In this document: positions 1 to 64,000 of the stretch, piece by piece | How the letters are laid out: every line of letters starts with the position of its first letter | Position numbering within the stretch: position 1 is the first letter of the stretch | NCBI GenBank assembly: GCA_030649895.1 | Contig: JAUSEX010000045.1 | Span: forward strand, 17,875 to 81,874 | DNA: 64,000 nucleotides | Source of the DNA: Candidatus Omnitrophota bacterium | GTDB taxonomy: Bacteria; Omnitrophota; Gorgyraeia; Gorgyraeales; Gorgyraeaceae | Direction: 5' to 3' | Made by a program: the position numbers and the translations under genes | The notes under the pieces: generated by a model | Seen by the model: only the letters and a program-made list of their open reading frames with translations | Databases searched by the model: none | What the model was told of the DNA's origin: nothing

Positions 1-872
1 AATTCCCTGACCAGGTTATTATATCTCCCGCCAGCGCATATAGCATCTTTTGCGCCAAGCGATTCCTGCGTTATTTCAAAAACAGTCCCTGTGTAATAAT
101 CAAGCCCTCTTACTATCTTATGATCGATAGCGTATTGAATCCCCAGTAAATCAAGGCCCTCTTTCACCTGCTTAAAATGTTTTGCGCAATTGCTGCATAA
201 AGCGTTTTCGGATTTTACGCTTTCTGCGATCTCCCTGCAACTCTCTTCTTTGCAGTCAAAAATCCTCAGGACATTTTTTTCAAAACGGCCCTTGCAATCA
301 ATGCACAATTTCCCCACATGAGGCCTGAAACTTTCCTTGTGTTTTTCTATTACGCTCTCCTTATCTTTCTGGCATCCCAGGCTGTTTAACTTAACGTGAA
401 AGTTTTTAATAGCTAACTTTTCCAGGAATTTTACGCTAAGGGCGATCATTTCTACGTCAATAAGAGGGCTGTCAGAGCCTATAGCCTCGGCTCCTATCTG
501 GTGAAACTGCCTTTGCCTGCCCTGCTGGGGCCGCTCAGCCCTGAACATCGGGCCTATATAAAATAATTTAGAGATCCCGCCTGACTGAAATAAAGAATTT
601 TCGATGTACGAACGAACAATAGAAGCTGTAGCCTCAGGCCTCAAGGCGATATTCCTGCCGCCTCTGTCACAAAAAATATACATCTCTTTCTGGACAATAT
701 CTGTTGCGTCGCCTATGCTCCTTGTAAATAAAGACGCCTCTTCTATGATGGGCGTCTTTATCTCGTTGTAAGCGTATATATTAAATATATTCCTGCAAGT
801 AGCCTCTATGCGCTGCCAAAGGCCTATCGCATCAGGCAGAATATCTTTTGTACCGCGTAAAGCTTTTATCAT
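1..872 (-). CDS. hisS: Histidyl-tRNA synthetase, N-terminal ~290 aa; 3' end runs off the window start
   Basis: Manual reverse translation from the ATG at 872..870 gives MIKALRGTKDILPD...RPEATASIVRSY...GPMFRAERPQQGRQRQFHQIG...CAGGRYNNLV, the class II HisRS motifs. No stop before position 1, so the ORF is absent from the ORF track. Confidence 0.85.
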   Translation of the reverse strand, partial: MIKALRGTKDILPDAIGLWQRIEATCRNIFNIYAYNEIKTPIIEEASLFTRSIGDATDIVQKEMYIFCDRGGRNIALRPEATASIVRSYIENSLFQSGGISKLFYIGPMFRAERPQQGRQRQFHQIGAEAIGSDSPLIDVEMIALSVKFLEKLAIKNFHVKLNSLGCQKDKESVIEKHKESFRPHVGKLCIDCKGRFEKNVLRIFDCKEESCREIAESVKSENALCSNCAKHFKQVKEGLDLLGIQYAIDHKIVRGLDYYTGTVFEITQESLGAKDAICAGGRYNNLVRE

Positions 873-884
873 ATTCACCTACCT

Positions 885-930
885 ATCCGACTCCGTAAGT
901 CGCCCTTTACGGCGACTCACGGAGTCGGAT
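885..930. repeat. Family C hairpin repeat (ATCCGACTCCGTAAGTCGCC-loop-GGCGACTCACGGAGTCGGAT). Intergenic; probably also the terminator of the IHF-like gene
   Basis: 20-bp inverted arms with one mismatch. The same arms recur at 53355..53400, 40972..41021 and 55959..56005. Confidence 0.8.
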
Positions 931-941
931 AAGGTTATCTA

Positions 942-1226
942 TTATTTTACCTTTGCCTTCATGACAAGGCCGGGTTTAAATACAGCTACTCTTTTAGGCT
1001 GGACAGGGACCTGAGTGCCGGTCCTGGGATTGCGGCCCATGCGGCCTTTCCTTGATTTTGTCTTAAATACCCCGAAATTCCTAAGCTCTATTTTTTCTCC
1101 TTTTGCCAGGGCGTCAATTATAATATCAAACGTCATCTGCACTACTTTTTTAACATCTATCTGCTTGATATTAGCATCAATCGCGATCTTCATTACAATG
1201 TCTTTTTTGGTCATGCTCTTGGCCAT
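942..1226 (-). CDS. HU/IHF family DNA-binding protein (bacterial histone-like)
   Basis: MAKSMTKKDIV...IIDALAKGEKIELRNFGVFKTKSRKGRMGRNPRTGTQVPVQPKRVAVFKPG is the HU/IHF arm motif. Start trimmed to the ATG at 1226, which has an AAGGAGG RBS; the track ORF extends spuriously upstream. Confidence 0.85.
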   Translation of the reverse strand: MAKSMTKKDIVMKIAIDANIKQIDVKKVVQMTFDIIIDALAKGEKIELRNFGVFKTKSRKGRMGRNPRTGTQVPVQPKRVAVFKPGLVMKAKVK

Positions 1227-1333
1227 AACAAACCTCCTTGGTTTTTTATATCTATCGTAAATACAATGGGTAGTGTAACAGGTTGCAACAGTATTGTCAA
1301 ATAAAAAATGCCAACTTGTCAAGCACATTTAGT

Positions 1334-1404
1334 TAATAGGGACAGCGACCATTTTATAATATAAGATTTCTGTTTTAAAATAAAATGGTCGCTGTCCCTA
1401 TTAA
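1334..1404. repeat. Family B hairpin repeat (AATAGGGACAGCGACCATTTTA...TAAAATGGTCGCTGTCCCTATT). Intergenic, dnaE 3' end
   Basis: Perfect 22-24-bp inverted arms. Copies at 12373..12439 and, in-frame inside aroA, at 54028..54084. Confidence 0.85.
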
Positions 1405-1416
1405 TATTAACACCTA

Positions 1417-4400
1417 TTAACAGGATAGGTTGGATTTTTCGAATTTAATATGTTCGCGGCCGATAAGGGTTTCCAGTTCACTGGCTAGCTCATTGGTGGG
1501 GCTCACGAAAAGCTTTCTATCTACAAGCATACGGTAAGAACCATTGGTTTTGGTGGCAAAATTAAGATAAACAGGCGTATCGCCCTGATACCTGGTAAAA
1601 ACACCTCTAAGCCTTTCAAAAAGCTCTTCGTCCATGCCTTGCGATAAAAAATCTATTGAAACAACCTGGGTAAATTTTTTTCTTGCATCCGTGATAGGCA
1701 TTATCTCTTCCACTATTATCTTCGGCCTGTCTTCTTTGAGATTTAACCTGCCGTTTATAAATATTGCCGCGTTAAGCACTATATATTTGGAAATATTTTT
1801 ATACGCATTAGGGAACACCAGCGCTTCTACGCTACCTTCCATATCCTCCATCATCATTATAGCCATCTTCTCGCCTGTGCGTTTTGTTACTGTATTTTTT
1901 ATCTTATTTACGATCCCTCCAAACCAGATTTTCTGGCCATCTTCAAGGCTTTTTAATCCTGCGCTCGTAGCGGTGGAATATTCCTTCAGGATCTTTTCGT
2001 ATTTGGCAAGCGGGTGGCCTGTTATGTAAAATCCTATTATTTCTTTTTCAAAATTCAACAGCTGGCTCTCCGGCCACTCTTTCATGTCAGGCACATGCCT
2101 AGAAGAACTGGTTTCCGTAAAAAGCGTCATCTGGCCCGACGCTGATTCTTTGTGCGCTGAGCTTGCCGCGTCCATTGCTTCAGCCAGCATAGCCATCAAT
2201 TGCGCTCTCCGTAATCCCATGCTGTCAAACGCTCCGCATTTAATCAGGCTCTCCAGGACCTTTTTATTAACAAGCCTAGAATCCGTCCTTTCGCAAAACT
2301 CATGCAGACTGGAGAAACTACCGTATTTTTTTCTGGCCTCTATTATTGATTCTATCGCAAACCCTCCGACATTTTTAACTGCGCTGAGGCCGAATCTTAT
2401 TTCGTTTTTATTTATCATCGTAAAGTTCGCGTAACTCTCATTGGCCCCGGGCGGCAATATCTTTATACCCATGCGCTCCGCCTCATCTATGTATTCTACT
2501 ATCTTATCTGTATTATCTTTTTCACTTGTCAGCAGCGCTGTCATAAATTCAACCGGATAATTGGCTTTAAGATACGCTGTCCTGTAAGATATCATTGCGT
2601 ACGCGGCTGAATGGCTTTTATTAAAACCGTATCCGGCAAAATGTTCTATCAGGCTGAATATCTTTTCCGCGATCCTTCTGTCAATCTTGTTTTTCATCGC
2701 TCCTTCGATAAAAGCCTTCCTCTGCTGTTCCATTATCTCCGGCGTCTTCTTGCCTATCGCTCTTCTTAAAAGATCCGCCTGAGCGAGCGAAAAACCAGCA
2801 AGCCTGGAGACTATTATCATTACCTGTTCCTGATAAACAATAATGCCGTATGTTTCTTTCAGGCTCGCTTCAAGAAGAGGGTGGTCGTATCTCACGCTTA
2901 CTTTTCCATGCTTACGTTTCATGTAGTCATCCAGCATTCCGCTTCCTATAGGCCCTGGCCTGTATAACGCCAGCAGCGCTATTATATCTTCAAATTTTTC
3001 AGCCTTCAGCTTTCTCAATAAGTCCCTCATGCCGGAACTTTCTAACTGAAATATTCCGGTAGATTCCGCATTGTTTAAAAGCTTGTATGTCTTGGGGTCA
3101 TCCATCGGGATATTTTCTACTTTAAGGCCTATCCCGTTCACCCTGTTTATTATCTTGAGCGCCTCCTGGATAACAGTCAGCGTCCTGAGGCCCAGAAAAT
3201 CCATTTTTAAAAGCCCTATTTTCTCAAGCGACCCCATAGCGTACCCTGTGGAAATCTGATCATCGCTTGTCTTGAAAAGCGGGACGTGATTGGTCATAAA
3301 ATCTTCGCTTATAACAACCCCTGCGGCGTGCGTAGAGGCATGGCGCGTAAGGCCCTCTAATTTTCTTGAGACATCGATAAGTTCTTTTACTCTCGGGTCT
3401 TCTTTGTAGAGCCTGGCGATCTCGGGCTCCTGGCGAAGCGCGAGTTCCAGCGTCATGTCTGGATCCGCCGGCACAAGTTTCGCTATCCTGTCCACGTCCG
3501 CATATGGAAGGCTCATTACCCTTCCCACATCCCTCAAGACCGCCCTGGCAGCCATAGTCCCGAATGTTATTATCTGGGCCACATTATCTTTTCCGTATTT
3601 CTGAATCACGTAATCTATCACCTCGCCTCTTTTTTCATAACAAAAATCTATGTCTATATCAGGCATGCTGACGCGTTCGGAATTTAAAAATCTTTCGAAA
3701 AGCAGATTATACTGCAAAGGATCTATGTCCGTTATGCCGAGAAGATAGCTTGTAATGCTCCCTGCAGCAGAACCCCTGCCCGGGCCAACAGCTATGCCCT
3801 TTGATTTTGCGTAATTTACGAAATCCCACACTATAAGAAAATAACTGACATAGCCCGCCTTATTTATGACCTTGAGTTCGCTTTCCAGCCTGTCTTTTAT
3901 TTGCGGCGTGACTTCCTTGTATCTAACCGGGAGGTTTTGTTCGCATAAATCTTTAATGTACTTTTCGCGCGTTGTGCCCTTCGGTACAATATAATGAGGG
4001 AGAAAGGTCTTCTTGAAATCAAGCTCCAGATTACATCTCTCTGCTATTTTTATTGTGTTAGATATCGCTTCCGGCACATCCTTGAAAAGCGCCTTCATCT
4101 CTTCTGCGGATTTAAAATAGAATTGGTCTGTCTGAAGCTTCATGCGATTCGGATCGCTTAGCGTGGTCTGAGTCTGTATGCAGAGCAGGGCTTCATGAGC
4201 CTTTGCGCTGTCTTTGGTAAGATAATGAACGTCGTTTGTCGCCACAAGGCCTACGCCCAATTCTTTGCCCAGCCTTATAAGCTCCTTAGCGACTTGTTGC
4301 TGCTCGGGAATAGAATTATCCTGCAGTTCAAAATAAAAATTTTCTTTACCGAGGATATCGCTGTATTCGGCTGCAAGCTGCCTGGCCCTTTCTTCCTTGT

Positions 4401-4857
4401 TATTCATTATCGCCCTGGATATTTCTCCTTTCAGGCAGCCGGAAAGCGCTATCAACCCTTCAGAATATTTTGCGAGAACCTCTTTATCTATCCTGGGCTT
4501 ATAATAGAACCCTTCCAGATAACCTATGGAAACCAGTTTCATTAAATTCTTATAACCGGTTTCATCCCTTGCAAGCAATATCAGGTGATTCGCAGTCTCT
4601 TCGCCCGTAGAGTACGTTTTTTCCAGCCTGCCTTTTGGGGCGATATAAACCTCTGAACCTATTATGGGTTTTATTCCGTTAGTTATGCAGGACTGATAGA
4701 ACTCGATAGCGCCAAACATATTGCCATGGTCTGTTATTGCGCAGGCCGGCATTTTCATTCGCCGGATCAGGTCTGTGAGATGAGGTATCAGGCAAGCGCC
4801 GTCAAGAAGGCTGTATTGCGTGTGGACGTGAAGATGAACGAAATCTGAGTGAAGCAT
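1417..4857 (-). CDS. dnaE: DNA polymerase III alpha subunit
   Basis: 1146 aa. N-terminal PHP motif FVHLHVHTQYSLLDGA, a polymerase core and a C-terminal OB fold. Confidence 0.95.
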   Translation of the reverse strand: MLHSDFVHLHVHTQYSLLDGACLIPHLTDLIRRMKMPACAITDHGNMFGAIEFYQSCITNGIKPIIGSEVYIAPKGRLEKTYSTGEETANHLILLARDETGYKNLMKLVSIGYLEGFYYKPRIDKEVLAKYSEGLIALSGCLKGEISRAIMNNKEERARQLAAEYSDILGKENFYFELQDNSIPEQQQVAKELIRLGKELGVGLVATNDVHYLTKDSAKAHEALLCIQTQTTLSDPNRMKLQTDQFYFKSAEEMKALFKDVPEAISNTIKIAERCNLELDFKKTFLPHYIVPKGTTREKYIKDLCEQNLPVRYKEVTPQIKDRLESELKVINKAGYVSYFLIVWDFVNYAKSKGIAVGPGRGSAAGSITSYLLGITDIDPLQYNLLFERFLNSERVSMPDIDIDFCYEKRGEVIDYVIQKYGKDNVAQIITFGTMAARAVLRDVGRVMSLPYADVDRIAKLVPADPDMTLELALRQEPEIARLYKEDPRVKELIDVSRKLEGLTRHASTHAAGVVISEDFMTNHVPLFKTSDDQISTGYAMGSLEKIGLLKMDFLGLRTLTVIQEALKIINRVNGIGLKVENIPMDDPKTYKLLNNAESTGIFQLESSGMRDLLRKLKAEKFEDIIALLALYRPGPIGSGMLDDYMKRKHGKVSVRYDHPLLEASLKETYGIIVYQEQVMIIVSRLAGFSLAQADLLRRAIGKKTPEIMEQQRKAFIEGAMKNKIDRRIAEKIFSLIEHFAGYGFNKSHSAAYAMISYRTAYLKANYPVEFMTALLTSEKDNTDKIVEYIDEAERMGIKILPPGANESYANFTMINKNEIRFGLSAVKNVGGFAIESIIEARKKYGSFSSLHEFCERTDSRLVNKKVLESLIKCGAFDSMGLRRAQLMAMLAEAMDAASSAHKESASGQMTLFTETSSSRHVPDMKEWPESQLLNFEKEIIGFYITGHPLAKYEKILKEYSTATSAGLKSLEDGQKIWFGGIVNKIKNTVTKRTGEKMAIMMMEDMEGSVEALVFPNAYKNISKYIVLNAAIFINGRLNLKEDRPKIIVEEIMPITDARKKFTQVVSIDFLSQGMDEELFERLRGVFTRYQGDTPVYLNFATKTNGSYRMLVDRKLFVSPTNELASELETLIGREHIKFEKSNLSC

Positions 4858-4868
4858 GTTTGTCTATC

Positions 4869-4983
4869 GAATATTGTTCGAGCGGACATTCTGGCCATGC
4901 CTGTAAGCCCGGGCGAGAACCCTTGTAAGAACTTCCCGACCCTGCTCGCATGATAGGTTCTCATGACCGCTCGAAGAATATTG
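4869..4983. repeat. Family A nested-palindrome repeat element (permuted copy) between dnaE and the IMPDH-family gene
   Basis: AATATTGTTCGAGCGGACATTCTGGCC...GCGAGAAC ... TCTCATGACCGCTCGAAGAATATTG. Confidence 0.8.
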
Positions 4984-5008
4984 TTTTTTCTTCCGCGTGG
5001 TTCCGCAA

Positions 5009-6169
5009 CTACTTCCCCATCCCAACCTTTTGGACGCGCTGCATTATTTTTCCTTCGGTCTTGATAGATGGGGCGATTATAATATCCGTCAGCTGCATCT
5101 CTCTGATATTGCTTGCGCCGAGATTTCCCATTGATGTCATAAGGGCGCCTACTAAATTCTGGGAACCGTCATCGAGTTTTGCAGGGCCTAAAAGTATCTC
5201 TTCCAGCGTACCTGTCGTTCCAACATGAATCCTTGTTCCGCGCGGCAGGTTAGCGTGAGGCGTAGCCATACCCCAGTGATAGCCCTTGCCAGGGGCTTCT
5301 TTCGCCCTTGCAAAAGCAGAGCCCACCATTACCGCGTCTGCGCCGCAGGCAAACGCCTTGCATATATCGCCGCCTGAATCCATCCCGCCGTCCGTGATAA
5401 TAGGTATGTATTTTGTTGTTTTCTTGTAATAAAAATCTCTGGCTGCTGCAATGTCTGAAGTCGCTGTCACCTGGGGGACCCCTATCCCCAAAACGCCCCG
5501 GGTGGTGCACGCTGCGCCCGGCCCTATTCCTACGAGAAGCGCGCTCGGCCCTGTCTCCATAAGCTCCAGCGCCACAGAATACGTAACGCAATTCCCGAGA
5601 ATCACTGGTATCTTCATTGATTTTATAAATTTTGCGAGATTCACTACTTTATATTCGCTGGAAACATGCTTCACGCTGATAACGGTTGATTGAATCACAA
5701 AAATATCAGCGCCTGAATCCTGAGCTATCTTTCCAAATTTCTCCGCATCCTGAGGTATAGAACTGACCACGGCAACGCCTTTTTTGCTTTTTATCTCCTT
5801 TATTCTTCTGGCAATCAGTTTTTCCTGCACAGGTTTTAAATAAAGCGACTGGACCAGCTTCGTAGCCTCTTCCGGATTCGCATGGGCTATCTTTTCAAGC
5901 ACTTCTCCCGGGTATTCATAACGGGTCTGAACGCCATTGAGATTCAGCACCGCTATTCCTCCTAGTTTCGACATGGCTACTGCAAAATCCACGTCAACTA
6001 CGCCGTCCATTGCAGCGGCAAGTATTGGAACTTTATATTTCTTGCCTGCAAGCTCCCAGCTGGTATCTACTTCTTTGGGATTTATCGTAACACTTCCGGG
6101 AACAAGCGCTATCTCGTCAAAACCGTAACATCTCCTGGCTTTCCTGCCTCTTCCTACCCATTCGCCCAT
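5009..6169 (-). CDS. IMP dehydrogenase-family protein (GuaB-related TIM barrel, no obvious CBS pair)
   Basis: 386 aa. MGEWVGRGRKARRCYGFDEIALVPG is the N-terminus of the IMPDH-related TIGR01304-like family. ...GGMDSGGDICKAFACGADAVMVGS is the IMPDH-like phosphate-binding barrel. Confidence 0.7.
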   Translation of the reverse strand: MGEWVGRGRKARRCYGFDEIALVPGSVTINPKEVDTSWELAGKKYKVPILAAAMDGVVDVDFAVAMSKLGGIAVLNLNGVQTRYEYPGEVLEKIAHANPEEATKLVQSLYLKPVQEKLIARRIKEIKSKKGVAVVSSIPQDAEKFGKIAQDSGADIFVIQSTVISVKHVSSEYKVVNLAKFIKSMKIPVILGNCVTYSVALELMETGPSALLVGIGPGAACTTRGVLGIGVPQVTATSDIAAARDFYYKKTTKYIPIITDGGMDSGGDICKAFACGADAVMVGSAFARAKEAPGKGYHWGMATPHANLPRGTRIHVGTTGTLEEILLGPAKLDDGSQNLVGALMTSMGNLGASNIREMQLTDIIIAPSIKTEGKIMQRVQKVGMGK

Positions 6170-6193
6170 TTAAATCCTCCTTATTTTTTATGT

Positions 6194-6232
6194 TAATTTA
6201 TGCATAATACAGTAAATTTTACACAAAGTCAA
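6194..6232 (-). promoter_or_regulatory. Sigma70-type promoter for the IMPDH-family gene
   Basis: On the minus strand: -35 TTGACT (6232..6227), a 17-nt spacer, -10 TATTAT (6209..6204), then a GGAGG RBS and the ATG at 6169. Confidence 0.5.
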
Positions 6233-6265
6233 GCATGGACCAATTACAGTGGAACAAATATATCA

Positions 6266-7867
6266 TTATTTCTGGATTAATGATATATCCAATACGCACA
6301 GCCTGAATAAAATATCCTTCCAGAACTTATCCCGGCCTTCTTTTTCCAGAACAACGTCTTTTACTTCATGAAATAACTCTATGGCCTTTTGAGAATGCGC
6401 CTGCGAAATTTCATGCCCTGAGAAACGCGCCTCCATAAACCCTTCCGTCAAAGATTTCATAGTCTCCGGCTTCAGGGAGACTAATTCCTTCAAGAGGTCG
6501 TAATACTCCCTGTAAGCGACGTAACTGAATTTTGGGACTCCGTAAATCTTAAAGGCACCGCATAAAGCATAATACACCTCTTTTATAAATTCCTTAGGGT
6601 CTGTTTTGCATAATTCGGACAGTCTCCGCGCCCTTATAAAAACCAGGGCCGTTGAAATAGCTACAGCCGCTGTTATGACCCACAGAAAAGTAACGATAAC
6701 ATAAAACAAAAAGCTTTTCTTCTTCTTTGGTTCAACAGGTCCTTTTATTTTTATTTTTACATCGTTGCTGAATACGCCCAGATAGCTGGCGGATATCTGA
6801 ATATCCCCCTCGCTTTCAGCCGAAAGATTTCCGTTTTTATCCAGAGAAACATTTGTATTGCCGGTAACTTTCCAGTCAACAAGTCTTGTTGCTGGAATAA
6901 CAGAGCCATCCGTCAGCTTTAGCTCTGCCGTAATACTTACCTGCCGATCCAGAGGCGTCTCGAGTTTATCCGATTTTATCGTAAGAGACTCCACCTTGAA
7001 GGAGTCTATATTTTTATTGTAATCGCTGGGTTTAAATCTTTCCGTAATATCCGTTTTATCCTTTTTCTCGTCTTTTTTTGAGTTCAGAGGACTATCCGTC
7101 TCTCTTTTTTTGGACCCGTCGTCCACTATCTGTTCTTTTTTTACCTTGACGTCTTTTATGGTTTTATCCGCAGAAAACAATAGCTTTAATATAGGCACCT
7201 CTTCAGGTATTCCTATCAAAGTCGAAGGCACCCATTTAAGAGAAAGATTATTGAATCTAGGCACAGCCGGATAGACTAAGGCGGACAATATCATGATAAC
7301 GGAAAACATGATCGCCCCTACCTTTATCTGCTGCCACAGGCTCATCACTTCTTCTTTGTCCCCTATTATCATAGACCCCAGATTTTGTTTTTCGCATACA
7401 AGCGCCAGACGCATCGTAAAAATAAGTATAAATAAAAAAACCGCCAAATATAAAATATAGACCGTTTCCTGTTCTAATGCCAGACCTACGGAGGATATTA
7501 AAAGCGCCGCGGAAATAAACTGGGTAAGACTGTAATTTTTCTGGGTGCTGAGCCCGAACGACTGGAAAAGACCAAGCCACACCAGGGCTACAGAAAATAT
7601 CCTCAGCAGGTTTTCAAAACTCATCTCTGTCTCGTACAACCTGCTCAGTACCACTACCACGCTGGCCAGGGAAAGCATTCCGATAAACGTGTCTATGTGA
7701 GGCGGCCTGAAGCTTCTTGCATACCAACTGAATAGAAACCCGACTATAGTACCTAGCACAAGCAAGGCTACTATAACAGGGCCTACTATTTTCTGAACGC
7801 TGAAAATGCCTATAATTACCAGCCCAAGATTCGCAAAATGAAAATATAGAGTTTCTTTGCTCATCAT
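6266..7867 (-). CDS. Multi-pass membrane protein with a C-terminal DUF4129-like domain. Third gene of the MoxR-DUF58-DUF4129 operon type
   Basis: 533 aa with several N-terminal TM helices, a Lys/Asp-rich linker and an Ig-like stretch. The C-terminus ...AYREYYDLL...TEGFMEARFSGHEIS resembles DUF4129. Overlaps the DUF58 gene by 4 nt. Confidence 0.6.
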   Translation of the reverse strand: MMSKETLYFHFANLGLVIIGIFSVQKIVGPVIVALLVLGTIVGFLFSWYARSFRPPHIDTFIGMLSLASVVVVLSRLYETEMSFENLLRIFSVALVWLGLFQSFGLSTQKNYSLTQFISAALLISSVGLALEQETVYILYLAVFLFILIFTMRLALVCEKQNLGSMIIGDKEEVMSLWQQIKVGAIMFSVIMILSALVYPAVPRFNNLSLKWVPSTLIGIPEEVPILKLLFSADKTIKDVKVKKEQIVDDGSKKRETDSPLNSKKDEKKDKTDITERFKPSDYNKNIDSFKVESLTIKSDKLETPLDRQVSITAELKLTDGSVIPATRLVDWKVTGNTNVSLDKNGNLSAESEGDIQISASYLGVFSNDVKIKIKGPVEPKKKKSFLFYVIVTFLWVITAAVAISTALVFIRARRLSELCKTDPKEFIKEVYYALCGAFKIYGVPKFSYVAYREYYDLLKELVSLKPETMKSLTEGFMEARFSGHEISQAHSQKAIELFHEVKDVVLEKEGRDKFWKDILFRLCVLDISLIQK

Positions 7868-9096
7868 GAAGCAACCTCAAACTTTTTCTCCAAATCATCG
7901 CCTTTGGAAATCCTGTACACGTGCGCATCCAGGCCCGCAAGCGCCTCGTCAAATCTCTTTGCGCCTTCAGCATCCAGATATTCGCTTTCCTCCGTATGGC
8001 CGAATGTGGAGCTGGAGAGGACTACCGTTATAAGCTTTACCCCTTTTAGCTTAAACTGCACAAGGCTTGAAAGCGCCTCCATATCAGTATCCAGCATTAC
8101 GATAATAAGCGTTGAGCCATAAGGCGCGACAAAGCTCGCCTCATCCAGCGTTTCGCTCAGCGTATAATCGCCTTCTGACCGCAACCTTGCCAGATATTCC
8201 AGTATTTTATATAAATGGGAATCGCCTTTACCGAAAGGTACCACAATCGCCTCTTTCGTATAGCCCATAATCTGCACGAATGCCCCGCTATTCATCAAAA
8301 ATCTCGCAACAGATCCAGCTATTTTTATAGAATATTCCAGGGTTGTTTCTCTGCCGACTCCTATGTCGTTGCCTTTTTTAAGGTCCAGGACGATTGTAAC
8401 TTCCTGGATTGAGTTGCGCTCAAACTGTTTTACTATCAACTTATTATGTTTCGCTGATGAAGGCCAGTGTATCCTGCTGATCGCGTCTCCGCGCTGATAT
8501 TCCCTTATGCCGAAAAATTCATGGTTGTCGCCGCTGATCTTGGCTGTCTCAACGCCCATCCACGAGACAGACCCGCTGGCAAGAGACGGAAAAGCGAATA
8601 TCCTGAAAAAAGAAGGATAGACAATGATATTTGATACTACATTAAGGACCTGTTTCATCCTGAAAAAACCCAGAGCATCCTGCGAAATAACCTCTATGGG
8701 CCCTATCTTCCACAATCCTCTTTTGTAGCACTCTATAGAATAATTAAAACTTTTTTCCTCTTTTGCCCCAATCTCCAGCACAAACAGGGAAACCTTTTCT
8801 TTCCCGGGATTGGCTGCCTGAAAATAATCCACTATCTCAAAAAAAGAAGCGGCTCTTGAAAGATTATTGCGGATGCTCATCTTGATATTCAGCATCTCGT
8901 CTTCAAAGGCGGTCTCCTGTGTTACGCGCTGTATCTCTATGTCAGGAATATTAAAACGCATATGGAAATAAGACAGGACAAGCATAACAAAAGCTATAAC
9001 AAAAAATAGATACACCATTGTTATATCAGTATTCCAGGCAATAGCTAAAAGAAGTATTACTGCTAAAAGAAGTGAGACGCCTCTTGAGGTAAGCAT
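7864..9096 (-). CDS. DUF58 domain protein (vWA-like; MoxR partner)
   Basis: 410 aa. Contains the DUF58 signature GDNHEFFGIREYQRGDAISRIHW, has two N-terminal TM helices and lies immediately downstream of the MoxR ATPase. Confidence 0.8.
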   Translation of the reverse strand: MLTSRGVSLLLAVILLLAIAWNTDITMVYLFFVIAFVMLVLSYFHMRFNIPDIEIQRVTQETAFEDEMLNIKMSIRNNLSRAASFFEIVDYFQAANPGKEKVSLFVLEIGAKEEKSFNYSIECYKRGLWKIGPIEVISQDALGFFRMKQVLNVVSNIIVYPSFFRIFAFPSLASGSVSWMGVETAKISGDNHEFFGIREYQRGDAISRIHWPSSAKHNKLIVKQFERNSIQEVTIVLDLKKGNDIGVGRETTLEYSIKIAGSVARFLMNSGAFVQIMGYTKEAIVVPFGKGDSHLYKILEYLARLRSEGDYTLSETLDEASFVAPYGSTLIIVMLDTDMEALSSLVQFKLKGVKLITVVLSSSTFGHTEESEYLDAEGAKRFDEALAGLDAHVYRISKGDDLEKKFEVAS

Positions 9097-9099
9097 GTA

Positions 9100-10038
9100 T
9101 TAAACCGGCACAGGGACTTTTTTTAATATATGATTAACGGTGTCTTTTGAAGTCAGCCCGCGCACTATGGAACGCGGCTGTAAAATAAGCCTATGCTTAA
9201 GAACCGCGTAAGCAAGATTTTTGACATCGTCAGGTATTACATAATCTCTTTTATCAAGAAACGCCAGCGCCCTTGATGTGCGCATAAGCGCCAGAGAAGC
9301 CCTGGGACTCGCCCCAAGTTTTATATCGCCTGGCATATTTCTTGAGGCAGAGACTATCTGTACTATATAATCTGCTATTTTCTGATCTATATGAACTTCC
9401 ATTATCGCTTTCTGGACTTCTATTATATCGGCTATACTGACTACGCTCTGCAATGTCTCTATGGGAGATTCTTTAAGATTTCTCGTCAGTATGCTGGCCT
9501 CTTCCTGATTAGACGGATAACCTACTGCCAGCTGCATTAGAAATCTGTCTACTTGCGATTCCGGCAAGGGATACGTCCCGTGAAATTCTATAGGGTTTTC
9601 AGTAGCTATTACAAAAAATGGGGACGGAAGCTCTCTTACGACTCCATCCATGGTGACCCTGAACTCCTGCATGGCTTCAAGAAGCGCTGACTGGGTCCTT
9701 GGCGTAGTTCTGTTTATTTCATCGGCCAGTACTATATTTGCAAATATAGGGCCTTCGTTGAATTCAAACTCGTTTGTCTTCTGATTGTAAATAGAAACCC
9801 CTGTGACATCCGAAGGCAAAAGATCCGGAGTGAACTGAATCCTTTTAAATTTACCTGCTATGGATTTCGCAAGAGTGCGGGAAAGCATTGTCTTGCCAAG
9901 GCCAGGCACGTCTTCCAGGAGCACGTGGCCATTCGAGATAAGGCCTACAACCACAAGCTCGATCACTTCGCGTTTACCGACTATAACTTTTGAAATATTG
10001 TTGATAAGCCTTTGAGGGATTTCGTGAAGATCTGACAT
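9100..10038 (-). CDS. MoxR-family AAA+ ATPase
   Basis: Walker A GLISNGHVLLEDVPGLGKT and Walker B VLADEINR. Start trimmed to MSDLHEIPQ (ATG at 10038, preceded by AGGAGG). Confidence 0.85.
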   Translation of the reverse strand: MSDLHEIPQRLINNISKVIVGKREVIELVVVGLISNGHVLLEDVPGLGKTMLSRTLAKSIAGKFKRIQFTPDLLPSDVTGVSIYNQKTNEFEFNEGPIFANIVLADEINRTTPRTQSALLEAMQEFRVTMDGVVRELPSPFFVIATENPIEFHGTYPLPESQVDRFLMQLAVGYPSNQEEASILTRNLKESPIETLQSVVSIADIIEVQKAIMEVHIDQKIADYIVQIVSASRNMPGDIKLGASPRASLALMRTSRALAFLDKRDYVIPDDVKNLAYAVLKHRLILQPRSIVRGLTSKDTVNHILKKVPVPV

Positions 10039-10194
10039 AAGTTTCCTCCTTATAGCCGTTCCGCCTCCGCCTGGCAGGTGAAATATGGTTAACATTATAA
10101 AGCATCTTAAATATAGCACATTGACACATCGTTGTCAAAAATAAAAAGCCCGCGGCAATTTCTTGCCGCGGGCTCAAAGCTTCAATGCAATGTT

Positions 10195-10252
10195 CTCTAC
10201 TCGCTTCGTTCGCTCGAACAATATTCTTCGAGCAAGGCACCATAAGCGCCTA
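10195..10252. repeat. Family A repeat, partial (inner palindrome CGCTCGAACAATATTCTTCGAGCA), between moxR and groEL
   Basis: Contains the family A core. Confidence 0.6.
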
Positions 10253-10269
10253 GCAGAGAAATCAAGCTA

Positions 10270-11934
<1,665 letters not shown>

Positions 11935-11975
11935 TCAAGCAATTAGAAAATTAACAATGTCGGTTTTCCAATCGT

Positions 11976-12263
11976 TTACTTGATTATTGCTAAGATGTCT
12001 TCTTCCTTTAATATCAAATACTCTTCTTCCTTATAACTGACTTCTGCGCCTGAATATTTTCCAAAAAGCACAGTATCCCCTTTTTTTACTTCCAAAGGCT
12101 CTACCTTACCGCTTTCCAGCATCTTGCCTTTGCCAACGCTTACAACCTCTCCCTTTTGAGGCTTCTCCTTAGCAGTATCAGGTAAAACAATGCCTCCCTT
12201 TGTTTTTTCCTCTGCTTCCAGCCTTTTTACGAGAACTCTGTCTCCTAAAGGTTGAATTGCCAT
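11976..12263 (-). CDS. groS: Co-chaperonin GroES (Cpn10)
   Basis: [14 protein letters not shown]...[25 protein letters not shown] at 12263 with an AAGGAGG RBS; the track ORF over-extends upstream. Confidence 0.95.
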
Positions 12264-12283
12264 GCCACACCTCCTTGTTTTTA

Positions 12284-12310
12284 TCAGCACTCTATCTAGA
12301 GGAGTGCTAG
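12284..12310. promoter_or_regulatory. CIRCE operator (HrcA binding site) upstream of groES
   Basis: TCAGCACTC-N9-GAGTGCTAG against the consensus TTAGCACTC-N9-GAGTGCTAA, placed between the promoter and the groES ATG. Confidence 0.75.
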
Positions 12311-12320
12311 TTATTGGACT

Positions 12321-12348
12321 ATCATACCAAATTTTCTTTTTTTGTCAA
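12321..12348 (-). promoter_or_regulatory. groESL sigma70 promoter
   Basis: On the minus strand: TTGACA (12348..12343), a 16-nt spacer, TATGAT (12326..12321). Confidence 0.7.
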
Positions 12349-12372
12349 GAAAAAAATTGATTATTTTGTGCG

Positions 12373-12439
12373 AAAATAGGGACAGCGACCTATTTTCCTA
12401 TTTAATGCTAGCTAGAAAATAGGTCGCTGTCCCTATTTT
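12373..12439. repeat. Family B hairpin repeat, intergenic (tonB 3' end / upstream of the groES promoter). Likely terminator
   Basis: AAAATAGGGACAGCGACCTATTTT ... AAAATAGGTCGCTGTCCCTATTTT, perfect 24-bp arms. Confidence 0.85.
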
Positions 12440-12458
12440 TCTATTTTCTAAAAATTGA

Positions 12459-13157
12459 TTACTTATTTAATTCAAAGGAAATCACTACATTAAAGGTAAC
12501 TTGATATTGGTTCATACCCTGCGGAAAAGCCGGAAAAGAGCTTGCGTCCCTTATGCTATTTATAGCTATATTTCTTAACAGAGAGTCATCGACTGACCGG
12601 CTGTCAATTACCATTATATGAAGAAGTTCTCCGTTGGAAGCTACTACAAAAGACAGGTAAACCTCTCCCTGGCTCGCGCTCCCTTCTTTTAGATAATTCC
12701 TATCAGCGTAATATCTTATTTTTTCCCTGACTACTCTGTAATAACCTATGTAAGTGGCCTTCTTTCCGGCATCCTTCTCGTCGTTAACAACTGTTTCAAA
12801 TTTCTTGCCTTTGGCGCCTATTAAAGCTCTTGAGCTTGAACTTATAGTTTCAACAGTCGGCTCTTCCTTTTTAACCTGATCCCTTGTTGAAGCAGGCGGC
12901 GGGTTTACTATATCCTCTTTTTTTACCTCGGGCAATGCTTCGGGCGCCTTAGGAGGTAAAACATAGGGCACGCTAACCTCTGGCTTCTGGCCGATAACCT
13001 TTTTAGGTGTTTCTTTAATCTTAAAATACGCCACTTTTATAGGCCTAAGAGGCTCTTCTTTAGACAATACCCCCGTATAGGAAACACTCAGGAATACAGC
13101 AGAATGTAAAAGCATTGAAACCAGAAATGCGAGTTGAAACGATCTACTTCCAGACAT
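12459..13157 (-). CDS. tonB: TonB-family energy transducer (C-terminal TonB domain)
   Basis: An N-terminal TM helix, a Pro-rich spacer (PEVSVPYVLPPKAPEALPEV) and a C-terminal TonB fold (...YLSFVVASNGELLHIMVIDS...VTFNVVISFELN). Confidence 0.7.
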   Translation of the reverse strand: MSGSRSFQLAFLVSMLLHSAVFLSVSYTGVLSKEEPLRPIKVAYFKIKETPKKVIGQKPEVSVPYVLPPKAPEALPEVKKEDIVNPPPASTRDQVKKEEPTVETISSSSRALIGAKGKKFETVVNDEKDAGKKATYIGYYRVVREKIRYYADRNYLKEGSASQGEVYLSFVVASNGELLHIMVIDSRSVDDSLLRNIAINSIRDASSFPAFPQGMNQYQVTFNVVISFELNK

Positions 13158-13202
13158 TTGTATTCATAATAACAACTATGCCGTTTTTTGTCAAACATTA
13201 GA

Positions 13203-13340
13203 ACTTCTCGAGTTTGCTCGCATCATTTGCTCTCATGACCGTTCGAAGAATACTGGAGTAGCGGAGCAAACTTTAGCGAGCTCCGCGCAATACTGTTCAA
13301 GCGAACATCCTGGCCAAATACGCAAGCCCAATCGAGAATA
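13203..13340. repeat. Family A repeat element between the TonB-dependent receptor and tonB
   Basis: ACTTCTCGAG...CTCATGACCGTTCGAAGAATACT...CAATACTGTTCAAGCGAACATCCTGGCC...CAATCGAGAAT. Confidence 0.8.
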
Positions 13341-13341
13341 T

Positions 13342-15369
13342 TTACCATTTATAGATTGCGCCAAGCTCGAAATTCCTCTCGGGCGCAGGGTAGTAAACTT
13401 TCTTAGTTGAAGATGTGCTCTTGGCAACATATTCTGAATATTTCTCATTGAAGATATTGTTAATACCTGTGTAGATTTCCAGAAAATCCTTTTTATAGGA
13501 CAGCTTGCTGTCCAGCACAAAATAGCTTTTAACCTTGGACAGTTCATTATTTGTATCATTTATTGCATAGCGCTCTCCTATAAATCTATTCGTAAGCGAG
13601 ATATCATAATTTTTAATGCCTGCGCTTAATCCGCTATTGTATTCATGCCTCGGGACCATCGGTATGTCTTTATTGCTGTAAGCGCCCCCTCTAAACTTAG
13701 GTTCCGCATAGGTGTAGTTAGTAAAGAATTCCAGTTTATCTAAAAAAGAACTGTCTTTTAATTTTAATAAATCTGCCTTCATGCCAAGCTCTATACCCTT
13801 GCGTCTTGTCTTTGGGTAATTATCGTTGTTGCCAGGAGGTACGGCAGGATTAAGATATATTTCATTTTCTATATCTATCCAGTAAGAGGTCGCGCTGAGA
13901 ATCAGAGTATCATGAAGATTATGCTTAATGCCTATTTCATACTGAATCCCTGTCTGCTGCTTAAGATTTGTATTTAACCCGCCCGTATATGTAGGAGGAA
14001 GCGCAGTGCTGTACCATTCGTCTGTAGCAAGAAATCTGAAAGTTTCCTGCACATCAAAATATATATTAGAGCCCTTAGCGTATTCATATTTCGTCCCCCC
14101 GCTAAATACAGTCTCGCTGGGAGTCCTGGTTTCGTACACAACGCTTGATTGTTTCTGGTCAAACCTGTATTTTGCTCTTTGATGTCTCGCGCCGCCACTT
14201 AAAAATAAATCCTCGAGTATTTCGTATTCTGAATAACTGTAAAAACCAAGTTCTTCCTTATAAATAGTCAAATCGTCTGTATTATTTTCGGAGCCTCTTA
14301 TAGTATGCTTTGTATCATAATAATCAATACCCGTTACTGTGTTAAGTACCTTGTTAGACATATCTTTATTATAAATATTTTTAAGGGTGACGCCCCGGCT
14401 ATCTATCATATATTTTGTACCGGTAGGCCATCCTGCGTTATTAAACCATGAATACGCATACCTGTTTCTATAAGAATAATCTATTGCAAATTTTCCTAAA
14501 TCTGCGCCATAAAACTGCGGTTTCGCGTCCATAGAGAGCTTTATATACCTGTCCTTTGTCGAAGCAGAATCTGAAGCCATAACTGACCCGCGCCTGCCAT
14601 ATGTATCCAACTGTCCCTGGTCATCCAGGCCTCCGGGCATCCCATAGTCATCTTTATGCCAACCCCAGCTTATGCCAAGCGACAGTAAATCCTCAGGGTC
14701 AAAATCAATCCTTGCGTTAATATCCTTTGAAAGCAAAGCGCTATTGGCCCTATAACCTTCTGTCTCGTAATATTTAGAGTAAAGGTAATAAGAAAACTTA
14801 TCATCTGAACCCTGCATCTCGATATCGTTCTGCCTTGCCCTGTAGCTGCCTAACATAGTCCCTATCCTGCCTGAAAATTTCCCCGCGCCTTTTTTTGTTA
14901 TGATATTTATCACTCCGCCCACTGCGTTGTCTCCATACAGAACAGAGCCGGCTCCTCTCAATACCTCTATCCTCTCGATAGACTCCACTGGTATCTGCAG
15001 CCAGTCAGGACCTGACATGTCTATCGAATTTACCTTCCTGCCATCTATAAGCACAAGCACATTATTAACAACCGTATCTGCAAAACCCCTGATATCCACC
15101 TTATTTGTTTTATCGCTAGAGTTGCTATAGACATTTATTCCGGCCTTCTGCCCCAAAACATCTGAAACATTTCTAGCGCCGGAAGATTCGATTTCTCTGG
15201 CCCCGATAACAGTAACGTTTGAAGTAGCTTCGTAATCAGATTGCTCCATCCTCGCAGGCGTAACCACTATCCTTTCCAGGTCAATATTGCCGTCTTCATC
15301 CGTTTCTGCGTAAACAAAACCTGCGCTGAGAATCAGCATCGCTGCTATACCAAACAATATCCTTTTCAT
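13342..15369 (-). CDS. btuB: TonB-dependent outer-membrane receptor, cobalamin type (BtuB-like). Sits downstream of a B12 riboswitch
   Basis: 675 aa. Signal peptide, TonB box DLERIVVTP, a plug and a 22-strand barrel, and a C-terminal aromatic (…LGAIYKW). A cobalamin riboswitch lies in the 5' UTR. Confidence 0.8.
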   Translation of the reverse strand: MKRILFGIAAMLILSAGFVYAETDEDGNIDLERIVVTPARMEQSDYEATSNVTVIGAREIESSGARNVSDVLGQKAGINVYSNSSDKTNKVDIRGFADTVVNNVLVLIDGRKVNSIDMSGPDWLQIPVESIERIEVLRGAGSVLYGDNAVGGVINIITKKGAGKFSGRIGTMLGSYRARQNDIEMQGSDDKFSYYLYSKYYETEGYRANSALLSKDINARIDFDPEDLLSLGISWGWHKDDYGMPGGLDDQGQLDTYGRRGSVMASDSASTKDRYIKLSMDAKPQFYGADLGKFAIDYSYRNRYAYSWFNNAGWPTGTKYMIDSRGVTLKNIYNKDMSNKVLNTVTGIDYYDTKHTIRGSENNTDDLTIYKEELGFYSYSEYEILEDLFLSGGARHQRAKYRFDQKQSSVVYETRTPSETVFSGGTKYEYAKGSNIYFDVQETFRFLATDEWYSTALPPTYTGGLNTNLKQQTGIQYEIGIKHNLHDTLILSATSYWIDIENEIYLNPAVPPGNNDNYPKTRRKGIELGMKADLLKLKDSSFLDKLEFFTNYTYAEPKFRGGAYSNKDIPMVPRHEYNSGLSAGIKNYDISLTNRFIGERYAINDTNNELSKVKSYFVLDSKLSYKKDFLEIYTGINNIFNEKYSEYVAKSTSSTKKVYYPAPERNFELGAIYKW

Positions 15370-15390
15370 TTTTCCTCCTTAAAAGTAAAA

Positions 15391-15414
15391 ACCCTTGACG
15401 CTTTCGCATCAAGG
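15391..15414 (-). terminator. Intrinsic terminator forming the expression platform of the B12 riboswitch
   Basis: On the minus strand CCCTTGATGCGAAAGCGTCAAGGG is followed by UUUUUACUUUU, directly before the AAGGAGG RBS of btuB. Confidence 0.55.
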
Positions 15415-15479
15415 GCTGCACCCTGGTTTACTTGGCCCTTTGCCGTCCATCGCGGCAAAAAAATCTATCAAATATATCG

Positions 15480-15636
15480 TAAGGTTTTCTGGCTCAAGGC
15501 ATGGTTCGACAAGCTCACCACTTTCCTACTTTCCGCGCCTTCTCGTCCGCCCAAGGCGAACAATGGCTTTTTGCAGATTTCGTTCCTTTTACAGCAGCGG
15601 GGCTGCGCTAAATTTACATCAGCTTCCCTTAGACAA
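15480..15636 (-). ncRNA. Cobalamin (AdoCbl) riboswitch
   Basis: The minus-strand sense reads ...AAGGGAAGCUGAUGUAAAUU..CGCAGCCCCGCUGCUGUAAAAGG...GCC...GAGCCAGAAAACCU. This matches the conserved cobalamin riboswitch core (AAGGGAA..GGUG.AA.UCC..GC.G.CCCGC.ACUGUAA..GG and the B12-box ...AGCCAG...ACCUGCC). Context is btuB/btuFCD/cobO. Confidence 0.6.
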
Positions 15637-15645
15637 TATAAAATA

Positions 15646-16250
15646 TTATTCGGTTTTATTTTTTATACAACAATTATTGCTTCGTGTCAATCTTTTATTT
15701 TTAATAATCTTGTACGCGGCCCAAACTAATATACCGAAACCCAATATCAGGAGAGTCGGCTTTGTATATTTCATAAGGCTAAGACCGAACATAGATAAGA
15801 TAAATATCCTGGGAATAACTCCAATAACAGTATATATAACAAATTGAGGCAATGGTATTTTTACAATACCTGCCGCTATTGAAAAAACCTTAAACGGCAC
15901 AACTGGAACAATCCTCCCTATTAAAACGCTGAAAGGACCGTATTTTTTTGCAAACGATTCTGCCCTTTCAATATGATGCGGTTTTATAAAAACAAACTGC
16001 CATATTTAATCATGAGCGGCTTAGCTCCATATTTTCCTATTAGGTACCCTATTATGCCGCCAAACGTTGCTCCAAGAGAACCGAATATCACAATCGACGC
16101 TACAGAAATACCGGCTGCAGCAGCTCCTATTATAATAATCTCTGAGGGTATAGGTACAATGCTTGATTCCAGCAACATGCCTAAAAATACGCCAAAATCT
16201 CCAAAATGATTTATAAACTCCAATATTTTAGTTTGCAGCACGTGTTCCAT
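15646..16250 (-). pseudogene. DedA/TVP38-family membrane protein, interrupted by a single-base frameshift in a T5 run near 15975
   Basis: ORF 15984..16250 is the N-terminal half (...GYLIGKYGAKPLMIKYGSLFL*). ORF 15646..15900 is the C-terminal half. Reading +1 from the TTTTT run gives a continuous ...IKPHHIERAESFAKKYGPFSVLIGRIVPVVPFKVFSIAAG, the DedA core. Either a pseudogene or a homopolymer sequencing error. Confidence 0.6.
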
Positions 16251-17022
16251 TATTTTTCACCAGAAATATATGAGGGCGCGAAGTAAGCGGATTCTCTTTT
16301 ACTATAACAACTGTCTTGTACGCCTCTTCTATTGTTTTATAGTTTAAAACTTCTTTTGGATCGCCTTTGCTTTTTATCATACCATCGCTCAGTAAAATAA
16401 GCTTATCGCAATAATCCGAAGCTAGGTTTAAATCGTGCAATATTGCCACAATTGTCAGGCCTGACTCTTTATTCATTCTCCTCAATAACTCGAATATCTG
16501 AACTTGATGGTTTATATCCAGGTGAGTGGTAGGCTCGTCCAGGAATAAAATCTTTGGCTCTTGCGCAATAGCCTTGGCAATAATCGCCCTCTGCCTTTCG
16601 CCTCCGCTCAACTCATCTATAAACCTGTCTTTCAGATGAAGCGCGTCTACGAATTCCAGCGCCTCCAAAGCAACCCTTAAGTCTTTCCGGGACTCAAAAC
16701 CAAACCTATTTATATAAGGTATGCGGCCCATTAAAACCACGTCTATCACTTTGAACGGAAACATGAATGCGGTATCCTGAGGCACAACAGCCATAATAGT
16801 AGCTAACTCCTTTAAGCTCATACCCGCCAGATTTTTCCCTTCCAGAAACACCTCTCCGCTGAAAGGGCGTATCGCCTTCGTAGCAGCCCTCAGAAGAGTG
16901 GTTTTACCGGAACCGTTAGGCCCTATTATGCCGGCAAAATCGCCTTTTTGGATATTAAACGAAATACCTTTCAATATCTCTGAATTATTATAACCTGCGC
17001 GGACATCTGAAAAAGAAAACAT
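16228..17022 (-). CDS. ABC transporter ATP-binding protein, FecE/BtuD family (iron-siderophore / B12 importer)
   Basis: Walker A GPNGSGKTTLL, signature LSGGERQR and Walker B ILFLDEPT. Start trimmed to MFSFSDVRAG (ATG at 17022, overlapping the permease stop as TAATG). Confidence 0.85.
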   Translation of the reverse strand: MFSFSDVRAGYNNSEILKGISFNIQKGDFAGIIGPNGSGKTTLLRAATKAIRPFSGEVFLEGKNLAGMSLKELATIMAVVPQDTAFMFPFKVIDVVLMGRIPYINRFGFESRKDLRVALEALEFVDALHLKDRFIDELSGGERQRAIIAKAIAQEPKILFLDEPTTHLDINHQVQIFELLRRMNKESGLTIVAILHDLNLASDYCDKLILLSDGMIKSKGDPKEVLNYKTIEEAYKTVVIVKENPLTSRPHIFLVKNNGTRAAN

Positions 17023-18017
17023 TATTTGAAATACGCCTTTCTGGATTTTTTTAACACATAGATAAAAAACGGGACGCCTATAAAAGAGGTTATTACCCCT
17101 ATAGGCACTTCCTTGGGCGCTAATATAGTTTTGGAAAATATATCGCACAATAAAAGAAATATCGAGCCCATTAAAACGCTTGCCGGCAAAAGCAGCCTGT
17201 GATCAGGGCCTGTAAGCCTTCTTGCGATATGAGGCATCATTAAACCTGTAAAACCTATTATCCCGCAGACAGAAACAGCAAGGCTTGTCACAAAAGTCGC
17301 AACCCCCAGAAGTATTATTTTGACTTTTTCTATATCTATGCCAAGATGCCTCGCCTCTTCTTCTCCTAATGATATCGCGTTCAGCTCTCTTGAAAATACG
17401 AACGAAACTAAAAATCCCGCCAGGGAAGCCAGAAACAGCGTCAAGACAGGCGCTATTTTATAGGCCTGCAGATTCCCGAGCAACCACCAGATTACGGAAT
17501 GGATATTTCCGCTGGAAGAATTTGAAATAAGAAACATCAGGATGCTTGAAAGAAACCCGTTAACTACAATACCCGCTATTATCATATTTTCAGATGTCAT
17601 GCGGCCATCTATTTTCGCAAGCTTGTAAACAAGGGCTATTGTAATAACTCCGCCTAAAAACGCCGTAATATTCACGCCTATCCCCAGCGATACAAATAAA
17701 AGCCCGATAACAGCGCCTAATCCCGCGCCAGAAGATACGCCCAGGACATAAGGCTCTGCCAGAGGATTCCTTAGCACGGTCTGCAGTATCACTCCCGCTA
17801 CGCTTAAACCGGCGCCCGCAGCAACTGCCAGCAAAGCCCTCAATAGCCTAAGTTTAAAAATCTCAAAAAATGCCGGCTCAAATATTTTACTTACAGGCAC
17901 CTTAACCGCTCCTATAAAAATATTAAGGATAATAAGCGCCAGCAAGCAAATGACCAGCATAAATAAAAACCGCGCTGCTCTAAATTTACTCATAAAATAT
18001 TTTGTTAAGCATTTCAA
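17022..18017 (-). CDS. FecCD/BtuC-family ABC permease
   Basis: 331 aa with about 9 TM helices and the FecCD motifs ...LTGPDHRLLLPASVLMGSIFLLLCD... Confidence 0.85.
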   Translation of the reverse strand: MKCLTKYFMSKFRAARFLFMLVICLLALIILNIFIGAVKVPVSKIFEPAFFEIFKLRLLRALLAVAAGAGLSVAGVILQTVLRNPLAEPYVLGVSSGAGLGAVIGLLFVSLGIGVNITAFLGGVITIALVYKLAKIDGRMTSENMIIAGIVVNGFLSSILMFLISNSSSGNIHSVIWWLLGNLQAYKIAPVLTLFLASLAGFLVSFVFSRELNAISLGEEEARHLGIDIEKVKIILLGVATFVTSLAVSVCGIIGFTGLMMPHIARRLTGPDHRLLLPASVLMGSIFLLLCDIFSKTILAPKEVPIGVITSFIGVPFFIYVLKKSRKAYFK

Positions 18018-18771
18018 CCGCCTCTATGGCCCTGGGGCCGGGCCTTAAAATTAAATCCGGGTCCAAGTCCCTGTATATCCTCTTGTTTTTTACCGCATTC
18101 ACAGAGCCCGGAAAATTGTTCTTATCCGTAAATCCTATCGCTAAAATTATATCCGGATTCCTGTCTATCAGCGCCTCATAGCTGAAAACGCCTGAATCGT
18201 CTTTTACGTCCTGCGCGATATTTTCCCCGCCTGCCAGCCTTATAATATCGCTTACAAAAGAGGAAACCGTTACGAGCGGGTCATCGAACAATTGGACAAA
18301 GACCTTAGGCGCAGGCCGGATTCTTTTCTGAGAAATGTTTTTGATCCTGGATTGCATATCCCGGAAAATGTTTTCCGCGTCCTGTTCCCTGTCAAAAATA
18401 ACCCCAAGCTGCCTGATATCGCTATGCAGGCCTTCCATCGTGCTCGGGGAAATCTTTATAATCTTTATACCCAGGCTGTTGAGATAATCCTCTCTGGCCT
18501 TGCCCAGTCCCGAATTTACCAGGATATAATCAGGCCTTAATAAAATTATTCTTTCCATGTTTGGGTTATTAAAGGTGCCGAGGCGCTCTATATTCTTTAC
18601 TTGTTCCGGGTAATCTGAAAAATCATCCAGGCCTATAACTGAATCGCCCAGTCCTAAGCTGAACAAGATTTCAGTTGTATTCGGGGCTAGAGAAATTATT
18701 CTCGGAGCTGCCTCTAATCTGCAGGCAAAGGCCAGCAACAAAACTACTACTGCTAAAAATATTTTTCTCAT
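17986..18771 (-). CDS. Periplasmic substrate-binding protein, BtuF/FhuD-like (class III SBP)
   Basis: Signal peptide; ...RIISLAPNTTEILFSLGLGDSVIGLDDFSDYP... is the BtuF-like fold signature. Confidence 0.75.
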   Translation of the reverse strand: MRKIFLAVVVLLLAFACRLEAAPRIISLAPNTTEILFSLGLGDSVIGLDDFSDYPEQVKNIERLGTFNNPNMERIILLRPDYILVNSGLGKAREDYLNSLGIKIIKISPSTMEGLHSDIRQLGVIFDREQDAENIFRDMQSRIKNISQKRIRPAPKVFVQLFDDPLVTVSSFVSDIIRLAGGENIAQDVKDDSGVFSYEALIDRNPDIILAIGFTDKNNFPGSVNAVKNKRIYRDLDPDLILRPGPRAIEAVEMLNKIFYE

Positions 18772-18864
18772 GGGAAACCGTGCCCGATCTACGGACAGGA
18801 ACGGTCAATTGTCCAGCCGCTTGGAAATCGGATCTTGCTGAAGCCGACAAACTGCTTCGCTACG

Positions 18865-19473
18865 CTAATATTCTATCCCTTTTCTCGCATTTACCTGCTG
18901 CCTTAAAGGGTGTTTTTTGTCCACCATTATGGTCACGTAATCCGCGAATTTTTCCAGCTCAGAGATATCGCCCCTGCCGGTCAGCACAAGCTCTATATCT
19001 CCCGGGGCATTTTTAACCAAATCCAAAAATTCTTTTTTTCCGCTAAACCCCTGGTCTATAACATTTATGACCTCATCCAATATAATCATGTCGTATTTGC
19101 CGCCAAAAATAGCCCTCTTTGCATCTGCCATAGCTTTTCCGATAGATTTCTTTATTTTTTCTTTGGTTCTCGACTCGGCCTTCGGCCTCGCTCGAACAAT
19201 ATTCTTCAAGCGAGTCTCTCGGCTTCGCTCGGGATAAACTCCGCGAATAGAGAAGACTTCTTTCTTTTCCATAAACATCGGATGCTCTTGCTCATATTTT
19301 ACCACTTTAATACTCTTTATTTTCTTCGCTGATATTTCTTCTCCACAGACTAACTTTCTGGGTTTTAAAAATTGAAATATAACGACCTTGAGCCCCTGGC
19401 CGCTTGCGCGCATAGCAAGGCCGAAACTCGAAGTAGTCTTCCCTTTGCCATTTCCAGTATAAATATGTATCAT
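18865..19473 (-). CDS. cobO: Cob(I)yrinic acid a,c-diamide / cob(I)alamin adenosyltransferase (CobO/BtuR), carrying a ~35-aa family A insertion
   Basis: MIHIYTGNGKGKTTSSFGLAMRASGQG..VVIFQFLK and C-terminal ...DYVTIMVDKKHPLRQQVNARKGIEY match BtuR. The internal segment EVFSIRGVYPERSRETRLKNIVRARPKAESRTKEKI is the translation of a family A repeat (19167..19255). Confidence 0.85.
   Translation of the reverse strand: MIHIYTGNGKGKTTSSFGLAMRASGQGLKVVIFQFLKPRKLVCGEEISAKKIKSIKVVKYEQEHPMFMEKKEVFSIRGVYPERSRETRLKNIVRARPKAESRTKEKIKKSIGKAMADAKRAIFGGKYDMIILDEVINVIDQGFSGKKEFLDLVKNAPGDIELVLTGRGDISELEKFADYVTIMVDKKHPLRQQVNARKGIEY
19167..19255. repeat. Family A repeat element inserted in-frame inside cobO
   Basis: TTCTCGACTCGGCCTTCGGCCTCGCTCGAACAATATTCTTCAAGCGAG..., within ORF 18865..19473. 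Confidence 0.8.
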
Positions 19474-19476
19474 ATT

Positions 19477-19974
19477 TTACATTAAAGTATTTTTGCCTAA
19501 AAGCGTAAGCGCGGTCACTATAATAGCTGCTATAATAACCCCGAAAGTCACTGCTATAAAAGCCGGGATAAAGCGCATACGTAAAAGCGAGGCGACTATG
19601 GCTCCGGTCCACGCCCCTGTGCCAGGCAAAGGCACTGCCACGAATAACATCAGGCCTATTGTCTCATATTTTTCCACAATACCGGCGTGAGCCTTTGCCC
19701 TTTTAAAAAGCCATTCGAAGAATCCGCGCATAAATCTGGTCTTGCTAAGCTTTTTAGAAATTGGGTTCAATAAAAAATATATAGGGGCTATAGGAAGGAT
19801 ATTCCCTAAAACAGAAAAGAAAAACGTGGCTTTAACGGTTTGCTTTAATACCAGGATTCCTATGGGGATGGATGCCCTCAATTCCGTAACGGGCAGCGCG
19901 CCTAAAAACAATATTACAGCCTTGGGAGAAAACCCAAAAGAAGTAAAAAAATCAAATATTTTTTCCTGAATCAT
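19477..19974 (-). CDS. Small integral membrane protein (4 predicted TM helices), function unknown
   Basis: 165 aa, hydrophobic. Tightly coupled to cobO (3-nt gap) and to the upstream GT2 gene (4-nt overlap). Confidence 0.5.
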   Translation of the reverse strand: MIQEKIFDFFTSFGFSPKAVILFLGALPVTELRASIPIGILVLKQTVKATFFFSVLGNILPIAPIYFLLNPISKKLSKTRFMRGFFEWLFKRAKAHAGIVEKYETIGLMLFVAVPLPGTGAWTGAIVASLLRMRFIPAFIAVTFGVIIAAIIVTALTLLGKNTLM

Positions 19975-20645
19975 TTTCGTGGATATTCGCTAATAATGAA
20001 TCTTACAAATCTCATAGTATCTAAAAAAGGGTTTATCTGGCTGATTTCATTTTCATAGATAGACTCTATATTTACTGAAGACATCTTCAGTCCTCTGCGG
20101 CTGGCCTCCGTAATCATCTCTGATTCGATTTCATATTTTACCGTGTTCAGTTTCATTTTCTCTATGCCTTTTCTGGATATCATCCTGTAGCCGCACTGGG
20201 TATCGTTAATATTTTTGGTTATAATCATAGATACTATAAATGACATGCACACATTCGCGCACCACCTGATAAAAGGCATTTTTTTGGGGTCATGGAGCCT
20301 GTTGCCTAAAACAAGGTCTGCGCCTGATTTTTTGTATTCTTCTATAAATTTATCAACATCTTTAAGGCTGTGCTGACCGTCTCCATCCATTGTAATAACA
20401 GCCTCGCAGTTATTTTCCAGGGCGTATTCCAGGCCTTCGCGTATACAGAGGCCCTTCCCTGTATTCTTTGCGTGTACAATCAGTTCTGCCCCGTATTTAT
20501 TGGCTTCCACCATGGTCTTGTCTTTAGAGCCATCGTCCACCACAATAACTCTAAAACCCCTTTGGCACAGCTGATTGACAATAGGCCCGATAGTCTTGCT
20601 TTCATTATACGCGGGTATTACTATAAAGATATCGGTTTTATTCAT
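19971..20645 (-). CDS. Family 2 glycosyltransferase (DPM1-like polyprenyl-phosphate glycosyltransferase)
   Basis: FIVIPAYNESKTIGPIV...VIVVDDGSKDKT...ITMDGDGQH is the GT2 DxD fold. Confidence 0.8.
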   Translation of the reverse strand: MNKTDIFIVIPAYNESKTIGPIVNQLCQRGFRVIVVDDGSKDKTMVEANKYGAELIVHAKNTGKGLCIREGLEYALENNCEAVITMDGDGQHSLKDVDKFIEEYKKSGADLVLGNRLHDPKKMPFIRWCANVCMSFIVSMIITKNINDTQCGYRMISRKGIEKMKLNTVKYEIESEMITEASRRGLKMSSVNIESIYENEISQINPFLDTMRFVRFIISEYPRK

Positions 20646-21523
20646 ATTGCCATCTCGTCAACAGGCGCGTCCCAGAATCTTCTGAATATCAGCCATTGCT
20701 CAGGATACAGCCTTATATATTTTTCCATAACAGCTACGAATTTATAGCTTGCCTGCTTTATTATTTCATCCTTATCCACCCCGGGTGTTTCCTTTACTTC
20801 TATCGGAGCGCTGAATATAAGTTTATAATTAAAGGAATCCTGCCTAATAAACATGCCCGGTATGATAGGTGAATTGGTTTTCAAAGCGAACATGGCAGGA
20901 CCTTTTGGGATGCTTGTGGGTATGCCAAAAAAATCCATCACCACGCCGCTATCTGTAAAATCTCTGTCGCCCGCAAGCGCCAGCAGGCCTTTTCTCCGCA
21001 AGACTGATACGCAGCGTTTCATGCTATGATCTATCGGAATTACCTTCAATCCTTTATCTTCGCGTTGTTTTATAAAAAAATCATTTATATTTTTGTGCCT
21101 GTGATTTAGGGCGACAGCGCTTATATCATAACCCAGCATTGCCATGGTAACCCCGCCCATTTCCCAGTTACCGATATGGCATGTCAGGATAATTCCGCCC
21201 CTGTTCTGCTTTAAAACCCCGTCTATAATTTCAAGCCCTTCCACCTTTACCCTTCTTTCCATCTCTTCCTTGCTTAGATTCTGCATCCTGAAAAAATCCA
21301 CAAGATACAGCCCAAAATTTCTAAACACCTTTCTGGCAAGTTTCTGGCTTTCCTCGGCATTTTTCTTTGTTATAATGCCCAAGTTCTGCGCCACGGCATT
21401 CCTGTCTCTTTTAGAGACCGCGTACTGAATATCGGAAACCCTCTTCGCCAGGCTGTAGGCAAGTTTCAGAGGTAATGTATTCGCCACAAAATAGCCTATC
21501 CTGTATAAAATATAAAATATCAT
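20642..21523 (-). CDS. Lipid A biosynthesis-type lysophospholipid acyltransferase (LpxL/HtrB family)
   Basis: 293 aa; the HIGNWE catalytic motif (ILTCHIGNWEMGG). Confidence 0.75.
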   Translation of the reverse strand: MIFYILYRIGYFVANTLPLKLAYSLAKRVSDIQYAVSKRDRNAVAQNLGIITKKNAEESQKLARKVFRNFGLYLVDFFRMQNLSKEEMERRVKVEGLEIIDGVLKQNRGGIILTCHIGNWEMGGVTMAMLGYDISAVALNHRHKNINDFFIKQREDKGLKVIPIDHSMKRCVSVLRRKGLLALAGDRDFTDSGVVMDFFGIPTSIPKGPAMFALKTNSPIIPGMFIRQDSFNYKLIFSAPIEVKETPGVDKDEIIKQASYKFVAVMEKYIRLYPEQWLIFRRFWDAPVDEMAI

Positions 21524-22653
21524 TTTGTACTATCAATTGCGCGCAAAATAAGCTGCGCGATATCAGTTGCTGAGCTTGGTTTTTTTATCAGATCCGCTTT
21601 CCTGCTCATCTCATCCAGTTTTACGCTGTTTGAAAAAAGCTCCTGCACAAGAACCGCCACGTCGTCTTTATCTTCCGCTCTAAGCGCAACCTCCTGCTGC
21701 AGAAGAAAATCCGTATTCTTTGTCTCCTGCCCGGGTATCGGATGTATTATAATCATCGGAAGGTTTTTTGCGAGCGCTTCAGAAGTTGTCAATCCGCCAG
21801 GTTTTGTAATTATAAGGTCCGAAGCCTCCATCAATTCATCCACATTTTCTACAAGCCCGAAGGTCAGCATTTTTTTCTTATATCTTTTCACCTTTTTTAT
21901 TAACGCCTTTTCCAGCCGTTTATTTATCCCGCATATTACCAGGATTTGAAAATCGGCATTTATCCGCTCCAGAGCATCCACCATTTTTTCAACAGGCCCA
22001 AGACCCTGGCTCCCGCCCATTATAAGCACGGTCTTTTTACCTGCATCAAGGCCGATCTTCTTACGCGCCTCTTCTTTACCGCAGTTAACATGAAACTTCA
22101 GGTCGATCGGGATACCGAACGTCTTTATCCTCGCTTCGCTCACCCCATTTTTTATAAAATGATCTTTGCTTGCTTCAGACGGGACTATGTAATAATCAAC
22201 ATGATCGAATATCCAGTAAGAATGCGGGGCGTGGTCTGTCAAGACTCCAAAAAGCGGCAGGTTTAATCCCAGATATTTTTTATAATCCGCCACCATGCCG
22301 CAGGGGAAAGCCTGCGTGCACACAACCGCGTCAGGCTTGAATTCGTCTTCTATTAAGATCTTTAATTTTTTAGAGTTAGACCTGTGAATCGCAGCCCTCA
22401 TCCCCTGCACGCTTTTAAGCACCTTTGGATTATCGTAAAGATATTCCCATACCTCAGGCTTATTCCTGATGACGCTCATGTATGTCCTATTGATAAGTTT
22501 TTCAAAGAAAGGATTAGTGTAGGCAAAGCCATTGATGTTCATGGTGACTATGCCCGGGGAAAGCGTCTTCAAGGCGCTTTCAACCGCAAGGCTGGCTCTA
22601 TAGTGCCCTGAATTCGAGGTTATATACATTAAAAGAACTTTTTTATTACTCAT
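21520..22653 (-). CDS. MGDG-synthase-like / GT28 glycosyltransferase (diacylglycerol glycosyltransferase)
   Basis: 377 aa with a GT-B fold: an N-terminal MGDG_synth-like domain and a C-terminal Glyco_tran_28_C-like domain (…VLIMGGSQGLGP…). Confidence 0.7.
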   Translation of the reverse strand: MSNKKVLLMYITSNSGHYRASLAVESALKTLSPGIVTMNINGFAYTNPFFEKLINRTYMSVIRNKPEVWEYLYDNPKVLKSVQGMRAAIHRSNSKKLKILIEDEFKPDAVVCTQAFPCGMVADYKKYLGLNLPLFGVLTDHAPHSYWIFDHVDYYIVPSEASKDHFIKNGVSEARIKTFGIPIDLKFHVNCGKEEARKKIGLDAGKKTVLIMGGSQGLGPVEKMVDALERINADFQILVICGINKRLEKALIKKVKRYKKKMLTFGLVENVDELMEASDLIITKPGGLTTSEALAKNLPMIIIHPIPGQETKNTDFLLQQEVALRAEDKDDVAVLVQELFSNSVKLDEMSRKADLIKKPSSATDIAQLILRAIDSTK

Positions 22654-22684
22654 AAATAAAACCGCATAGGTGGCCGTAGGCCTC

Positions 22685-23851
22685 CTACGCGGTTGGGGTG
22701 GCTCTTAAAAAATGTTCTATGCGCTCGGTTGCCTCTTTAAGATTATCCATGCTGGAAGCGTAAGCGATCCTGATATAGCCTGCTCCTTGCTCGCCAAACG
22801 CAGTGCCCGGAACTACCGCAACCTTTTCTTTATACAACAAATCTTTTGCGAATTCCACAGAGCTCATGCCTGTATTTTTGATAGACGCGAAGATATAGAA
22901 AGTACCTTCCGGCATGCGGCAGCTAAGCCCCATTTCGTTGAGTTTCGATACAATAAATTCCCTGCGCCTTTTATATTCCCTTTTCATCTCAAGCACAGGG
23001 CCGCTGGAGCCTCTAAGCGCTTCTATTGCGCCCAGCTGGCCCATAATAGGCGCGCACAGCATCGTATACTGATGGATCTTTGTCATCGCGCTTATTATTT
23101 CTTCGGGCCCGCATGCATAACCTACGCGCCAGCCTGTCATCGCATACGCCTTTGAGAAACCATTCAGATATATTGTCCTCTGTTTCATGCCCGGTAGAGT
23201 AGGCAGAGCGGTATGCGCAAAATCATAGGTAAGCTCGTCATAAATCTCGTCGCTTATCACAATGAGGTCATTATCCACAAAAATTTTAGAAAGGGCTAGA
23301 AGCTCTTTTCTTGTATAAGATACGCCCGTGGGATTCGCAGGATAATTTATGACAATCGCCTTTGCGCCCTTTGAAACATATTTTTTCAGGAGCCCCGGGG
23401 TTAATTTAAAACCATCCGCTTCGTTTGTTTTTACCAATATAACCTTGCCGCCCGCAAGCTCGCTTACAGGATCGTAAGATACATACGAAGGGTCGGGAAT
23501 CAGGATCTTATCCCCTTTATTCAATATAGCTCTCAAGGCAAGGTCAACTGCCTCGCTGACGCCCGTAGTAACCAGAATATTGCTGTCAGGATCATAAGAA
23601 AGCGAAAATTTATTCTTGAGATGCCTGGTTATGGCAAATCTCAGATCGTATAGGCCCTTATTTGACGTATAAGACGTGTAACCTTTCTCCAGGGAAAATA
23701 TCGCAGATTCGCATATATTCCACGGAGTAGCAAAATCCGGCTCTCCTACGCCAAGGGAAATAACATCCTTCATGCCTATCACGAGATCAAAAAATTCTCT
23801 TATACCTGACGGCTTTATTTTCTCGACTACGTTAGAAATCATTTTTTTCAT
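22685..23851 (-). CDS. Pyridoxal-phosphate-dependent class I aminotransferase
   Basis: PLP-lysine motif NGFSKAYAMTGWRVGY. Start moved to MKKMISNV (ATG at 23851); the start is uncertain. Confidence 0.8.
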   Translation of the reverse strand: MKKMISNVVEKIKPSGIREFFDLVIGMKDVISLGVGEPDFATPWNICESAIFSLEKGYTSYTSNKGLYDLRFAITRHLKNKFSLSYDPDSNILVTTGVSEAVDLALRAILNKGDKILIPDPSYVSYDPVSELAGGKVILVKTNEADGFKLTPGLLKKYVSKGAKAIVINYPANPTGVSYTRKELLALSKIFVDNDLIVISDEIYDELTYDFAHTALPTLPGMKQRTIYLNGFSKAYAMTGWRVGYACGPEEIISAMTKIHQYTMLCAPIMGQLGAIEALRGSSGPVLEMKREYKRRREFIVSKLNEMGLSCRMPEGTFYIFASIKNTGMSSVEFAKDLLYKEKVAVVPGTAFGEQGAGYIRIAYASSMDNLKEATERIEHFLRATPTA

Positions 23852-23938
23852 ATTTTTGAGATTGTTTTGTAGCTTCGCTCCCCGCAATAACATTTTTACG
23901 CGTCATTGCGATCAAAACGAAGCAATCTATTTTTTACC

Positions 23939-24424
23939 TTAGAATGATATTGCTATTCTATTATTCCGCTCAATGCGTTTTAAAATATCCCCGTCCGCCT
24001 TGTATCTTTTAAGAATAAAATGCGTAACAGTGCTATTGACATTATCTATTGTAGCCAGCCTCTCTGAAACAAAACTGCTGACTTCCTGTATATCCTTGCC
24101 TTCAACCACCAATAAAAGATCGTAAGACCCGGACAATAGATAACAGCTTTTAACCTCGGGAAACCTGTATATCCTTTCAGCTATATGGTCAAAACCATGG
24201 CCTCTTTGAGGCGCAATCCTTACCTCTATCAGAGCCCTGACCTTTTGCACGTCGTCCTTTAATATATCCCTATTGACCACTGTTTTGTATTTAACTATAA
24301 CGCCCTCTTTTTCGTATTTTTTAATAGCGCTTTTTACCACAGCTACGCTTTTTTTAAGCATCTTTGCTATTTCCTCGGGCGTTGTCCTTGCGTCTTTTTC
24401 CAAAATCTCCAGTATTTCTTTCAT
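23939..24424 (-). CDS. Lrp/AsnC-family transcriptional regulator
   Basis: 161 aa with an N-terminal HTH (ILEKDARTTPEEIAKMLKKS) and a C-terminal RAM domain. Confidence 0.85.
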   Translation of the reverse strand: MKEILEILEKDARTTPEEIAKMLKKSVAVVKSAIKKYEKEGVIVKYKTVVNRDILKDDVQKVRALIEVRIAPQRGHGFDHIAERIYRFPEVKSCYLLSGSYDLLLVVEGKDIQEVSSFVSERLATIDNVNSTVTHFILKRYKADGDILKRIERNNRIAISF

Positions 24425-24435
24425 ATCTCCTCCGG

Positions 24436-24528
24436 GTTCTTCTCGACTCCGCTCACTACGTTCACTACGCTCGAAGAATATCCTTCGACAAGCTCAGGAC
24501 ATGTTGTTCGAGCGAGGCCAACATCGCC
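24436..24528. repeat. Family A repeat element, intergenic
   Basis: TTCTTCTCGACTCCGCTCACTACG...CGCTCGAAGAATATCC...GTTGTTCGAGCGAGGCC. Confidence 0.75.
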
Positions 24529-24532
24529 ATAT

Positions 24533-24763
24533 TTATTCTATGATTGCCAGCGCTTGTCCGACCTTAACAGTATCTCCTTCCTGCGCTACTTTCTTTTTCA
24601 AAATACCTGAAAAGTTACATGGCACATTAAACGCTGCCTTGTCAGTAGCCATTTCCACTATTTCATCGCCTTCTTTAATACTGTCTCCCTCTTTAAAATG
24701 CCAGAAAGAAACCACTGCCTCGTTAACCCCTTCCGCCAACTCTGGTAATTTTAATTCTGCCAT
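24533..24763 (-). CDS. Stand-alone lipoyl-attachment (biotin/lipoyl) domain protein, ~76 aa
   Basis: MAELKLPELAEGVNEAVVSFWHFKEGDSIKEGDEIVEMATDKAAFNVP...ILKKKV..GDTVKVGQALAII is a lipoyl domain with the lipoyl-lysine in ETDKA context. ATG at 24763 after GGGAGG. Confidence 0.75.
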   Translation of the reverse strand: MAELKLPELAEGVNEAVVSFWHFKEGDSIKEGDEIVEMATDKAAFNVPCNFSGILKKKVAQEGDTVKVGQALAIIE

Positions 24764-24799
24764 TCCGCCTCCCAACCTTATTACGTTTCGTAAGCGTCT

Positions 24800-25669
24800 C
24801 TATTCTGTATACGAACTTCTGACAAGCGGGCCGCAATAATATTTTTTAAAGCCCTCTTCTTTCGCCCATTCTGAAAATTTATCAAATTCTCCGGGCTCTA
24901 AAAACTCCTCTACATCCAGGCAATCTACCCCGGGCTTTAAATACTGGCCTATTGTAATTATATCGCAACCTGCTTCTCTCAGGTCCCTCATCGTTTCGCG
25001 AATCTCTTCCCTGAATTCTCCAAGGCCTGCCATAATACCGCTTTTTGTAACTACTTCGCTATCCAGTTCCTTAACATATCTCAGCACATCTAAAGAACGG
25101 CCATAATCTGCGCCTGATCTCACTTTATTATAAAGCCTCGGTACGGTTTCTAAATTATGAGAAAAAATATCTGGTTTAGCCGCTACTACTTTCTCAATCG
25201 ACCTTTTGTTTCCAATAAAATCCGGGACAAGCGCTTCTATCTTTAAATCCCTGCCTGCGCTTCTTAAAATATCTATACAATCTGCAAAATAGCCTGCGCC
25301 TCCATCGCTCAGGTCATCCCTTGTAACAGAAGTAATCACTATATTTTTGATATCCAGCTTTTTAACCGCTTCTTTTATTTTCAAAAGCTCTCTTTTATCA
25401 GGATATTTTAATTCAGCGCCGCTTTTTTCTACGGCGCAAAACCTGCAAGACCTGGTGCATATTTTACCGAGTATTAAAAATGTACACCTTTTGACAGAAA
25501 AACAATCGTATATATTAGGGCAGCGGCCGCTCTGACATACCGTATTAAGCCCGAGACTGGAAATAAGTTCTTTTGTCCTTGTGAAATCTTCATTGCCTCT
25601 TACAGGCCGCCTCAGCCAGTACGGGAATCTCTTTGAACGAGTCTCTGAGTTTAAGCTTTGCGTCTTCAA
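24800..25669 (-). CDS. lipA: Lipoyl synthase
   Basis: N-terminal auxiliary cluster CQSGRCPN and radical SAM CTRSCRFC. Confidence 0.95.
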   Translation of the reverse strand: MKTQSLNSETRSKRFPYWLRRPVRGNEDFTRTKELISSLGLNTVCQSGRCPNIYDCFSVKRCTFLILGKICTRSCRFCAVEKSGAELKYPDKRELLKIKEAVKKLDIKNIVITSVTRDDLSDGGAGYFADCIDILRSAGRDLKIEALVPDFIGNKRSIEKVVAAKPDIFSHNLETVPRLYNKVRSGADYGRSLDVLRYVKELDSEVVTKSGIMAGLGEFREEIRETMRDLREAGCDIITIGQYLKPGVDCLDVEEFLEPGEFDKFSEWAKEEGFKKYYCGPLVRSSYTE

Positions 25670-26231
25670 TATCCACTCTTTCTTTCAATAAAACTTTCAG
25701 CGAAGTAATTTTTACTCCGTCAATGCCGCAGGGCTTTATGAACGAAAAAGGCTTTAGGTCTAGATTAATATTGATTGCCATCCCATGATAAGTAACCCAC
25801 TTTTTAATGCCTATCCCTATCGAACCGATTTTCTCATCTTTAACCCAGACGCCTCTTAATCCAGGTCTCGCCTCGGCCTCTATCCCATATTTACTTAAAA
25901 AATTTATCCCTACCTCTTCTAAAAATCTCAAAAAACCATGCATATCCCTGGCTTCGTTTTCTAATTTAAAAATCGGGTAGGCTATCAATTGTCCCGGCCC
26001 GTGATAAGTTACATCCCCGCCCCTGTCAATATTCAGAACCTCGATACCTCCGGCTTTGAACACATTTTTATCCGAGCCTTTTCTCCCTATTGTTATAACG
26101 CTTTTATGTTCCGTGATTATCAGCGTATTGCCGCTTGTCCTGTCAGCTACTTGTTCCAAAATATCTCGCTGAAATCTGTAAGCCTCTTTATAATCGCTTA
26201 CTCCTAAATCTATATATCTCATATGAGCCAA
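25590..26231 (-). CDS. lipB: Octanoyl-[acyl carrier] : protein N-octanoyltransferase
   Basis: 213 aa, LipB/LplA-family fold (…RGGDVTYHGPGQLIAYPI…). The 3' end overlaps the lipA start by about 80 nt. Confidence 0.85.
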   Translation of the reverse strand: MAHMRYIDLGVSDYKEAYRFQRDILEQVADRTSGNTLIITEHKSVITIGRKGSDKNVFKAGGIEVLNIDRGGDVTYHGPGQLIAYPIFKLENEARDMHGFLRFLEEVGINFLSKYGIEAEARPGLRGVWVKDEKIGSIGIGIKKWVTYHGMAININLDLKPFSFIKPCGIDGVKITSLKVLLKERVDIEDAKLKLRDSFKEIPVLAEAACKRQ

Positions 26232-26237
26232 ATCAGG

Positions 26238-27494
26238 TCAGGGGCGAATCTGGCCTGAGCCGAGGATAATATATTTATAAATGCAAAGTTCTTCTAGCGC
26301 CATTGGACCGCGGGCGTGAATCTTATCTGTGCTGATACCGATTTCAGCTCCCATTCCAAACTGATACCCATCTGTAAATCTTGTGGACGCATTATGATAG
26401 ACGCACGCGGAATCCACCTCTTTTAAAAATCCCTGGGCAGCTGATTTATTATCAGTAACAATCGCATCCGAATGCCTGGAGCCATATTTATTTATATGCC
26501 CGACTGCCTCGTCCACGCTCTTTACGACTTTGATTGCCAGGATTAAATCCAGGTATTCTTCGTACCAGTCTTTGTCCGCGGCATTTTTTATACCTTTTAG
26601 AATTTTTAATGTCTGGGAACATCCCCTTAATTCCACGCCTTTATCGTCTAAGACCCTGGCTGCTTGAGGTAAAAATTCACGCGCTATATCCTTATGAACC
26701 AGCATCTTTTCAATGGCGTTGCAAACCCCTGGCCGCTGGACCTTTGCGTTGAGCATAATATCCAGGGCCATCCCAATATCAGCATCCTTATCAACATACA
26801 GATGACATACGCCTTTATAATGCTTTATTACGGGAATTAGCGAGTTTTCCGCAACATATCTTATAAGGCCTTCTCCGCCTCTTGGAATAACCACGTCTAT
26901 AAAACTATCCTGTTTCAACAAAAATTCCACCGCAGACCTGTCAGTCACATCGATCATGACAACAGCAGCTTCAGGTATGTCGAATTCTGCAAGGCATTCC
27001 GTGATTACTTTATGGATTGCGACATTGGAATTTATGGCCTCGCTGCCGCCTCTTAAGACGCACGCATTCCCTGACTTAAGCGAAAGGCCTGCCGAATCGC
27101 TTGTAACATTCGGCCTCGACTCATATATTATCCCTATAACGCCTATAGGGACAGAGACTTTTTTTATGATAAGCCCGTTCGGCCTTTTCCATTGCTTAAG
27201 AATTTTGCCAACCGGATCTTCTAAAGCCGCAACCTGCTTTAAGGAATCCGCCATTTCCTTTATGCGTTCTTCCGTAAGGATTAATCTGTCAATCAGCGTT
27301 TTTGAAAGGCCGGTTTTATTTGCCAGAGCCACGTCTTTTGCGTTTTCCGACAAAAGATATTTTGTATTTTTCAGGAGCGCTGAAGCCATGGCCAAAAGCG
27401 CCCTGTCTTTATCCCTGGCGGAAATATTGCTAAGTTTAAACGACGCTTCTTTTGCGGCTTTTAATTTTTTTATAATTTTGTCTTTCAGCGTCAT
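26238..27494 (-). CDS. proA: Gamma-glutamyl phosphate reductase
   Basis: 418 aa; aldehyde dehydrogenase-like with the ProA motifs. Confidence 0.9.
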   Translation of the reverse strand: MTLKDKIIKKLKAAKEASFKLSNISARDKDRALLAMASALLKNTKYLLSENAKDVALANKTGLSKTLIDRLILTEERIKEMADSLKQVAALEDPVGKILKQWKRPNGLIIKKVSVPIGVIGIIYESRPNVTSDSAGLSLKSGNACVLRGGSEAINSNVAIHKVITECLAEFDIPEAAVVMIDVTDRSAVEFLLKQDSFIDVVIPRGGEGLIRYVAENSLIPVIKHYKGVCHLYVDKDADIGMALDIMLNAKVQRPGVCNAIEKMLVHKDIAREFLPQAARVLDDKGVELRGCSQTLKILKGIKNAADKDWYEEYLDLILAIKVVKSVDEAVGHINKYGSRHSDAIVTDNKSAAQGFLKEVDSACVYHNASTRFTDGYQFGMGAEIGISTDKIHARGPMALEELCIYKYIILGSGQIRP

Positions 27495-27515
27495 ATGCGC
27501 CTCGCTTCTCGACTA

Positions 27516-27580
27516 GGCCTTCGGGCCTCGCTCGAAGAATATTCGATATTGTTCGAGCGAACAAAGTGAGTTGAGAACTA
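27516..27580. repeat. Family A repeat element between proA and proB
   Basis: TTCTCGACTAGGCCTTCGGGCCTCGCTCGAAGAATATTCGATATTGTTCGAGCGAACAAAGTGAGTTGAGAACT. Confidence 0.85.
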
Positions 27581-28411
27581 TAAAGCTACCCGATTTATCG
27601 CTTCTTCGTAAAAATCCTTGCCTGTTATTTTATTCTCATGGGCCTGGAAAAGCGTCCCAATCTTATCCCCTCTTAAGATCTTTAAAAGTATATCTTTTTC
27701 CCTGCCATTGGCTATAACGCAATCTATGCCTGATTTAACAGCTATCTTCGCAGCGTCTATTTTTGTCTTCATCCCTCCCCTGGAACATTCTTTATCAGTG
27801 CCGCACGCAAGATTTTCAATGCTTGAACTTATTTCCTTCACTACGCTAGCTACGGTTTTCTTATGGTCTATGTATAAACCGCCCACATCTGTGAGCATAA
27901 TCAATAAATCAGCTGACACGAGGCTCGCCACAAGAGCCGAGAGCTTATCATTGTCGCCAAACTTTATTTCATCCACAGATACGGTATCATTTTCGTTTAT
28001 AACAGGCACAATTTTTTTCTTCAAAAGCGTGTGCAGGGTATTTTCCGCGTTAAGATACCTGCGTTTTTCCCTTATGTCTTCCCACGTTAAAAGTATCTGC
28101 GCGGTATGAAAACCTTTTTTCTTGAAAAATTCTTCATACGTTTTCATTAAATATCCCTGGCCCAGCGCTGCGCACGCCTGCTGCTCAGGTAAGCTATTCG
28201 GCCTCTTCTTCATGCCCAATAATCCCATGCCCGCAGCAATAGCGCCAGAAGAAACTATGACCACCTGATTGCCCTGCTTGACTAAAACCACTACCTGTTC
28301 AGCGAAATTCTTTATCCATCTCTCGTCAAGCTTAAGCCCTTTTGCCGTCAGGACGCTTGCGCCAACTTTTACAACTATCCGTTTTGCTTTTTTTATTTTT
28401 TTTCTTTCCAT
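27578..28411 (-). CDS. proB: Glutamate 5-kinase (short form without a PUA domain)
   Basis: MERKKIKKAKRIVVKVGASVLT... Start trimmed because the track N-terminus (..DILRARPEAPSREV..) is a read-through of the family A repeat at 28427..28541. Confidence 0.85.
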   Translation of the reverse strand: MERKKIKKAKRIVVKVGASVLTAKGLKLDERWIKNFAEQVVVLVKQGNQVVIVSSGAIAAGMGLLGMKKRPNSLPEQQACAALGQGYLMKTYEEFFKKKGFHTAQILLTWEDIREKRRYLNAENTLHTLLKKKIVPVINENDTVSVDEIKFGDNDKLSALVASLVSADLLIMLTDVGGLYIDHKKTVASVVKEISSSIENLACGTDKECSRGGMKTKIDAAKIAVKSGIDCVIANGREKDILLKILRGDKIGTLFQAHENKITGKDFYEEAINRVAL

Positions 28412-28426
28412 AGGATTATCTGACAC

Positions 28427-28541
28427 TTCTCGACTCGGCGCTTCAGGCCTCGCTCGAAGAATATCCTTCGGCAAGCTCAGGACATGTTGTTCGAGAAAAT
28501 CTTTCTGCTTCGCTCAGGGTAAACTTTATAAGTCAAGAACT
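28427..28541. repeat. Family A repeat element between proB and obg
   Basis: TTCTCGACTCGGCGCTTCAGGCCTCGCTCGAAGAATATCC...GTTGTTCGAG...AGTCAAGAACT. Confidence 0.8.
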
Positions 28542-29493
28542 ACAGTTTCTTATACACAGCTTCCAATAATTCTTTTATCCCTTCTCCCGTAACGCAGGAT
28601 ACAGGATAAACGGTTTTTTTTATTTTTTTCCTGAATGCCTTTAGATTTTCCTTTGCTTCGGGAATGTCCATTTTATTTACCGCGATCACCTGGGGCCTTT
28701 TCCCAAGCTCCGGATTGTACAGCTTCAATTCATTATTTATAGAATTAAAGTCATCTACGGGGTTCCTGCAATCCGACCCGGCCATGTCTATCATATGAAT
28801 CAGGGCCCTTGTGCGCTCTACGTGCCGCAAAAAATCATCTCCCAGGCCTTTTCCGGCGTGCGCGCCTTCTATCAATCCCGGGATATCGCAAATAACAAAG
28901 CTTCTTTCGTCGCTTAACTTCACTACGCCCAGAATAGGCGTTTTCGTAGTAAACGGATAATTGGCTATTTTTGACTTTGCCTTTGATACGACCGAAATCA
29001 AGCTTGACTTCCCCGCATTAGGATAGCCGATTATACCTACGTCAGCTATTAATTTCAGCTCCAGCGTTATTTCTTTTTCCTCGCCCGGATCTCCAGCCGT
29101 AGCTAGCCTGAACTTGGAATTGCCGTGGCCTCCTGCGCCGCCTTTTATAAGGACTACGGACTGGCCGTCATCTTTTAAATCGCAATAAGTAATATCTTCG
29201 TACCTGTCCCTGACAATTGTGCCGAGCGGAAGCCTTATGACGCAGCCATCTGCATTCGCGCCTTTTTTATTGTTGCCGGAGCCGTTCAAGCCTTTGTCAG
29301 CCCTGAAATGTTTGCGAAAATGAAAATCAATAAGGGTCTGGACATTTTTATCAGCTATCAGCGTTATATCCCCGCCCTTGCCGCCATCTCCTCCATCCTG
29401 CCTCTTTTTAAGGCCCTTTATCTTGCAAAAACTATTAGAGCCGTCTCCTCCGTCCCCTGCCTGCACAAAAATATCCGCTCTATCTATAAACAT
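28540..29493 (-). CDS. obg: GTPase Obg (minimal form: Obg fold plus G domain)
   Basis: MFIDRADIFVQAGDGGDGSNSF, G1 GYPNAGKSSLIS, G3 DIPGLIEGA. Confidence 0.9.
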   Translation of the reverse strand: MFIDRADIFVQAGDGGDGSNSFCKIKGLKKRQDGGDGGKGGDITLIADKNVQTLIDFHFRKHFRADKGLNGSGNNKKGANADGCVIRLPLGTIVRDRYEDITYCDLKDDGQSVVLIKGGAGGHGNSKFRLATAGDPGEEKEITLELKLIADVGIIGYPNAGKSSLISVVSKAKSKIANYPFTTKTPILGVVKLSDERSFVICDIPGLIEGAHAGKGLGDDFLRHVERTRALIHMIDMAGSDCRNPVDDFNSINNELKLYNPELGKRPQVIAVNKMDIPEAKENLKAFRKKIKKTVYPVSCVTGEGIKELLEAVYKKL

Positions 29494-29502
29494 GTTCCAT
29501 CC

Positions 29503-29572
29503 TTCTCGACTTCGCTCGAAGAATATTATTCAAGCGAGTCCCAACAAAACAAGCCGGGACAAGTTAAGAACC
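29503..29572. repeat. Family A repeat, half-element, between obg and rpmA
   Basis: TTCTCGACTTCGCTCGAAGAATATTATTCAAGCGAGTCC...GTTAAGAACC. Confidence 0.7.
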
Positions 29573-29805
29573 TATATTACGTTAACCTTACGATATCCGA
29601 ATTTAACGGTTCCGGCTTTAAGGGCAAACAAAGTGTTATCCTTGCCAATACCTACCCCAAGGCCAGGGAAAAATTTTGTCCCTTTCTGCCTTATGATAAT
29701 GCTCCCCGCGGTCACAACCTGGCCTGCAAAACGCTTTACGCCAAGCCTTTGCCCGTTTGAATCTTTTCCGTTTTTACAACTTCCTTGAGCTTTAGTATGC
29801 GCCAT
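29572..29805 (-). CDS. rpmA: 50S ribosomal protein L27
   Basis: [29 protein letters not shown]. Confidence 0.95.
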
Positions 29806-29885
29806 TTTATCCTCTCAAATTTTGCAAAACAAAATTTTACCCCGAGCCGCTTTTATACTCCTGTATATGCGGAGAGGGACCTTTT

Positions 29886-30200
29886 TTATACTACTATCTC
29901 TTTCACTTTCAATATGACATATCCCTGCCTGTGGCCGATTTTTTTCTTAGAGCTCGCATGTCTGCGCCTGTACCTGAAAGAGATCACCTTTTTGTCGCGT
30001 TTCTCTCCCAGGACATCGCAAACCACATGGGCGCCTTTCACATAAGGGTTCCCGACAGTCGCATCTTTCTTGTCTGAGATAAAAAGAACCTTGTCCAATT
30101 TCACCTCTTTTGCCTTCCCTAGCTCCAGCCTCTCGACCTCAATTGTATCGTTTTTCGCTACCTTGTACTGCTTTGAACCTGTTTCAACTATTGCGTACAT
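29886..30200 (-). CDS. rplU: 50S ribosomal protein L21
   Basis: MYAIVETGSKQYKV... Confidence 0.95.
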   Translation of the reverse strand: MYAIVETGSKQYKVAKNDTIEVERLELGKAKEVKLDKVLFISDKKDATVGNPYVKGAHVVCDVLGEKRDKKVISFRYRRRHASSKKKIGHRQGYVILKVKEIVV

Positions 30201-30286
30201 TTTACCCCCTCGTAAGGTAGATGACAGCCACTGACCATCCTCTACGTTTACATTATTTAAAAATATTGATTATACAACAAAACTAC

Positions 30287-31777
30287 CTATTTTTCAATCC
30301 TAAAATTCTCTATATGCATCTCGGGCTCGGCTATTATAACTATCCTTGTTTTATAAAACGCCTCCATTTTGGCTATTGCCGGCCTGTCTTCGTTAAGCAT
30401 ATAATTTGCAACCTCGGGATGCACATATGAACGAACCTCTTTCAGCCTCGCTTTTTCTATCTGTTTTTTTATCGACCTTAAGACCTCTATCGCCATTGTA
30501 GCGGCTGATTTGACAGAGCCCCTGCCGCGACAATAAGGGCAGTCTTTATAAGAAACCTTTTTAACGCCTTTTCGTATCCTCTGCCTTGTTATCTGCACAA
30601 TGCCGAATTCAGACATCTTAAGCATATTGATCTTTGCCCTGTCTTTTTTGAATATATTTACAAGTATGTCAAATATATCCCGGTTGTGCTTTTCCCTTAC
30701 CATATCTATAAAATCAATTATAACTATGCCGCCTATATCCCTGAGCCGTATCTGCCTGGCAATCTCTATAGCCGCCTCACTGTTGACCTTGAAAGCAGTC
30801 TCTTCCATCTGCTTCTTGTTGAAGCTCCCGCTGTTCACGTCTATGGCGATAAGCCCTTCGGTCTCTTCAATAAAAACATAACCTCCGCATTTTAGCTCTA
30901 TCTTTTTATTATAAAGCTTTTCAACCTCTTTCTCTATGCCGCGGGAATCAAAAAGCGCGGTCTTTTCCTGATAGAACATCAGTTTTCTTTTCATGCTGGG
31001 CATCATATTATTCGCAAAATGCATCAGCTTTTTATACTCATCCCTGTTGTCCACCAGGACCCTGGCGATATCCTCCGTAAATATATCCCTTAGTATCCTG
31101 AACGTTAAAGAATATTCTTCGCTCACTAGATTCGGGGCTTTTACTTTAGTGGAGCGGTTTTTTATGTTCCGCCACAGCGCAGACAAATATCTTATCTCGC
31201 GCCTGAAATCAGCTTCGCTTTTACCCACTCCCGCGGTCCTTACGATAAGCCCCATATCAAAATTCGGCATTATCTTCTTTAAGATCTGACGCAGCCTTTC
31301 TCTCTCGGCATGATCAGTAACCTTTTTAGAAATCCCCATGTGATGGTCGAAAGGCATCAGGACCACGAACCTTCCCGGCAAACCAACATGAGTCGTAAGC
31401 CTCGGGCCTTTATTCCCTATCGGCTCTTTTACAACCTGCACCAGGACCTCCTGGCCTTTCTTGACCAGCTTATCTATATCCGAAGGCTTGGGCCTTGGCG
31501 TATGCCGCTGGTGATGGGCGCTGGTTTCCAGGAGATCAAATTCCCGGGCAGGCGACATCATGTCGGTTACATATAAAAATCCATTTTTCCCAAACCCAAT
31601 ATCCACAAACGCGGCGCCTATGCCTGACATAACGGAATTCACCGTGCCCTTATAGATATTACCCACCAGGCTTACTTCCGAAGGCCTTTCTACATGATAT
31701 TCCTCGAGAGCATTGCCTTCGATTACGGCAACCCTTTTTTCCTGGGGCTCTACATTTATTAAAATCTCTTTTTGCAT
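30287..31777 (-). CDS. rng: Ribonuclease G/E family endoribonuclease
   Basis: 496 aa with an S1 domain (GNIYKGTVNSVMSGIGAAFVDIG) and the RNase E/G catalytic core. Confidence 0.9.
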   Translation of the reverse strand: MQKEILINVEPQEKRVAVIEGNALEEYHVERPSEVSLVGNIYKGTVNSVMSGIGAAFVDIGFGKNGFLYVTDMMSPAREFDLLETSAHHQRHTPRPKPSDIDKLVKKGQEVLVQVVKEPIGNKGPRLTTHVGLPGRFVVLMPFDHHMGISKKVTDHAERERLRQILKKIMPNFDMGLIVRTAGVGKSEADFRREIRYLSALWRNIKNRSTKVKAPNLVSEEYSLTFRILRDIFTEDIARVLVDNRDEYKKLMHFANNMMPSMKRKLMFYQEKTALFDSRGIEKEVEKLYNKKIELKCGGYVFIEETEGLIAIDVNSGSFNKKQMEETAFKVNSEAAIEIARQIRLRDIGGIVIIDFIDMVREKHNRDIFDILVNIFKKDRAKINMLKMSEFGIVQITRQRIRKGVKKVSYKDCPYCRGRGSVKSAATMAIEVLRSIKKQIEKARLKEVRSYVHPEVANYMLNEDRPAIAKMEAFYKTRIVIIAEPEMHIENFRIEK

Positions 31778-32058
31778 TCCAACACCTTTATTCCTTCCGG
31801 TAATTTTTCATTCATTCTGTTTTTAAACACCTCCGGATCCATCCAGTTATCTATCGTAAATACCGCCCGCTCGCCTTCGCTTTCAACGCCGAGCTTCAGG
31901 GCATTTGAAAAGCCTATCTTGTAATGCGGGGTAAAGCCCTGACTCAGGGTTACCGGCAGGCCGGCTCTCCTTATAGTCCTCTGAAAAAGCCTTACGATAT
32001 CCAGGTGGGAGATATATTTCAACGCGCCCTTTTTGCAAAACATGACTTCTAATTTCAT
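31759..32058 (-). CDS. DUF2344 (TIGR03936-like radical-SAM-linked) protein, apparently C-terminally truncated to ~99 aa
   Basis: MKLEVMFCKKGALKYISHLDIVRLFQRTIRRAGLPVTLSQGFTPHYKIGF matches the DUF2344 N-terminal motif. The track N-terminus is a read-through of the repeat at 32125..32224. Confidence 0.6.
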   Translation of the reverse strand: MKLEVMFCKKGALKYISHLDIVRLFQRTIRRAGLPVTLSQGFTPHYKIGFSNALKLGVESEGERAVFTIDNWMDPEVFKNRMNEKLPEGIKVLECKKRF

Positions 32059-32124
32059 TTTATGCTGAAGTTGACACTTTTGACTGACACTTTTGACAAT
32101 GTTAGTTTTGTAAACTTTGTTTAA

Positions 32125-32224
32125 CTTCTCGACTCTGCTCCCTTGACTTACTCTCGTGACCGCTCGAAGAATAATAATGTTCGAGCGGACATTCTGGCTA
32201 TACATATAAGCCCAGTCGAGAACT
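32125..32224. repeat. Family A repeat element (full, near-consensus) between the DUF2344 gene and pilQ
   Basis: TTCTCGACTCTGCTCCCTTGACTTACTCGTGACCGCTCGAAGAATAATAATGTTCGAGCGGACATTCTGGCTATACATATAAGCCCAGTCGAGAAC. Confidence 0.9.
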
Positions 32225-33656
32225 ACTTTGTAATAGCTGCTAACTCAGGTTTAATCAAATTGACTGTTACAAAAAATAAAAGATCTGTTTTCTCTTTTGT
32301 CTTTTCAGTTTTCCTAAAAGGTATGCCAAACAAAGGTATATCCCCTAATAACGGAATCTTAGTAATCTTATCTACTTCTTTTTCGCTGATAAGGCCTCCT
32401 ATTACTATAGTCTGGCCATCTCTCAGCATTAATTGAGTTTCTGCTTTCCTGACAGCATAAACAGGCACCTGGACCTGCGCTGTAAGCTGGTCATATCGAA
32501 GCAGCGAGCTCAGCTCAGGTTTCAAAGAGAGCGTTATGGTCCCTTCCGAATTTATCTGCGGAGTAACTTTCAGTAAAATACCTAACTCCTTTTCTGTATA
32601 ACCCGTTATCTCCATAGTCCCCGTAGATGTATTTCTTTCGTATTTCGGTATATTTAAAGTCTGGCCTACTGTGATAAGCGCCTCTTGATTATTTAGAACT
32701 ACGATCTTTGGATTTGAAATTATTTTAGTACCCCCCCTGGAAGAAAGAACTTCCAATACTGCCTGAAATTGCGAGAAATCCAGGGTCCCGAATGTAAAAT
32801 TACTGACAGCCGCATATGGAAAACTCGGCGTGCCAGCGGAAGCCGTAGAAAAATCCGCTACTGATTGAGTTACGATTGCATTACCCTGAGAATCATAGTT
32901 AATCGTATCTTGCGGCGGTTTCGGTATGGGTATGTATTTATACCCCGTGCTCGCGGTAAGATTGCTTTTAAACGGCGTTGTCACTGGAATTTTTGCGCCT
33001 GAGGCGACAATCTTCGTCTGCCACTCAATACCAAGCTTGTCGGAATTGCCAAGCGTGGTCTCTATTATCTTTGCCTCTATCATAACCTGCTTTGTCTGCG
33101 CGTCAAGTTTCAGCACCACTTCTCTTATTTTGTAAATATTAGTAGCTATATCCGTCACTATCAATAGATTTGTCCTTTCGTCAAATTTTACTTTACCGCG
33201 GCTGGAGAGCATCTCTCCTATTGCCTGTGGCACGTTTTTAGCATTCGCATAATTAAGCGAAAAGACCTCTGTGACAAGCTCTTCGTTTTCCAGGTTTGCG
33301 GTAGTAGCTACGCGTATAATATTCCCTTCCCTCTCGTATACATAGCCATACGTTCTCAATATAATATCCAGCGCCTTTTCCCACGGCACATCAGTAAGCC
33401 GTATAGTTACAAGGCCTGTCACATCCTTTCCTACTACAATATTCATGCCGCTTTTGTAAGAGAGTATCCTCAGGACATTATTTATATCTGCGTCTTTAAA
33501 ATCCATTGTCACGTTGCCCGGAGCTGTTTCTGCCTCCTGACTGGCTCCTGTCTTAACAGGTTCTACGGCCTGATCTTCAACTGCCCCGTCGTCCTGGCCA
33601 AAAGAAGCGCATGTAAAAACCAAAAATAAACTAATAAAGATTACCCATGTTTTCAT
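32223..33656 (-). CDS. pilQ: Type IV pilus / T2SS outer-membrane secretin
   Basis: 477 aa with a signal peptide and a secretin C-domain (…GGLISEKEVDKITKIPLLGDIPLFGIPFR). Confidence 0.9.
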   Translation of the reverse strand: MKTWVIFISLFLVFTCASFGQDDGAVEDQAVEPVKTGASQEAETAPGNVTMDFKDADINNVLRILSYKSGMNIVVGKDVTGLVTIRLTDVPWEKALDIILRTYGYVYEREGNIIRVATTANLENEELVTEVFSLNYANAKNVPQAIGEMLSSRGKVKFDERTNLLIVTDIATNIYKIREVVLKLDAQTKQVMIEAKIIETTLGNSDKLGIEWQTKIVASGAKIPVTTPFKSNLTASTGYKYIPIPKPPQDTINYDSQGNAIVTQSVADFSTASAGTPSFPYAAVSNFTFGTLDFSQFQAVLEVLSSRGGTKIISNPKIVVLNNQEALITVGQTLNIPKYERNTSTGTMEITGYTEKELGILLKVTPQINSEGTITLSLKPELSSLLRYDQLTAQVQVPVYAVRKAETQLMLRDGQTIVIGGLISEKEVDKITKIPLLGDIPLFGIPFRKTEKTKEKTDLLFFVTVNLIKPELAAITK

Positions 33657-33679
33657 CTTATTCCTCCGTTAATTATTTC

Positions 33680-33743
33680 CGGTTCGCCTTGTTCGCTCGA
33701 AGCCCTTCCGGGTCCGACATTGTTCGGGCGCAGTCAAGAACTA
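33680..33743. repeat. Family A repeat, degenerate, between pilQ and pilP
   Basis: GTTCGCTCGAAGCCCTTCCGGGTCCGACATTGTTCGGGCGCAGTCAAGAACT. Confidence 0.6.
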
Positions 33744-34124
33744 TTCTTTATTAAGCTCTACTTTCACGCTTTCTCCGTTTACGTCAAAAATAACGCTATC
33801 CTTGTTTATCTTAAGAATCTTTATAGAACCCATAACATCCCCTTCTTTTGCTATTTCTCCGTTTATGATCGCTATGGATCCTTTGATATCGTCCCACACT
33901 ATGCCTTCCAGCCTTATATCCTCCGCTGCGCTTGCTTCGTATGCGTCAGATGCGTATCCGCCTGATTCTGAAATAAGAGGGGCAAACGGATCCCGCCTGC
34001 CTTTCGGATTGTACTTAAACGCGTCTTCTTCTGCGAACGCAGGCCTAAAATCGCAAACCGCCAAAACTAACAGAACTAATAATATCAATCTCCTGTAGAA
34101 ATATATAGAATTAATAAAGGACAT
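33741..34124 (-). CDS. pilP: Pilus assembly protein PilP-like
   Basis: 127 aa with a signal/lipobox-like N-terminus and the RDPFAPL motif. Confidence 0.7.
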   Translation of the reverse strand: MSFINSIYFYRRLILLVLLVLAVCDFRPAFAEEDAFKYNPKGRRDPFAPLISESGGYASDAYEASAAEDIRLEGIVWDDIKGSIAIINGEIAKEGDVMGSIKILKINKDSVIFDVNGESVKVELNKE

Positions 34125-34671
34125 ACGTGATTATCCTCATCTTTATATCATGATGGCGAGGGTCCTTAGCGAGCCCTGCCACATCCAGGCCTGTAATCCT
34201 TATAAATCTGTCCATGGTCTCTAATTTATTTATAAACGCTCCGAGCTGATGATAACCTGCCCTGGCCTCTATTAAAATCTGCAATTCGGCGTAAGAATTA
34301 TTCACGACCTTTTGCTTGGAAAGCAGGGTAGGCTCTTCCAGCGGCTTTATCCTAAGTATGCTAACCCCCGAAGACTCTGCGATATTTGAAAAATCCTCAA
34401 GAAGGCTTGAAATCTGGTCATGAGCCGGTAATCTTTTTTCAAGATAATCCGCCTTTTTCTCAAAATTCTCATGCTGGCTCATGACCGCGGCCTCATTGGC
34501 TATCAGCGCCTCTCCGCTCTTCACCTTTTCCTTAATCATTTTAAACTCTTTATTCCTTGCGATAAACTTTGAGAATTGCGGCCTTAAGAGAAGGTTATAA
34601 TAAAGCATAAGCCCAGCAATGCCAAATATCGCGACCAGTATATATATTTTTTGTTTTTCTTTAATATCCAT
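34111..34671 (-). CDS. pilO: Pilus assembly protein PilO
   Basis: 186 aa, N-terminal TM then coiled-coil, positioned within pilMNOPQ. Confidence 0.75.
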   Translation of the reverse strand: MDIKEKQKIYILVAIFGIAGLMLYYNLLLRPQFSKFIARNKEFKMIKEKVKSGEALIANEAAVMSQHENFEKKADYLEKRLPAHDQISSLLEDFSNIAESSGVSILRIKPLEEPTLLSKQKVVNNSYAELQILIEARAGYHQLGAFINKLETMDRFIRITGLDVAGLAKDPRHHDIKMRIITYVLY

Positions 34672-34691
34672 ACTTATGTCCTTCTTAATTT

Positions 34692-34758
34692 CACTAGAAG
34701 AATATTCAGTATTATTCGAGCGAGTCCCGGCATATGCCGGAACGAGTCGAGAACTACT
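34692..34758. repeat. Family A repeat element between pilO and pilN
   Basis: CTAGAAGAATATTCAGTATTATTCGAGCGAGTCCCGGCATATGCCGGAACGAGTCGAGAACT. Confidence 0.75.
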
Positions 34759-35335
34759 GGAAATAAAGGGCTATCTTGAACTCGACTATATCCCTTTCTT
34801 CTTTATTTCTTCTCTGCACGGATTCGAGTTTTATATTGCTGAAATCCTTAAAAAACACCTGGTCGTCTTTCAGATTTTTCATAAACTTTCCTACAAACGC
34901 CATAGCCTCTTCGCTCTTAGATACAACGCTGCCTTCTATTATCAGCCTATTTTCATTATCCGTATAAATATGCGTGAACCATATCCCTGGCAAGATCAGG
35001 TCCGAGAGCTGGTTTAACTTTTCAGTCCACAAAAATTTTCTTTTTGTAAGCTGATCCAGGGCTGTCATCTTGGATTTCAGCACAGCTATCTCTTTGTTCA
35101 CGGAATCTATATGGGAAATTTTTCCGGAAAAATTATTTTCTCTGGCCAATAACTTTTTTATTTGAGCGTCCATAATAAAAGACCCCAACGAAAGCGCTAT
35201 GATAATAAATATCAGAATTCCTATTGCGCCTCCGACTATAAGAAACTTGAGCTTTTCAGCTTCAATATTAAGATTAAAAGAAAGCTCTGTTTTTTTCTTC
35301 CTAAGCCCTTCAGGTAAAAGGTTAATTTCTATCAT
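34754..35335 (-). CDS. pilN: Pilus assembly protein PilN
   Basis: 193 aa; begins MIEINLLPEGLRKKK then a TM helix. Confidence 0.8.
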   Translation of the reverse strand: MIEINLLPEGLRKKKTELSFNLNIEAEKLKFLIVGGAIGILIFIIIALSLGSFIMDAQIKKLLARENNFSGKISHIDSVNKEIAVLKSKMTALDQLTKRKFLWTEKLNQLSDLILPGIWFTHIYTDNENRLIIEGSVVSKSEEAMAFVGKFMKNLKDDQVFFKDFSNIKLESVQRRNKEERDIVEFKIALYFQ

Positions 35336-35344
35336 AATTAATCT

Positions 35345-35363
35345 TCCCGTTCGTCGATCGGGA
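35345..35363. repeat. Family D short palindrome (TCCCGTTCGTCGATCGGGA) between pilM and pilN
   Basis: Related to the palindromes at 40670..40692 and 46676..46728. Confidence 0.5.
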
Positions 35364-35371
35364 CAGGTATT

Positions 35372-36355
35372 TTATTTCCTCAGCGCCAGGCCCATTGCCG
35401 CTGCGAACTGGCCAGGAAAATCTTTAAACTCTTTACAGCAAGATCCGTCAGAAATCTGAATTCCCTCGGATGGATCCCATAAAACAACCTCTATCCCAAG
35501 ATTCTCTTTTAAAAAATCCAGCATATTAAAAAGATAAGCCCCGCCGCCGCTCATGTAAAGCCTTTCTATGCTTTTGCCAAATTGCGTTTCAAAGTAATCA
35601 AAAGACATGCGTACCTCTGTTATAAATTTTTCCAGCGCCGACATCACAACACCGGACATTTCTATCTTTCTATCTCCGGGATTGCGCTTTAGATTCTCCG
35701 CATCATCAAGATTCAAGCCTAGTGATTCTTTGATCCTGCTGGTAATATCCGAACCTCCCCACAACAGGTCCCTTGTAAAATAGGGGTACGCGCCTACGGC
35801 TATGTTCATATTGGAAAATCTGGCGCCGATGTTTATCATTGCGTAAACATTTTCTTGCTTGGCCTGAAGTCCGACCCTTTGAAACGCATTTAATATCGCC
35901 ACGGTATCCACGTCTATATTGGCTATATCGAGCCCTGCATCTTTAAAAATCTCCATATAGCTATTCACCTTGTCCTTCTTGGCAGCCACAAGCAACACCC
36001 TGTTCGCATTACCCGAAGGGCCTTTATCCAGAATAGCGCAATCCAGTATTGCCTCATTGATGTCAAACGGTATATATTTGCCGCCTTCAAATTTTATAGC
36101 GCTCTTAAGCTCTTCTCTTTTCATAGGCGGCATTTCAATATAACGCACAATGACCGACGGTCCTGACAGAGAAATGTTTGCTCGTTTCGAGGATAGTTTT
36201 GAAAAAGCCAATAAATCCTTCAGGCTGGTTTTGACATCCTCGCCCGAAATAGCATTAATAGCGCATCTTGAAAGTTCCAGCTTGCCCCTTTTTTCCTGAA
36301 GCTCTATCAGCTTTATGCTGCTAGAGCCTATGTCAATTCCGGCCGGCCTTATCAT
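35372..36355 (-). CDS. pilM: Pilus assembly ATPase-like (actin fold) protein PilM
   Basis: MIRPAGIDIGSSSIKLIEL... Confidence 0.9.
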   Translation of the reverse strand: MIRPAGIDIGSSSIKLIELQEKRGKLELSRCAINAISGEDVKTSLKDLLAFSKLSSKRANISLSGPSVIVRYIEMPPMKREELKSAIKFEGGKYIPFDINEAILDCAILDKGPSGNANRVLLVAAKKDKVNSYMEIFKDAGLDIANIDVDTVAILNAFQRVGLQAKQENVYAMINIGARFSNMNIAVGAYPYFTRDLLWGGSDITSRIKESLGLNLDDAENLKRNPGDRKIEMSGVVMSALEKFITEVRMSFDYFETQFGKSIERLYMSGGGAYLFNMLDFLKENLGIEVVLWDPSEGIQISDGSCCKEFKDFPGQFAAAMGLALRK

Positions 36356-36412
36356 TATTATTTAGCACCTATATTAATTATTTATATAAGCTATATCATC
36401 TAATAAAAATAC

Positions 36413-36500
36413 TGTTCTAGCGGACATTGTGACTATGCACGTGAGCCCGGTCTAGAGCTTCTCGACTCACTCGCTTCGCTAGTTCGCTCGAAAAATATAG
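36413..36500. repeat. Family A repeat element (inverted orientation) between pilM and the first pilin gene
   Basis: GTTCTAGCGGACATTGTGACTATGCACGTGAGCCCGGTCTAGAGCTTCTCGACTCACTCGCTTCGCTAGTTCGCTCGAAAAATAT. Confidence 0.8.
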
Positions 36501-36516
36501 CTGCAATTTTATCGAA

Positions 36517-36960
36517 TTATTCCACCACAGGATCAGCTGCGCTTGCCTGTCCGCTGCTGTTTGCCCTGATGATCCCTGACTCATCCGCAAAAAAATGCCT
36601 AGTCCCAGTTTTACCGAAAAAAGTCGGATCGGCATTCAATATAAAGCTTTCCGTATCTATCAATACGTATGTAAAACTATAACCCTGTTTTGTCCCGCTT
36701 GCAAGAACGCTGTCAATATACGCAGGATTCGAGACCGGGGCTATAAGATCCGACAGGCCTGAAGGATAAGTATGCGGAAGGGTATTTGCGTAAAAATTCT
36801 GGCACGCGGTAACAATAGTCTTAAACGCGACTATAGCGGCTAATTCATTTGCGTTATGCCTTGCGCGCAATACATTCGAAACAACAAGCGTTGCAAGGGT
36901 CATAACTATCGCAACCACTATCATTATCTCAACTAGCGTAAATCCTCTTTTTGAGTTCAT
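36517..36960 (-). CDS. Type IV pilin / pseudopilin (prepilin-type N-terminal cleavage/methylation domain)
   Basis: MNSKRGFTLVEIMIVVAIVMTLATL is the class III signal peptide. Confidence 0.9.
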   Translation of the reverse strand: MNSKRGFTLVEIMIVVAIVMTLATLVVSNVLRARHNANELAAIVAFKTIVTACQNFYANTLPHTYPSGLSDLIAPVSNPAYIDSVLASGTKQGYSFTYVLIDTESFILNADPTFFGKTGTRHFFADESGIIRANSSGQASAADPVVE

Positions 36961-37065
36961 TTATAATAAATTATACGATTTTGACTCAAAAGTCAAGCAA
37001 AAATGCCAGCTGGTATTTATTTTTGCTTTATTCCACAAAGGCCTTTTGCGAGATCTCCGATTGAC

Positions 37066-37099
37066 AAAAAAAGTGCCACGCGTATGCGTGGCACTTTTT
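37066..37099 (-). terminator. Rho-independent (bidirectional) terminator between the two pilin genes
   Basis: AAAAAAA-GTGCCACGC-GTAT-GCGTGGCAC-TTTTT; 9-bp GC-rich stem flanked by A and T tracts. Confidence 0.8.
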
Positions 37100-37123
37100 A
37101 TTAATATAATATTAAACAATTGC

Positions 37124-37573
37124 TTATTCTATCGGCGCTCCCGATACGTTAGTAAGCCTTATTACGCCACTCTCATCCACGAAGAAAACACGCGTACCTG
37201 TTGTACCGCTTACCGCAGGGCTTGCCGTGCAAGTAAACTGATTGGCGTTTACAAGCGCATATGTATAAAAATAACCCTGCTTTGCAGTTCCTGCTGCTGT
37301 AGCGCCCGCTAATCCACCGTCAATATACGCTGGCGTTGCCGAGCCCAAAGCTGCAAGGTTTGCCGGATAAGTCGTAGGTGTCTGAGCCGAACGGAAACTC
37401 TCGCAAGCCGTGCTGACTGTTCTCAAGGCCGCTATTGCCGCCGCCTCATTTGCGTTATGCCTTGCCCTCAATAAGTTCGGTATTGCTATTGCTGCTAATA
37501 GAGATATGATTGCGACGACTATCATTATTTCTACAAGCGTAAAACCACGTCCACTTCTTAATTTTAACAACAT
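37124..37573 (-). CDS. Type IV pilin (major pilin candidate)
   Basis: MLLKLRSGRGFTLVEIMIVVAIISLLAAIAIPNLLRAR. Own promoter, GGAGG RBS and a downstream terminator. Confidence 0.9.
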   Translation of the reverse strand: MLLKLRSGRGFTLVEIMIVVAIISLLAAIAIPNLLRARHNANEAAAIAALRTVSTACESFRSAQTPTTYPANLAALGSATPAYIDGGLAGATAAGTAKQGYFYTYALVNANQFTCTASPAVSGTTGTRVFFVDESGVIRLTNVSGAPIE

Positions 37574-37633
37574 CTTTACTGCCTCCTTTCTTTAGCCTCC
37601 AATGGCTTAAAATTATAATGATGACTATAAAAA

Positions 37634-37662
37634 AGTATATCACACATGCCCTGTTTTGTCAA
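37634..37662 (-). promoter_or_regulatory. Sigma70 promoter for the pilin gene at 37124..37573
   Basis: On the minus strand: TTGACA (37662..37657), a 17-nt spacer, TATACT (37639..37634). Confidence 0.65.
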
Positions 37663-37693
37663 GGAACGCCTAGGTTTGGCGCGGGTTTAAGTT

Positions 37694-37737
37694 GCCCACC
37701 TACGGGGTGAGCCATATGGCTCACCCCGTAGGTGGGC
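37694..37737. repeat. 44-bp perfect palindrome GCCCACCTACGGGGTGAGCCATATGGCTCACCCCGTAGGTGGGC
   Basis: Perfect dyad centred on CATATG with a partial third arm (TTAGGTGGGCAAGC). Sits between the pilC 3' end and the pilin promoter, with no adjacent U tract. Confidence 0.9.
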
Positions 37738-37757
37738 TTAGGTGGGCAAGCAAGGGT

Positions 37758-38960
37758 TTAATGGGCTATGATTTCAGTAAGTTTGAAAACCGGCAGAAAC
37801 ATGGCAATAACTATGCCACCTATGACTATGCCCAGAAAGCCTATTATCAAAGGCTCTATAAGGCTGGTGAGGCCGCTTACGGCAGCATCTACCTGGTCTT
37901 CGTAAAAATCAGCTATCTTGGTAAGCATCTTTTCAAGCTTGCCTGTCTGCTCCCCTACCTTGATCATCCTGACAACCATCGGAGGAAAAGCCCCGCTCTT
38001 AGCCAACGGGTCAGCTATGTTTTCCCCCTCTTTTATTCCGGTGCGCACAGACTCCACTGCTTTTTCTATTACAGTGTTGCCTGCGGTTTTCCCGACTATT
38101 TCCAGCGAAACAAGTATAGGCACCCCGCTTTTGACAAGCGTGGCAAGCGTCCTTGTAAATTTTGCGACGGCGACCTTTCTGAAAAGAGGCCCAAGAATCG
38201 GCATATATAAAAGCATCTTGTCGAAATTTTCTCTTCCCTGCCTGGTCTTCATATATTTTTTTAACGCGAACACGGCTATCGCTACCCCTGATACCACATA
38301 TATAAACATTCCTCTTATAGTATCGCTTACAAAAATCAACACCCTCGTGGGAAACGGCAATTGTCCTCCCAGCATTGCAAATATCCCCTTAAAAGTCGGG
38401 ATGACTTTTAAAAGCATGACAAGCGTTATAAGCATTGCCATTGTTATTACAACAGTCGGATATACAAGGCTGGATTTCACTTTTCTCTGCAACATGCTTG
38501 CTTTTTCAAGATATGCGGCAAGCCTGTCAAGGATATCATCCAGCGCTCCGCTTGATTCTCCTGCCCTTACCATATTCACATAAAGCGTTGAAAATACCGC
38601 GGGGTGCCTTGCGAACGCATCAGAAAGGCTGGAACCTGTTTCTATATCGTCTTTTATTTTTGCAAGTATCGCTCTAAAGGCGGGCTTTTCTATCTGTTCG
38701 CATAAAATATCCAGGGCCTGGACCAGCGGTATGCCGCTGTCAACCATAGTCGCGAGCTGCCTGGAAAATATGACTATTTCTTCCAGCTTTACGCTGCCGC
38801 CCGGAGACGCCGGCCTTCTTTTCGCAACCTCTTCTATGGAAATTATTATAAGGTCTTTTTTGCGCAAGGCTTCTATCAGAAGCGCCTTGTCCGAATATTC
38901 CATGACCCCGCTTATTGTTTTCCCGTTAATCTCTTTTGCGGTATATTTAAATGTGGGCAT
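37758..38960 (-). CDS. pilC: Type IV pilus / T2SS inner-membrane platform protein (PilC/GspF)
   Basis: 400 aa with two T2SSF repeats. Confidence 0.9.
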   Translation of the reverse strand: MPTFKYTAKEINGKTISGVMEYSDKALLIEALRKKDLIIISIEEVAKRRPASPGGSVKLEEIVIFSRQLATMVDSGIPLVQALDILCEQIEKPAFRAILAKIKDDIETGSSLSDAFARHPAVFSTLYVNMVRAGESSGALDDILDRLAAYLEKASMLQRKVKSSLVYPTVVITMAMLITLVMLLKVIPTFKGIFAMLGGQLPFPTRVLIFVSDTIRGMFIYVVSGVAIAVFALKKYMKTRQGRENFDKMLLYMPILGPLFRKVAVAKFTRTLATLVKSGVPILVSLEIVGKTAGNTVIEKAVESVRTGIKEGENIADPLAKSGAFPPMVVRMIKVGEQTGKLEKMLTKIADFYEDQVDAAVSGLTSLIEPLIIGFLGIVIGGIVIAMFLPVFKLTEIIAH

Positions 38961-38970
38961 AAATTCTATC

Positions 38971-39036
38971 TTCTCGGTTCAGCTGTTTCGCGGCTTCGCT
39001 CAGAATAAATTCCGCGAGCCGAGAACTACTCCTCTG
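38971..39036. repeat. Family A repeat, degenerate, between pilC and pilB1
   Basis: TTCTCGGTTCAGCTGTTTCGCGGCTTCGCTCAGAATAAATTCCGCGAGCCGAGAACTAC. Confidence 0.55.
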
Positions 39037-40654
39037 CGGTCACGCGCACAACCTCTTCCATGCTGGTTACGCCATTTTTTTGTTTTTCCATACCATCGTC
39101 GTGCAACGTCTTCATGCCTTTTGAAACAGCGTAACTTCTTATATCGTCCACAGAAGCGCTTTCTATTATCATTTCCCTGATTTTATCGTCGATCGCCAAG
39201 GCCTCGAGTATCGCTATCCTTCCGAAATAACCCGTTGAGTTGCATTTTTTACATCCTTTGCCGCTGCAGGCCTTGCATATCACCCTGCATAGCCTCTGCG
39301 CAGCCACCATTACCACTGAGCTGGCTATTAAAAACGGCTCTATACCCATATCCATAAGCCTTGAAATAGCAGTAGGCGCGTCATTTGTATGAAGAGTGCT
39401 CAGCACCAATTGTCCTGTAAGCGACGCCTTTATCGCGATATCAGCGGTCTCGGAATCTCTTATCTCTCCTATCATGATCACGTCAGGGCTTTGCCTTAAT
39501 AACGAGCGCAAGCCGTTTGCGAAAGTCAAACCTATCTCCGCATTCGCCTGTATCTGCGTTATGCCCTCAACCTGGTATTCGACAGGGTCTTCTATGGTTA
39601 TAATATTTTTTTCAGGGGTATTCATCTGATTTATCACAGAATAAAGCGTGGTGGATTTTCCGCTGCCGGTCGGCCCTGTCACAAGTATCATGCCAAAAGG
39701 CTTTGCTATCGCCTCCTTAAATCTCGCAAGCGTATCGCTTGAAAAACCAAGCGTATCAAGGCCTATTGAAAGGTTTGATTTATCAAGCGCCCTCATCACC
39801 ACCTTGCCTCCAAAAGCGGTCGGCAGCATAGACACCCTGAAATCGACCTCTTTTTTCTGCATCCTTATTCTGAACCTTCCGTCCTGGGGCACCCTAGATT
39901 CTGTTATATTCATACCGGACATAATCTTTAATCTCGCTAACACGGCATTCTGATTCTTCTTCGGCACCCTCAGGACCTCTTGAAGATTTCCGTCAATCCT
40001 GTATCTCACGCGCATATAATCTTCTTCAGACTCAATATGTATATCAGAAGCCCTTTTTTTCAAAGCCTCCAGTATTATTAAGTTGACCATTTTTACAATA
40101 GGCGGGGTCCCGCCTTCCAGCGCAGCCTCCCCGATATCAAACTCTTCTTTCGCCATATCCAAGACTTCCAGATTAGCTTCTTCTGTATTCTTAATAGCGT
40201 CCGACAAAGACTTATTTCCCGTATCGTAAAATTTATCTATCGCGCTCAATATATCGGTTTCAGTACTCATCACAGGCTCTATGCTGAATTTTGTGAGCAT
40301 CTTCAGGTCATCTATTGCAAATATATTCAGCGGATCTGCCATAGCAACTATCAATGTATTGGAGAACCTGCATATGGCAATAACCTTGTACTGCCTCGCC
40401 ATTGCCTCATGTATAAGTTTGACGCTGTCTTTTTCCACTTTATATTTTGAAAGATTAATAGCTGGTATATTTAATTCCCTGCTCATCACTGACATCAGGT
40501 CTTTCTCGGCTATCATCCCCTCTTTAATAAGTATCTTGCCAAGGCTCCCGCCGTCTTTTGTCTGAATATTCCTGGCCCTCTCGAGATCTTTCTGCGCAAT
40601 AAGCTTGTTATCAACCAGCGCCTGTATCAATCTGTCTTTTAACGATTTAGCCAT
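39026..40654 (-). CDS. pilB: Type IV pilus assembly ATPase PilB / GspE family (paralog 1)
   Basis: 542 aa with an N-terminal MshEN-like domain, Walker A VTGPTGSGKSTTLYS and a compact tetracysteine CKAC..CKKC. Confidence 0.9.
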   Translation of the reverse strand: MAKSLKDRLIQALVDNKLIAQKDLERARNIQTKDGGSLGKILIKEGMIAEKDLMSVMSRELNIPAINLSKYKVEKDSVKLIHEAMARQYKVIAICRFSNTLIVAMADPLNIFAIDDLKMLTKFSIEPVMSTETDILSAIDKFYDTGNKSLSDAIKNTEEANLEVLDMAKEEFDIGEAALEGGTPPIVKMVNLIILEALKKRASDIHIESEEDYMRVRYRIDGNLQEVLRVPKKNQNAVLARLKIMSGMNITESRVPQDGRFRIRMQKKEVDFRVSMLPTAFGGKVVMRALDKSNLSIGLDTLGFSSDTLARFKEAIAKPFGMILVTGPTGSGKSTTLYSVINQMNTPEKNIITIEDPVEYQVEGITQIQANAEIGLTFANGLRSLLRQSPDVIMIGEIRDSETADIAIKASLTGQLVLSTLHTNDAPTAISRLMDMGIEPFLIASSVVMVAAQRLCRVICKACSGKGCKKCNSTGYFGRIAILEALAIDDKIREMIIESASVDDIRSYAVSKGMKTLHDDGMEKQKNGVTSMEEVVRVTAEE

Positions 40655-40669
40655 TTTGCTTTCTAAATG

Positions 40670-40692
40670 CCGTTCCCGATCGACGAACGGGA
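40670..40692. repeat. Family D short palindrome (CCGTTCCCGATCGACGAACGGG) between pilB2 and pilB1
   Basis: Shares the CCGATCGACGA core with 35345..35363 and 46676..46728. Confidence 0.5.
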
Positions 40693-40711
40693 AAAAGAGA
40701 TAAGTTTTTAA

Positions 40712-42469
40712 TTATTCATCCGCCACTGTTACGCGCAAAACCTCTTCGAGGCTCGTAAGGCCTTCTAAAACTTTTGCAATACCGTCTTCGCGCAATGTCC
40801 TCATGCCTTCGTCCCTGGCAATCTTTTTCAATTCATTTTCCCTGGCACGCTTTAAAACAAGATTTCTTATTGCAGGCGTAAGCGCAAGTACCTCGCATAT
40901 ACCTACCCTGCCTGCATATCCCGTATGTAGGCAAGCGCTGCATCCTTTCGCCCTGTAAAAGGATCCAACCTTTCCGACTCCGTGAGTCGCCGCATTCGCG
41001 CTGCGACCCGCGGAGCCGGAAAGGTTAATGCCAAGCCTTGAACTTAAAATATCGCTTGGTTTGTATTCCTCTCTGCATTTGGCGCATAATTTCCGGATAA
41101 GCCTTTGCGCGACTATTGCAATAAGGGATGATGTTATTAAAAAAGGTTCGCAGCCCATATTTATAAGCCGCACCACTGTACCAGGTGCGGTAGTCGTGTG
41201 AAGAGTGCTAAGTACAAGATGGCCTGTTAACGCGGACTTTATCGCTATATCCACTGTATCGAAATCCCTTATCTCTCCTATCATTATCACGTCAGGATCC
41301 TGCCTGAGAATCGACCTGAGCGCACTGGCAAATGTAAGGCCTGCCTCTGCCCTGGCTGTAACCTGATTAATACCCTCTATCTGGTATTCAATGGGATCCT
41401 CGACTGTTATAAGATTTTTTTCAGGGGAATAGACATGTCTCATTAGAGAATAAAGAGTAGTAGTTTTCCCGCTTCCCGTAGGGCCAGTGACAAGTATCAT
41501 GCCATGAGGCCTGGACGCGCATTTTTTTAATTTATCCAGGGAGTCCCCGCTGAAGCCCAGCTTATCAATATCAAGCATAGCCTGAGATTTATCCAGCACC
41601 CTCAATGCTACTTTTTCGCCTTTACTCGAGGGGAGAATGCTTACCCTGAAATCTACATTGTTATTATTTATTTTCAACCTGAACCTGCCGTCCTGCGGAA
41701 GGCGGCGTTCGGCAATGTTTAATTCAGACATGACCTTTATCCTGGAAACAATAGATTCATGCGTATTTTTCGGCAGGGATTCCGCTTCCTTTAATACGCC
41801 GTCTACCCTGTACCTGATGCGCACTGAATTTTCCATAGGCTCTACCAGGATATCGCTGGACCTGGCTTTTATCCCGTTTTCAAGTATCATATTTGTCAAC
41901 TTTACAACAGGCGCCTCTTCCACCAGCTTAAACAACCTCTCTGAATCTACTTTTTCTTCAGTCCCGCCTATCTGTATGAACTCTATGTCCTGCGTCTTCA
42001 TATCTTCCATTAATTCTTCTATGGCTTCATGGGTATTCTCTCCATAATACTGGTCTATTGCGTCCTGAACCTCTTTTTGAAAAGCTATAATAGTGCCTAT
42101 GTCAAGCTTGGTAATAGCCCTTATATCATCAATCGCAAAAATATTCAACGGATCCGACATTGCAATGGTAAGCATATTGCCAACCCTTGAGACAGGTATT
42201 ATCTGGTATTTATTCGCCACTTCGCGAGGGATAAGCTTTATGAGTTCCGGGTCTATTTTAAAACGCGCCAGGGATATAGGCGGGATACCGAGGCCCTGGC
42301 TCAAAACCGACATAAGGTCTTTTTCTGTTATAAAGCCTGCTTGTATGAGGATGCTTCTTAAAGAGCCGCCCTTTGCTTTCTGGATCTTCAACGCCTCGTC
42401 CAGCTGGGCTTTTGAAATAGTCTTATCGCTTATCAACAATTCTATCAGACGCTCTTTTAATGAATACAT
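40712..42469 (-). CDS. PilB / GspE family ATPase (paralog 2), with a family C repeat insertion in the zinc-finger loop
   Basis: 585 aa, Walker A VTGPTGSGKTTTLYS. CAKC...CSAC are spaced 45 aa apart against about 29 aa in typical PilB. The extra LSGSAGRSANAATHGVGKVGS is encoded by hairpin 40972..41021. Confidence 0.9.
   Translation of the reverse strand: MYSLKERLIELLISDKTISKAQLDEALKIQKAKGGSLRSILIQAGFITEKDLMSVLSQGLGIPPISLARFKIDPELIKLIPREVANKYQIIPVSRVGNMLTIAMSDPLNIFAIDDIRAITKLDIGTIIAFQKEVQDAIDQYYGENTHEAIEELMEDMKTQDIEFIQIGGTEEKVDSERLFKLVEEAPVVKLTNMILENGIKARSSDILVEPMENSVRIRYRVDGVLKEAESLPKNTHESIVSRIKVMSELNIAERRLPQDGRFRLKINNNNVDFRVSILPSSKGEKVALRVLDKSQAMLDIDKLGFSGDSLDKLKKCASRPHGMILVTGPTGSGKTTTLYSLMRHVYSPEKNLITVEDPIEYQIEGINQVTARAEAGLTFASALRSILRQDPDVIMIGEIRDFDTVDIAIKSALTGHLVLSTLHTTTAPGTVVRLINMGCEPFLITSSLIAIVAQRLIRKLCAKCREEYKPSDILSSRLGINLSGSAGRSANAATHGVGKVGSFYRAKGCSACLHTGYAGRVGICEVLALTPAIRNLVLKRARENELKKIARDEGMRTLREDGIAKVLEGLTSLEEVLRVTVADE
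40972..41021. repeat. Family C hairpin repeat inserted in-frame inside pilB2
   Basis: TTCCGACTCCGTGAGTCGCC-GCATTCGCGCT-GCGACCCGCGGAGCCGGAA; first arm identical to 885..904 except for 2 nt. Confidence 0.75.
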
Positions 42470-42480
42470 ATTATTTTCTT

Positions 42481-42545
42481 CTCTACCCCGCTTCCGTATC
42501 TCGCTCCCATGACCGCTAGAAGAACGCTGGTAGTCCAGTCAAAGA
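42481..42545. repeat. Family A repeat, degenerate half, between pilB2 and the MshEN gene
   Basis: ...CTCCCATGACCGCTAGAAGAACGCTGG... Confidence 0.5.
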
Positions 42546-42983
42546 TTATTTATAATATTTCTCTACCGCTTTTTTAATATCCGTAGCCGTGCTGACAAAA
42601 ATTTGCACGCACAAGCCTGATAATAGCGCGATGTCTTCCACTGCCTGGCTATTCAAAGGATTTGCCATTGCTATGGTAAGATTACTGCCTATCTTGTCCA
42701 CCGGAATCAAGCAATATTGTATCGCCACATTTTTAGGGACTATCTTGACTATCTCAGGATCTATTTCATAATTTTCGAGCGGCAGATAGGGAAAGCCGTA
42801 CTGGGCTGTTATAGCCTGCGCAATCGCTTCTTCAGTCACATAGCCTAAGTCAACAAGAACCTGGCCTATAAGGCCGCCCTTATCTTTCTGTATTTCCAGG
42901 GCATGCTGAAGCTGGGTCCTATTTATAAGCCCCAGGTCAGCCAAAAGTTCCCCCAATTGTTTTAAGTTTATACGATTAGCCAT
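42546..42983 (-). CDS. Stand-alone GspE-N / MshEN domain protein (putative c-di-GMP-binding T4P regulator)
   Basis: 145 aa. QLGELLADLGLINRTQLQHALEIQ fits the 24-residue MshEN c-di-GMP motif RLGxx(L/V/I)(L/V/I)xxG(L/V/I/F)(L/V/I)xxxxLxxxLxxQ. No ATPase domain. Confidence 0.7.
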   Translation of the reverse strand: MANRINLKQLGELLADLGLINRTQLQHALEIQKDKGGLIGQVLVDLGYVTEEAIAQAITAQYGFPYLPLENYEIDPEIVKIVPKNVAIQYCLIPVDKIGSNLTIAMANPLNSQAVEDIALLSGLCVQIFVSTATDIKKAVEKYYK

Positions 42984-42988
42984 ATCGC

Positions 42989-43083
42989 TTCTCGACTCGG
43001 TTGCTTCGCGTCCTCGCTCGAAGAATATTAATATTGCTCAAGCGGACACTGTTACTGCATTCGTAGTTCAGCCGAGAACCTCT
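42989..43083. repeat. Family A repeat element between the MshEN gene and pilT
   Basis: TTCTCGACTCGGTTGCTTCGCGTCCTCGCTCGAAGAATATTAATATTGCTCAAGCGGACACTGTTACTGCATTCGTAGTTCAGCCGAGAACC. Confidence 0.85.
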
Positions 43084-43085
43084 AT

Positions 43086-44153
43086 TTATTTACCCTTCAG
43101 CACCCTTTCTAAATCCTGCACTTCCGTAGTGCTGGCCAAAGCCTCTTCTTCCGATATAGCGCCTTTTTTGTATAAGTCGAAAAGCGCCTGGTTCATAGTC
43201 TGCATATTATCCTTCTGCCCTGTCTGGATCACGGAATATATCTGATGAATCTTTGATTCTCTTATCAGGCTTTTTACAGCGTGGTTTGAGATAAGCACCT
43301 CTACGGCAAGGACCCTGCCTTTACCGCCCTTCCGCAGCAATAGCTGCTGCGAAATAACGCCTGTCAATACAAAAGAAAGCTGTGTCCTGACCTGCGCCTG
43401 CTGCCTTGAAGGAAATACGTCTATAATGCGGTTGATCGTCTGCGCGCTGTCTGAAGTATGAAGCGTTGCAAAAACAAGATGCCCTGTTTCCGCGATCACA
43501 AGAGCCGCCTCTATTGTTTCCAGGTCCCTCATTTCTCCTATCAAAATAACATCAGGGTCTTCCCTGAGTATGTGCCTAAGGCCCTGGCCAAATGAGTGAG
43601 TGTCAGCCCCGACCTCTCTCTGGTTTATTATGGATTTTTTATTTAAATGCACGTATTCTATGGGATCCTCTATCGTGATTATATGACAATCTCTGTTTGT
43701 ATTTATATAATTTATCATTGAAGCGAGACTTGTAGATTTTCCGCTACCTGTGGCTCCAGTGACAAGCACAAGGCCTTTCTGGCGCTGGCAAAAATCCTGG
43801 ACTACCTTTACAGGAAGGCCGCATTCCTCAAAACTCATTATCTTAAAAGGAAGCGCCCTGATAGCGGCCCCCACAAATCCTCTTTGAAAAAACACATTCA
43901 CCCTGAACCTGCTTACGCCTTCTATGGTAAACGCGAAATCTAATTCCTTGTCCCGCTCAAAGCTGCTTTTCTGATCATTTGTAAGAATAGAATGTACCAG
44001 GGCCTTCACCGATGGACCGTCCAACGCCTCACCGTCCAGAGGCAAAAGGCTGCCGTCCATCCTCATATGCGGCATAGTCCCTGCGCTCAAATGCACATCC
44101 GAAGCCCCTTTTTGGACAGCGTCTTTTAGTAACTGACTCAAATCCTTTACCAT
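43086..44153 (-). CDS. pilT: Twitching-motility retraction ATPase PilT
   Basis: 355 aa; AIRALP, Walker A VTGATGSGKSTSL, GHLVFATLHT. Confidence 0.9.
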   Translation of the reverse strand: MVKDLSQLLKDAVQKGASDVHLSAGTMPHMRMDGSLLPLDGEALDGPSVKALVHSILTNDQKSSFERDKELDFAFTIEGVSRFRVNVFFQRGFVGAAIRALPFKIMSFEECGLPVKVVQDFCQRQKGLVLVTGATGSGKSTSLASMINYINTNRDCHIITIEDPIEYVHLNKKSIINQREVGADTHSFGQGLRHILREDPDVILIGEMRDLETIEAALVIAETGHLVFATLHTSDSAQTINRIIDVFPSRQQAQVRTQLSFVLTGVISQQLLLRKGGKGRVLAVEVLISNHAVKSLIRESKIHQIYSVIQTGQKDNMQTMNQALFDLYKKGAISEEEALASTTEVQDLERVLKGK

Positions 44154-44233
44154 GTAACCTCCTTAACATCTTGCCGACTCTGTTTATATTATGCGCTCAT
44201 AACTGTCCGAAAAATATTTTTGCCGGTTGAAAA

Positions 44234-45598
44234 CTATACAGCTACTCTGTTCTTGCCAAGAGCCTTGGCATTGCGCACAAGCCTCTCCGCCTTTTCCATC
44301 AGCTCTTCCGCCGTAGAGCCGTCTATCGGATTCTCTGAAACGCCGACGGAAACAGTCAATTTCTTATCAGCCCTGGCTAGCCTTCCAAGCCCGTCTTCTA
44401 TCTTTTTCCTAATCTCTTCCGCGACATGCGCGGCCTGCCTTTTATTTTTCTCAGGCAAAATTATCCCAAACTTATCGTCGCGCAGGCGCCCTACCCTGTC
44501 TATCTCCATAACAGAACTTTTTAAAATAGCGCCCGCCTCCTTTAAAAGCGCCTCCGCCTTTCCCTGGCCATTGGCCGCGGAAAAATCTTTAAAATTATCC
44601 ATATCCACCAGGAGGTACCCGCACGGCCTCTGATACAAAAGCGCTCTTTTTATTTCCTCGTCCAGCCTGGGCTTCATATAACTGTAATTATACAGGGACG
44701 TCATTTCGTCTTTTGTAGTAAGCTCTTTTGATTTCTTTATAAGCATGTCGTTTTCAACAGCTATTGAAATCTGCTTGGCAAACACCTTCAGGAGTTCTTT
44801 TTCATCATCCGCAAAAATAAAATCTTTTTCATTGTTTCCAACCACAAGCATCCCGCATAATTTCCCAACGACTGTTACTGGGATGCTGACAATATTTTTC
44901 AGACCGAACCTATTCATCAAACAATCATGAGATACTTCAGATTGCTTTACCTTCTCCCCCAGCGCCTTTCCTTCTTCAAGATTACAGCTGGACGCTAAGC
45001 TATATTCATTTGCGCCATCTTCCGCAAGCAGCAAAACCGAAACTGAATTATACTCCACATCCGACACCTTCTGCGTTATAAAATCCAGGGTATTCTTTAA
45101 TTCTTTCGAAGAGGAAATGACATTTCCTATTTGCAAAAGCCCGGAAAGCGCAATGACCTTTTTATTTATCTCTATATTTATCAGCTTTGTCTTTTCCCCG
45201 TACGTCTTCAGCTCCTCCATGTTGTCTTTTATCTTCTGCGTCATGATATTCAGGGATTTGCTCAGATCTCCTACTTCATCTTCCCGGTTGATATCTATAA
45301 TATTTATCGCGCCGCCTTCGGCTATTATCTTCGCGTCCCCGGCCATTTTTATAACGGGGTCTATCATCTCTTTTGTAATATAAAGCCCTAGCATGGATAT
45401 TATTATGCATATAACCAATATAAAACTTATATTGGACAAGCTAAGCCCGAAAAATAAATTTATATTAGGAAAGATATACGTTATAACAATCCAGGCGCAT
45501 ACCATTATAGGGATAAGCGACATCAGGGAAAAACCTATCATTGTTTTGTATCTCAGGCCTTTGGGAACCATCGAAATATCTTTTGCTAGCTTTAACAT
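44234..45598 (-). CDS. Membrane HAMP-GAF protein with a degenerate GGDEF domain (RLRDDKF in place of GGDEF; predicted non-catalytic)
   Basis: 454 aa with two TM helices, HAMP, GAF and a C-terminal GGDEF fold whose signature reads VGRLRDDKFGIILPE. Confidence 0.75.
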   Translation of the reverse strand: MLKLAKDISMVPKGLRYKTMIGFSLMSLIPIMVCAWIVITYIFPNINLFFGLSLSNISFILVICIIISMLGLYITKEMIDPVIKMAGDAKIIAEGGAINIIDINREDEVGDLSKSLNIMTQKIKDNMEELKTYGEKTKLINIEINKKVIALSGLLQIGNVISSSKELKNTLDFITQKVSDVEYNSVSVLLLAEDGANEYSLASSCNLEEGKALGEKVKQSEVSHDCLMNRFGLKNIVSIPVTVVGKLCGMLVVGNNEKDFIFADDEKELLKVFAKQISIAVENDMLIKKSKELTTKDEMTSLYNYSYMKPRLDEEIKRALLYQRPCGYLLVDMDNFKDFSAANGQGKAEALLKEAGAILKSSVMEIDRVGRLRDDKFGIILPEKNKRQAAHVAEEIRKKIEDGLGRLARADKKLTVSVGVSENPIDGSTAEELMEKAERLVRNAKALGKNRVAV

Positions 45599-45689
45599 AC
45601 GCGCCTCCGTGTTTATTAACTCAAAGTATACAATACAATATATATAAATGCAAGCATAGGGCGTTCACCTTCCCGGTCGGGGAGGTTTT

Positions 45690-47327
45690 TTATTTTATAA
45701 ACCCCCATGGCAAGCTTTCGCCCGCCTCTTTTTTCTTTAAATAGATCTCCGGTCCTACGCCTGCCTCCTGAAAAGCCTGAACCCACAGATTATAATTAAA
45801 ATGTTCCGTCCAAGCCTGAAGCCGCAAACCTTTCTCCCACGCCTTCAGTATAACCTTGCCTATATTTTTATCGCCCCTGGCCAGCGCCGCCTCGATCCTA
45901 GCTATTTCCGGACTATGGAAACTCGCTCTCACCCTTGAGCCTTGAGCCCTGAGCCTTGAGCCCAAGCGATTTTGTTTCTCTTTAAGATTTTCCAGGCTCT
46001 CCATCCCTTCCTTCTCAAAATCAGAATACGGCTTCGGTATAAAAGGGCTCACGCTTATATTCACGTTTTTTATTTTCCCAGCCAGATCTATTATCGCGTC
46101 AAGATCTTCATCGGTCTCTCCCGGAAGCCCTATCATAAAATAGAGTTTTACTTTCCTCCATCCGGAGCTTAAAGCAGCTCTGGACTTTTCCAGAATTTCC
46201 GCGTCTGTTATTTTTTTATTTAAGGCATGCCTGAGGCGCTCACTCCCCGCTTCAGGCGCAAATGTAAGCCCTGCCCTTTTCAGCGTATCCATGCCGCTGT
46301 ATTCTTCAAATGTCCCCACTCTTAAAGACGGCAGAGACACCTTTACCCCGAGCGGCTTAAATTTCTCTTCAAGTTTTTTGGCGAGCTCCTCGATGTGCGG
46401 GTAATCGCCTGACGAAAGGGACAGTAAAGATAACTCTTCGTATCCTGTACTTTTTACAGATTCCTCCGCTATTTCCATGATCCTTTTTACGGAACGGATT
46501 CTTAGCGGATTAAAAATTTTACACGCCTGGCAGAATTTACATTGATGCGGACATCCGCGCATTATCTCTATGCCGATCCTGTCGTGGATAATCTGTATAT
46601 ACGGGACTACTATATCCGCAGGAAAATAAGCGGCGTCCAGATCCTTGACAATGCGTTTTGTTATGGCCGCAGGTCTCATCCCGATCGACGATCGGGACAC
46701 CAATCCCGATCGTCGATCGGGATTGGTAAAACTTGGAACATAAACGCCTTGTATCTCTGAAAGTTTTTTTAGCACAACTTCTCTTCTGCGATTCACCCTT
46801 AACCCTTCACCCTTCACCGCATTTACTATTTCTAATATCGCTTCCTCCGCCTCTCCGATCACAAAGGCATCTATGAAATCTGCCAGCGGCTCAGGATTGA
46901 ATGCGCACGGGCCTCCGGCTATTACAATAGGGCTGTCGTCTTCTCTTTCCGCGGAATATATCGGCACCCCTCCCAGGTCCAGGATATTAAGAACATCCAA
47001 ATAATTCATTTCATATTGAAGAGAAAAACCAATAATATCAAACTCCTTCAAAGCGTGAGCTGATTCAAGAGAAGAGAGCTTTTCCTTTCTATCTCTCAAT
47101 CTTTTCTCCATATCCATCCACAGGGCAAAAACCCTTTCGCATATTACATCTTTTTTCCCGTTCAATATGCCGTATAAAATCCTCATGCCGAGATGACTCA
47201 TGCCTATTTCATAAATATCCGGAAACGCCAGCGCTACTTTCAAAACGGTCTCGCCCCATTCTTTATGGACAGCGTTCCACTCGCTATTTATATATCTCGC
47301 CGGTCTTAATATATCTGAATCTACCAT
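45690..47327 (-). CDS. B12-binding-domain radical SAM protein (TIGR03960-like, partner family of DUF2344)
   Basis: 545 aa, radical SAM cluster motif CPHQCKFC. Contains an in-frame family D palindrome (46676..46728, encoding PDRRSGLVSRSSIG) and a GAGCC tandem repeat (45933..45965, encoding AQGSRLRAQGSRVRA). Confidence 0.8.
   Translation of the reverse strand: MVDSDILRPARYINSEWNAVHKEWGETVLKVALAFPDIYEIGMSHLGMRILYGILNGKKDVICERVFALWMDMEKRLRDRKEKLSSLESAHALKEFDIIGFSLQYEMNYLDVLNILDLGGVPIYSAEREDDSPIVIAGGPCAFNPEPLADFIDAFVIGEAEEAILEIVNAVKGEGLRVNRRREVVLKKLSEIQGVYVPSFTNPDRRSGLVSRSSIGMRPAAITKRIVKDLDAAYFPADIVVPYIQIIHDRIGIEIMRGCPHQCKFCQACKIFNPLRIRSVKRIMEIAEESVKSTGYEELSLLSLSSGDYPHIEELAKKLEEKFKPLGVKVSLPSLRVGTFEEYSGMDTLKRAGLTFAPEAGSERLRHALNKKITDAEILEKSRAALSSGWRKVKLYFMIGLPGETDEDLDAIIDLAGKIKNVNISVSPFIPKPYSDFEKEGMESLENLKEKQNRLGSRLRAQGSRVRASFHSPEIARIEAALARGDKNIGKVILKAWEKGLRLQAWTEHFNYNLWVQAFQEAGVGPEIYLKKKEAGESLPWGFIK
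45933..45965. repeat. Tandem oligonucleotide repeat (CTTGAGCC)n, in-frame within the radical SAM gene
   Basis: CCCTTGAGCCTTGAGCCCTGAGCCTTGAGCCC. The same motif recurs at 53086..53114, 53590..53620 and 60686..60712. Confidence 0.8.
46676..46728. repeat. Family D compound palindrome (TCCCGATCGACGATCGGGA x2, inverted), in-frame in the radical SAM gene
   Basis: ATCCCGATCGACGATCGGGACACCAATCCCGATCGTCGATCGGGATTGG. Confidence 0.8.
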
Positions 47328-47343
47328 CTATTCTTTCCCAAAG

Positions 47344-48411
47344 TTATCTATGAATTGCGACACTCTCCAGCAATCCCAGCGCTATCATAGTGACTAAAAG
47401 CGATGAACCGCCGTAACTTACAAGCGGCAAAGGCAAACCCACAACCGGCATAAATCCCATCGTCATGCTGATGTTGACAATAACCTGGATGCCTATTATA
47501 GTGGCCATGCCGCAGGCTACCAGGACGCCGCACGGGTCATCTGTTTTTCTGGCTATCTCTATAGCCCTTCTGACCAGGACGTAATACAGCGCTATTAAAA
47601 TCGCGCTGCCTGCAAAACCCCATTCCTCTCCCGCCACTGAAAATATAAAATCCGTATGCCGCTCTGTTAAAAAATTCAATTGGCTCTGAGTGCCGCTGAG
47701 CCAGCCCTTTCCAAATATCCCTCCGGAACCAATCGCTATCCTGGATTGTATAACAGTATATCCTGCGCCAAGAGGGTCTATGTTCGGATTCACAAAAACC
47801 ATCAGCCGGTCCTTTTGATAATCCTTTAACATTAACCAGGCCAGCGGCGATGCTGCCAGTCCGGCCGCCATTATAAAGAATAGATGCTTGAGCCTTGCGC
47901 CCCAGATATATAAAAGCACAAGAAATACAGGCACAAGCATAAGCGCTGTCCCTAGATCCGGCTGGGCAAGTATCAATACAAACGGCAGGATCATAAGCAA
48001 AAAAGCCGCTGCGATATTTCCAAGCCCCTTTTTACTCTTTTGCTCCGTCAGATACTGTATTAAAGCCAGGGTAATAAATAGTTTTGCGAATTCAGAAGGC
48101 TGGAAGTTAAAAGAGCCTAATTCAAGCCATCTTTGCGCGCCGAGCCTTTTAGAGCCGAAGAAAAATACAACCAACAATAAAACAATAGAAAAGAAATAAA
48201 ACACATAACCCAGGCTTATGATTTTCCTGTAATTTATATTTATTATGCCCATAAAAAATAACGCCCCTATTAAAAACCACGCTATCTGCCTTATTATAAA
48301 ATCTATGTTCTTCGAATAAATGGCGCTAAAAAGAAATAAAAGGCCTGCGATAAATATGGCTACGGCCGCGCCAAACAACACCCAGTCAAAATCTTTATAT
48401 TTTTTAATCAT
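47344..48411 (-). CDS. rodA: Peptidoglycan glycosyltransferase RodA (SEDS family)
   Basis: About 10 TM helices, SEDS motifs, directly downstream of mrdA. Start at MIKKYKDFDW (ATG at 48411, 2 nt after the mrdA stop). Confidence 0.85.
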   Translation of the reverse strand: MIKKYKDFDWVLFGAAVAIFIAGLLFLFSAIYSKNIDFIIRQIAWFLIGALFFMGIININYRKIISLGYVFYFFSIVLLLVVFFFGSKRLGAQRWLELGSFNFQPSEFAKLFITLALIQYLTEQKSKKGLGNIAAAFLLMILPFVLILAQPDLGTALMLVPVFLVLLYIWGARLKHLFFIMAAGLAASPLAWLMLKDYQKDRLMVFVNPNIDPLGAGYTVIQSRIAIGSGGIFGKGWLSGTQSQLNFLTERHTDFIFSVAGEEWGFAGSAILIALYYVLVRRAIEIARKTDDPCGVLVACGMATIIGIQVIVNISMTMGFMPVVGLPLPLVSYGGSSLLVTMIALGLLESVAIHR

Positions 48412-50104
48412 TTTTATGCTTCCCAAACCAATATTCCAGCGCAGATTTTGCAATATCGCAAGGCGCATCTCCGCCTGACCCGCTGTTTTCCATAAAAACC
48501 GCAAAGCATATCTTTGGATCTTCGGAAGGCGCAAATCCCACAAACCAACCATGAGGCATAATGCCCGACCTCACCTGGACAGTGCCTGTTTTCGCCGAGA
48601 CAGAAACCGCCTTGTTCGCTACCCTGGCGCCCGTACCGTAAGGATCTTCTACGACCTTTCGCATCCCGCGCCTTATTGCGTCTATATTTTCCATTGCAAG
48701 CTTAAGGGGCTCTGTTTTAAAATTAGTTGCGCCCGCGTCTCCTACCTGTTTCAAAATATGAGGCTGGACAAGAGAACCTCCGTTTGCAATGCTCGCAATC
48801 ATACGCGTTACCTGTAAAGGCGTTACCAGCAAATCTCCCTGGCCTATTGAAAAATTTGCAGTATCGCCTGGATACCAGATCTCTTTTTTCTCCTGCCTTC
48901 TCCATTCTTTTGAAGGCACAAACCCGTTAGATTCTCCAAAAAGCTCTATGCCTGTTTTCCTGCCTAACCCGAACAGGCTCGCGTACTCTGTTATTTTATC
49001 CGCTCCCGTTAAAAGCCCTGCATGCCAAAAATAAACGTTGCAGGACCAGGCAAGGGCCTTTTCCATATCCACATAACCATGGCCATCTTTATTCCAGCAA
49101 TTGAACGTGTCTTTACCAATGTTAAATTTACCGGTACACACAAAACCCGTATACGTATTTACGCTTTTTGACTCAAGCGCTGCCATGCTTGTAACAATCT
49201 TAAATACAGAGCCCGGAGGATAAATCCCCATTATCGCCCTATTTAAAAGCGGAGATTCTTTCGCCCGCATAGCTAGCGACAATGACCCGTTAGGATCATA
49301 CGAAGGGCTGCTGACAAGGCTGAATATTTCCCCGTTATGCGGATCCATAAAAACAGCTGCGCCCTTCTCTCCGTTGAAAAGGCCATAAACTAACTTTTGC
49401 AAGCCGGCGTCAAGCGTAAGATAAACATCTCTTCCCGCCTTCGGCTTCCTATAGCTCAAGACCTTTACCTTGCGGCCCCTGTTATCAACCTGTATTTGCA
49501 TGCCCCCATCTTTTCCGCGCAGCACCCTGTCGCAGGATCTTTCAGCGCCGTCTTTGCCTATCAGGTCTTTTATGTTATACCCGTAAGGTTTTAAAAGCTC
49601 CAATTCGAACTGGCCTATCTCCCCTGTATATCCGACTACATGGCTAAAAGCCTCTTTGTAATAATAATTTCTAAAAGGTATCTCTTTTATCAGGACGCCC
49701 GGCATTTCAAACCCGGATTCTTCTATCGAAATAGCCGCCTTCTTAGAGACGTCTCTTATGAGTTCGCAAGGCGCGAATGGGGCGGTTTTATTGCGCTTAT
49801 AATTTCTTTCCATAAGGCTTTTTGAAACGCCCAGGATGCCGGACAGCTTTTCTATCTCAGCGTCAATCTCATCCATCTCCTGAGGAACGATAAAAACCCC
49901 GAACGAAAGCGTATTGCCCGCTATGAGTTTTCCCTGCCTGTCGTATATATTTCCGCGCGGTGCGCTTATATTCAAAAGCCTGATACTGTTCCTGGAGCTT
50001 AAGTCGCTGTAAAAAGGCCCTTTTACGATCTGAAGATAATAAAGCCATATACCCGTCAACACAAAAAGGATTGCAAAAAAAATCTGCAGAATTTTTATTC
50101 TCAT
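48404..50104 (-). CDS. mrdA: Penicillin-binding protein 2 (elongasome transpeptidase)
   Basis: 566 aa with an N-terminal TM helix, SxxK (GSVFK), SxN and KTG(T) motifs. Confidence 0.9.
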   Translation of the reverse strand: MRIKILQIFFAILFVLTGIWLYYLQIVKGPFYSDLSSRNSIRLLNISAPRGNIYDRQGKLIAGNTLSFGVFIVPQEMDEIDAEIEKLSGILGVSKSLMERNYKRNKTAPFAPCELIRDVSKKAAISIEESGFEMPGVLIKEIPFRNYYYKEAFSHVVGYTGEIGQFELELLKPYGYNIKDLIGKDGAERSCDRVLRGKDGGMQIQVDNRGRKVKVLSYRKPKAGRDVYLTLDAGLQKLVYGLFNGEKGAAVFMDPHNGEIFSLVSSPSYDPNGSLSLAMRAKESPLLNRAIMGIYPPGSVFKIVTSMAALESKSVNTYTGFVCTGKFNIGKDTFNCWNKDGHGYVDMEKALAWSCNVYFWHAGLLTGADKITEYASLFGLGRKTGIELFGESNGFVPSKEWRRQEKKEIWYPGDTANFSIGQGDLLVTPLQVTRMIASIANGGSLVQPHILKQVGDAGATNFKTEPLKLAMENIDAIRRGMRKVVEDPYGTGARVANKAVSVSAKTGTVQVRSGIMPHGWFVGFAPSEDPKICFAVFMENSGSGGDAPCDIAKSALEYWFGKHKND

Positions 50105-50135
50105 AATAATGCAGGAGACGGTTTAAAACCGCTCT

Positions 50136-50543
50136 CTACTTTAAATCAACGATCCTGAACAATAAAGGCGAGATAAGGCTTGAAAAAATTATTGTAAACA
50201 ATACGCCTGTCTGAATTGTCCTAGTGAATGCAAAATATGCGGAATAGAAACAAAACAGCCCGAAAAATGAAAAAATAAACTCCATACCGACGCCTTCTTT
50301 ATAATATATCTTCTGCTTGATCATTCCCACGGCTAGCCCAATCCCGCCATAAAGCATCAGATTCAAGCCCAGAGATGAAGACGACAATATCCCTGCAAGA
50401 AATCCTATAAATACACCTGTAACCAGCCCCCACACCGGCCCTTTTTTAAAGCCCGCGAAGATTGCAAAAAGCGCTAAAAAATTTATATTCAACAACGCGG
50501 CGCTTTGTAAAAGCCCCAGGACTATTATCCAGATAAAAAACAT
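50136..50543 (-). CDS. mreD: Rod shape-determining protein MreD
   Basis: 135 aa with 4-5 TM helices, downstream of mreC. Confidence 0.75.
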   Translation of the reverse strand: MFFIWIIVLGLLQSAALLNINFLALFAIFAGFKKGPVWGLVTGVFIGFLAGILSSSSLGLNLMLYGGIGLAVGMIKQKIYYKEGVGMEFIFSFFGLFCFYSAYFAFTRTIQTGVLFTIIFSSLISPLLFRIVDLK

Positions 50544-50557
50544 TATTGCCTTTTAAC

Positions 50558-50747
50558 TTCTCGACTCGGCCCGCATAACAGGTCCTCATGACCGCTCGAA
50601 GAATATTAGTGTTCGAGCGGACATATTGGCTATGCGCGCAAACCCGGCCGAGAACTCGTATGTATTTTTAATATTACTTTACCGCTAGAAAAATATTAGT
50701 GTTCGAGCGGACATGTTGGCTATGCGCGTAAACCCAGTCGAGAACTC
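50558..50747. repeat. Family A repeat with a ~95-bp second half tandemly duplicated (two direct copies, ~6 mismatches)
   Basis: ...CTCATGACCGCTCGAAGAATATTAGTGTTCGAGCGGACATATTGGCTATGCGCGCAAACCCGGCCGAGAACTCGTATGTATTTTTAATATTAC..., repeated from 50690 onward. Confidence 0.85.
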
Positions 50748-50763
50748 GTATGTATTTTTAATA

Positions 50764-51540
50764 TTACCTTACCACCAGCACTTCTTCCAGTTCTCTAACA
50801 TCAACTTCGGGTTTTATAACTGCGTTCAAATAAAGCCCGCTGGAATCCTGCTCGATAGACACCACTTCCCCTATCAACAAGCCCTTTTCGAAAACTCCAT
50901 AAAGCCCTGACGTAATAACCTTGTCGCCTTTTTTTGCGCCACATCCAAGATCCAGGTATTTCATAATAAGGCCCGCCCTCATATTTCCAGAAACAGCGCC
51001 TTCATCCCTTGTGCTTTCGATAATCCCGCTAAAGGTAGAATCATAATCTGTGACAAGAAGAACCCTGGATACCCCCCATCCTGTTTCCATAACCCTTCCC
51101 GCCAGGCCGCTTCCGCTTATCACTACCATGCCCTTTTCAATCTTATCTTTTCTGCCTCTGTCAATCACAACGGTATCATTCAAACCGGAAGGGTCCCTCG
51201 CTATAACCAAAGCAGGTACGAATTTACGCTTGTCCGATTCTTTAAAATCGAGAAGCTTTTTAAGCCTTTCATTCTCCAGCCTGGCCTCTCTTGAATTCAG
51301 CAGTTCTGTCTCAAGACTGGCTAGAGTTTCTTTAAGAATTTTATTTTCCGCGCGGATTTCTCTGAAATAGGCGACATCCCTCAGCGCATAGACAGAGCCT
51401 GAGATCAGTTTTAAAGGAACTCTTAAGATATCAAGGGTTTTGACTCGAAATTCAGAAGATAAAATACTGGAGAGCAGCGCTATAGCAGCTATAAAAATCA
51501 GTACTGCTATTATAGGGAGGTTTTTTTCTGGTTTTATCAC
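50764..51540 (-). CDS. mreC: Rod shape-determining protein MreC
   Basis: N-terminal TM helix, coiled coil and C-terminal beta domains. The start codon is uncertain (GTG at 51540 or TTG at 51579). Confidence 0.8.
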   Translation of the reverse strand: MIKPEKNLPIIAVLIFIAAIALLSSILSSEFRVKTLDILRVPLKLISGSVYALRDVAYFREIRAENKILKETLASLETELLNSREARLENERLKKLLDFKESDKRKFVPALVIARDPSGLNDTVVIDRGRKDKIEKGMVVISGSGLAGRVMETGWGVSRVLLVTDYDSTFSGIIESTRDEGAVSGNMRAGLIMKYLDLGCGAKKGDKVITSGLYGVFEKGLLIGEVVSIEQDSSGLYLNAVIKPEVDVRELEEVLVVR

Positions 51541-51611
51541 GCACTGTTCTATTTCCGCGCCTGCCCCGCACCCGAGCAAAGCGAATGGCGCAGGGTAATT
51601 CCGCAGTTTAC

Positions 51612-51695
51612 TTCCCGGCTCCGCTTGTATGACACGATTTTATGGCCGCTCGAAGAATAATAGTATTCGAGCAAACGAAATGAGTTGAGAACCAC
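51612..51695. repeat. Family A repeat, inner-palindrome copy, between mreB and mreC
   Basis: GGCCGCTCGAAGAATAATAGTATTCGAGCAAACGAAATGAGTTGAGAACC. Confidence 0.7.
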
Positions 51696-51716
51696 TTTCG
51701 CGTAATTCTGCGATTA

Positions 51717-52784
51717 TCAAAATTCCATTCTGGAGCGCACTGTAACTTTTCTGAGGTATTTTATTTCACTAAGGACTTTGCCTGTGCCAAGGGCTACTGC
51801 CGTAGTTGGATCTTCCGCAATATGAACAGGAAGCCCTGTTTCTTCGCTTATAAGCTTATCAATGCCTCTAAGCTGGGCTCCTCCGCCTGCCAGCACTATT
51901 CCTCTTTCTATTAAATCTGCGGAAAGTTCCGGAGGGGTCCTCTCTAGCGTCATCCTGGTTGCCTCAAGTATTGCTGAAACAGGCCCGGCAATAGCTTCTC
52001 TGATTTCTTCTGAAGATATGGTAATTGTCTTTGGGAGGCCTGCCACCAGGTCTCTGCCGCGCACTTCCATTGTCAATTCCTGCTCCAAAGGATACGTAGA
52101 TCCTATTTTTATCTTAATGTCTTCTGCGGTGCGTTCTCCAACCATTAGATTGTATGTCTTTTTAAGATGCTCTATGATTGCTTCGTCTAGCTCGTCTCCG
52201 CCTATTCTTATCGAGCGGGAAAATACAATACCTGCGAGAGATATAACCGCTATCTCTGTCGTGCCACCGCCTATATCAATAATCATATTTCCGGCAGGCT
52301 CTTCTATAGGCAGCCCTACTCCTATAGCCGCTGCTATAGGCTCTTCTATCAAGTATACTTCGCGGGCGCCTGCGTGCTCAGCAGAATCCTTTACAGCGCG
52401 TTTCTCAACCTCTGTTATTCCCGACGGTATAGCGATGACCATCCTGGGTCTTACAAAAACCTTTCTATTGTGAATCTTTTTTATGAAATACCTAAGCATG
52501 TCTTCTGTTATTTCAAAATCCGCAATAACCCCGTCCTTCATCGGCCTGATCGCAACTATACTCCCTGGGGTGCGGCCTAGCATCCTCTTGGCTTCTTCGC
52601 CTACCGCCAGTACGGCGTGGGTGCTTTTTTGAATAGCTACGACTGATGGTTCGCACAGGACAATACCCTGGCCTTTTACGTAAACAAGCGTGGTTGCCGT
52701 GCCAAGGTCAATCCCCATGTCATTTGAGAACAGGCCTAAAATGTTATCAAAATACTTCTTTAATAACTTAAATAACTTGATCAT
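51717..52784 (-). CDS. mreB: Rod shape-determining actin homologue MreB
   Basis: ...[35 protein letters not shown]... aligns to the E. coli MreB N-terminus. Confidence 0.95.
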
Positions 52785-52860
52785 TCGCCACCTCAGGTTT
52801 TAAGTCGATTTACTTAATTTTAACAAAGCTGGTTTTCTTTGTCAATTTAATTTGCAAAGA

Positions 52861-54258
52861 TTAAGAAGAACCTGCCAAAGACAGGCGATGAAGCAATCTC
52901 TCGAAACCCGGGAAAGATTTATTTATACAATCCAGGCCTGTTACCCTGACGTTGCCTTTTATGCCAAGGCCCGCTATCAGCATGCTCATTGCAGTCCTGT
53001 GATCCCCAAAGCTGGATACCTTTGCGCTATGTAACGGCATGCCGCCGTTAATAACGATATGCTCGCGTTCTGGCTCCGGGCCAGAGGCCCTGCCCTTTAG
53101 CCTTTCGTCTTCAGCCTTGAGCCCAATATCCGCGCCAATCTTGCGCAAATTCGTAACCATAGATTTTATCCTGTCAGTCTCTTTAACGCGCAGCTCTTCT
53201 ATGCCTTTTATGACAGTCTTTCCTTTTGCAAAACAAGCAGCAACCATTATTACGGGTATTTCATCTATAGCGCGGACAACTTCTTTTGAAGATATTGTAA
53301 CGCCTCTCAACTTGCTTGGTTTAATCATAATATCGCCCATAAGCTCGCTGACCCATCCGACTCCGTAAGTCGCCGAAGCTGGCGACTCGCGGAGTCGGAT
53401 ATCTGCGCCCATCTTTTTTAATATATCTAAGATCCCGGTCCTGCTAGGGTTCAGTCCTACATTCCTGATGGTTATCTTTGTGTCCAGCAGAATACACCCA
53501 GCAACAATAAAAAATGCAGCGCTGGAAATATCCCCGGGAATACCAATCGCGCCCGGACTCTTTAATTCTACCGGCCCTTTTAAACTAATCCTTGAGCCTT
53601 TAGCCTTTAGCCTGCAGCCAAACATTTTTAACATCCGTTCGGTATGGTCCCTGGATTTCTCAGGCTCGCTGACGCAGGTAACGCCGTCTGCGTAAAGCCC
53701 TGCCAATAAAATGCACGATTTTACCTGCGCGCTTGCAATTGTGGATTTATATTGAATCGCCTTTAATCTTCCCCCTCGGATCTTTAAAGGCGGATAAATT
53801 TCTTGCTGCCTTGACCTTTGGCCATTTATTGCCGCGCCCATTTTAACAAGCGGCTCTACAATGCGCTTCATAGGCCTGGCTGACAAAGATTTATCCCCTG
53901 TCAAAACAACTTCAAAATCCTGGCCCGCTAAAATACCTGGGAGCACCCTCATGGTTGTCCCGGAATTACCTAAATATAACGGCCTGGACGGCTTCTTTAA
54001 CCCACGCATACCTACGCCATGCACTATAAAATAGGGACAGCGACCATTTTTCCCATGTTTAAAAATGGTCGCTGTCCCTATTTTTCCTATTTTTATTTTT
54101 ACACCCATAGCCTGAAACGCCTCTATGGTTCGCTTGATATCCTCTGCCATTAATAGGTTTTTTATACGGGTAGCGCCTTTTGATATAGATGCGAGCATTA
54201 CAGCGCGATGAGATATTGATTTATCGGAAGGGACTATTATTTCAACGGCTTTCAACAA
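52861..54258 (-). CDS. aroA: 3-phosphoshikimate 1-carboxyvinyltransferase (EPSP synthase, class II-like), carrying three in-frame repeat insertions
   Basis: 465 aa; PGDKSISHR-like start, LGNSGTTMR, RPMKRI, KVKETDRI, FGDHRTAM. Inserts relative to B. subtilis/S. aureus EPSPS (alignment from memory): family B hairpin 54028..54084 (KIGKIGTATIFKHGKNGRCPYFI), family C hairpin 53355..53400 (RLRESPASATYGVGWVSE), GAGCC tandem 53086..53114 (GLKAEDERLKGRASGPEPE). Confidence 0.9.
   Translation of the reverse strand: MLKAVEIIVPSDKSISHRAVMLASISKGATRIKNLLMAEDIKRTIEAFQAMGVKIKIGKIGTATIFKHGKNGRCPYFIVHGVGMRGLKKPSRPLYLGNSGTTMRVLPGILAGQDFEVVLTGDKSLSARPMKRIVEPLVKMGAAINGQRSRQQEIYPPLKIRGGRLKAIQYKSTIASAQVKSCILLAGLYADGVTCVSEPEKSRDHTERMLKMFGCRLKAKGSRISLKGPVELKSPGAIGIPGDISSAAFFIVAGCILLDTKITIRNVGLNPSRTGILDILKKMGADIRLRESPASATYGVGWVSELMGDIMIKPSKLRGVTISSKEVVRAIDEIPVIMVAACFAKGKTVIKGIEELRVKETDRIKSMVTNLRKIGADIGLKAEDERLKGRASGPEPEREHIVINGGMPLHSAKVSSFGDHRTAMSMLIAGLGIKGNVRVTGLDCINKSFPGFERLLHRLSLAGSS
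53355..53400. repeat. Family C hairpin repeat, in-frame within aroA
   Basis: ATCCGACTCCGTAAGTCGCC-GAAGCT-GGCGACTCGCGGAGTCGGAT; arm 20/20 identical to the intergenic copy at 885..904. Confidence 0.9.
54028..54084. repeat. Family B hairpin repeat, in-frame within aroA
   Basis: AAAATAGGGACAGCGACCATTTTT-CCCATGTTT-AAAAATGGTCGCTGTCCCTATTTT. Confidence 0.9.
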
Positions 54259-55033
54259 TCACATTACCTTTCTTCATGTCGTTTATTTTAGCGCCAGGAA
54301 GAATAGCAGCTGAAGACATTGTATCATAAACCTTGTCTATCTCTGCCTGACCAAGGAATTTTGGCCCATCCATTACATCGAATTTCATGCCTTTCTGAAT
54401 ATTCCTATCCTGGCCTATGTCGCTGACAATAAAACTGTACTCCTTGTTAACCACCAGTATCTTTCCCTGCATAATAGGCTTTTCAGACTTGCTGGCCATA
54501 ACGCCTTCATCCGGACTCACTACTATCTTGTCCAGGTTGACAGATTGCTTTTCCTGTAATTCCTGTATCTTTTTTTCAAGATCTATCTTTTCATTCGTAA
54601 GCCTTAACGCCTCTTTCTTTGTCTTGTCGTAATCATATTGCAGCGTATCCAGCTTCTTCGATATAGCTAATTTTTCTTTTTTTTCGTTATCAAGGTTTAC
54701 TTTAATTTTAGCCAGCTCCGCGTTTTTTGTTTCAAGTTCAGCAATAGCGGCTTCCCCTTTTAGCTTAATACCATCCAGCTCCGAAGCGACACTTTTAAAT
54801 TTTTCTTCCAATTTTATAATTTTTGCTTCGCTCTGGTCCTTGGCAGTCTTTGCTGTTTCTAATTCCTTTTCAAGATTTCGTTTCTCCTTTAAAGTTAGGG
54901 CAAGCTTGTCTTCGACAACAAGTCTTTTCATATATTCCCTCTCCTTGCCCATAAAACCTATTACAGCTATGGCTGCGGAGGCAATGCTTACGACTATTAA
55001 CAATACAAGAACTATCTTAAAGGTATTGGACAT
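54242..55033 (-). CDS. Membrane-anchored coiled-coil protein with a C-terminal beta-rich domain; function unknown
   Basis: N-terminal TM helix, about 150 aa of heptad-rich coiled coil, and a C-terminal approximately 80-aa domain. Own consensus promoter upstream. Confidence 0.5.
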   Translation of the reverse strand: MSNTFKIVLVLLIVVSIASAAIAVIGFMGKEREYMKRLVVEDKLALTLKEKRNLEKELETAKTAKDQSEAKIIKLEEKFKSVASELDGIKLKGEAAIAELETKNAELAKIKVNLDNEKKEKLAISKKLDTLQYDYDKTKKEALRLTNEKIDLEKKIQELQEKQSVNLDKIVVSPDEGVMASKSEKPIMQGKILVVNKEYSFIVSDIGQDRNIQKGMKFDVMDGPKFLGQAEIDKVYDTMSSAAILPGAKINDMKKGNVIVESR

Positions 55034-55056
55034 AATGCTTTACTCCTTTTTCACAG

Positions 55057-55085
55057 AGTATATCCTTAAAAAAGCGCATTGTCAA
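55057..55085 (-). promoter_or_regulatory. Sigma70 promoter for the coiled-coil protein gene
   Basis: On the minus strand: TTGACA (55085..55080), a 17-nt spacer, TATACT (55062..55057), then AGGAG and the ATG at 55033. Confidence 0.6.
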
Positions 55086-55104
55086 GAAAGAAACAACCGG
55101 ATTA

Positions 55105-55140
55105 CACTTCGTAAGTGTCGCGATTGACACTTACGAAGTG
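55105..55140 (-). terminator. Hairpin terminator after spoVG
   Basis: CACTTCGTAAGTGTC-GCGATT-GACACTTACGAAGTG, perfect 15-bp arms, followed on the minus strand by the U-rich GUUGUUUCUUUCUU. Confidence 0.6.
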
Positions 55141-55149
55141 TACGATAGC

Positions 55150-55428
55150 TTATTTCTCCTGCTCGTACGCCCCCAGCACCACCTCGTTCAGGGCTTCCCT
55201 GAATTCTCTGGTCAAAGGATACGCTGTATCATACCATTTGTCATCCTTGCCTTTTCTCGATGGCATACCTACAAATAATCCGTTCTTCCCTTCCACCACC
55301 CTAATTCCTTTTACTATAAAGACGCCTGCGAACGACACATCGCAAAAGGCCTTAAGGTTTGATTCCCCGCTGAGTCTATGCAACCTCAGCACCTCCACTC
55401 CGTTATTCTGGTTCACCATATCTATCAC
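55150..55428 (-). CDS. spoVG: Septation / regulatory protein SpoVG
   Basis: ...VSFAGVFIVKGIRVVEGKNGLFVGMPSRKGKDDKWYDTAYPLTREFREAL... is the SpoVG signature. Confidence 0.9.
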   Translation of the reverse strand: MIDMVNQNNGVEVLRLHRLSGESNLKAFCDVSFAGVFIVKGIRVVEGKNGLFVGMPSRKGKDDKWYDTAYPLTREFREALNEVVLGAYEQEK

Positions 55429-55930
55429 CTCCTGCTACATTAGACACATCCCGAGGCGATTTTCTTTCAAAATTTTTTTCTTTTTCAGGAATCCCTTTAA
55501 AAATCATCATAACCCTTTTGGCCCCTTCGCCTTCCATTACCCACTTAAATCCTAAAACAACTGAAATTGCAAGAAATTGTAAAAAATAATGCCTGAAAAT
55601 AAAAGACAGCACAAAGAAAAACAATCCTGCGAAAAGCCATTTCAGCCCAGACCTTTTCTTTTTTATCTTCTCGGCTGAGCCTGCCTGGCTTGTTCTGTTC
55701 TTCGGCTTAAAGAATACCGCGGCTGCTAATATTGTTCGAGCGAGGCCATCGCTAAGCGGCCAAGCCGAGAACTTCTTTCTCCGCGCCTCATACGCCACCA
55801 AAAGCATATCCAGGCAAACATTGCAATCCGCAATATGCCCCTCTATTTTTTTTCGCTCCGCATCTGAAAGCCTTTCATCCAGATATGACGAAAGCGTCTT
55901 TTCGTCCAGGCACATAATATTAATACCCAT
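55403..55930 (-). CDS. Zinc-finger anti-sigma factor (ZAS-like, HxxxCxxC) with a TM segment; carries a family A repeat fragment in-frame (55725..55780)
   Basis: MGINIMCLDEKTLSSYLDERLSDAERKKIEGHIADCNVCLDML... The internal SAWPLSDGLARTILAAA is the translation of AATATTGTTCGAGCGAGGCC...GCCGAGAAC. The track N-terminus is a read-through of the hairpin at 55959..56005. Confidence 0.7.
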   Translation of the reverse strand: MGINIMCLDEKTLSSYLDERLSDAERKKIEGHIADCNVCLDMLLVAYEARRKKFSAWPLSDGLARTILAAAVFFKPKNRTSQAGSAEKIKKKRSGLKWLFAGLFFFVLSFIFRHYFLQFLAISVVLGFKWVMEGEGAKRVMMIFKGIPEKEKNFERKSPRDVSNVAGGDRYGEPE

Positions 55931-55958
55931 ATCCCGCCCCCTTTTACTTTGCAAACCA

Positions 55959-56005
55959 ATCCGACTACCGTGAGTCGCCTCCTTTGGCGACCATGGTAGT
56001 CGGAT
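55959..56005. repeat. Family C-variant hairpin (ATCCGACTACCGTGAGTCGCC...GCGACCATGGTAGTCGGAT) in the sigma / anti-sigma spacer
   Basis: Same arm architecture as 885..930, with compensatory changes. Confidence 0.7.
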
Positions 56006-56010
56006 TTCGG

Positions 56011-56565
56011 TCAAGCCTTTAGCGAGGCTCGAAGAACCTGCTTCTTCCTGGCGATTATTGTAGAAACCGTGTTAACAGGTATATTCATAAAATCCGCTAT
56101 TTCTTTGTGCGTCTTGCCATGCGCTATATTTAGCTTCAATATGATCTTTTCTCTCGGAGAAAAATTTTCAACAGCCTTTTCCACTTCTTCCATTAATTCT
56201 ACCCCGCGTTCTTCCCCTTTATCCGAAACCATATCCTCAACTTTAAACAACTCCTCTTCGCTTAAAAGCCTTTCTCTTTTCTTGCGCATAAAATTCAAAG
56301 CCCTGGTCTGGCCTATTATGCTGAGCCACGCCTTTATCTTATTTCTGTCTCTTACTTCGCTCAATCTGGACTTTTCCCATAATTCTACAAATACGCTTTG
56401 GACAATATCCTGGATATCCTGGCTGTTAAACCTGAAACCGGATCTCTTCAGCCTTTCTCTGGCAGAATAATATATAAGCCCTGAAAACCTGCCGATAAAC
56501 TCCGACCAGGCCTTTTCTTCGCGCTTTATACAGCGCTCTATCAATTCATGAGTATTATCAAACAT
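56011..56565 (-). CDS. ECF-type RNA polymerase sigma-70 family factor
   Basis: 184 aa with region 2 (…DIVQSVFVELW…) and region 4 HTH (…KTHKEIADFMNIPVNTVSTIIARKK…). Confidence 0.85.
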   Translation of the reverse strand: MFDNTHELIERCIKREEKAWSEFIGRFSGLIYYSARERLKRSGFRFNSQDIQDIVQSVFVELWEKSRLSEVRDRNKIKAWLSIIGQTRALNFMRKKRERLLSEEELFKVEDMVSDKGEERGVELMEEVEKAVENFSPREKIILKLNIAHGKTHKEIADFMNIPVNTVSTIIARKKQVLRASLKA

Positions 56566-56687
56566 ACTTTTGATAATAACACACTAGCGATAGGCGAACC
56601 ACTTTGTTTCAGGCACAATATAATGACTAATAATAAGACACATAAAAACGCGGTTTTCTTTCAAAAAAAATAAATAAAAATAAAAAT

Positions 56688-56738
56688 ACCCCGCCCTTCC
56701 TACTTAGAAGAATATCTTCACAGTAGAAAGGGCGGGGT
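56688..56738 (-). terminator. Rho-independent terminator downstream of 56775..57188
   Basis: ACCCCGCCCTTCCTACT-loop(TAGAAGAATATCTTCAC)-AGTAGAAAGGGCGGGGT, followed on the minus strand by a long U tract (plus-strand A-rich 56655..56687). Confidence 0.75.

Positions 56739-64000: not shown

What the first reader, a model, noticed from the sequence alone, without database searches (positions are those of the whole stretch)
19167..19255. cobO (corrinoid adenosyltransferase) carries a full family A element in-frame
The conserved BtuR/CobO N-terminus (P-loop GNGKGKTT) and C-terminus are intact. About 35 extra residues (EVFSIRGVYPERSRETRLKNIVRARPKAESRTKEKI) lie between them and are the direct translation of a family A copy (TTCTCGACTCGGCCTTCGGCCTCGCTCGAACAATATTCTTCAAGCGAG...). 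The element therefore tolerates, or is selected for, an open frame in at least one orientation.
Basis: partly seen in the sequence, partly recalled or inferred. Interest (0 to 1): 0.6.

Follow-up and report, generated by a model that had tools for sequence, protein, structure and literature searches.

The report
Palindromic repeat inserted in-frame in cobO
A short hairpin-forming repeat that is scattered through this Omnitrophota genome sits in-frame inside the vitamin-B12 adenosyltransferase gene, adding about 34 amino acids to one loop, and the same repeat family does this in many other housekeeping genes of the phylum, a habit known so far mainly from Rickettsia.

Summary
ORF 18865-19473 (-) is a CobA/CobO/BtuR adenosyltransferase (Pfam E 2e-45) with an intact P-loop and C-terminus. 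It has 34 more residues than its 168-aa Omnitrophota orthologues, all in one loop just after the invariant Phe67, which aligns with Phe91 of Salmonella CobA. The extra DNA (19167-19254) is two head-to-head modules of a repeat family with about 40 modules in the window and hundreds in other Omnitrophota MAGs. Related genomes show a nested in-frame series: no insert, one module, 1.5 modules, two modules. Two contigs 99% identical in their flanks differ only by a ~200-nt patch with or without the insert. The insert is 93-98% identical between lineages whose cobO is otherwise 74-89% identical, so it is conserved as DNA rather than as protein. AlphaFold models it with low confidence on an otherwise CobA-like core. 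The same family lies in-frame in two more genes of this window and, in other MAGs, in AroA, MurE, GT9, radical-SAM and other genes, read in all three sense frames. Best reading: a REP/MITE-like selfish repeat tolerated in permissive loops, which is an Omnitrophota counterpart of Rickettsia palindromic elements. How it moves is unknown.

The parts
18865..19473 (-). cobO / ATP:corrinoid adenosyltransferase gene, 202 aa, the host of the insertion
   Evidence: ORF list. PF02572 E 2.1e-45. Best structural matches are Salmonella CobA 1g64/4hut/1g5r. 100% identical to an NCBI protein from a Candidatus Omnitrophota MAG.
19432..19455 (-). P-loop codons G7-T14 (GNGKGKTT), intact
   Evidence: Translation. 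G7, G9, K10, G11, K12 and T13 are invariant and T14 nearly invariant in alignment A4. N8 varies.
19273..19275 (-). Codon of invariant Phe67, the last conserved residue before the insert; it aligns with Phe91 of Salmonella CobA
   Evidence: Invariant in 118 sequences. Profile alignment to 1g5r/4hut. The role of Phe91/Trp93 is taken from the title of Moore et al. 2012, cited in PMC5282855.
19153..19272 (-). Variable loop M68-I107 (40 residues, against 6 in the 168-aa orthologues); it contains the element plus 18 nt and 14 nt of A-rich flank
   Evidence: Loop-length table. DNA alignment A2. pLDDT averages 44-68 over residues 61-100.
19167..19254 (.). The repeat element: 88 nt, two modules head-to-head sharing the central AATATT
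   Evidence: Module extraction. Family repeats. The intact equivalent is L001:3220-3307.
19167..19203 (+). Module 1, short-hairpin subtype: TTCTCGAC-TC-GGCCTTCGGCC-TC-GCTCGAACAATATT. Read on the gene strand it gives KNIVRARPKAESR. It is the only module present in L003/P0006.
   Evidence: Open in 6 of 6 frames.
19198..19254 (-). Module 2, long subtype: TTCTCTAT-TCGCGGAGTTTATCCCGAGCGAAGCCGAGAGACTC-GCTTGAAGAATATT. Its terminal repeat has decayed (TTCTCGAC in L001). It reads FSIRGVYPERSRETRLKNI.
   Evidence: The same 35-nt inner type recurs in other MAG modules.
19217..19249 (-). 33-nt inner piece (TATTCGCGGAGTTTATCCCGAGCGAAGCCGAGA), present in the window and L001 but absent from L005. In another frame it gives RSLSRAKPRDS, which matches the insert of homologue P0008.
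   Evidence: DNA alignment A2. Six-frame translation. P0008 loop.
55728..55771 (-). Second in-frame family module in the window, inside a zf-HC2 anti-sigma-like ORF (55403-56014), read as FSAWPLSDGLARTIL
   Evidence: The close homologue P0142 keeps it, while P0140, P0143 and P0144 lack it.
59308..59416 (-). Third in-frame family element in the window. It forms the linker (VLDSADLPPRLNSIAEESAGPAQSFSSETAEDSQAGK) between the DUF1573 and CxxC domains of ORF 58995-59819.
   Evidence: In homologues the linker is present, half-present or absent.

Best explanation
The extra 34 residues of this CobO are a translated copy of a short, modular, hairpin-forming interspersed repeat that has multiplied in Omnitrophota genomes. 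The basic module is (C/G)TTCTCGAC, then a variable GC-rich hairpin, then GCTCGAAGAATATT. Modules often pair head-to-head, which gives 10-bp terminal inverted repeats. Shown: a copy lies in the loop just after the invariant Phe67. Shown: it is in frame and free of stop codons. Shown: it grew, or was replaced, in nested steps among relatives. Shown: it segregates with and without the insert on a nearly identical genomic backbone, as a recombination-type patch of about 200 nt. Shown: it stays close to the family consensus at the nucleotide level, including at synonymous sites. Inferred: the element is a selfish or structural DNA repeat, not a coding module. Inferred: copies land in genes as they do in spacers, and only those that keep the frame, have no stops and sit in permissive loops or linkers survive. 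Inferred: the insert is carried as a largely disordered, charged excursion plus an N-terminal extension of the following helix, leaving the CobA core functional. Inferred: its nucleotide conservation reflects recent spread by homologous recombination and/or gene conversion from the many other copies. The enzyme that mobilises the family is not identified.
For: Host and insert position. The family is real. Nested in-frame series of 0, 42 nt, +14 nt and +33 nt. L005 (insert) and L004 (no insert) are 99.3% identical over 2.26 kb and match at 60/60 in nearly all blocks, except a ~200-nt patch. Insert identity is 93-98% against 74-89% for the rest of cobO, and third-codon positions match at 30/33 against 71/128. 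AlphaFold gives pLDDT of 90 or more for the core, block averages of 44-68 across residues 61-100, coil at 68-84 and a helix from 85. The core matches Salmonella CobA with TM 0.72-0.86 by target length. The same family is in-frame in AroA (two elements), MurE (two MAGs, same site), GT9, MVD, radical-SAM, YfhO and PolyA_pol proteins. It is also in-frame in two more genes of this window. All three sense frames are used (FSTR..KNIVRAR, SSRL..LEQYSSSE, VLDS..). Element lengths show no multiple-of-3 bias (9/22/17). Modules are open in 75% of frames against 49-58% for controls. Hairpin subtypes fold better than shuffles (mean z -2.7), and the intact element gives -42 kcal/mol with z -3.6.
Against: No transposase or RAYT was found, so mobility is inferred only from copy number and presence/absence. 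There is no consistent target-site duplication. The L004/L005 difference is a recombination patch, not a clean insertion or excision, so no de novo insertion event has been observed. The site adjoins a residue that is catalytically important in Salmonella CobA, which is not an obviously neutral place. No expression, protein or activity data exist, since everything comes from MAGs. Nucleotide conservation of the insert could also mean that it has a function of its own.
Confidence: 0.78

Rival explanations
1. Exaptation: the insert is retained because it does something for CobO. It might act as a basic lid or flap over the corrinoid site next to Phe67, or as a docking surface for a partner such as a corrinoid reductase or the enzyme that receives the cofactor.
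For: The insert begins a few residues after the Phe that aligns with Phe91 of Salmonella CobA. These Omnitrophota proteins have no counterpart of CobA's first ~30 residues: residue 2 aligns to CobA residue 31. The full two-module insert is kept in two lineages whose cobO DNA is only 77% identical. The C-terminal half of the insert is modelled as an extension of the next helix.
Against: Alleles with and without the insert coexist on a 99% identical backbone. Orthologues carry 6- to 40-residue loops of unrelated sequence at the same site. The same DNA is read in a different frame in P0008. The conservation is at the nucleotide level, including synonymous sites, rather than the pattern expected for a selected peptide. 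Model confidence is low across the insert.
Confidence: 0.1
2. No transposition into cobO: the repeat entered and grew by gene conversion, template switching or repair templated by other genomic copies at a fragile A-rich site, and then moved between lineages only by homologous recombination.
For: The L004/L005 difference is a ~200-nt mosaic patch with diverged flanks, not a clean insertion. The insert is nearer to the family consensus than its host gene's divergence would predict. There are stepwise nested variants. There is no consistent TSD. The site is A-rich on both sides. Modules occur in both relative orientations and in nested arrays, as expected for recombination-driven mosaics.
Against: It does not explain how hundreds of dispersed copies arose in the first place. 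Five of 48 elements do have flanking direct repeats of 7 nt or more, against 0.5 expected. This explanation overlaps with the best one rather than excluding it.
Confidence: 0.25
3. Artefact: the insert is a mis-assembly or chimeric join at a repeat in a metagenome-assembled genome, or the ORF is really a pseudogene.
For: The source is a MAG, and short repeats are known to confuse assemblers. The left terminal repeat of the window copy has decayed.
Against: The same insert at the same codon is found in independent assemblies from different samples and pipelines: L001 from ENA groundwater, L002 from another ENA run, L003 from NCBI GCA_001803975.1, L005 from JGI, plus P0003 and P0005. The frame is kept in every variant. 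The gene is full length with all conserved motifs.
Confidence: 0.02
4. The element acts at the RNA level inside the gene: the multi-branch hairpin in the cobO mRNA controls its stability, processing or translation rate, and the peptide is a by-product.
For: The intact element folds to -42 kcal/mol with z -3.6, closed by a 10-bp terminal stem. Inner hairpins differ in sequence between copies but keep pairing. Nearly all genes in the window are co-directional, so intergenic copies would also be transcribed. Conservation is at the nucleotide level.
Against: The window copy has lost its terminal stem and folds only marginally better than shuffles (z -2.1). The 33-nt and 50-nt module classes are not notably structured on their own (z about -0.7). 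Nothing matches any Rfam family. The insert-free allele exists in the same population.
Confidence: 0.08

Closest known systems
Rickettsia palindromic elements (RPEs; Ogata et al. 2000 Science, 2002 Genome Res, as summarised in PMC10969869 and PMC1166351)
   Same: Both are short palindromic interspersed repeats found in spacers and, in-frame, inside unrelated housekeeping genes without destroying them. A similar fraction is intragenic: 85 of 728 in R. felis against roughly 49 of 342 modules here. Inserts sit in loops or linkers compatible with the fold. No transposase is known for either.
   Different: The phylum is different (Omnitrophota) and there is no evidence of sequence relatedness, which was not tested. 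The units are much smaller (24-57-nt modules and 50-100-nt elements, against about 100-150 bp). The architecture is modular and nested. RPEs are described as encoding a conserved peptide (PMC10969869), whereas here the same DNA is read in three frames. Here the insert is polymorphic on a 99% identical backbone, and several different repeat families hit the same CobO loop.
REP / BIME / REPIN elements of proteobacteria (mobilised by RAYT transposases; from my own knowledge of Bertels & Rainey 2011, Ton-Hoang 2012)
   Same: Both are short imperfect palindromes. Copies occur singly, as inverted pairs and in mosaic clusters with alternating orientation (window 4870-4982, 50558-50744, 59926-60140, 60425-60684). 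Most are between co-directional genes. There is no consistent TSD.
   Different: There is no conserved GTAG-like tetranucleotide 5' of the hairpin; only a C or G at position -1. No RAYT-like motif was found in the 812 kb held (a weak test). REPs are by definition extragenic, while about a tenth of these copies are inside genes.
Bacterial MITEs with intragenic in-frame copies (intragenic ERIC, Anabaena MITEs; PMC10969869)
   Same: Both are small non-autonomous elements with terminal inverted repeats (TTCTCGACTC / GAGTCGAGAA) that can create in-frame fusions with host ORFs.
   Different: There is no fixed-length target-site duplication and no parent IS has been identified. Single modules and tail-to-tail pairs also occur, which a simple TIR-bounded MITE does not predict.
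Salmonella enterica CobA (PDB 1g5r, 1g64, 4hut)
   Same: The host protein shares the P-loop fold, the conserved C-terminal half and the Phe equivalent to Phe91.
   Different: The Omnitrophota protein has no counterpart of CobA's first ~30 residues. It has no conserved Trp93 equivalent, because the loop after Phe67 is hypervariable. It carries the 34-residue repeat-derived insert exactly there.

Membership tests
CobA/CobO/BtuR ATP:corrinoid adenosyltransferase (PF02572), host protein | Full-length match to the family profile above the curated cut-off | tested here: met
   155.5 bits against a cut-off of 25.7, covering residues 1-202 and profile positions 4-172 of 172
CobA/CobO/BtuR ATP:corrinoid adenosyltransferase (PF02572), host protein | P-loop GxGKGKT and a RecA-like fold as in Salmonella CobA | tested here: met
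   GNGKGKTT at residues 7-14. Best Foldseek hits are 1g64, 4hut and 1g5r, with TM 0.72-0.86 by target length
CobA/CobO/BtuR ATP:corrinoid adenosyltransferase (PF02572), host protein | Aromatic pair Phe91/Trp93 of Salmonella CobA | tested here: inconclusive
   The Phe91 equivalent (F67) is invariant. The Trp93 position falls in the hypervariable loop and is not conserved
CobA/CobO/BtuR ATP:corrinoid adenosyltransferase (PF02572), host protein | Adenosyltransferase activity | not testable with these tools
   No biochemical data. The organism is known only from MAGs
Rickettsia palindromic elements (RPE) | Interspersed palindromic repeat present in both spacers and genes | tested here: met
   About 40 modules in the window and 342 in the window plus loci, 49 of them inside long ORFs
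Rickettsia palindromic elements (RPE) | In-frame, non-disruptive insertion in unrelated conserved proteins | tested here: met
   CobO, AroA, MurE, GT9, MVD, radical SAM, YfhO, PolyA_pol, DUF1573 and anti-sigma proteins
Rickettsia palindromic elements (RPE) | Each family encodes a conserved peptide, implying one reading frame | tested here: not met
   Three sense frames are used (FSTR..KNIVRAR, SSRL..LEQYSSSE, VLDS..), and P0008 reads the inner piece in another frame
Rickettsia palindromic elements (RPE) | Sequence homology to RPE-1 to RPE-10, with a Rickettsia host | not tested
   No RPE consensus was available in the tools. The host is Omnitrophota, so membership is not claimed, only analogy
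REP/BIME/REPIN (RAYT-associated) | Short imperfect palindromes, singly, in inverted pairs and in mosaic clusters | tested here: met
   About one third of modules are followed by the inverted partner
REP/BIME/REPIN (RAYT-associated) | Conserved tetranucleotide (GTAG in E. coli) 5' of the hairpin | tested here: not met
   Across 346 modules only position -1 is constrained (C or G). Positions -2 to -5 are A/T-rich but not conserved
REP/BIME/REPIN (RAYT-associated) | Cognate RAYT (Y1/HUH transposase) gene flanked by the repeats | tested here: inconclusive
   A regex for HUH and WQxxFYDH-type motifs found nothing in six-frame translations of 812 kb. This is a crude test and no whole genome was searched
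MITE | Terminal inverted repeats, small size, no coding capacity of its own | tested here: met
   TTCTCGACTC...GAGTCGAGAA termini pair as a 10-bp stem in L001. Elements are 50-100 nt
MITE | Target-site duplication of fixed length | tested here: not met
   Of 48 head-to-head elements, 5 have a flanking direct repeat of 7 nt or more (0.5 expected), the lengths vary, and most have none
MITE | Parent IS element with the same termini | not tested

The most novel reading that the evidence does not exclude
Omnitrophota, and possibly other uncultivated phyla whose MAGs also carry the module, may have an active repeat system without a classical transposase. In this reading it continually writes short hairpin modules into permissive loops and linkers of essential enzymes, keeps them homogenised by gene conversion, and so acts as a general generator of loop-length diversity. 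The CobO loop next to the corrinoid-contacting Phe would be a recurrent target for at least three different repeat families, and some of those inserts, including this one, may have been recruited as a lid over the active site.
Probability: 0.15. Interest if true: 0.75.

Novelty: new member of a known kind. Interest (0 to 1): 0.55.

Why it matters
In-frame 'protein-coding palindromes' have been treated as a near-unique oddity of Rickettsia. The 2024 MITE review only speculates that something similar may occur elsewhere (PMC10969869). This case shows a second, unrelated and very abundant example in a free-living or episymbiotic candidate phylum, caught in a polymorphic state (0, 1, 1.5 and 2 modules, and two alleles on one backbone). 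That makes several questions directly testable: how such elements enter genes, how proteins tolerate them, and whether they feed protein evolution. There is also a practical side. These repeats create spurious ORFs and inflated or odd-looking protein models in MAG annotation (for example window 24273-24839), and they add hypervariable segments to otherwise conserved marker enzymes.

Tried and rejected
- Rfam holds no family for the element. The only hit in the window is a cobalamin riboswitch.
- The idea of a REP-style GTAG 5' of the module was suggested by a few right arms ending ...GAGAAC(T/C)AC. A tabulation of 346 flanks rejected it.
- The RAYT/HUH motif regex over 812 kb found nothing. 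This is a weak negative.
- A fixed TSD was rejected. An A-rich direct repeat flanking the cobO insert (AAAGAAAGAAGTC / AAATAAAGAAATC) is low-complexity sequence and was not taken as evidence.
- The protein-database search with a composite element peptide failed. The first query was under the 40-aa minimum. The second returned 'no candidate shares three 5-residue words' and cost one search. Breadth was therefore assessed from DNA loci instead.
- Pfam through a 61-ORF alignment gave only a family summary, not per-ORF results, so I could not use it to exclude a transposase in the window.
- The Moore et al. 2012 CobA paper is not held. Only its title, via PMC5282855, supports the role of Phe91/Trp93.
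- The overlaps of elements with the N-termini of the AA-kinase (27578-28474), DUF2344 (31759-32205) and aconitase-like L094 ORFs were judged to be spurious upstream ORF extensions, not insertions.

Full report
**1. The observation**

The minus-strand ORF 18865-19473 encodes a 202-aa protein. It matches Pfam PF02572 (CobA_CobO_BtuR) over its whole length (E 2.1e-45). It is 100% identical to an NCBI protein from a Candidatus Omnitrophota MAG. The P-loop GNGKGKTT is at residues 7-14.

Against Salmonella CobA (1g5r/4hut), residues 2-37 align with 31-66 and residues 117-202 align with 111-196. So 79 query residues face 44 CobA residues, about 35 extra.

The quoted 48-mer is itself unique in the window, but its core motifs are strongly repeated:
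- TTCTCGACTC has 27 hits at up to 1 mismatch.
- GCTCGAAGAATATT has 37 hits at up to 2 mismatches.
- These fall in about 22 loci.

The element proper is 19167-19254.

**2. What the repeat is**

The unit is a module: (C/G)TTCTCGAC, then a variable inner segment, then GCTCGAAGAATATT, 24-57 nt in all. The inner segments fall into subtypes:
- none (24-25 nt modules);
- an 11-nt spacer (33 nt);
- GC-rich hairpins of differing sequence that keep their pairing, for example GGCC-TTCG-GGCC, GGCACC-TTCG-GTGCC and TTCCGGCA-TATGCCGGGA (37-48 nt);
- a 28-nt type (50 nt);
- a 35-nt type, CGCGGAGTTTATCCCGAGCGAAGTCGAGGGA (57 nt).

The hairpin subtypes fold much better than shuffles (mean z -2.7). The 33-nt and 50-nt classes do not.

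About a third of modules are directly followed by an inverted partner that shares the central AATATT. This gives elements of 50-100 nt bounded by the 10-bp inverted repeats TTCTCGACTC/GAGTCGAGAA. Tail-to-tail pairs, tandem duplications and nested arrays also occur (4870-4982, 50558-50744, 59926-60140, 60425-60684).

Nearly all genes in the window are on the minus strand, and most copies lie in the short spacers between them. Rfam has nothing for the element.

My rough estimate of the chance expectation is about 2. Most hits are in many different Candidatus Omnitrophota MAGs and one SAG.

**3. The cobO copy**

It consists of two overlapping modules:
- 19167-19203 (+) is the short-hairpin subtype.
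- 19198-19254 (-) is the 57-nt subtype. Its terminal repeat has decayed to TTCTCTAT.

In relative L001 the same element is intact (3220-3307). As mRNA it folds into a closed multi-branch structure (-42 kcal/mol, z -3.6). The window copy folds less well (-34.1 kcal/mol, z -2.1).

**4. Comparison with orthologues**

In 118 Omnitrophota CobO proteins, everything is conserved except the segment between the invariant H64-P65-x-F67 and the 'KKS' motif. That segment is 6 residues in sixteen 168-aa proteins, 13 residues in 41 proteins, and up to 40 in the window protein and P0002.

The DNA alignment of five loci shows a nested series in which every step keeps the frame:
- L004 has no insert.
- L003 has one module (42 nt, KNIVRARPKAES).
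- L005 adds a minimal second module.
- The window and L001 add a further 33 nt inside that module.

L004 shares the window's gene order: Sm_multidrug_ex, CobO, BtuF-like, FecCD.

L005 and L004 are 99.3% identical over the 2.26 kb upstream and match at 59-60 of 60 positions in almost every block. The exception is a ~200-nt patch centred on the insert (51, 8, 28 and 49 matches of 60). So alleles with and without the insert coexist on one backbone, and they differ by a recombination-type tract rather than a clean insertion.

Between lineages, the insert is 93-98% identical while the rest of cobO is 74-89% identical. Third-codon positions match at 30/33 in the insert against 71/128 elsewhere. The insert is therefore conserved as DNA, close to the family consensus, and not as a peptide.

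**5. Position in the protein**

The profile alignment places F67 opposite Phe91 of Salmonella CobA. The title of Moore et al. 2012 (cited in PMC5282855) names Phe91, together with Trp93, as critical for forming four-coordinate cob(II)alamin. The paper itself was not available. The Trp93 position falls in the hypervariable loop.

AlphaFold2, using 118 aligned sequences, gives mean pLDDT 81.6:
- Nearly all 10-residue blocks outside the insert average 90 or more, apart from the C-terminal ~20 residues (58-65).
- The blocks covering residues 61-100 average 44-68.
- Residues 68-84 are coil, and residues from 85 form an N-terminal extension of the following helix.

The model's best structural matches are 1g64, 4hut and 1g5r. 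TM-score is 0.72-0.86 by target length and 0.68 by the longer query. So the core is intact and the insert is an appendage at the edge of the corrinoid site.

**6. Reading frames**

This copy is stop-free in 3 of 6 frames. The conserved cores contain no stop in any frame. Across 29 strict modules, 75% of frames are open, against 49% for shuffled modules and 58% for random window segments. The short-hairpin subtype is open in 5-6 of 6 frames, while the 50-nt subtype has stops in several.

Lengths of 48 head-to-head elements show no bias to multiples of three (9/22/17 for remainders 0/1/2). The family is thus easy to tolerate in a reading frame, but it does not look designed to code. Intragenic copies must be the survivors of selection.

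**7. It is not a one-off**

Two more copies in the window are in-frame:
- A module at 55728-55771 lies in a zf-HC2 anti-sigma-like ORF and reads FSAWPLSDGLARTIL. It is kept in the close homologue P0142 and absent from P0140, P0143 and P0144.
- A whole element at 59308-59416 forms the linker between the DUF1573 and CxxC domains of ORF 58995-59819. In homologues this linker is present, half-present or absent. A second site in that family carries SSRL...LEQYSSSEVEK inserts in four homologues.

In the loci fetched from other MAGs, 49 of 342 modules lie in open frames that extend at least 50 codons on both sides. Pfam confirmed real hosts for nine of the ten ORFs tested:
- EPSP synthase, with two elements, one reading FSTRSARSKNIVRARPKAESRT as in CobO;
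- MurE in two MAGs at the same site, inside Mur_ligase_M;
- a GT9 heptosyltransferase;
- a mevalonate-diphosphate decarboxylase;
- two radical-SAM proteins, in inter-domain linkers;
- YfhO;
- a PolyA_pol/CCA enzyme.

All three sense frames are used. Homologue P0008 reads the 33-nt inner piece of the cobO insert in another frame: RSLSRAKSRDSG against frame -1 RSLSRAKPRDS.

**8. Mechanism**

The best-supported reading is a selfish or structural palindromic repeat that spreads through the genome. It is retained inside genes only where it preserves the frame and lands in a permissive loop or linker. The cobO copy is then maintained or exchanged by homologous recombination and/or gene conversion.

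How the family moves is open:
- No RAYT/HUH motif was found in 812 kb (a crude test).
- There is no conserved GTAG-like 5' signal.
- There is no consistent TSD. Five of 48 elements have a flanking direct repeat of 7 nt or more (0.5 expected), and at least one of these looks like a tandem duplication.

The rivals are less supported. These are exaptation as an active-site lid, a purely recombinational origin, an mRNA-level function, and assembly artefact. The artefact reading is excluded in practice, because the same insert appears at the same codon in independent assemblies.

**9. Comparison with what is known**

The phenomenon works like Rickettsia palindromic elements:
- They are interspersed palindromes that invade coding and non-coding regions. 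R. felis has 728 copies, 85 of them in ORFs (PMC1166351).
- They make in-frame fusions compatible with protein folds (PMC10969869).

It is not a member of that family. The phylum differs, the modules are far smaller and modular, and there is no single conserved peptide frame. Sequence similarity to RPEs was not tested.

Architecturally it resembles REP/BIME/REPIN mosaics, but it lacks the two features that define them (the 5' tetranucleotide, which was not met, and a RAYT, which was not found), and it is not strictly extragenic. It has MITE-like terminal inverted repeats but no fixed TSD.

I found no paper in the held library describing such repeats in Omnitrophota.

**10. Verdict**

It is a new member of a known kind: in-frame palindromic repeat insertions in a new phylum, from a new modular element family. 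What lifts it above a routine example is its abundance, its polymorphic and nested state, its use of several reading frames, and its position next to a catalytic residue. Interest 0.55.

Noticed in passing
CobO homologues P0012, P0015, P0017, P0060, P0008, P0018 (alignment A1/A4); window 24468-24512 and 28451-28495: The same CobO loop carries inserts from what look like other repeat families in other lineages (GIPRLRSGQ, SLTTGRSGQ, RLRSGQAML, PLSASLGTG). These resemble translations of the window's ...CTTCGACAAGCTCAGGACA... repeat. The site appears to be a hot spot for several repeat families, not just this one.
   Followed up: partly
window 45932-45965, 53093-53126, 53589-53622, 60686-60719: A repeat of roughly 7-nt period (CCTTGAG-type, family D10) translates on its reverse strand to LKAQGSRLKG, GSRLRAQGSRV and AQGSGLKAQG. 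This closely matches the 13-residue CobO loops of the commonest class (for example VAQGSRLKAQGEI and MAQGSGLRAQGKT; 41 of 118 proteins). The match is at peptide level only. The DNA of those homologues was not fetched.
   Followed up: partly
L068:1217-2656 (Omnitrophica CG02_land_8_20_14_3_00_42_8, EPSP synthase): One AroA gene carries two family elements in-frame. It also has two copies of an unrelated repeat-like peptide (PLTLPSPLRGEGKGEG and PLTLPSPHRGEGKGEG). In total, 469 residues span 406 Pfam profile positions.
   Followed up: partly
L006, L036, L008, L022, L030, L010, L037, L060, L077, L050, L075, L053, L069, L076, L082 and others: The exact module pattern also occurs, often on several contigs of the same bin, in MAGs labelled Doudnabacteria, Moraniibacteriota, Gammaproteobacteria, Actinomycetota, Saccharibacteria, Levyibacteriota and Gracilibacteria. 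It is in-frame in an MVD-like gene (L022) and a PolyA_pol gene (L010). This could mean mis-binning, mis-labelling or a truly cross-phylum family. It is unresolved.
   Followed up: no
window 15462-15669 (-): Cobalamin riboswitch (RF00174, 80 bits) upstream of the 675-aa ORF 13342-15369. It lies in the same neighbourhood as cobO and the BtuF-like/FecCD/ABC transporter genes.
   Followed up: no
window 24273-24839 (+): This is the lone sizeable plus-strand ORF in a stretch where every neighbouring ORF is on the minus strand. It runs through repeat copies (SSRLRSLRSLRSKNILRQAQDMLFE) and has only a sub-threshold Pfam hit. It is probably a spurious ORF created by stop-free repeats, and an example of how the family can pollute annotation.
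   Followed up: partly
window 31759-32205 (-): The DUF2344 ORF covers only profile positions 1-96 of 176 and overlaps the start of the RNase E/G ORF (30287-31777). It may be a truncated or frameshifted gene, or a fusion boundary. A family element overlaps its apparent N-terminus.
   Followed up: no
window 1333-1404, 12373-12439, 54028-54082; also 881-931, 53351-53401, 55968-56005: Two further inverted-repeat families are unrelated to the one studied. One is AATAGGGACAGCGACC...GGTCGCTGTCCCTATT, forming perfect or near-perfect hairpins at gene ends (terminator-like). The other is ATCCGACTCCGTAAGTCGCC...GGCGACTCACGGAGTCGGAT.
   Followed up: no
window 59926-60140 and 60425-60684: Dense nested arrays of modules, with modules inserted inside the hairpin of other modules (for example 60425-60492 and 60618-60684), upstream of a 1050-aa ORF. 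These produce two overlapping spurious ORFs (60315-60719 + and 60322-60714 -).
   Followed up: no
L004:3508-3915 versus window 18772-18864: The spacer between cobO and the BtuF-like gene is 408 nt in L004 but 93 nt in the window. The extra L004 DNA holds other GC-rich palindromic sequences, so spacers in these genomes turn over quickly.
   Followed up: no

Follow-up and report, generated by a model that had tools for sequence, protein, structure and literature searches.

We propose that a 145-residue protein encoded in a type IV pilus gene cluster of an uncultured Omnitrophota bacterium is a detached, trans-acting MshEN subunit of the PilB1/PilB2 type IVa extension motor and likely its c-di-GMP receptor, a reading to which we assign a probability of about 55%. 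The separate MshEN gene beside two pilus ATPases is a real and widespread arrangement. What is new is that the c-di-GMP motif is retained only in the free-standing small protein, and not in the two ATPases.

The window (the whole analysed stretch of 64,000 nucleotides) carries the cluster on its minus strand, in the order TM-HAMP-GAF-degenerate GGDEF gene, pilT, MshEN-only gene, PilB1, PilB2, pilC, two pilin genes, and pilMNOPQ; all coordinates below refer to this strand. The positions that the initial annotation gave for the first five genes (39026-45598) are correct. Consecutive genes among the five are separated by 57-102 bp, and no terminator-like site is found on the coding strand in any of these gaps. 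PilT, the retraction ATPase (355 aa; 43086..44153), scores 489 bits against TIGR01420 (cut-off 319). Among 80 species loci, pilT is positioned by the MshEN gene only in the window's clade (L001-L031) and in L078. The PilC platform protein (37758..38960) matches Pfam T2SSF at 1.9e-70, with a Myxococcus-type PilC model as its top NCBIfam match. The two pilin genes (37124-37573 and 36517-36960) encode prepilin N-terminal GFTLVE motifs and match TIGR02532 and the PilA_Myxo model; the top promoter-like site of the minus strand is located by them, at 37662-37634. In the pilM-to-pilQ block (32223..36355), pilM (35372-36355) and the secretin gene pilQ (32223-33656) score above the cut-offs of TIGR01175 and TIGR02515, respectively, and PilQ also matches Pfam Secretin. 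The pilN-like (34754-35335), pilO-like (34111-34671), and pilP-like (33741-34124) genes, for which profile searches find no family match, are assigned by position and size alone.

The small gene (42546..42983) encodes MshEN as its sole domain (Pfam PF05157, 6.9e-18; NCBIfam NF053729 'c-di-GMP_motif', 60.3 bits, cut-off 38), in agreement with the initial annotation. Its 2960 database homologs are far above chance expectation; the best 120 are almost all exactly 145 aa long and 62-94% identical, and species-representative genomes yield 263 stretches with relatives. In 80 Omnitrophota species loci, the same place in the cluster is taken by an ortholog of 144-170 aa (219 aa in one ORF call). The small protein's median ortholog identity, 67%, is the highest in the pilus cluster, compared with 59% for PilC, 58% for PilB2, 57% for PilB1, and 41% for the GGDEF protein. 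Near-invariant positions number 48 of 145; the N-terminal 145 residues have 23 in PilB1 and 11 in PilB2. The MshEN gene is thus strongly constrained and genomically locked to PilB1/PilB2.

The ORF is homologous to PilB N-termini, and one 'short' database relative (L086) is a PilB truncated at a contig end, so we considered that it might be the N-terminal part left of a third PilB after frameshift or decay, a caveat already raised in the initial annotation, or else an assembly artefact. Both are rejected as having almost no chance of being correct. The MshEN stop codon is only 76 bp from the start of a complete PilB1, the gene is 102 bp from pilT, and neither gap contains ATPase-like sequence in any frame. 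Moreover, the ORF is present in 80/80 loci, its top homologs are almost all 145 aa long, and its conservation exceeds that of every other protein in the cluster; a frameshift is thereby excluded.

Residues 9-61 of the small protein (42801..42959) form tandem 24-residue c-di-GMP motifs, QLGELLADLGLINRTQLQHALEIQ-KDKGG-LIGQVLVDLGYVTEEAIAQAITAQ, with a spacer of exactly 5 residues. In an alignment of 81 sequences, G3 is invariant in both motifs, and Q24 is present in 78 (motif I) and 81 (motif II). Position 2 is L in 80/81 (motif I) and I in 75/81 (motif II), position 17 is L and I, respectively, in 81/81 each, and position 21 is L in 80 (motif I) and L63/I18 in motif II. Position 1 is Q68/P7/K4/R2 in motif I and L in 80 in motif II; in the window's protein, Q9 and L38 replace the motif Arg residues. 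The good match to the published motif claimed initially therefore holds for the Leu, Gly, and Gln positions, kept in 78-81 of the 81 sequences, but not for Arg. In PilF GSPII-B, Leu occupies position 1 of motif II (L196) and c-di-GMP is bound with a Kd of 6 nM, the K167L variant binds at 2 nM, and the consensus has been widened to (R/K/L)LG (PMC11731258). Leu at this position is compatible with nanomolar binding in GSPII-B. The motif I Gln is outside both this extended consensus and Wang's relaxed set [RKPN]. Experiments have shown Gly3 and Gln24 to be the critical positions (PMC12002112; PMC5013675), and XpsE G11V/G40L abolishes c-di-GMP binding. In the literature searched, no binding data were found for any stand-alone MshEN protein.

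PilB1 (585 aa; 40712..42469) and PilB2 (542 aa; 39026..40654) each comprise MshEN and T2SSE domains and are 45% identical. Their top profile is type IV-A PilB TIGR02538, at 639 and 617 bits, below the equivalog cut-off of 675.65, followed by GspE. The annotated tandem-PilB pilus cluster is of type IVa. The nearest solved structures are Geobacter and Myxococcus PilB (PDB 5TSG, 5ZFR, 3JC8; 552-564 bits). Every catalytic box and the tetracysteine motif are intact in PilB1; PilB2 has a fixed His-to-Gln change in the His box. The PilB1-then-PilB2 order and orthology are consistent in 51/51 loci. The MshEN motif regions of both are degenerate. In PilB1 (residues 7-59; 42293..42451; 69 orthologs), the G3 column is T48/I13 in motif I and S40/K23/R5 in motif II, where the Q24 column is G64. 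In PilB2 (residues 8-60; 40475..40633; 53 orthologs), the G3 column is I29/S12 in motif I and R25/G15/S6 in motif II, where the Q24 column is Q19/E15/T8. Conservation of both Gly3 and Gln24 in both motifs, at 96-100%, is thus confined to the small protein. The Gly3 replacements are the same type of change as XpsE G11V/G40L. Because the ATPases' own MshEN domains have lost Gly3 almost everywhere, the small protein looks like the cluster's sole candidate c-di-GMP sensor, rather than one of three equivalent domains.

The AF2 model of the small protein (pLDDT 88.8) adopts the MshEN fold and superimposes on c-di-GMP-bound MshE (PDB 5HTL) with a TM-score of 0.77-0.80. By structure and by domain-level sequence alike, the small protein matches PilF GSPII-A best (TM 0.86, 34% identity), a domain that fails to bind c-di-GMP. 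Like GSPII-A, the small protein has Asn at the position of MshE D108 and PilF D266 (an invariant NPLN), and it shares with that domain most of the hydrophobic residues between the subdomains (I5, L10, I58, Y62, and L110). Restoring the perfect consensus in GSPII-A did not confer binding while the inter-subdomain contacts remained. The small protein lacks the N-cap motif by which GSPII-A is kept from binding: R4 and L7 replace T and D, and modelled helix 1 begins at K8.

The gene at the upstream end encodes a membrane TM-HAMP-GAF-degenerate GGDEF protein (454 aa; 44234..45598) with two N-terminal hydrophobic segments, GGDEF (Pfam, 1.1e-30) and GAF (3e-07) domains, and a weak Pfam HAMP match (20.1 bits, under the 25-bit cut-off). 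The signature is R373-D-D-K-F377 (44468..44482) instead of GG[DE]EF, and the I-site equivalent is M364-E-I-D367 (44498-44509) instead of RxxD. An ortholog is located directly upstream of the (pilT-)MshEN genes in 67/80 species loci. None of the 67 has a GG[DE]EF signature; distant clades have GDDEF, GDNEF, or DDDEF, and the window's clade has RDDKF-like sequences. None has the I-site Arg, and all have lost the substrate Asn, which we take to be the PleD N335 equivalent. All share a family-specific invariant S-E-N-P-x-D-G motif. The protein is predicted to be a non-catalytic partner or sensor. Since the I-site Arg and substrate Asn are lost, sensing of c-di-GMP by a known mechanism is unlikely; the earlier proposal of a sensor or effector rather than a cyclase thus stands as regards catalysis and is weakened as regards c-di-GMP sensing by known routes.

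No active cyclase or phosphodiesterase is encoded in the window. In relatives, however, genes for c-di-GMP enzymes lie in or beside the module, which strengthens the c-di-GMP connection initially suggested. In 29 loci, the orthologous cluster includes a REC-HD-GYP gene with intact HD and HHExxDGxGYP motifs, either between PilB2 and pilC or directly 3' of the MshEN gene; the window's own clade lacks it. In L091, an intact TM-HAMP-GGDEF cyclase (RRYD I-site, RYGGDEF, DIDNFKELNDKYGH) takes the position orthologous to the window's degenerate GGDEF protein and overlaps the MshEN gene; the MshEN gene itself overlaps the gene of a PilB whose motifs are degenerate. An AGDEF protein is encoded upstream in L088, and in L083 and L089 no GGDEF domain adjoins the module. 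Elsewhere in Omnitrophota genomes, GGDEF domains and PilZ homologs have been reported (bioRxiv 10.1101/2023.11.21.568195). Two lineages, L088 and L093/L094, have a PilB1 ortholog that lacks the MshEN domain; it is 53-58% identical to residues 181-585 of the window's PilB1, and its reading frame starts within the MshEN gene, with an overlap of 20-23 nt. This arrangement suggests a Rosetta-stone-type link of the small protein to the motor.

We infer the following mechanism, including the c-di-GMP binding, the ATPase complex, and the direction of control. The fused copies in PilB1 and PilB2 have lost the guanine-contacting glycines, and the separately encoded copy has retained them. The small protein would bind one c-di-GMP via its two xLG...Q motifs. 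The ligand-bound protein would then join the motor, at PilB1, a PilB1/PilB2 hexamer, or the PilM/PilC dock; gene order alone suggests a physical interaction with PilB1/PilB2. This association would gate pilus extension versus PilT-driven retraction. The upstream protein, with its catalytically dead GGDEF, would be a conserved partner in signalling or scaffolding that evolved from a dedicated diguanylate cyclase.

Several observations count against a receptor: the motif I Gln, the likeness to GSPII-A, the lack of an active cyclase or phosphodiesterase in the window, the loci without an adjoining GGDEF domain (L083 and L089), and, in the window's clade, the thoroughly degenerate partner GGDEF and the missing HD-GYP gene. 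A ligand-independent structural subunit or adaptor, which would dock PilB1/PilB2 in trans to PilM/PilC or the GGDEF-family protein, with the motif conserved for the bundle, is a possible but less probable explanation. In the bundle, many motif residues (Leu/Ile) also serve as hydrophobic core (PMC5013675), the non-binding GSPII-A is the nearest structure, with Asn108 and inter-subdomain residues in common, and the partner GGDEF is dead in 67/67 orthologs. In addition, protein docking is a known role of the MshEN-type N domains in PilB and GspE, and the fold matches of the small protein include the PilB-PilZ complexes 7LKM/7LKO and GspE-GspL 4PHT. The MshEN-less PilB1 relatives are equally compatible with a purely structural split. 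However, PilB1, PilB2, GSPII-A, and XpsE fold without Gly3/Gln24, indicating that these residues are dispensable for the fold, yet they are kept in the small protein only. The absence of the blocking N-cap and the HD-GYP and intact or near-intact GGDEF genes adjoining the module in relatives also argue for a ligand.

The same fold and 31-36% identity to the N domains of PilB1/PilB2 would allow a decoy or brake that competes for their docking site, with or without c-di-GMP, and inhibits extension or favours PilT; this corresponds to the competitor suggested in the initial annotation. The gene is located between pilT and pilB1 in the window's clade, and small inhibitors of PilB-associated regulators are known, such as PlzR acting via PilZ, according to PMC11461919. 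We nevertheless consider competition improbable. In L088 and L093, PilB1 has no N domain to compete with, and the gene overlap argues for stoichiometric co-production as a subunit; extreme conservation, above the motor's own, would be more usual in a core subunit than in a modulator, and the cluster lacks pilT in most lineages. A detached regulatory subunit seems to describe the small protein better than a mere competitor does.

The N domain of Vibrio cholerae MshE (PDB 5HTL), the prototype c-di-GMP receptor of pilus ATPases, has the same two-subdomain fold in 145 residues. Both have tandem 24-residue motifs with a 5-residue spacer, keep Gly3/Leu/Gln, and are associated with a pilus extension ATPase. 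In MshE, however, the domain is fused to the ATPase, whereas the putative Omnitrophota receptor is a separate polypeptide; identity is just 25%, with Arg9 to Gln, Arg38 to Leu, and Asp108 to Asn differences. The top PDB sequence match is Thermus thermophilus PilF GSPII-A/-B/-C (PDB 9G1W, 8PDK, 6EJF/6F8L; 1.1e-51 over three repeats). PilF likewise has several MshEN/GSPII modules on the motor, only some of which bind c-di-GMP. The small protein shares its motif II Leu with the high-affinity GSPII-B, and its overall shape and NPL(D/N) loop with GSPII-A, but not the GSPII-A N-cap. PilF carries its three modules in cis on one ATPase; here they are in three polypeptides, and only the free module keeps the motif. 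Canonical type IVa PilB (Geobacter, Myxococcus) has the same domain order and catalytic boxes as PilB1/PilB2, but it is a single gene whose N domain has RLG...Q / R[LI]G...Q, in contrast to two conserved paralogs with degenerate motifs. In canonical PilB, MshE, and PilF alike, the ATPase chain itself includes the nucleotide-binding four-helix bundle.

The proposed logic resembles that of FimX-PilZ-PilB in Xanthomonas and Pseudomonas, in which a degenerate-GGDEF multidomain protein and a small adaptor on the MshEN-like N domain of PilB control extension. The regulatory parts are non-homologous, with no EAL and no PilZ in the Omnitrophota cluster; the adaptor here is itself an MshEN domain, and the GGDEF protein is a membrane-bound TM-HAMP-GAF protein. 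Inactive GGDEF receptors and scaffolds (PelD, FimX GGDEF, and CsrD-type) likewise maintain a GGDEF fold under purifying selection without GG[DE]EF. PelD-type receptors have kept an RxxD I-site, to which c-di-GMP binds, whereas the I-site Arg is missing in 67/67 Omnitrophota orthologs, which have the invariant S-E-N-P-x-D-G motif instead.

On the basis of open reading frames and Pfam/NCBIfam matches, five consecutive genes on the minus strand occupy window 39026-45598, in agreement with the layout proposed in the initial annotation. The first (44234-45598) encodes a 454-residue GGDEF protein with two N-terminal hydrophobic segments, a HAMP domain (weak match), a GAF domain, and a GGDEF domain. 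It is followed by the genes for the PilT retraction ATPase (43086-44153; TIGR01420, 489.4 bits against a cut-off of 319.1), a 145-residue protein whose sole domain is MshEN (42546-42983; PF05157, 6.9e-18; hereafter small MshEN), and two full-length MshEN-T2SSE ATPases, PilB1 (585 residues, 40712-42469) and PilB2 (542 residues, 39026-40654). Beyond PilB2 lie pilC, two pilin genes, pilM, pilN/O/P-like genes, and the pilQ secretin gene. PilM and PilQ score above the NCBIfam cut-offs and the pilins carry prepilin leaders, while PilN, PilO, and PilP are assigned by position only. With pilC, the pilins, and pilM-Q continuing the cluster, the type IVa set (PilB, PilT, PilC, PilM-N-O-P, PilQ, and pilins) is present in one locus, which is therefore a complete type IVa pilus locus. 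The gaps from the GGDEF gene through pilT, small MshEN, PilB1, and PilB2 to pilC are 57-102 bp, and a promoter/terminator scan finds no terminator-like site on the coding strand within them. The same scan finds a strong promoter-like site upstream of the first pilin gene and no other informative internal signal. In the 64-kb window, phmmer finds no other GGDEF or MshEN domain, and Pfam scans of the other large open reading frames return nothing relevant to c-di-GMP.

The flanks of the pilus cluster (window 30287-31777 and 45690-52784) hold mreBCD-PBP2-rodA and a TIGR03960 radical SAM gene (601.9 bits against a cut-off of 462.3) on one side and RNase G, obg, proB, and proA on the other. TIGR03960 genes commonly adjoin RNase E/G genes, so the pilus genes may be an insertion into that housekeeping block. 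The MshEN-PilB module stays linked to mre/rod genes even in relatives of no more than 39-53% identity (the more distant loci L083, L089, and L091). Elsewhere, window 12459-19473 encodes a TonB-like protein, a TonB-dependent receptor, a FecCD/ABC/periplasmic-binding transporter, and a CobO corrinoid adenosyltransferase; it looks like a cobalamin uptake block, possibly connected with the B12-binding radical SAM gene that precedes the pilus cluster. A 1050-residue protein with three Laminin_G_3 (concanavalin-like lectin) repeats and a neighbouring DUF1573/Ig-like protein (window 60720-63872 and 58995-59819) may be surface adhesins.

Database searches return 2960 homologs of small MshEN; nearly all of the top 120 have exactly 145 residues and are 62-94% identical to it, and those among the 120 with a named source belong to metagenome-assembled genomes of Omnitrophota. 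A scan of one genome per species yields 263 related stretches, and the best 80 (L001-L080) are nearly all labelled Omnitrophota, with some labelled Planctomycetia or 'uncultured bacterium'. Open reading frames were called in these 80 loci and classified against the proteins of the window. The order mreBCD-PBP2-rodA-TIGR03960 radical SAM-GGDEF-family protein-(pilT)-small MshEN-PilB1-PilB2-pilC recurs wherever the contig extends far enough. The small MshEN reading frame spans 144-170 residues across the 80 loci, apart from a single 219-residue call. In the window, its stop codon is followed by 76 bp and the start of a complete PilB1, and ATPase-like sequence is absent from the other frames nearby. 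The intergenic distances, the empty frames, and the constant size of the orthologs in 80 species exclude the possibility, raised in the initial annotation, that the protein is a fragment of a frameshifted third ATPase. A pseudogene is likewise excluded. Small MshEN is the best-conserved protein of the pilus cluster: its median identity to the window is 67%, compared with 57% for PilB1, 58% for PilB2, 59% for PilC, and 41% for the GGDEF protein (RodA, 50%). Near-invariant positions number 48 of 145 in small MshEN, 23 in the first 145 residues of PilB1, and 11 in those of PilB2. One metagenome-assembled genome, SO_2017_LW3_121, contributes two loci (L049 and L080) on separate contigs, each with an mre-rSAM-GGDEF-MshEN-PilB1 block; either the locus is duplicated or the bin combines two strains.

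A c-di-GMP-binding MshEN domain is recognized by a pair of 24-residue motifs with a 5-residue spacer between them; the test positions are Leu2, Gly3, Gly10, Leu17, Leu21, and Gln24. According to Wang et al., the backbone amides of Gly3 and the following residue bind the guanine O6/N7, Gln24 contacts the ribose-phosphate, and the bases lie stacked against the Leu residues under a cap formed by Arg1. In small MshEN, the motifs comprise residues 9-32 and 38-61, with the spacer KDKGG. Gly3 is present in 81/81 sequences in each motif, Leu or Ile occupies positions 2, 17, and 21 in at least 80 of the 81, and Gln24 is kept in 78/81 (motif I) and 81/81 (motif II). Position 1 is Gln9 in motif I (Gln in 68/81; the remainder P, K, or R) and Leu38 in motif II (Leu in 80/81). 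By these counts, the good motif match first reported holds at the Leu, Gly, and Gln positions and fails at the two arginines, both of which are absent. The stacking residue at position 1 is Arg in MshE, and the consensus has been extended to (R/K/L)LG; Thermus PilF GSPII-B, with Lys and Leu at position 1, binds with a Kd of 6 nM, and its K167L variant with 2 nM (PMC11731258). Leu38 falls within the extended consensus, and Gln9 lies outside every published position-1 set. Because a Lys/Leu domain binds at nanomolar Kd and the consensus has been extended, the missing arginines would, by analogy, not be disqualifying for the predicted c-di-GMP binding.

The N domains of the two ATPases do not keep the full set of Gly3 and Gln24 residues that small MshEN has in both motifs. 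In the window, PilB1 has I9 and R38 at the Gly3 positions and G59 at a Gln24 position, and PilB2 has I10 at a Gly3 position and E60 at a Gln24 position. Almost everywhere among the PilB1 orthologs, Gly3 is replaced by T/I (motif I) and S/K/R (motif II) and the second Gln24 by Gly; almost everywhere among the PilB2 orthologs, Gly3 is replaced by I/S and then mostly by R/S, and the second Gln24 position varies between Q, E, and T. Equivalent substitutions in XpsE (G11V and G40L; PMC5013675) and in PilF GSPII-A (A41; PMC12002112) leave c-di-GMP binding abolished or much weaker. The NF053729 'c-di-GMP_motif' model (cut-off 38 bits) is passed by small MshEN with 60.3 bits and still by PilB1 (47.5 bits) and PilB2 (39.6 bits), indicating that it scores general bundle similarity. 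Hence, judged by the critical residues, only the free-standing domain is a plausible c-di-GMP site within the cluster.

PilB1 and PilB2 are 45% identical. Type IV-A PilB (TIGR02538) is the best family for both, ahead of GspE, with scores of 638.9 and 616.7 bits, respectively, below the cut-off of 675.65; the closest solved structures for both are Geobacter and Myxococcus PilB. On these scores and structural relatives, neither is likely to be of the MshE or GspE type. Their orthology and the order PilB1-PilB2 are consistent in 51/51 loci, indicating that the duplication predates the divergence of the sampled lineages. In PilB1, the Walker A, Asp box, Walker B, His box, and tetracysteine motifs are all intact. 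The catalytic boxes of PilB2 are intact as well, but its His box (window 39386-39421, residues 412-423) reads TGQLVLSTLHT, with TGQ for TGH in 53/53 orthologs; the first His is kept in 69/69 PilB1 sequences. Two further changes are fixed in PilB2, Walker A GKS for GKT and RQSPD for RQDPD, and together these substitutions suggest altered catalysis or a specialised partner role. The zinc-binding tetracysteine loop of PilB2 (window 39242-39277, residues 460-471) is collapsed to CKAC-SGKG-CKKC, about 43 residues fewer than in PilB1. As distant PilB2 orthologs have about 570 residues, this deletion is specific to the clade of the window (L001-L031). Genuine PilB1-PilB2 fusions would have argued for a hetero-oligomer. 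Two candidate fusion reading frames of about 1170 residues (L037:7321-10842 and L038:8586-12098) are artefacts of masked N runs translated as X. A heteromeric PilB1/PilB2 motor would be an attractive idea.

An active cyclase carries GG[DE]EF (rarely A/SGDEF), the substrate-binding Asn in FKxxND, and an I-site RxxD five residues upstream of the signature. In the GGDEF protein of the window, the signature is RDDKF and the I-site position reads MEID. None of 67 orthologs has GG[DE]EF, the signature being GDDEF, GDNEF, or DDDEF in distant clades and RDDKF-like in the clade of the window; none of the 67 has the I-site Arg, the position reading [ST][ED][IV]D. The substrate-binding Asn is lost (S/H/R/Y), and only DxDxFK is kept. 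With signature, I-site Arg, and substrate Asn all gone, the earlier view of a degenerate GGDEF protein that is unlikely to be a cyclase is borne out. No protein with a canonical GG[DE]EF is found in the 80 flanking loci. Despite its degeneracy, the GGDEF domain is the best-conserved part of the protein, and it contains a family motif, S-E-N-P-x-D-G (window 44318-44338, residues 421-427), whose E, N, P, D, and G are present in 66-67 of 67 orthologs and which could be a partner or ligand site. The ortholog in L083 is TM-HAMP-GAF, without a GGDEF domain. Other distant relatives carry less altered proteins: an AGDEF protein lies upstream of the MshEN module in L088, and in L091 (L091:6090-9147; NCBI GCA_029263055.1) an intact TM-HAMP-GGDEF protein with the canonical I-site RRYD, RYGGDEF, and DIDNFKELNDKYGH is encoded between rodA and MshEN. 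There, the GGDEF stop overlaps the start of a 148-residue MshEN gene, whose own stop overlaps a single PilB with degenerate motifs; pilC, a PAS histidine kinase, a sigma-54 activator, and pilins follow. The likeliest reading is that a former dedicated cyclase, as still seen in L091, has turned into a non-catalytic sensor or scaffold.

A second type of c-di-GMP gene occurs in relatives. In 29 loci of a distant Omnitrophota clade (L032-L080) whose cluster lacks pilT, a gene for a REC-like-HD-GYP protein of about 356 residues (L068:11956-13026, L040:12077-13147, L036:8570-9640, L076:8454-9524, and 25 further loci) matches Pfam HD_5 at about 1e-32, with intact HDxGK and HHExxDGxGYP motifs. It sits between PilB2 and pilC, or directly after small MshEN in L036 and L076. 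Neither the window nor its clade has this gene; their cluster contains pilT instead. GGDEF domains and PilZ genes are reported elsewhere in Omnitrophota genomes (bioRxiv 10.1101/2023.11.21.568195), so c-di-GMP is plausibly present in the phylum.

Free-standing MshEN proteins extend further. A search of 1.84 billion cluster representatives gives 22,669 matches; among the best 150 (50%-identity representatives), 49 are at most 215 residues long, an upper bound on stand-alone proteins as some are contig-end fragments (e.g. L086), and most carry xLG...Q / LxG...Q. L083 and L087 repeat the arrangement pilT-MshEN-PilB with degenerate PilB motifs, and in several diverged lineages no cluster member other than the MshEN-only protein retains the residues that contact the ligand. 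In the L089/L090 lineage, whose locus contains neither the radical SAM nor the GGDEF gene, a second MshEN-only gene (L089:11034-11486; 150 residues, LLG.../YIG...Q) is found between PilB2 and pilC, besides the copy upstream of PilB1. In L088:6001-9324 and L093:2622-6137 / L094, the PilB1 ortholog has only 395-406 residues and no MshEN domain, and is 53-58% identical to residues 181-585 of PilB1 in the window. Its start overlaps the 3' end of the small MshEN gene by 20-23 nt. The PilB2 ortholog of L088 likewise lacks the four-helix bundle. As the domains are fused in most organisms and separate and translationally coupled here, a Rosetta-stone-type argument suggests that small MshEN acts with the PilB1/PilB2 motor.

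We therefore favour, at a probability of about 0.55, the reading that small MshEN is a detached regulatory subunit of the PilB1/PilB2 motor, probably its c-di-GMP receptor, with the GGDEF protein as a conserved non-catalytic partner. The predicted structure bears on the ligand. An AlphaFold2 model (28 sequences, pLDDT 88.8) has helices 8-16, 22-35, 39-46, and 51-62 forming a four-helix bundle, followed by an alpha/beta subdomain, which is the two-subdomain MshEN fold. The closest Foldseek matches are PilF GSPII-A (9G1W, TM 0.86), c-di-GMP-bound MshE (5HTL, 0.77-0.80), and PilF GSPII-B (about 0.7). The resemblance to GSPII-A cuts both ways, because GSPII-A does not bind c-di-GMP, for three reasons: its motifs deviate, an ideal N-cap lets helix 1 reach into the pocket, and hydrophobic contacts hold its subdomains tightly together (PMC12002112). 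Small MshEN has none of these motif deviations and lacks the N-cap, having R4 and L7 where T5 and D8 are needed, and its modelled helix starts at K8. However, like GSPII-A, it has Asn in the NPL loop, where MshE has D108 and GSPII-B D266, and it keeps most of the hydrophobic-interface residues (I5, L10, I58, Y62, and L110). These GSPII-A-like features argue against c-di-GMP binding, and the HD-GYP and GGDEF neighbours in relatives are suggestive of it. The main rival reading, less likely than the favoured one, is a docking subunit that works independently of any ligand; it would accommodate the GSPII-A-like features, and those neighbours speak against it. The initial annotation had proposed a c-di-GMP-controlled pilus with the free domain as adaptor or competitor for the ATPases; this interpretation is partly supported and sharpened by the present analysis, and a pure competitor, conceivable beside two ATPases with MshEN domains of their own, is less likely in view of the translationally coupled loci.

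More speculative, and on balance unlikely, is an extension of the regulatory-subunit reading to a three-protein extension motor, in which PilB1 and PilB2 would form an obligate hetero-hexamer and c-di-GMP sensing would have moved to a detachable MshEN. PilB2 would then be a catalytically altered partner, given the fixed His-to-Gln change of its His box, and what was ancestrally a dedicated cyclase would, after decay, tether the module as a membrane scaffold or sensor. Such an arrangement would hold for the Omnitrophota type IVa pilus and related lineages and, if true, would be without precedent both as a trans-acting MshEN receptor and as a heteromeric PilB motor.

Among c-di-GMP receptor domains, only two or three are widespread; MshEN belongs to them and, to our knowledge, has been examined solely in forms that are joined to ATPases or glycosyltransferases. 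The present locus suggests that free-standing MshEN proteins form a large class, tied to a conserved PilB pair. If binding is confirmed, second-messenger control of a pilus motor would be deliverable by a dissociable subunit, and a 145-residue soluble protein would offer a simple in vitro handle on pilus regulation in Omnitrophota; these bacteria are uncultured, and their type IVa pili are believed to be key to living attached to a host or as predators (PMC10066038). Should binding fail, the family would be a clear natural example of motif conservation not predicting c-di-GMP binding. Type IVa pili across Omnitrophota have been described, but not these genes (Seymour et al. 2023), and our literature search turned up nothing published on free-standing MshEN proteins or on c-di-GMP in the pili of Omnitrophota. 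New with respect to the literature searched is the combination of an extremely conserved free-standing MshEN with a conserved pair of PilB ATPases that have lost the motif. In canonical PilB of Geobacter and Myxococcus, the N domain retains RLG / R[LI]G, whereas those of PilB1 and PilB2 in the window do not.

Follow-up and report, generated by a model that had tools for sequence, protein, structure and literature searches.

Palindromic repeats that lie within genes and are read in frame are already known in bacteria. REPs lying in frame within genes, commonly as dimers that code for 20-30 aa, have been described in a number of bacteria, Opitutus terrae among them (Di Nocera et al. 2013, PMC3733652), and inserts of palindromic DNA read in frame characterise the Rickettsia palindromic elements (RPE; Ogata et al. 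2000, 2002, per PMC10969869). What defines a REP/RAYT system is a transposase gene bordered by cognate hairpins that covary with it (PMC3733652; Bertels & Rainey 2011, PMC3116915). The host phylum considered here, Omnitrophota, departs from the known cases, and no description of REPINs, RAYTs or such palindromic repeats in this phylum was found in the papers retrieved by literature searches.

The palindromes reported in this work, designated family C, fit the REP/REPIN-RAYT definition on most of the features tested. Like REPs and REPINs (PMC3733652; PMC3116915), they are short and dispersed, with no target-site duplication seen; as in a REPIN, two inverted arms, each with its own mini-palindrome, form one long hairpin, resembling a REP doublet; and, as in the RAYT system, a Y1 transposase with cognate flanking hairpins was present in related contigs, each diverged transposase having a covarying hairpin. 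Classical REPs are mostly extragenic and carry a GTAG or CGTC tag, whereas family C was mostly intragenic (26 of 45 copies) and had no consistent tag, and the Omnitrophota transposase (211 aa) scored below the NCBIfam cut-off for RAYTs. The likeness to RPEs lies in palindromic DNA placed in frame in housekeeping genes, with multiple unrelated targets, each copy adding a peptide where fold and function permit. RPEs as described (PMC10969869) are set apart by size (approximately 100-150 bp, vs. 42-60 bp for family C), presumably by sequence, and by host, which for family C is Omnitrophota. The mobilisation of RPEs is unexplained, whereas family C copies adjoin a candidate transposase; and, in contrast to RPEs, family C copies are often near-identical across diverged genomes, not decaying.

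A family C hairpin in the cysteine loop of pilB2

The window analysed, a 64-kb stretch of a Candidatus Omnitrophota contig, contained pilB2 (40712..42469, minus strand), encoding a 585-aa PilB/GspE-type type IV pilus extension ATPase which was identical (100%) to MDO8603397.1 (NCBI; Candidatus Omnitrophota MAG). The protein had precomputed matches to the Pfam domains PF05157 and PF00437, aligned end-to-end with Geobacter PilB (563 bits) and had the N-terminal MshEN domain, the T2SSE ATPase domain and the C-terminal tetracysteine motif. The two cysteine pairs read from the sequence, CAKC (C462 and C465; 41075..41086, minus strand) and CSAC (C510 and C513; 40931..40942, minus strand), were placed in the C-terminal domain, as expected for the tetracysteine zinc-binding subdomain of PilB/GspE/PilF (Geobacter PilB 5TSG/6OLJ, Vibrio EpsE 1P9R). 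These four cysteines were invariant in an alignment of 80 pilB2 orthologues, and in the pilB2 of the window they were intact, together with the FYRAKGC context, despite the insert.

The spacing between CAKC and CSAC was 44 residues in pilB2; it was 26-33 residues in nearly all orthologues, with a mode of 31 (best 120 homologues), and 31 in Geobacter PilB (6OLJ/5TSG), which is also the spacing of pilB2 without the repeat-encoded segment. The initial annotation was right in reporting a longer loop; its figures of 45 residues for pilB2 and approximately 29 for canonical PilB are corrected here to 44 and 31 (the latter in orthologues and Geobacter PilB).

As the initial annotation had proposed, it is a family C hairpin that codes for the additional residues of the loop. 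The full palindrome (40967..41026, minus strand; 60 nt) had two 27-nt arms (40967-40993 and 41000-41026, 85% complementary) and a 6-nt centre, extending beyond the 50-nt core that was first flagged (40972-41021), and corresponded to exactly 20 codons in phase 0 (N482-V501; peptide NLSGSAGRSANAATHGVGKV). In the mRNA sense it folded with -47.5 kcal/mol (z = -9.2 vs. shuffles), the arm mismatches being two G:U and one C:A. No terminator-like site was found at this hairpin in a consensus scan, and no T-run followed it.

The twelve closest orthologues (P0002-P0013; 572 aa), which shared 93% identity with pilB2 when the loop was left aside, lacked the insert and had a 31-aa loop, the sequence there reading ...LGIDIKKSKDVSFYRAKGC... 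The empty site was also read in DNA, in locus L094 and in L001 (GGC ATC GAT ATT AAA AAG TCA AAA GAT GTT TCA, vs. GGC ATT AAC CTT TCC GGC ... GTC GGA AAG GTT GGA TCC for the filled site of the window). Twenty element residues replaced seven orthologue residues (DIKKSKD), with a net gain of 13 aa. Host sequence was missing with respect to empty sites (21 nt in the pilB2 of the window, 9 nt in the filled orthologues L003 and L093); the pilB2 event was therefore not a clean insertion, and a plain RAYT insertion leaves the loss unexplained. These host codons may have been lost either at integration or afterwards.

Residues 485-500 were modelled as coil with a pLDDT below 50 (AlphaFold model on the orthologue alignment), and the remainder of the C-terminal domain had pLDDT values mostly of 80-96; the model thus predicts a disordered excursion for the insert. 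In the EpsE and PilB structures, the zinc-binding subdomain sticks out from the ATPase body, which fits with the tolerance of extra residues in pilB2, and the insert may be neutral for PilB2 function.

Family C in the window and in other Omnitrophota

Both arms flagged in pilB2 (40972-40991 and 41003-41021) matched the hairpin arms at 885-930 and 53355-53400, in agreement with the initial annotation, which had recognised the same hairpin between genes and inside aroA. An HU/IHF-like gene (942..1328, minus strand) ends, with its stop, approximately 10 nt before the intergenic copy (884..931, unstranded); a putative minus-strand start was read by eye near 872, beside this copy. The other copy (53355..53400, minus strand) was in frame within aroA (52861..54258, minus strand), encoding IRLRESPASATYGVG and giving a net excess of approximately 7 aa with respect to the Coxiella EPSP synthase. 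The three copies of the 64-kb window compare with 0 expected, and no matches were obtained in 100 shuffles.

Genomes were scanned with an arm pattern, and metagenome contigs with a stricter two-arm pattern. Paired palindromic copies were present in five other Omnitrophota MAGs (arm pattern) and in 37 metagenome contigs (two-arm pattern), and the non-redundant copies from Omnitrophota genomes and metagenomes numbered 45. Matches in Candidatus Synoicihabitans were discarded as a longer, non-palindromic repeat sharing an 18-mer by coincidence; most of the remaining single-arm matches occurred once per contig, mostly in typically GC-rich taxa, and were taken as chance.

The consensus of the family was ACC-NN-TCCGACTCCGTGAGTCGCC-loop-GGCGACTCACGGAGTCGGA-N'N'-GGT, in which the outer variable positions N and N' stay complementary. 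Full-length elements measured approximately 52-54 nt, and individual copies about 42-60 nt. Within each arm of 18-20 nt there is a mini-palindrome, GACTC-CGT-GAGTC, and the arms pair over 21-27 bp. The hairpin centre was CGTAG/CTACG in many 41-nt copies (GTAG beside one arm), CGTACG in 42-nt copies, and TATCTT, AGAAAG or CAGCTG in the copies flanking the transposase genes described below. Two sequences were identical over 161 nt except for an inverted hairpin-loop centre (GAA vs. TTC), an inversion which points to hairpin dynamics at the DNA level. Target-site duplications were not seen in the flanks of the approximately 45 copies.

Twenty-six copies (n = 45) fell within ORFs of 150 or more codons, 14 were intergenic and five were at ORF edges, an assignment that was mechanical (at least 150 codons), so that a few copies may be misclassified. 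The in-frame insertion into other proteins suggested by the initial annotation is borne out by these 26 copies, of which 16 were read in the SDSVSR frame, 10 in the IRLRES frame and none in the frame containing TGA. The putative host ORFs included some that we take, by eye from the flanking peptides, to be QueA, AlaRS (alanyl-tRNA synthetase) and Der/EngA.

At orthologous filled sites the arms were highly conserved (33-36 of 36 positions identical), with flanks at 76-83% and variable hairpin loops; in one example, arms identical at 36/36 were bordered by flanks at 78-84%. Recognition by the transposase, homogenisation among copies or a recent re-insertion could each account for this conservation; an arm identity of 36/36 with flanks at approximately 80% counts against a purely neutral passenger.

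A candidate transposase flanked by family C hairpins

Small ORFs in approximately 400 kb of Omnitrophota loci were screened for a His-hydrophobic-His motif, with one match: an ORF of 211 aa (L104). A perfect family C hairpin precedes this ORF by 20 nt, and another hairpin of the family C type comes after it. The ORF matched Pfam Y1_Tnp (IS200-like) at 27.5 bits (cut-off 23), as well as the NCBIfam model for REP-associated tyrosine transposases (E 1.6e-15; 57 bits, under the cut-off of 80), and its best PDB match was 4ER8 (E. coli TnpA-REP). The protein family had 3530 matches at E <= 1e-10, and the organism-named matches listed were all from Omnitrophota, except one labelled only “bacterium”.

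Related genes were associated with hairpins of their own. A gene 89% identical to that of L104 (L134, NCBI Omnitrophota MAG) had family C hairpins on both sides; a 77% identical gene (L135) was preceded by a hairpin in which GACTCCGTGAGTC was changed to GACACCGTGTGTC with the stem kept; and a 71% identical gene (L136 and L137) had ACCTGTCCAACTTCGCAAGTTGCC hairpins on both sides, again with the stem kept. In an alignment of 12 hairpins, compensatory double changes were present at 10 of the 21 stem pairs. A RAYT-like gene flanked by these hairpins, and diverged transposases with covarying hairpins, identify family C as a REP/REPIN-type element. No RAYT gene was detected by tblastn in the 64-kb window, and for this organism we therefore infer the transposase link from related genomes.

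We consider it likely that the pilB2 hairpin is a small non-autonomous palindrome of the REP/REPIN type belonging to Omnitrophota, mobilised by a RAYT-like Y1 HUH enzyme and tolerated as an in-frame copy. A RAYT-like Y1 HUH transposase acting in trans would be the likely mobiliser of family C, and RAYT-class enzymes act on single-stranded DNA hairpins without target-site duplication. Family C is open in two of three frames on either strand, the commonest frame giving a small polar peptide, so that in-frame copies inserted in tolerant surface loops would survive selection. The pilB2 copy would be one of these, lying between the CxxC pairs in place of DIKKSKD and leaving the cysteines and the conserved flanking residues intact.

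Repeated occupation of the pilB2 loop

Family C-like peptides were encoded in three orthologues (P0014, P0015 and P0021), where both the codon position and the frame were those of pilB2. The initial annotation had tied the 16-aa loop sequence to family C DNA, and the orthologues agree: those without family C (P0002-P0013 and L001) lacked the peptide, and both of those with a similar peptide and readable DNA (L003 and L093) carried family C there, confirmed at the DNA level. When the loop was left out of the tree, the four family C carriers were scattered, each beside empty relatives, and the filled P0021 was 96.8% identical to its nearest relative, the empty P0036.

The copies themselves differed. 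The outer ACC..GGT stem was present in the copy of the window and absent from those of L003 and L093. The L003 copy was identical (42/42) to a copy in another gene of another genome (L008), presumably queA, and the L093 copy kept its stem at the pilB2 site through four compensatory double changes; no further copy of this stem variant was found in approximately 1 Mb of loci. Other sequences also occupied the same cysteine loop: a different palindrome family in P0034 (GAAAATAGGGACAGCGACC...) and a third, GC-rich insert in P0043. The window itself has members of the P0034 palindrome family, at 1333, 12373 and 54028.

The scattered carriers and the second repeat family in the loop indicate a permissive or preferred site, and repeated insertion into the pilB2 site is favoured. 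A recombination tract around the insert was considered and rejected: DNA identity between the pilB2 of the window and L001 dropped near the loop, but an equal drop was seen in all the other pairs, and because the loop region was the most variable in every pairwise comparison, the drop is put down to a variable region, not to a tract.

Alternative explanations

The four filled pilB2 alleles could come from one old insertion, later spread or removed by homologous recombination. All four are filled at an identical codon position and in one frame, the boundaries are identical in P0014, P0015 and P0021, L003 and L093 share the central CGCCGTACGGCGGCT, and the differences between P0021 and the empty P0036 cluster around the loop. 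This clustering, however, is not specific, since in every pair no other part of the gene varies as much as the loop. The carriers are scattered on the tree next to empty relatives, the copy of the window has the outer stem and 21 nt of host sequence removed, whereas that of L003 has no outer stem and 9 nt removed, and the 42/42 identity between the L003 copy and the putative queA copy of L008 suggests a recent event. A single origin is therefore possible but doubtful.

An unlikely extension of repeated insertion is that the REPIN-RAYT hairpins of Omnitrophota are guided to certain codon positions in surface loops, or kept there. Occupation of the same site and frame in scattered lineages, arms conserved beyond their flanks and hairpin-loop flips would all fit with this reading. 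If true, this would mean that integration into coding DNA is site-specific, or that the DNA hairpin or its peptide has a role at the level of the host.

It is improbable that the hairpin is kept for a role of its own in the pilB2 mRNA, the peptide being incidental; such a role could be a translational pause (an idea of the initial annotation) that would aid folding of the zinc subdomain, RNase III or other processing, or protein binding. The very stable sense stem (-47.5 kcal/mol, z = -9.2), its preservation in L093 by four compensatory double changes, and the filled sites (arms identical at 33-36 of 36 positions, flanks 76-83%, variable hairpin loops) would be consistent with such a role. Template switching at quasi-palindromes can give rise to compensatory changes without selection, and palindrome-templated correction could account in this way for those of the hairpin. 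In addition, the element is absent from the closest pilB2 orthologues and present in unrelated genes and intergenic DNA, the sense-strand arm mismatches of in-ORF copies showed no preference for G:U over A:C (9 vs. 10), and the hairpin-loop flips between otherwise identical sequences point to dynamics at the level of DNA.

The initial annotation had raised the possibility that pilB2 was the more divergent, neofunctionalised paralogue, and an adaptive role for the longer loop, for example in giving the zinc subdomain a new surface for interactions, was weighed on this basis. The comparison with the tandem paralogue pilB1 (39026..40654, minus strand; 542 aa; no palindrome insert) spoke against it. 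The compact pilB1 loop previously reported was confirmed (CKAC-x5-CKKC), with approximately 26 residues missing, so that pilB1 is the truncated paralogue and pilB2 the one keeping the full zinc loop; pilB2 was also slightly closer to Geobacter PilB (563 vs. 554 bits) and otherwise canonical. The pilB2/pilB1 tandem was conserved in other lineages, and orthologues 93% identical to pilB2 lacked the insert. The insert is kept in an intact gene with all the catalytic and zinc-binding residues, and similar inserts persist in other lineages, which speaks for such a role, but it is predicted to be disordered (AlphaFold), the peptides differ greatly among carriers (SGSAGRSANAATHGVG, SDSVSRRTAAHGVG and NDFGSRRTAASEVG) and the P0034 loop is filled by a different repeat family, making adaptation very improbable. 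Just as improbable is a conventional MITE (an internally deleted IS with terminal inverted repeats, a DDE transposase and target-site duplications): family C is likewise short, palindromic, dispersed and present in genes, but no target-site duplication was seen at approximately 45 copies, the whole element is one hairpin and not two terminal repeats around a spacer, and the sole transposase found beside it is a Y1 HUH enzyme.

Implications for Omnitrophota

As an element of the REP/REPIN type, family C places REP-type palindromes, together with a candidate tyrosine transposase, in the uncultivated phylum Omnitrophota. Judging from the ORFs, more than half of the sampled copies would be translated within housekeeping proteins, and, in PilB, intact and conserved genes appear to tolerate a cysteine-pair loop longer by 7 to 13 residues. 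Annotators should not take odd loop lengths in such proteins as functional divergence. The filled and empty alleles, the second repeat family and the hairpin-loop flips make targeting vs. selective filtering testable, and the point worth following is why lineages scattered on the tree have one and the same codon position filled.

Palindrome families within aroA and across the window

The aroA gene (52861..54258, minus strand) carried two extra segments beyond its copy of the family C hairpin (a REP/REPIN-type repeat) when compared with the Coxiella EPSP synthase. The first (54028-54084) comprised 13 amino acids, read as ...KNGRCPYF..., and its coding DNA was a palindrome of family A (AAAATAGGGACAGCGACC...); the second (about 53058-53118) comprised about 16 amino acids, KAEDERLKGRASGPEPERE.

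A third palindrome family, CGCTCGAAGAATAT / ATATTSTTCGAGCG, was also present and was far commoner than family C, with 39 arm matches in 64 kb and about 25 sites in the window (e.g. 27528-27560, 32157-32191, 43015-43044, 50588-50624, 57247-57315 and 60435-60684), clustering at 60.4-60.7 kb. The insert of P0043, the pilB2 orthologue encoded at locus L096, may be related to this family.

Hairpins at transposase loci and loop inversions

A conserved promoter-like box (TTGAAA-N17-TATATA) was found upstream of the 5' hairpin at every locus examined that encodes the RAYT-like transposase: at 186-228 in L104, and also in L134, L135 and L136. From this arrangement, the transposase mRNA would carry the hairpin within its 5' untranslated region, directly ahead of the ribosome-binding site.

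Two sequences from related contigs, with hairpin copies at L027:3557-3597 and L127:2277-2317, both within an ORF read as der/engA, were identical over 161 nt save for the centre of the hairpin loop, which was inverted (GAA vs. TTC). Reverse-complement loops were also seen between the L007 and L123 copies. These inverted centres suggest either that the hairpin mediates flipping or that the element inserted again where it had been before.

Repeat turnover with respect to a close relative

Positions 30288-52733 of the window were collinear with L001, a Hainich groundwater contig, at 80-91% DNA identity. Gene calling in L001 (11720-13474) placed no pilB1 between pilB2 and pilC, and the DNA there nonetheless aligned to pilB1 of the window at about 85% identity; the gene may be disrupted in L001 or may have been overlooked by the gene call. 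A perfect 44-nt palindrome (GCCCACCTACGGGGTGAGCCATATGGCTCACCCCGTAGGTGGGC) downstream of pilC (37694-37737 in the window) also occurred in L001 (6831-6876), at another place, and because of this difference in position it is classed here as a putative further family of mobile hairpins. Most breaks in the alignment fell at small palindromic elements present in only one of the two genomes: for example, the window had extra DNA at 50540-50761 and 42983-43086, and L001 had a family A copy (5094-5171) missing from the window. Repeat turnover is fast relative to the divergence of the genes.

Follow-up and report, generated by a model that had tools for sequence, protein, structure and literature searches.

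The aroA gene of this Omnitrophota bacterium raises the question of whether an essential enzyme can take up mobile palindromic repeats in frame and go on working. A sequence-only reading of the 64,000-nt stretch analysed here (the window) had proposed that it does, by analogy with the palindromic elements (RPEs) of Rickettsia, and had placed three different small repeats inside the gene. The features considered below are collected in Table 1. We hold it probable, at about 0.8, that this aroA was colonised by dispersed palindromic hairpins of families linked to Y1/HUH (RAYT-type) transposases, and that the hairpins are translated as tolerated loops.

Table 1. Coordinates in the window of aroA, its inserts and the related repeats
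Feature	Position	Strand	Remark
aroA, predicted class II-like EPSP synthase, 465 aa	52861..54258	-	host of three inserts
Family B hairpin in aroA, 57 nt = codons 59-77 (KIGTATIFKHGKNGRCPYF)	54028..54084	-	REP-like, RAYT-type transposase family
Tandem duplication of 9 nt (+KIG), in frame, bordering hairpin B on its 5′ side	54077..54094	-	TRF, CCTATTTTT x2
Family C hairpin in aroA, 46 nt, encodes I287-G301 (IRLRESPASATYGVG)	53355..53400	-	compact REPIN-like doublet
Third insert in aroA, G379-H400, eroded hairpin with heptamer-array arms (family H)	53059..53124	-	TRF, period 7
Second heptamer tract in aroA (RLKAKGSR)	53590..53613	-	TRF, 3.4 copies, 94% match
Family B, intergenic, directly downstream of dnaE stop	1333..1404	.	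arm match
Family B, intergenic, downstream of TonB-like gene, upstream of groES	12373..12439	.	arm match
Family C, intergenic, 11 nt downstream of HU gene stop	884..931	.	arm match
Family C in frame in pilB, 60 nt = codons 482-501 (...SANAATHGVGKVG...)	40967..41026	-	arm match
Family H heptamer array in frame in radical-SAM gene 45690..47327 (RLRAQGSRVRA)	45933..45962	-	TRF, 4.3 copies, 91% match
Further palindromic repeat in frame in radical-SAM gene 45690..47327	46678..46723	-	20-nt arms, 100% complementary
Family E repeat, in frame within ORF 18865..19473 (FSIRGVYPERSRETRLKNIVRARPKAES)	19171..19254	-	E motif at 19190-19211

The aroA product matched the Pfam family EPSP_synthase with E=2.5e-108 (362.9 bits), and its best PDB sequence matches were the Coxiella, Acinetobacter and Bacillus EPSPS (E ~1e-99). 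PDB sequences of the class II side (Coxiella, Acinetobacter, Bacillus, S. pneumoniae and CP4) gave E values of 1e-99 to 1e-73, as against 1e-39 for E. coli. An AF2 model of the protein had a pLDDT of 87.5, and Foldseek aligned it with solved EPSPS structures at target-normalised TM scores of 0.85-0.91, the highest (0.91) with 3rmt. The catalytic residues K13, S14, R18, N98, G100, R104, R128, Q178, D332, E333, K359, E360, R363, H420, R421 and K447 were all present, at positions which we take to have the roles of their E. coli counterparts; in an alignment of 39 syntenic AroA sequences the catalytic and substrate-binding residues were invariant or at least 90% conserved. By these comparisons the protein is a predicted class II-like EPSP synthase, and the earlier description of an open frame with every catalytic motif held. 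So did the length excess of about 37 aa: orthologues free of inserts had 414-428 aa, a difference of 37-51 aa. The same protein, with no residue changed, is NCBI MDO8603407.1 of a Candidatus Omnitrophota MAG. At about residues 147-152 there was a fourth extra stretch (QRSRQQ), which had no repeat origin.

Hairpin B of aroA was confirmed, with 24-nt arms of 100% complementarity around a 9-nt loop and a predicted RNA folding energy of -37.7 kcal/mol (z=-10.1 vs shuffles). It amounted to exactly 19 codons and lay in the AF2 model between strands 54-58 and 76-82, with pLDDT below 50 at residues 61-72. The KIG duplication at its edge was absent from a 98%-identical strain, L135, the indel corresponding to window positions 54086-54094. 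Hairpin C was likewise found as described (20-nt arms, 90% complementary; dG -39.2, z=-6.9), without the outer AACCT arms of other C copies, and was placed by the model between strands 286-291 and 307-313, with pLDDT below 50 at 295-301. It covered 15 aa, yet the loop was only 7 aa longer net than in insert-free orthologues, so that some native residues gave way to the hairpin or were lost, and hairpin C is not a clean insertion. The statement that the inserts map exactly onto repeat copies thus stood for B and not for C.

The third insert, of 16 aa at about 53059-53124, had been read as a GAGCC tandem at 53086-53114. This was rejected, as TRF found a periodicity of 7 nt, with the heptamer tract proper at 53094-53123 (unit CCTTTAG, 4.3 copies, 73% match, weak). 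In this strain the fold was no better than that of shuffles (z=+0.4), whereas L135 carried (CTSAAGG)x4 in near-perfect form, with a predicted fold of -32.5 kcal/mol vs -20.5 kcal/mol here. The insert took 7 of the 24 substitutions between the two strains (p=7e-5); codon changes within it were 5 non-synonymous vs 1 synonymous, and outside it 3 non-synonymous vs 14 synonymous. The latter ratio indicated that aroA is functional, and this comparison of codon changes showed AroA to be under purifying selection despite its inserts. The third insert is an older, decaying heptamer-array hairpin, evolving almost neutrally and by multi-nucleotide events. The heptamer motif matched at 14 places in the window against 1.0 expected. 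The second heptamer tract of aroA aligned with a segment of native length and added nothing relative to orthologues. STRR are heptanucleotide tandem repeats of cyanobacteria, and family H resembles them as dispersed arrays of 7-nt units; it differs in its inverted array pairs, which form hairpins and are translated in frame, and its unit sequence is unrelated.

All three inserts were located at the tips of beta-hairpins, whose length varies across Omnitrophota AroA. They were the only low-pLDDT parts of the model, each between two strands, as the structural check suggested by the sequence-only reading had anticipated; judged from the open frames, they are probably translated into loops of low model confidence. 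Each tolerant site was a tip that comes, in the repeated folding units, after the ‘MG(A/V)xI’ strand. Peptides reading across the insert junctions include GVKIKIGKIGTATIF and ADIRLRESPASATYGVGW. Most of the 39 orthologues were without the inserts, in keeping with the proposed lineage-specificity. Inserts present in orthologues were also hairpins in the DNA, five of them in the L003 aroA, and identical repeat peptides occupied different sites in different orthologues. Recognisable repeat peptides were found in 35 of 120 AroA homologues; such inserts, which had been called striking for a single gene, are thus common within Omnitrophota AroA. No close relative offered an empty site: the sole close one, L135 at 98% identity, had all three inserts, so that the insertions cannot be dated, and the case for insertion comes from orthologues no more than 70% identical.

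Elsewhere in the window, B arms matched at 7 places (0.02 expected) and C arms at 5 (0.04 expected), among them the intergenic copies that had been reported. The arms had been called identical. This was true of a 15-nt core of B and of one C arm; inner stems and loops differed. The C copy in pilB fell between the two Cys pairs of a C-terminal zinc motif (dG -49.4, z -7.7), in a protein that matches Pfam T2SSE with 455 bits and exceeds Geobacter PilB by about 13 aa at this point. The palindrome of the radical-SAM gene lay between the N-terminal and core domains (dG -42.4, z -7.4). The family E peptide, from an ORF read by eye as a putative CobA/BtuR-like adenosyltransferase, recurred in AroA orthologues. 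A separate repeat family at 37694-37737 contained GTAGG. Rfam searched over the whole window at the gathering threshold gave no family at any hairpin and only a cobalamin riboswitch.

Family B comprised at least 127 copies in 109 stretches from 43 assemblies, many per assembly. About 97% of them were intergenic and only about 3-4 of 127 lay within long ORFs; in-frame copies were found also in a MutL linker and a PMT glycosyltransferase. Copy lengths were uniform modulo 3 (42/45/40), and a B element ‘coding by design’ was rejected on this ground: the genome-wide prediction that copies are multiples of three failed for B, and its in-frame copies are survivors of selection. Family C, a doublet of 42-60 nt with two open frames (peptides RLRESP...GDSRSR and SDSVSR...ATHGVGQ), was in frame within genes at no fewer than 7 of 11 unique loci, the hosts being AlaRS, KsgA, DprA, a GltD-like protein, radical-SAM enzymes, a NuoM-like protein and PilB. 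Its peptides may extend surface beta-hairpins or linkers, and loops of core enzymes may regularly gain variation through repeat insertion. In each family one of the three frames was closed by stops, and every in-gene copy kept the frame without stops. A 14-nt B arm was identical in MAGs labelled as at least 8 phyla. A generic search for hairpins with a perfect stem of 12 or more, flanked on each side by 80 open codons, missed known copies and was dropped as a census. The B and C hairpin patterns had 0 matches in 2.9 million viral contigs, and phage was rejected as their vehicle. A literature search with the B arm sequence returned nothing relevant, only an unrelated human-genetics match, and one on palindromic repeats of Omnitrophota likewise found nothing relevant.

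Some features of these copies would suit hairpins selected as nucleic-acid elements of aroA (attenuator, terminator, mRNA-stability or gyrase/IHF-type), an explanation that we consider improbable. Compensatory differences keep the stems perfect from family to family; intergenic B copies follow directly after stop codons (63 of 129 start within 60 nt of a stop) and are themselves followed by T-runs; and the B and C arms of aroA had 0 substitutions in 88 nt between the two strains. This last figure, however, is not significant against 1.1 expected, and a terminator scan did not flag hairpin B, whose 9-nt loop is above the limit of that scan, so that no terminator claim is made. The occurrence of both families at tolerant linkers of many unrelated genes fits tolerance, and the third insert is decaying.

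Colonisation by transposase-linked repeats is supported by the genes that the arms enclose. B arms bracketed Y1/HUH genes in L107, L092/L108, L020, L127/128 and L129-132, and co-varying variant arms did so in L133/134; the bracketed genes represented six lineages for B and one for C. The L107 ORF scored 53 bits and the L114 ORF, with a C hairpin on each side, 27.5 bits against Y1_Tnp (Pfam cut-off 23). Their best NCBIfam match was REP_Tyr_transpos in both cases, below its 80-bit equivalog cut-off (72.3 bits, E=3.7e-20 for L107; 57.3 bits, E=1.6e-15 for L114). HUH motifs (NHVHFIV and THLHLAL) and tyrosine motifs (YSQYF and YTRYF) were visible in the L107 and L114 proteins, respectively. Two RAYT paralogues were present on one 52.8-kb contig, which speaks against a single copy per genome; by eye the L020 and L092 RAYT genes follow seemingly the same upstream gene, which would favour vertical inheritance. 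In the window itself tblastn gave no RAYT gene (best E 0.058, judged noise), and for this genome the link is therefore by arm homology only. Read from their sequences, the C arms contain the self-palindromic CGACTC-N3-GAGTCG, and the B arm TAGGGACAGCGACC is not self-complementary, which puts B closer to the TIR type; neither arm end carries a GTAG or CGTC tag, the marks of the two REP superfamilies (PMC3733652), so that B departs from canonical REPs in both respects. On this evidence B and C are putative REP/REPIN-like families tied to RAYT-type Y1/HUH transposases of related genomes.

These data also bear on an origin as classical MITEs, in which a DDE transposase would act on terminal inverted repeats and a target-site duplication would be left behind. 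Family B does resemble two such repeats joined by a short variable spacer, and a TA...TA flank is indistinguishable from a TA duplication. Against this, the 129 B copies had no excess of direct flanking repeats beyond a permuted control (k=2-6), the sole transposase between B arms, in six lineages, was of the Y1/HUH type, and 264 of 275 arms were paired within 70 nt, with no ~1-kb DDE element found. The MITE reading was rejected for want of a target-site duplication, and we rate its chance as quite small.

Under the preferred reading, short palindromic repeats dispersed through the genome would have entered aroA on three occasions. B and C would be non-autonomous, with arms that act as the ends recognised by Y1/HUH (RAYT-type, IS200-like) transposases whose genes lie elsewhere in such genomes. 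By analogy with IS200/IS605 and RAYT systems, the hairpins would move as single-stranded DNA, leave no target duplication and be able to land anywhere; within an essential gene, only those copies would survive whose length is a multiple of three, which read in either of the two frames free of stops and which sit where an insertion is tolerated. The RPE-like tolerance originally proposed is supported by the lineage-specificity of the inserts, their loop sites and the transposase-bracketing arms.

Bypass or removal of the inserts is very unlikely, and so is the reading of aroA as a pseudogene or as an artefact of assembly. Hairpins as stable as -38 to -39 kcal/mol within the aroA mRNA might suggest that the inserts go untranslated, but all in-gene copies are in frame and free of stops, though one frame in three is closed and excision would let two-thirds break frame. 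The substitution pattern of the scaffold and the recovery of aroA in identical or near-identical form from three independent assemblies also speak against these readings. To ordinary lineage-specific expansion, with the hairpin likeness coincidental or gene fragments copied to spacers, we give almost no credence: loops at the insert sites do vary in all orthologues, repeat-free stretches such as QRSRQQ included, but the arms are identical over 15-24 nt where 0.02-0.04 matches were expected, the many B copies are nearly all intergenic, and the arms bracket transposase genes.

RPEs measure about 100-150 bp, occur in Rickettsia only (Ogata et al. 2000, 2002 via PMC10969869, PMC3733652) and have no dedicated transposase identified (PMC10969869, PMC3733652). 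The Omnitrophota elements resemble them in that several palindrome families lie in frame in unrelated housekeeping genes, with a recurrent peptide, fold-compatible sites and intergenic copies as well. They differ in size (46-62 nt, outside the RPE range) and in host, since they belong to free-living or uncultured Omnitrophota and not to the Rickettsia set of RPE-1 to RPE-10. Their arms, moreover, lie on either side of Y1/HUH transposase genes, and the two kinds of element are probably unrelated in sequence. Opitutus terrae belongs, like the Omnitrophota, to the PVC group. It is in this species that intragenic REPs are most numerous (PMC3733652). Such GTAG- or CGTC-tagged REPs are mostly 3′ of genes, a minority lying in ORFs as dimers that encode 20-30 aa (Di Nocera et al. 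2013, PMC3733652); certain genes carry two, and DNA-repair genes and tRNA synthetases are among the hosts (PMC3733652). With intragenic REPs already published (PMC3733652), the aroA case becomes less exceptional. The likeness extends to short hairpins mostly 3′ of genes, a translated minority and hosts such as tRNA synthetases. In contrast, B and C are without these tags, C is mostly intragenic and not a minority, and one Omnitrophota gene has up to five hairpins at structurally equivalent positions.

Canonical REPINs are about 100 bp long and almost exclusively extragenic (Bertels & Rainey 2011; 10.1101/2021.07.10.451892), and their RAYTs are single-copy, vertically inherited genes of Proteobacteria (10.1101/2021.07.10.451892). 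Shared with the present families are two inverted conserved arms, a less conserved spacer, many copies, an arm-flanked Y1/HUH gene and co-variation of arm and lineage. The Omnitrophota elements are half the size, family C is mainly inside genes, two RAYT paralogues occur on one contig, and the 14-nt B arm is found under many phylum labels. Family B also fits the TIRYT/TIRtron, a tyrosine transposase gene between inverted non-palindromic arms, with repeats built from these (Di Nocera et al. 2013, PMC3733652); TIR repeat families, however, are moderately abundant in few genomes (Di Nocera et al. 2013, PMC3733652), whereas B is abundant and widespread. The phenomenon is thus known, from intragenic REPs and RPEs, and new are the phylum, the density, a mostly intragenic family and B arms across phylum labels. 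As a tentative extension, the REPIN-RAYT systems of Omnitrophota, and of uncultured phyla found together with them, may depart from the class in two ways: protein-coding genes may be the main habitat of family C, and the B arm may be either extraordinarily conserved or spread horizontally as a REP-RAYT pair, against the view of REPINs as lineage-specific and vertically inherited.

On the preferred reading, selfish DNA in coding genes is no peculiarity of Rickettsia and is frequent in a large uncultured phylum, and the intragenic hairpins can be tied to a Y1/HUH (RAYT-like) transposase, a link that RPE work never achieved. EPSPS is a herbicide target, and an enzyme accepting up to five inserts of 15-30 aa at equivalent tips may guide the search for its insertion-tolerant loops. 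Repeat-encoded peptides may inflate protein length and give spurious similarity between unrelated proteins, which concerns annotation and phylogenetics. The spread of one REP core across phyla, if true, would challenge the vertical-inheritance model of REPIN-RAYT systems.

The inserts in the window's EPSP synthase gene, aroA, were supported as intragenic REP/REPIN-type hairpins of RAYT-like (REP-associated tyrosine transposase) enzymes. Among solved structures, AroA was closest to the EPSPS of Coxiella, Acinetobacter, Bacillus and S. pneumoniae, with E values around 1e-99 to 1e-90, and more distant from that of E. coli (E=1e-39); by sequence, the protein is thus a class II-like EPSP synthase. 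Compared with Coxiella AroA, residues were added in four places (13, 5, 7 and 16 aa). Alignment of 39 orthologues confirmed the sequence-only reading that every catalytic motif was kept, and the hairpins B and C that it had placed in the gene and also between genes were recovered (Table). Hairpin B had 24-nt arms of perfect complementarity and a 9-nt loop (-37.7 kcal/mol, z=-10.1), and hairpin C folded at -39.2 kcal/mol (z=-6.9). The B arm occurred seven times in the window against a chance expectation of 0.02, and the C arm five times against 0.04. A further C copy lay between two Cys pairs in the C-terminal zinc motif of PilB.

Features of the window (window coordinates)
Feature	Position	Strand	Remarks
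aroA, EPSP synthase	52861..54258	-	465 aa; Pfam EPSP_synthase full length, E=2.5e-108
Hairpin B in aroA	54028-54084	-	exactly 57 nt, starting at a codon boundary; codons 59-77, KIGTATIFKHGKNGRCPYF
Hairpin C in aroA	53355-53400	-	20-nt arms; encodes I287-G301
Third aroA insert	about 53059-53124		G379-H400
Terminator-like hairpin	52870-52886	-	small; over final aroA codons
Promoter-like site for mreB	52845-52817		strong, 11/12 matches; after the terminator-like hairpin at aroA end
Intergenic B copies	1333-1404; 12373-12439		directly 3′ of stop codon
Intergenic C copy	884-931		directly 3′ of stop codon
C hairpin in pilB (40712..42469, -)	40967-41026		in frame, exactly 20 codons
Radical-SAM gene	45690-47327	-	three translated repeats: one hairpin, two heptamer arrays
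Its hairpin	46678-46723	-	perfect 20-nt arms
Its heptamer arrays	45933-45962; 46792-46818	-	
GTAGG-core palindrome	37694-37737		perfect, 22+22 nt
Family-E stretch	59820-60720		900 bp, intergenic, dense in units CTTCTCGAC...GCTCGAAGAATATT
GIY-YIG nuclease-domain ORF	60144..60416	-	90 aa
CobA/BtuR-like adenosyltransferase ORF (by eye)	18865-19473	-	in-frame family-E peptide at 19171-19254, FSIRGVYPERSRETRLKNIVRARPKAES
Tandem repeat	50591-50773		90-bp unit, two copies, 92% match, with family-E motif; between two genes
Cobalamin riboswitch	15462-15669	-	Rfam RF00174, 80 bits
Gly-rich ORF	60720-63872	-	1,050 aa, long Gly-rich runs; C-terminal half lectin/LamG-type repeats by eye

The nearest AroA homologues were all from Candidatus Omnitrophota, with identities of only 60-72% and lengths of 399-559 aa. 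Their loci were syntenic (sigma factor, anti-sigma, spoVG, coiled-coil gene, aroA, mreB and mreC), indicating that the aligned homologues were orthologues. Among the 39 aligned, almost all length variation fell in five loops, each after an 'MG(A/V)xI' strand. Insert-free orthologues (414-428 aa) had short turns at these sites, as lineage-specific inserts predict; relative to the protein P0010 (414 aa), the window AroA had 16, 6, 7 and 16 more residues at sites 1, 2, 4 and 5. Recognisable peptides were common to different orthologues at differing sites in this alignment, namely FSTR..SKNIVRA, VIASEAKQS / RSNL..DCFA, PLTLTLSPKGRGKGEG, R(L/H)R(E/V)SP..ATHGVGQV, LKAQGSRLKA / AFSLQP and AGLNLPY. 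At least one repeat peptide was present in 35 of 120 AroA homologues, and mean length rose from 427 aa with no repeat family to 482 aa with three. In DNA the orthologue inserts were hairpins (five in aroA of L003, a locus from another genome), and related hairpins were also intergenic on the same contigs. A GTAGG-core palindrome family was seen in the window and in another such locus, L004 (5168-5219, 7977-8028, 8782-8831 and 11116-11172); one L004 copy overlapped the stop codon of aroA, and the C-terminal end of the L004 protein is therefore repeat-encoded.

An AlphaFold2 model of the window AroA, built on the 39-orthologue alignment, was confident (pLDDT 87.5, pTM 0.86) and resembled solved EPSPS structures, with target-normalised TM values reaching 0.91. 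pLDDT below 50 was found only at residues 61-72, 295-301 and 383-387, coinciding with the three inserts, and in the last few C-terminal residues. Each insert was modelled between two beta-strands (54-58/76-82, 286-291/307-313 and 377-381/400-405), in agreement with the loop positions expected.

That three small repeats lie in frame in aroA proved real, but the third had been misdescribed: the GAGCC tandem tract reported at 53086..53114 was absent, and TRF showed instead a weak 7-nt periodicity at 53094-53123, within a 16-aa insert. The heptamer motif was dispersed in the window (14 matches vs 1.0 expected), with further tracts including another inside aroA, a pair in a radical-SAM gene and one between genes. 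The third insert of the window strain folded no better than shuffles (z=+0.4). In a second strain (L135, 98% identical), aroA carried all three inserts, the third as a near-perfect CTCAAGG CTGAAGG CTCAAGG CTGAAGG followed by a partial complement, with a fold of -32.5 kcal/mol vs -20.5 in the window. Comparison of the two sequences thus identifies the third insert as a hairpin whose arms are heptamer arrays and which is eroding in the window's strain.

A protein of the same sequence as the window AroA, NCBI MDO8603407.1, comes from a Candidatus Omnitrophota MAG. Between the window aroA and that of L135 there were 24 substitutions and a single 9-nt indel: in the window only, the 5′ edge of hairpin B is duplicated in tandem, adding KIG. 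No substitution fell in the B and C arms (1.1 expected, not significant), and the third insert had 7 in 66 nt vs 17 in 1,320 nt elsewhere (odds ratio 9.1, p=7e-5). Codon changes outside the third insert were 3 non-synonymous vs 14 synonymous, indicating that purifying selection acts on a functional enzyme; inside it they were 5 vs 1 (p=0.009), indicating that constraint is relaxed there.

Scanning for the two 14-nt B arms, with one genome per species, gave at least 109 stretches holding at least 127 hairpins from at least 43 assemblies. By the submitters' own labels, the 43 listed were 18 Omnitrophota, 6 Nitrospirota, 5 Planctomycetes, 3 Elusimicrobia, 2 Firestonebacteria, one each of Deltaproteobacteria, Aminicenantales, Aerophobetes and Actinomycetota, and 5 unlabelled. 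Copies had the form AAA-TAGGGACAGCGACC-(A/T-rich inner stem, variable loop)-GGTCGCTGTCCCTA-TTT, with an exact outer 14-nt arm pair and genome-specific inner stems. Among the matches listed, the median palindrome span was 62 nt, about half of the copies began no more than 60 nt downstream of a long ORF's stop codon, and no target-site duplication was found. Lengths modulo 3 were uniform (42/45/40 for the 127 copies listed), contrary to the suggestion that copies might be in frame genome-wide. Only about 3-4 of the matches listed lay inside long open frames, e.g. in a MutL interdomain linker, within a glycosyltransferase of the PMT family and, towards the C-terminus, in an open frame of 2,666 codons that extended past the locus end. 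Neither B nor C hairpins had a match in 2.9 million viral contigs.

B arms were paired within 70 nt in 264 of 275 cases, and the unpaired exceptions pointed to an arm-bracketed gene. As seen in locus L107, a 230-aa ORF with HVH and YSQYF (tyrosine) motifs had two B arms upstream and a full B hairpin overlapping its stop; it matched Pfam Y1_Tnp (53 bits), and its best NCBIfam family was REP-associated tyrosine transposase (72.3 bits, below the cut-off of 80). B arms bracketed the transposase gene likewise in L092 and L108, and L020 held a decayed copy. This protein family had at least 7,852 homologues, the named ones being Omnitrophota. Three further members (55-60% identity) carried a tandem set of 1-4 exact B arms some 57 nt before the gene and 1-2 directly after the stop, and one lineage had co-varying variant arms on both sides. 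In four samples (L129-L132), an identical RAYT-like protein (gene 1501-2175) was preceded by 1, 2, 4 and 4 exact B arms, with one degenerate arm besides in two of them, suggesting ongoing arm gain or loss. Two different RAYT-like proteins (P0159 and P0180) were encoded on one 52.8-kb contig; the usual account is of a single RAYT copy per genome (Bertels & Rainey). No RAYT gene was found within the 64-kb window, so the transposase link for the source genome rests on arm identity.

Family C was found at 13 loci in a single metagenome scan. One of these, L114, encoded a 211-aa Y1 transposase with a C hairpin on each side (Pfam Y1_Tnp, 27.5 bits; best NCBIfam match REP_Tyr_transpos, 57.3 bits), 28% identical to the B-linked protein. 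Unlike B copies, those of C mostly lay in frame within genuine genes, as in at least 7 of 11 unique loci, the hosts including AlaRS, RsmA/KsgA, DprA (interdomain linker), a GltD-like oxidoreductase, two radical-SAM enzymes and a NuoM/Mrp-type membrane subunit. In both families a stop in the first arm closes one of three frames, and in-gene copies were read in the two others. A further family, E, had 37 matches in the window vs 0.96 expected; its units surround the GIY-YIG ORF, which may reflect a nuclease-repeat association, and the peptide of the adenosyltransferase-like ORF was also found in several AroA orthologues.

The repeats are dispersed, form hairpins and, in AroA, occupy loops in frame. 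Y1/HUH transposase genes are flanked by arms of B and C, the repeats show no target duplication, and purifying selection acts on the host enzyme. By analogy with IS200/IS605 and RAYT enzymes, the hairpins would move in single-stranded form and insert widely, and selection would purge intragenic copies unless they were in frame, outside the closed frame and in tolerant turns or linkers. As modelled, AroA would offer several structurally equivalent tolerant turns, one per unit in five repeated folding units, which would account for multiple insertions in one gene.

The proposal of in-frame palindromic mobile elements in an essential enzyme was upheld by the AroA-loop hairpins and by arms flanking Y1/HUH genes elsewhere. 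The phenomenon itself is already known: RPEs (Rickettsia palindromic elements) are the classic instance of palindromes translated within genes (PMC10969869), and Di Nocera et al. (2013) showed that genes of several species contain short REPs and REP dimers, with 20-30 aa encoded, most numerous in Opitutus terrae and R. conorii, with some genes hit twice and hosts including repair genes and tRNA synthetases (PMC3733652). No paper connecting Omnitrophota with such repeats was found in a literature search. The B and C families differ from known REPs in having no GTAG/CGTC tags, and represent new families in a new phylum; the Omnitrophota elements are also small and dense (three families in the window aroA, five hairpins in one orthologue). 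In the description of Bertels & Rainey (preprint 10.1101/2021.07.10.451892), REPINs lie almost exclusively outside genes, and RAYTs occur in single copy and pass on vertically, whereas family C was mainly intragenic, which is likewise new. So is the apparent multi-phylum range of one 14-nt B arm, judging from arm matches.
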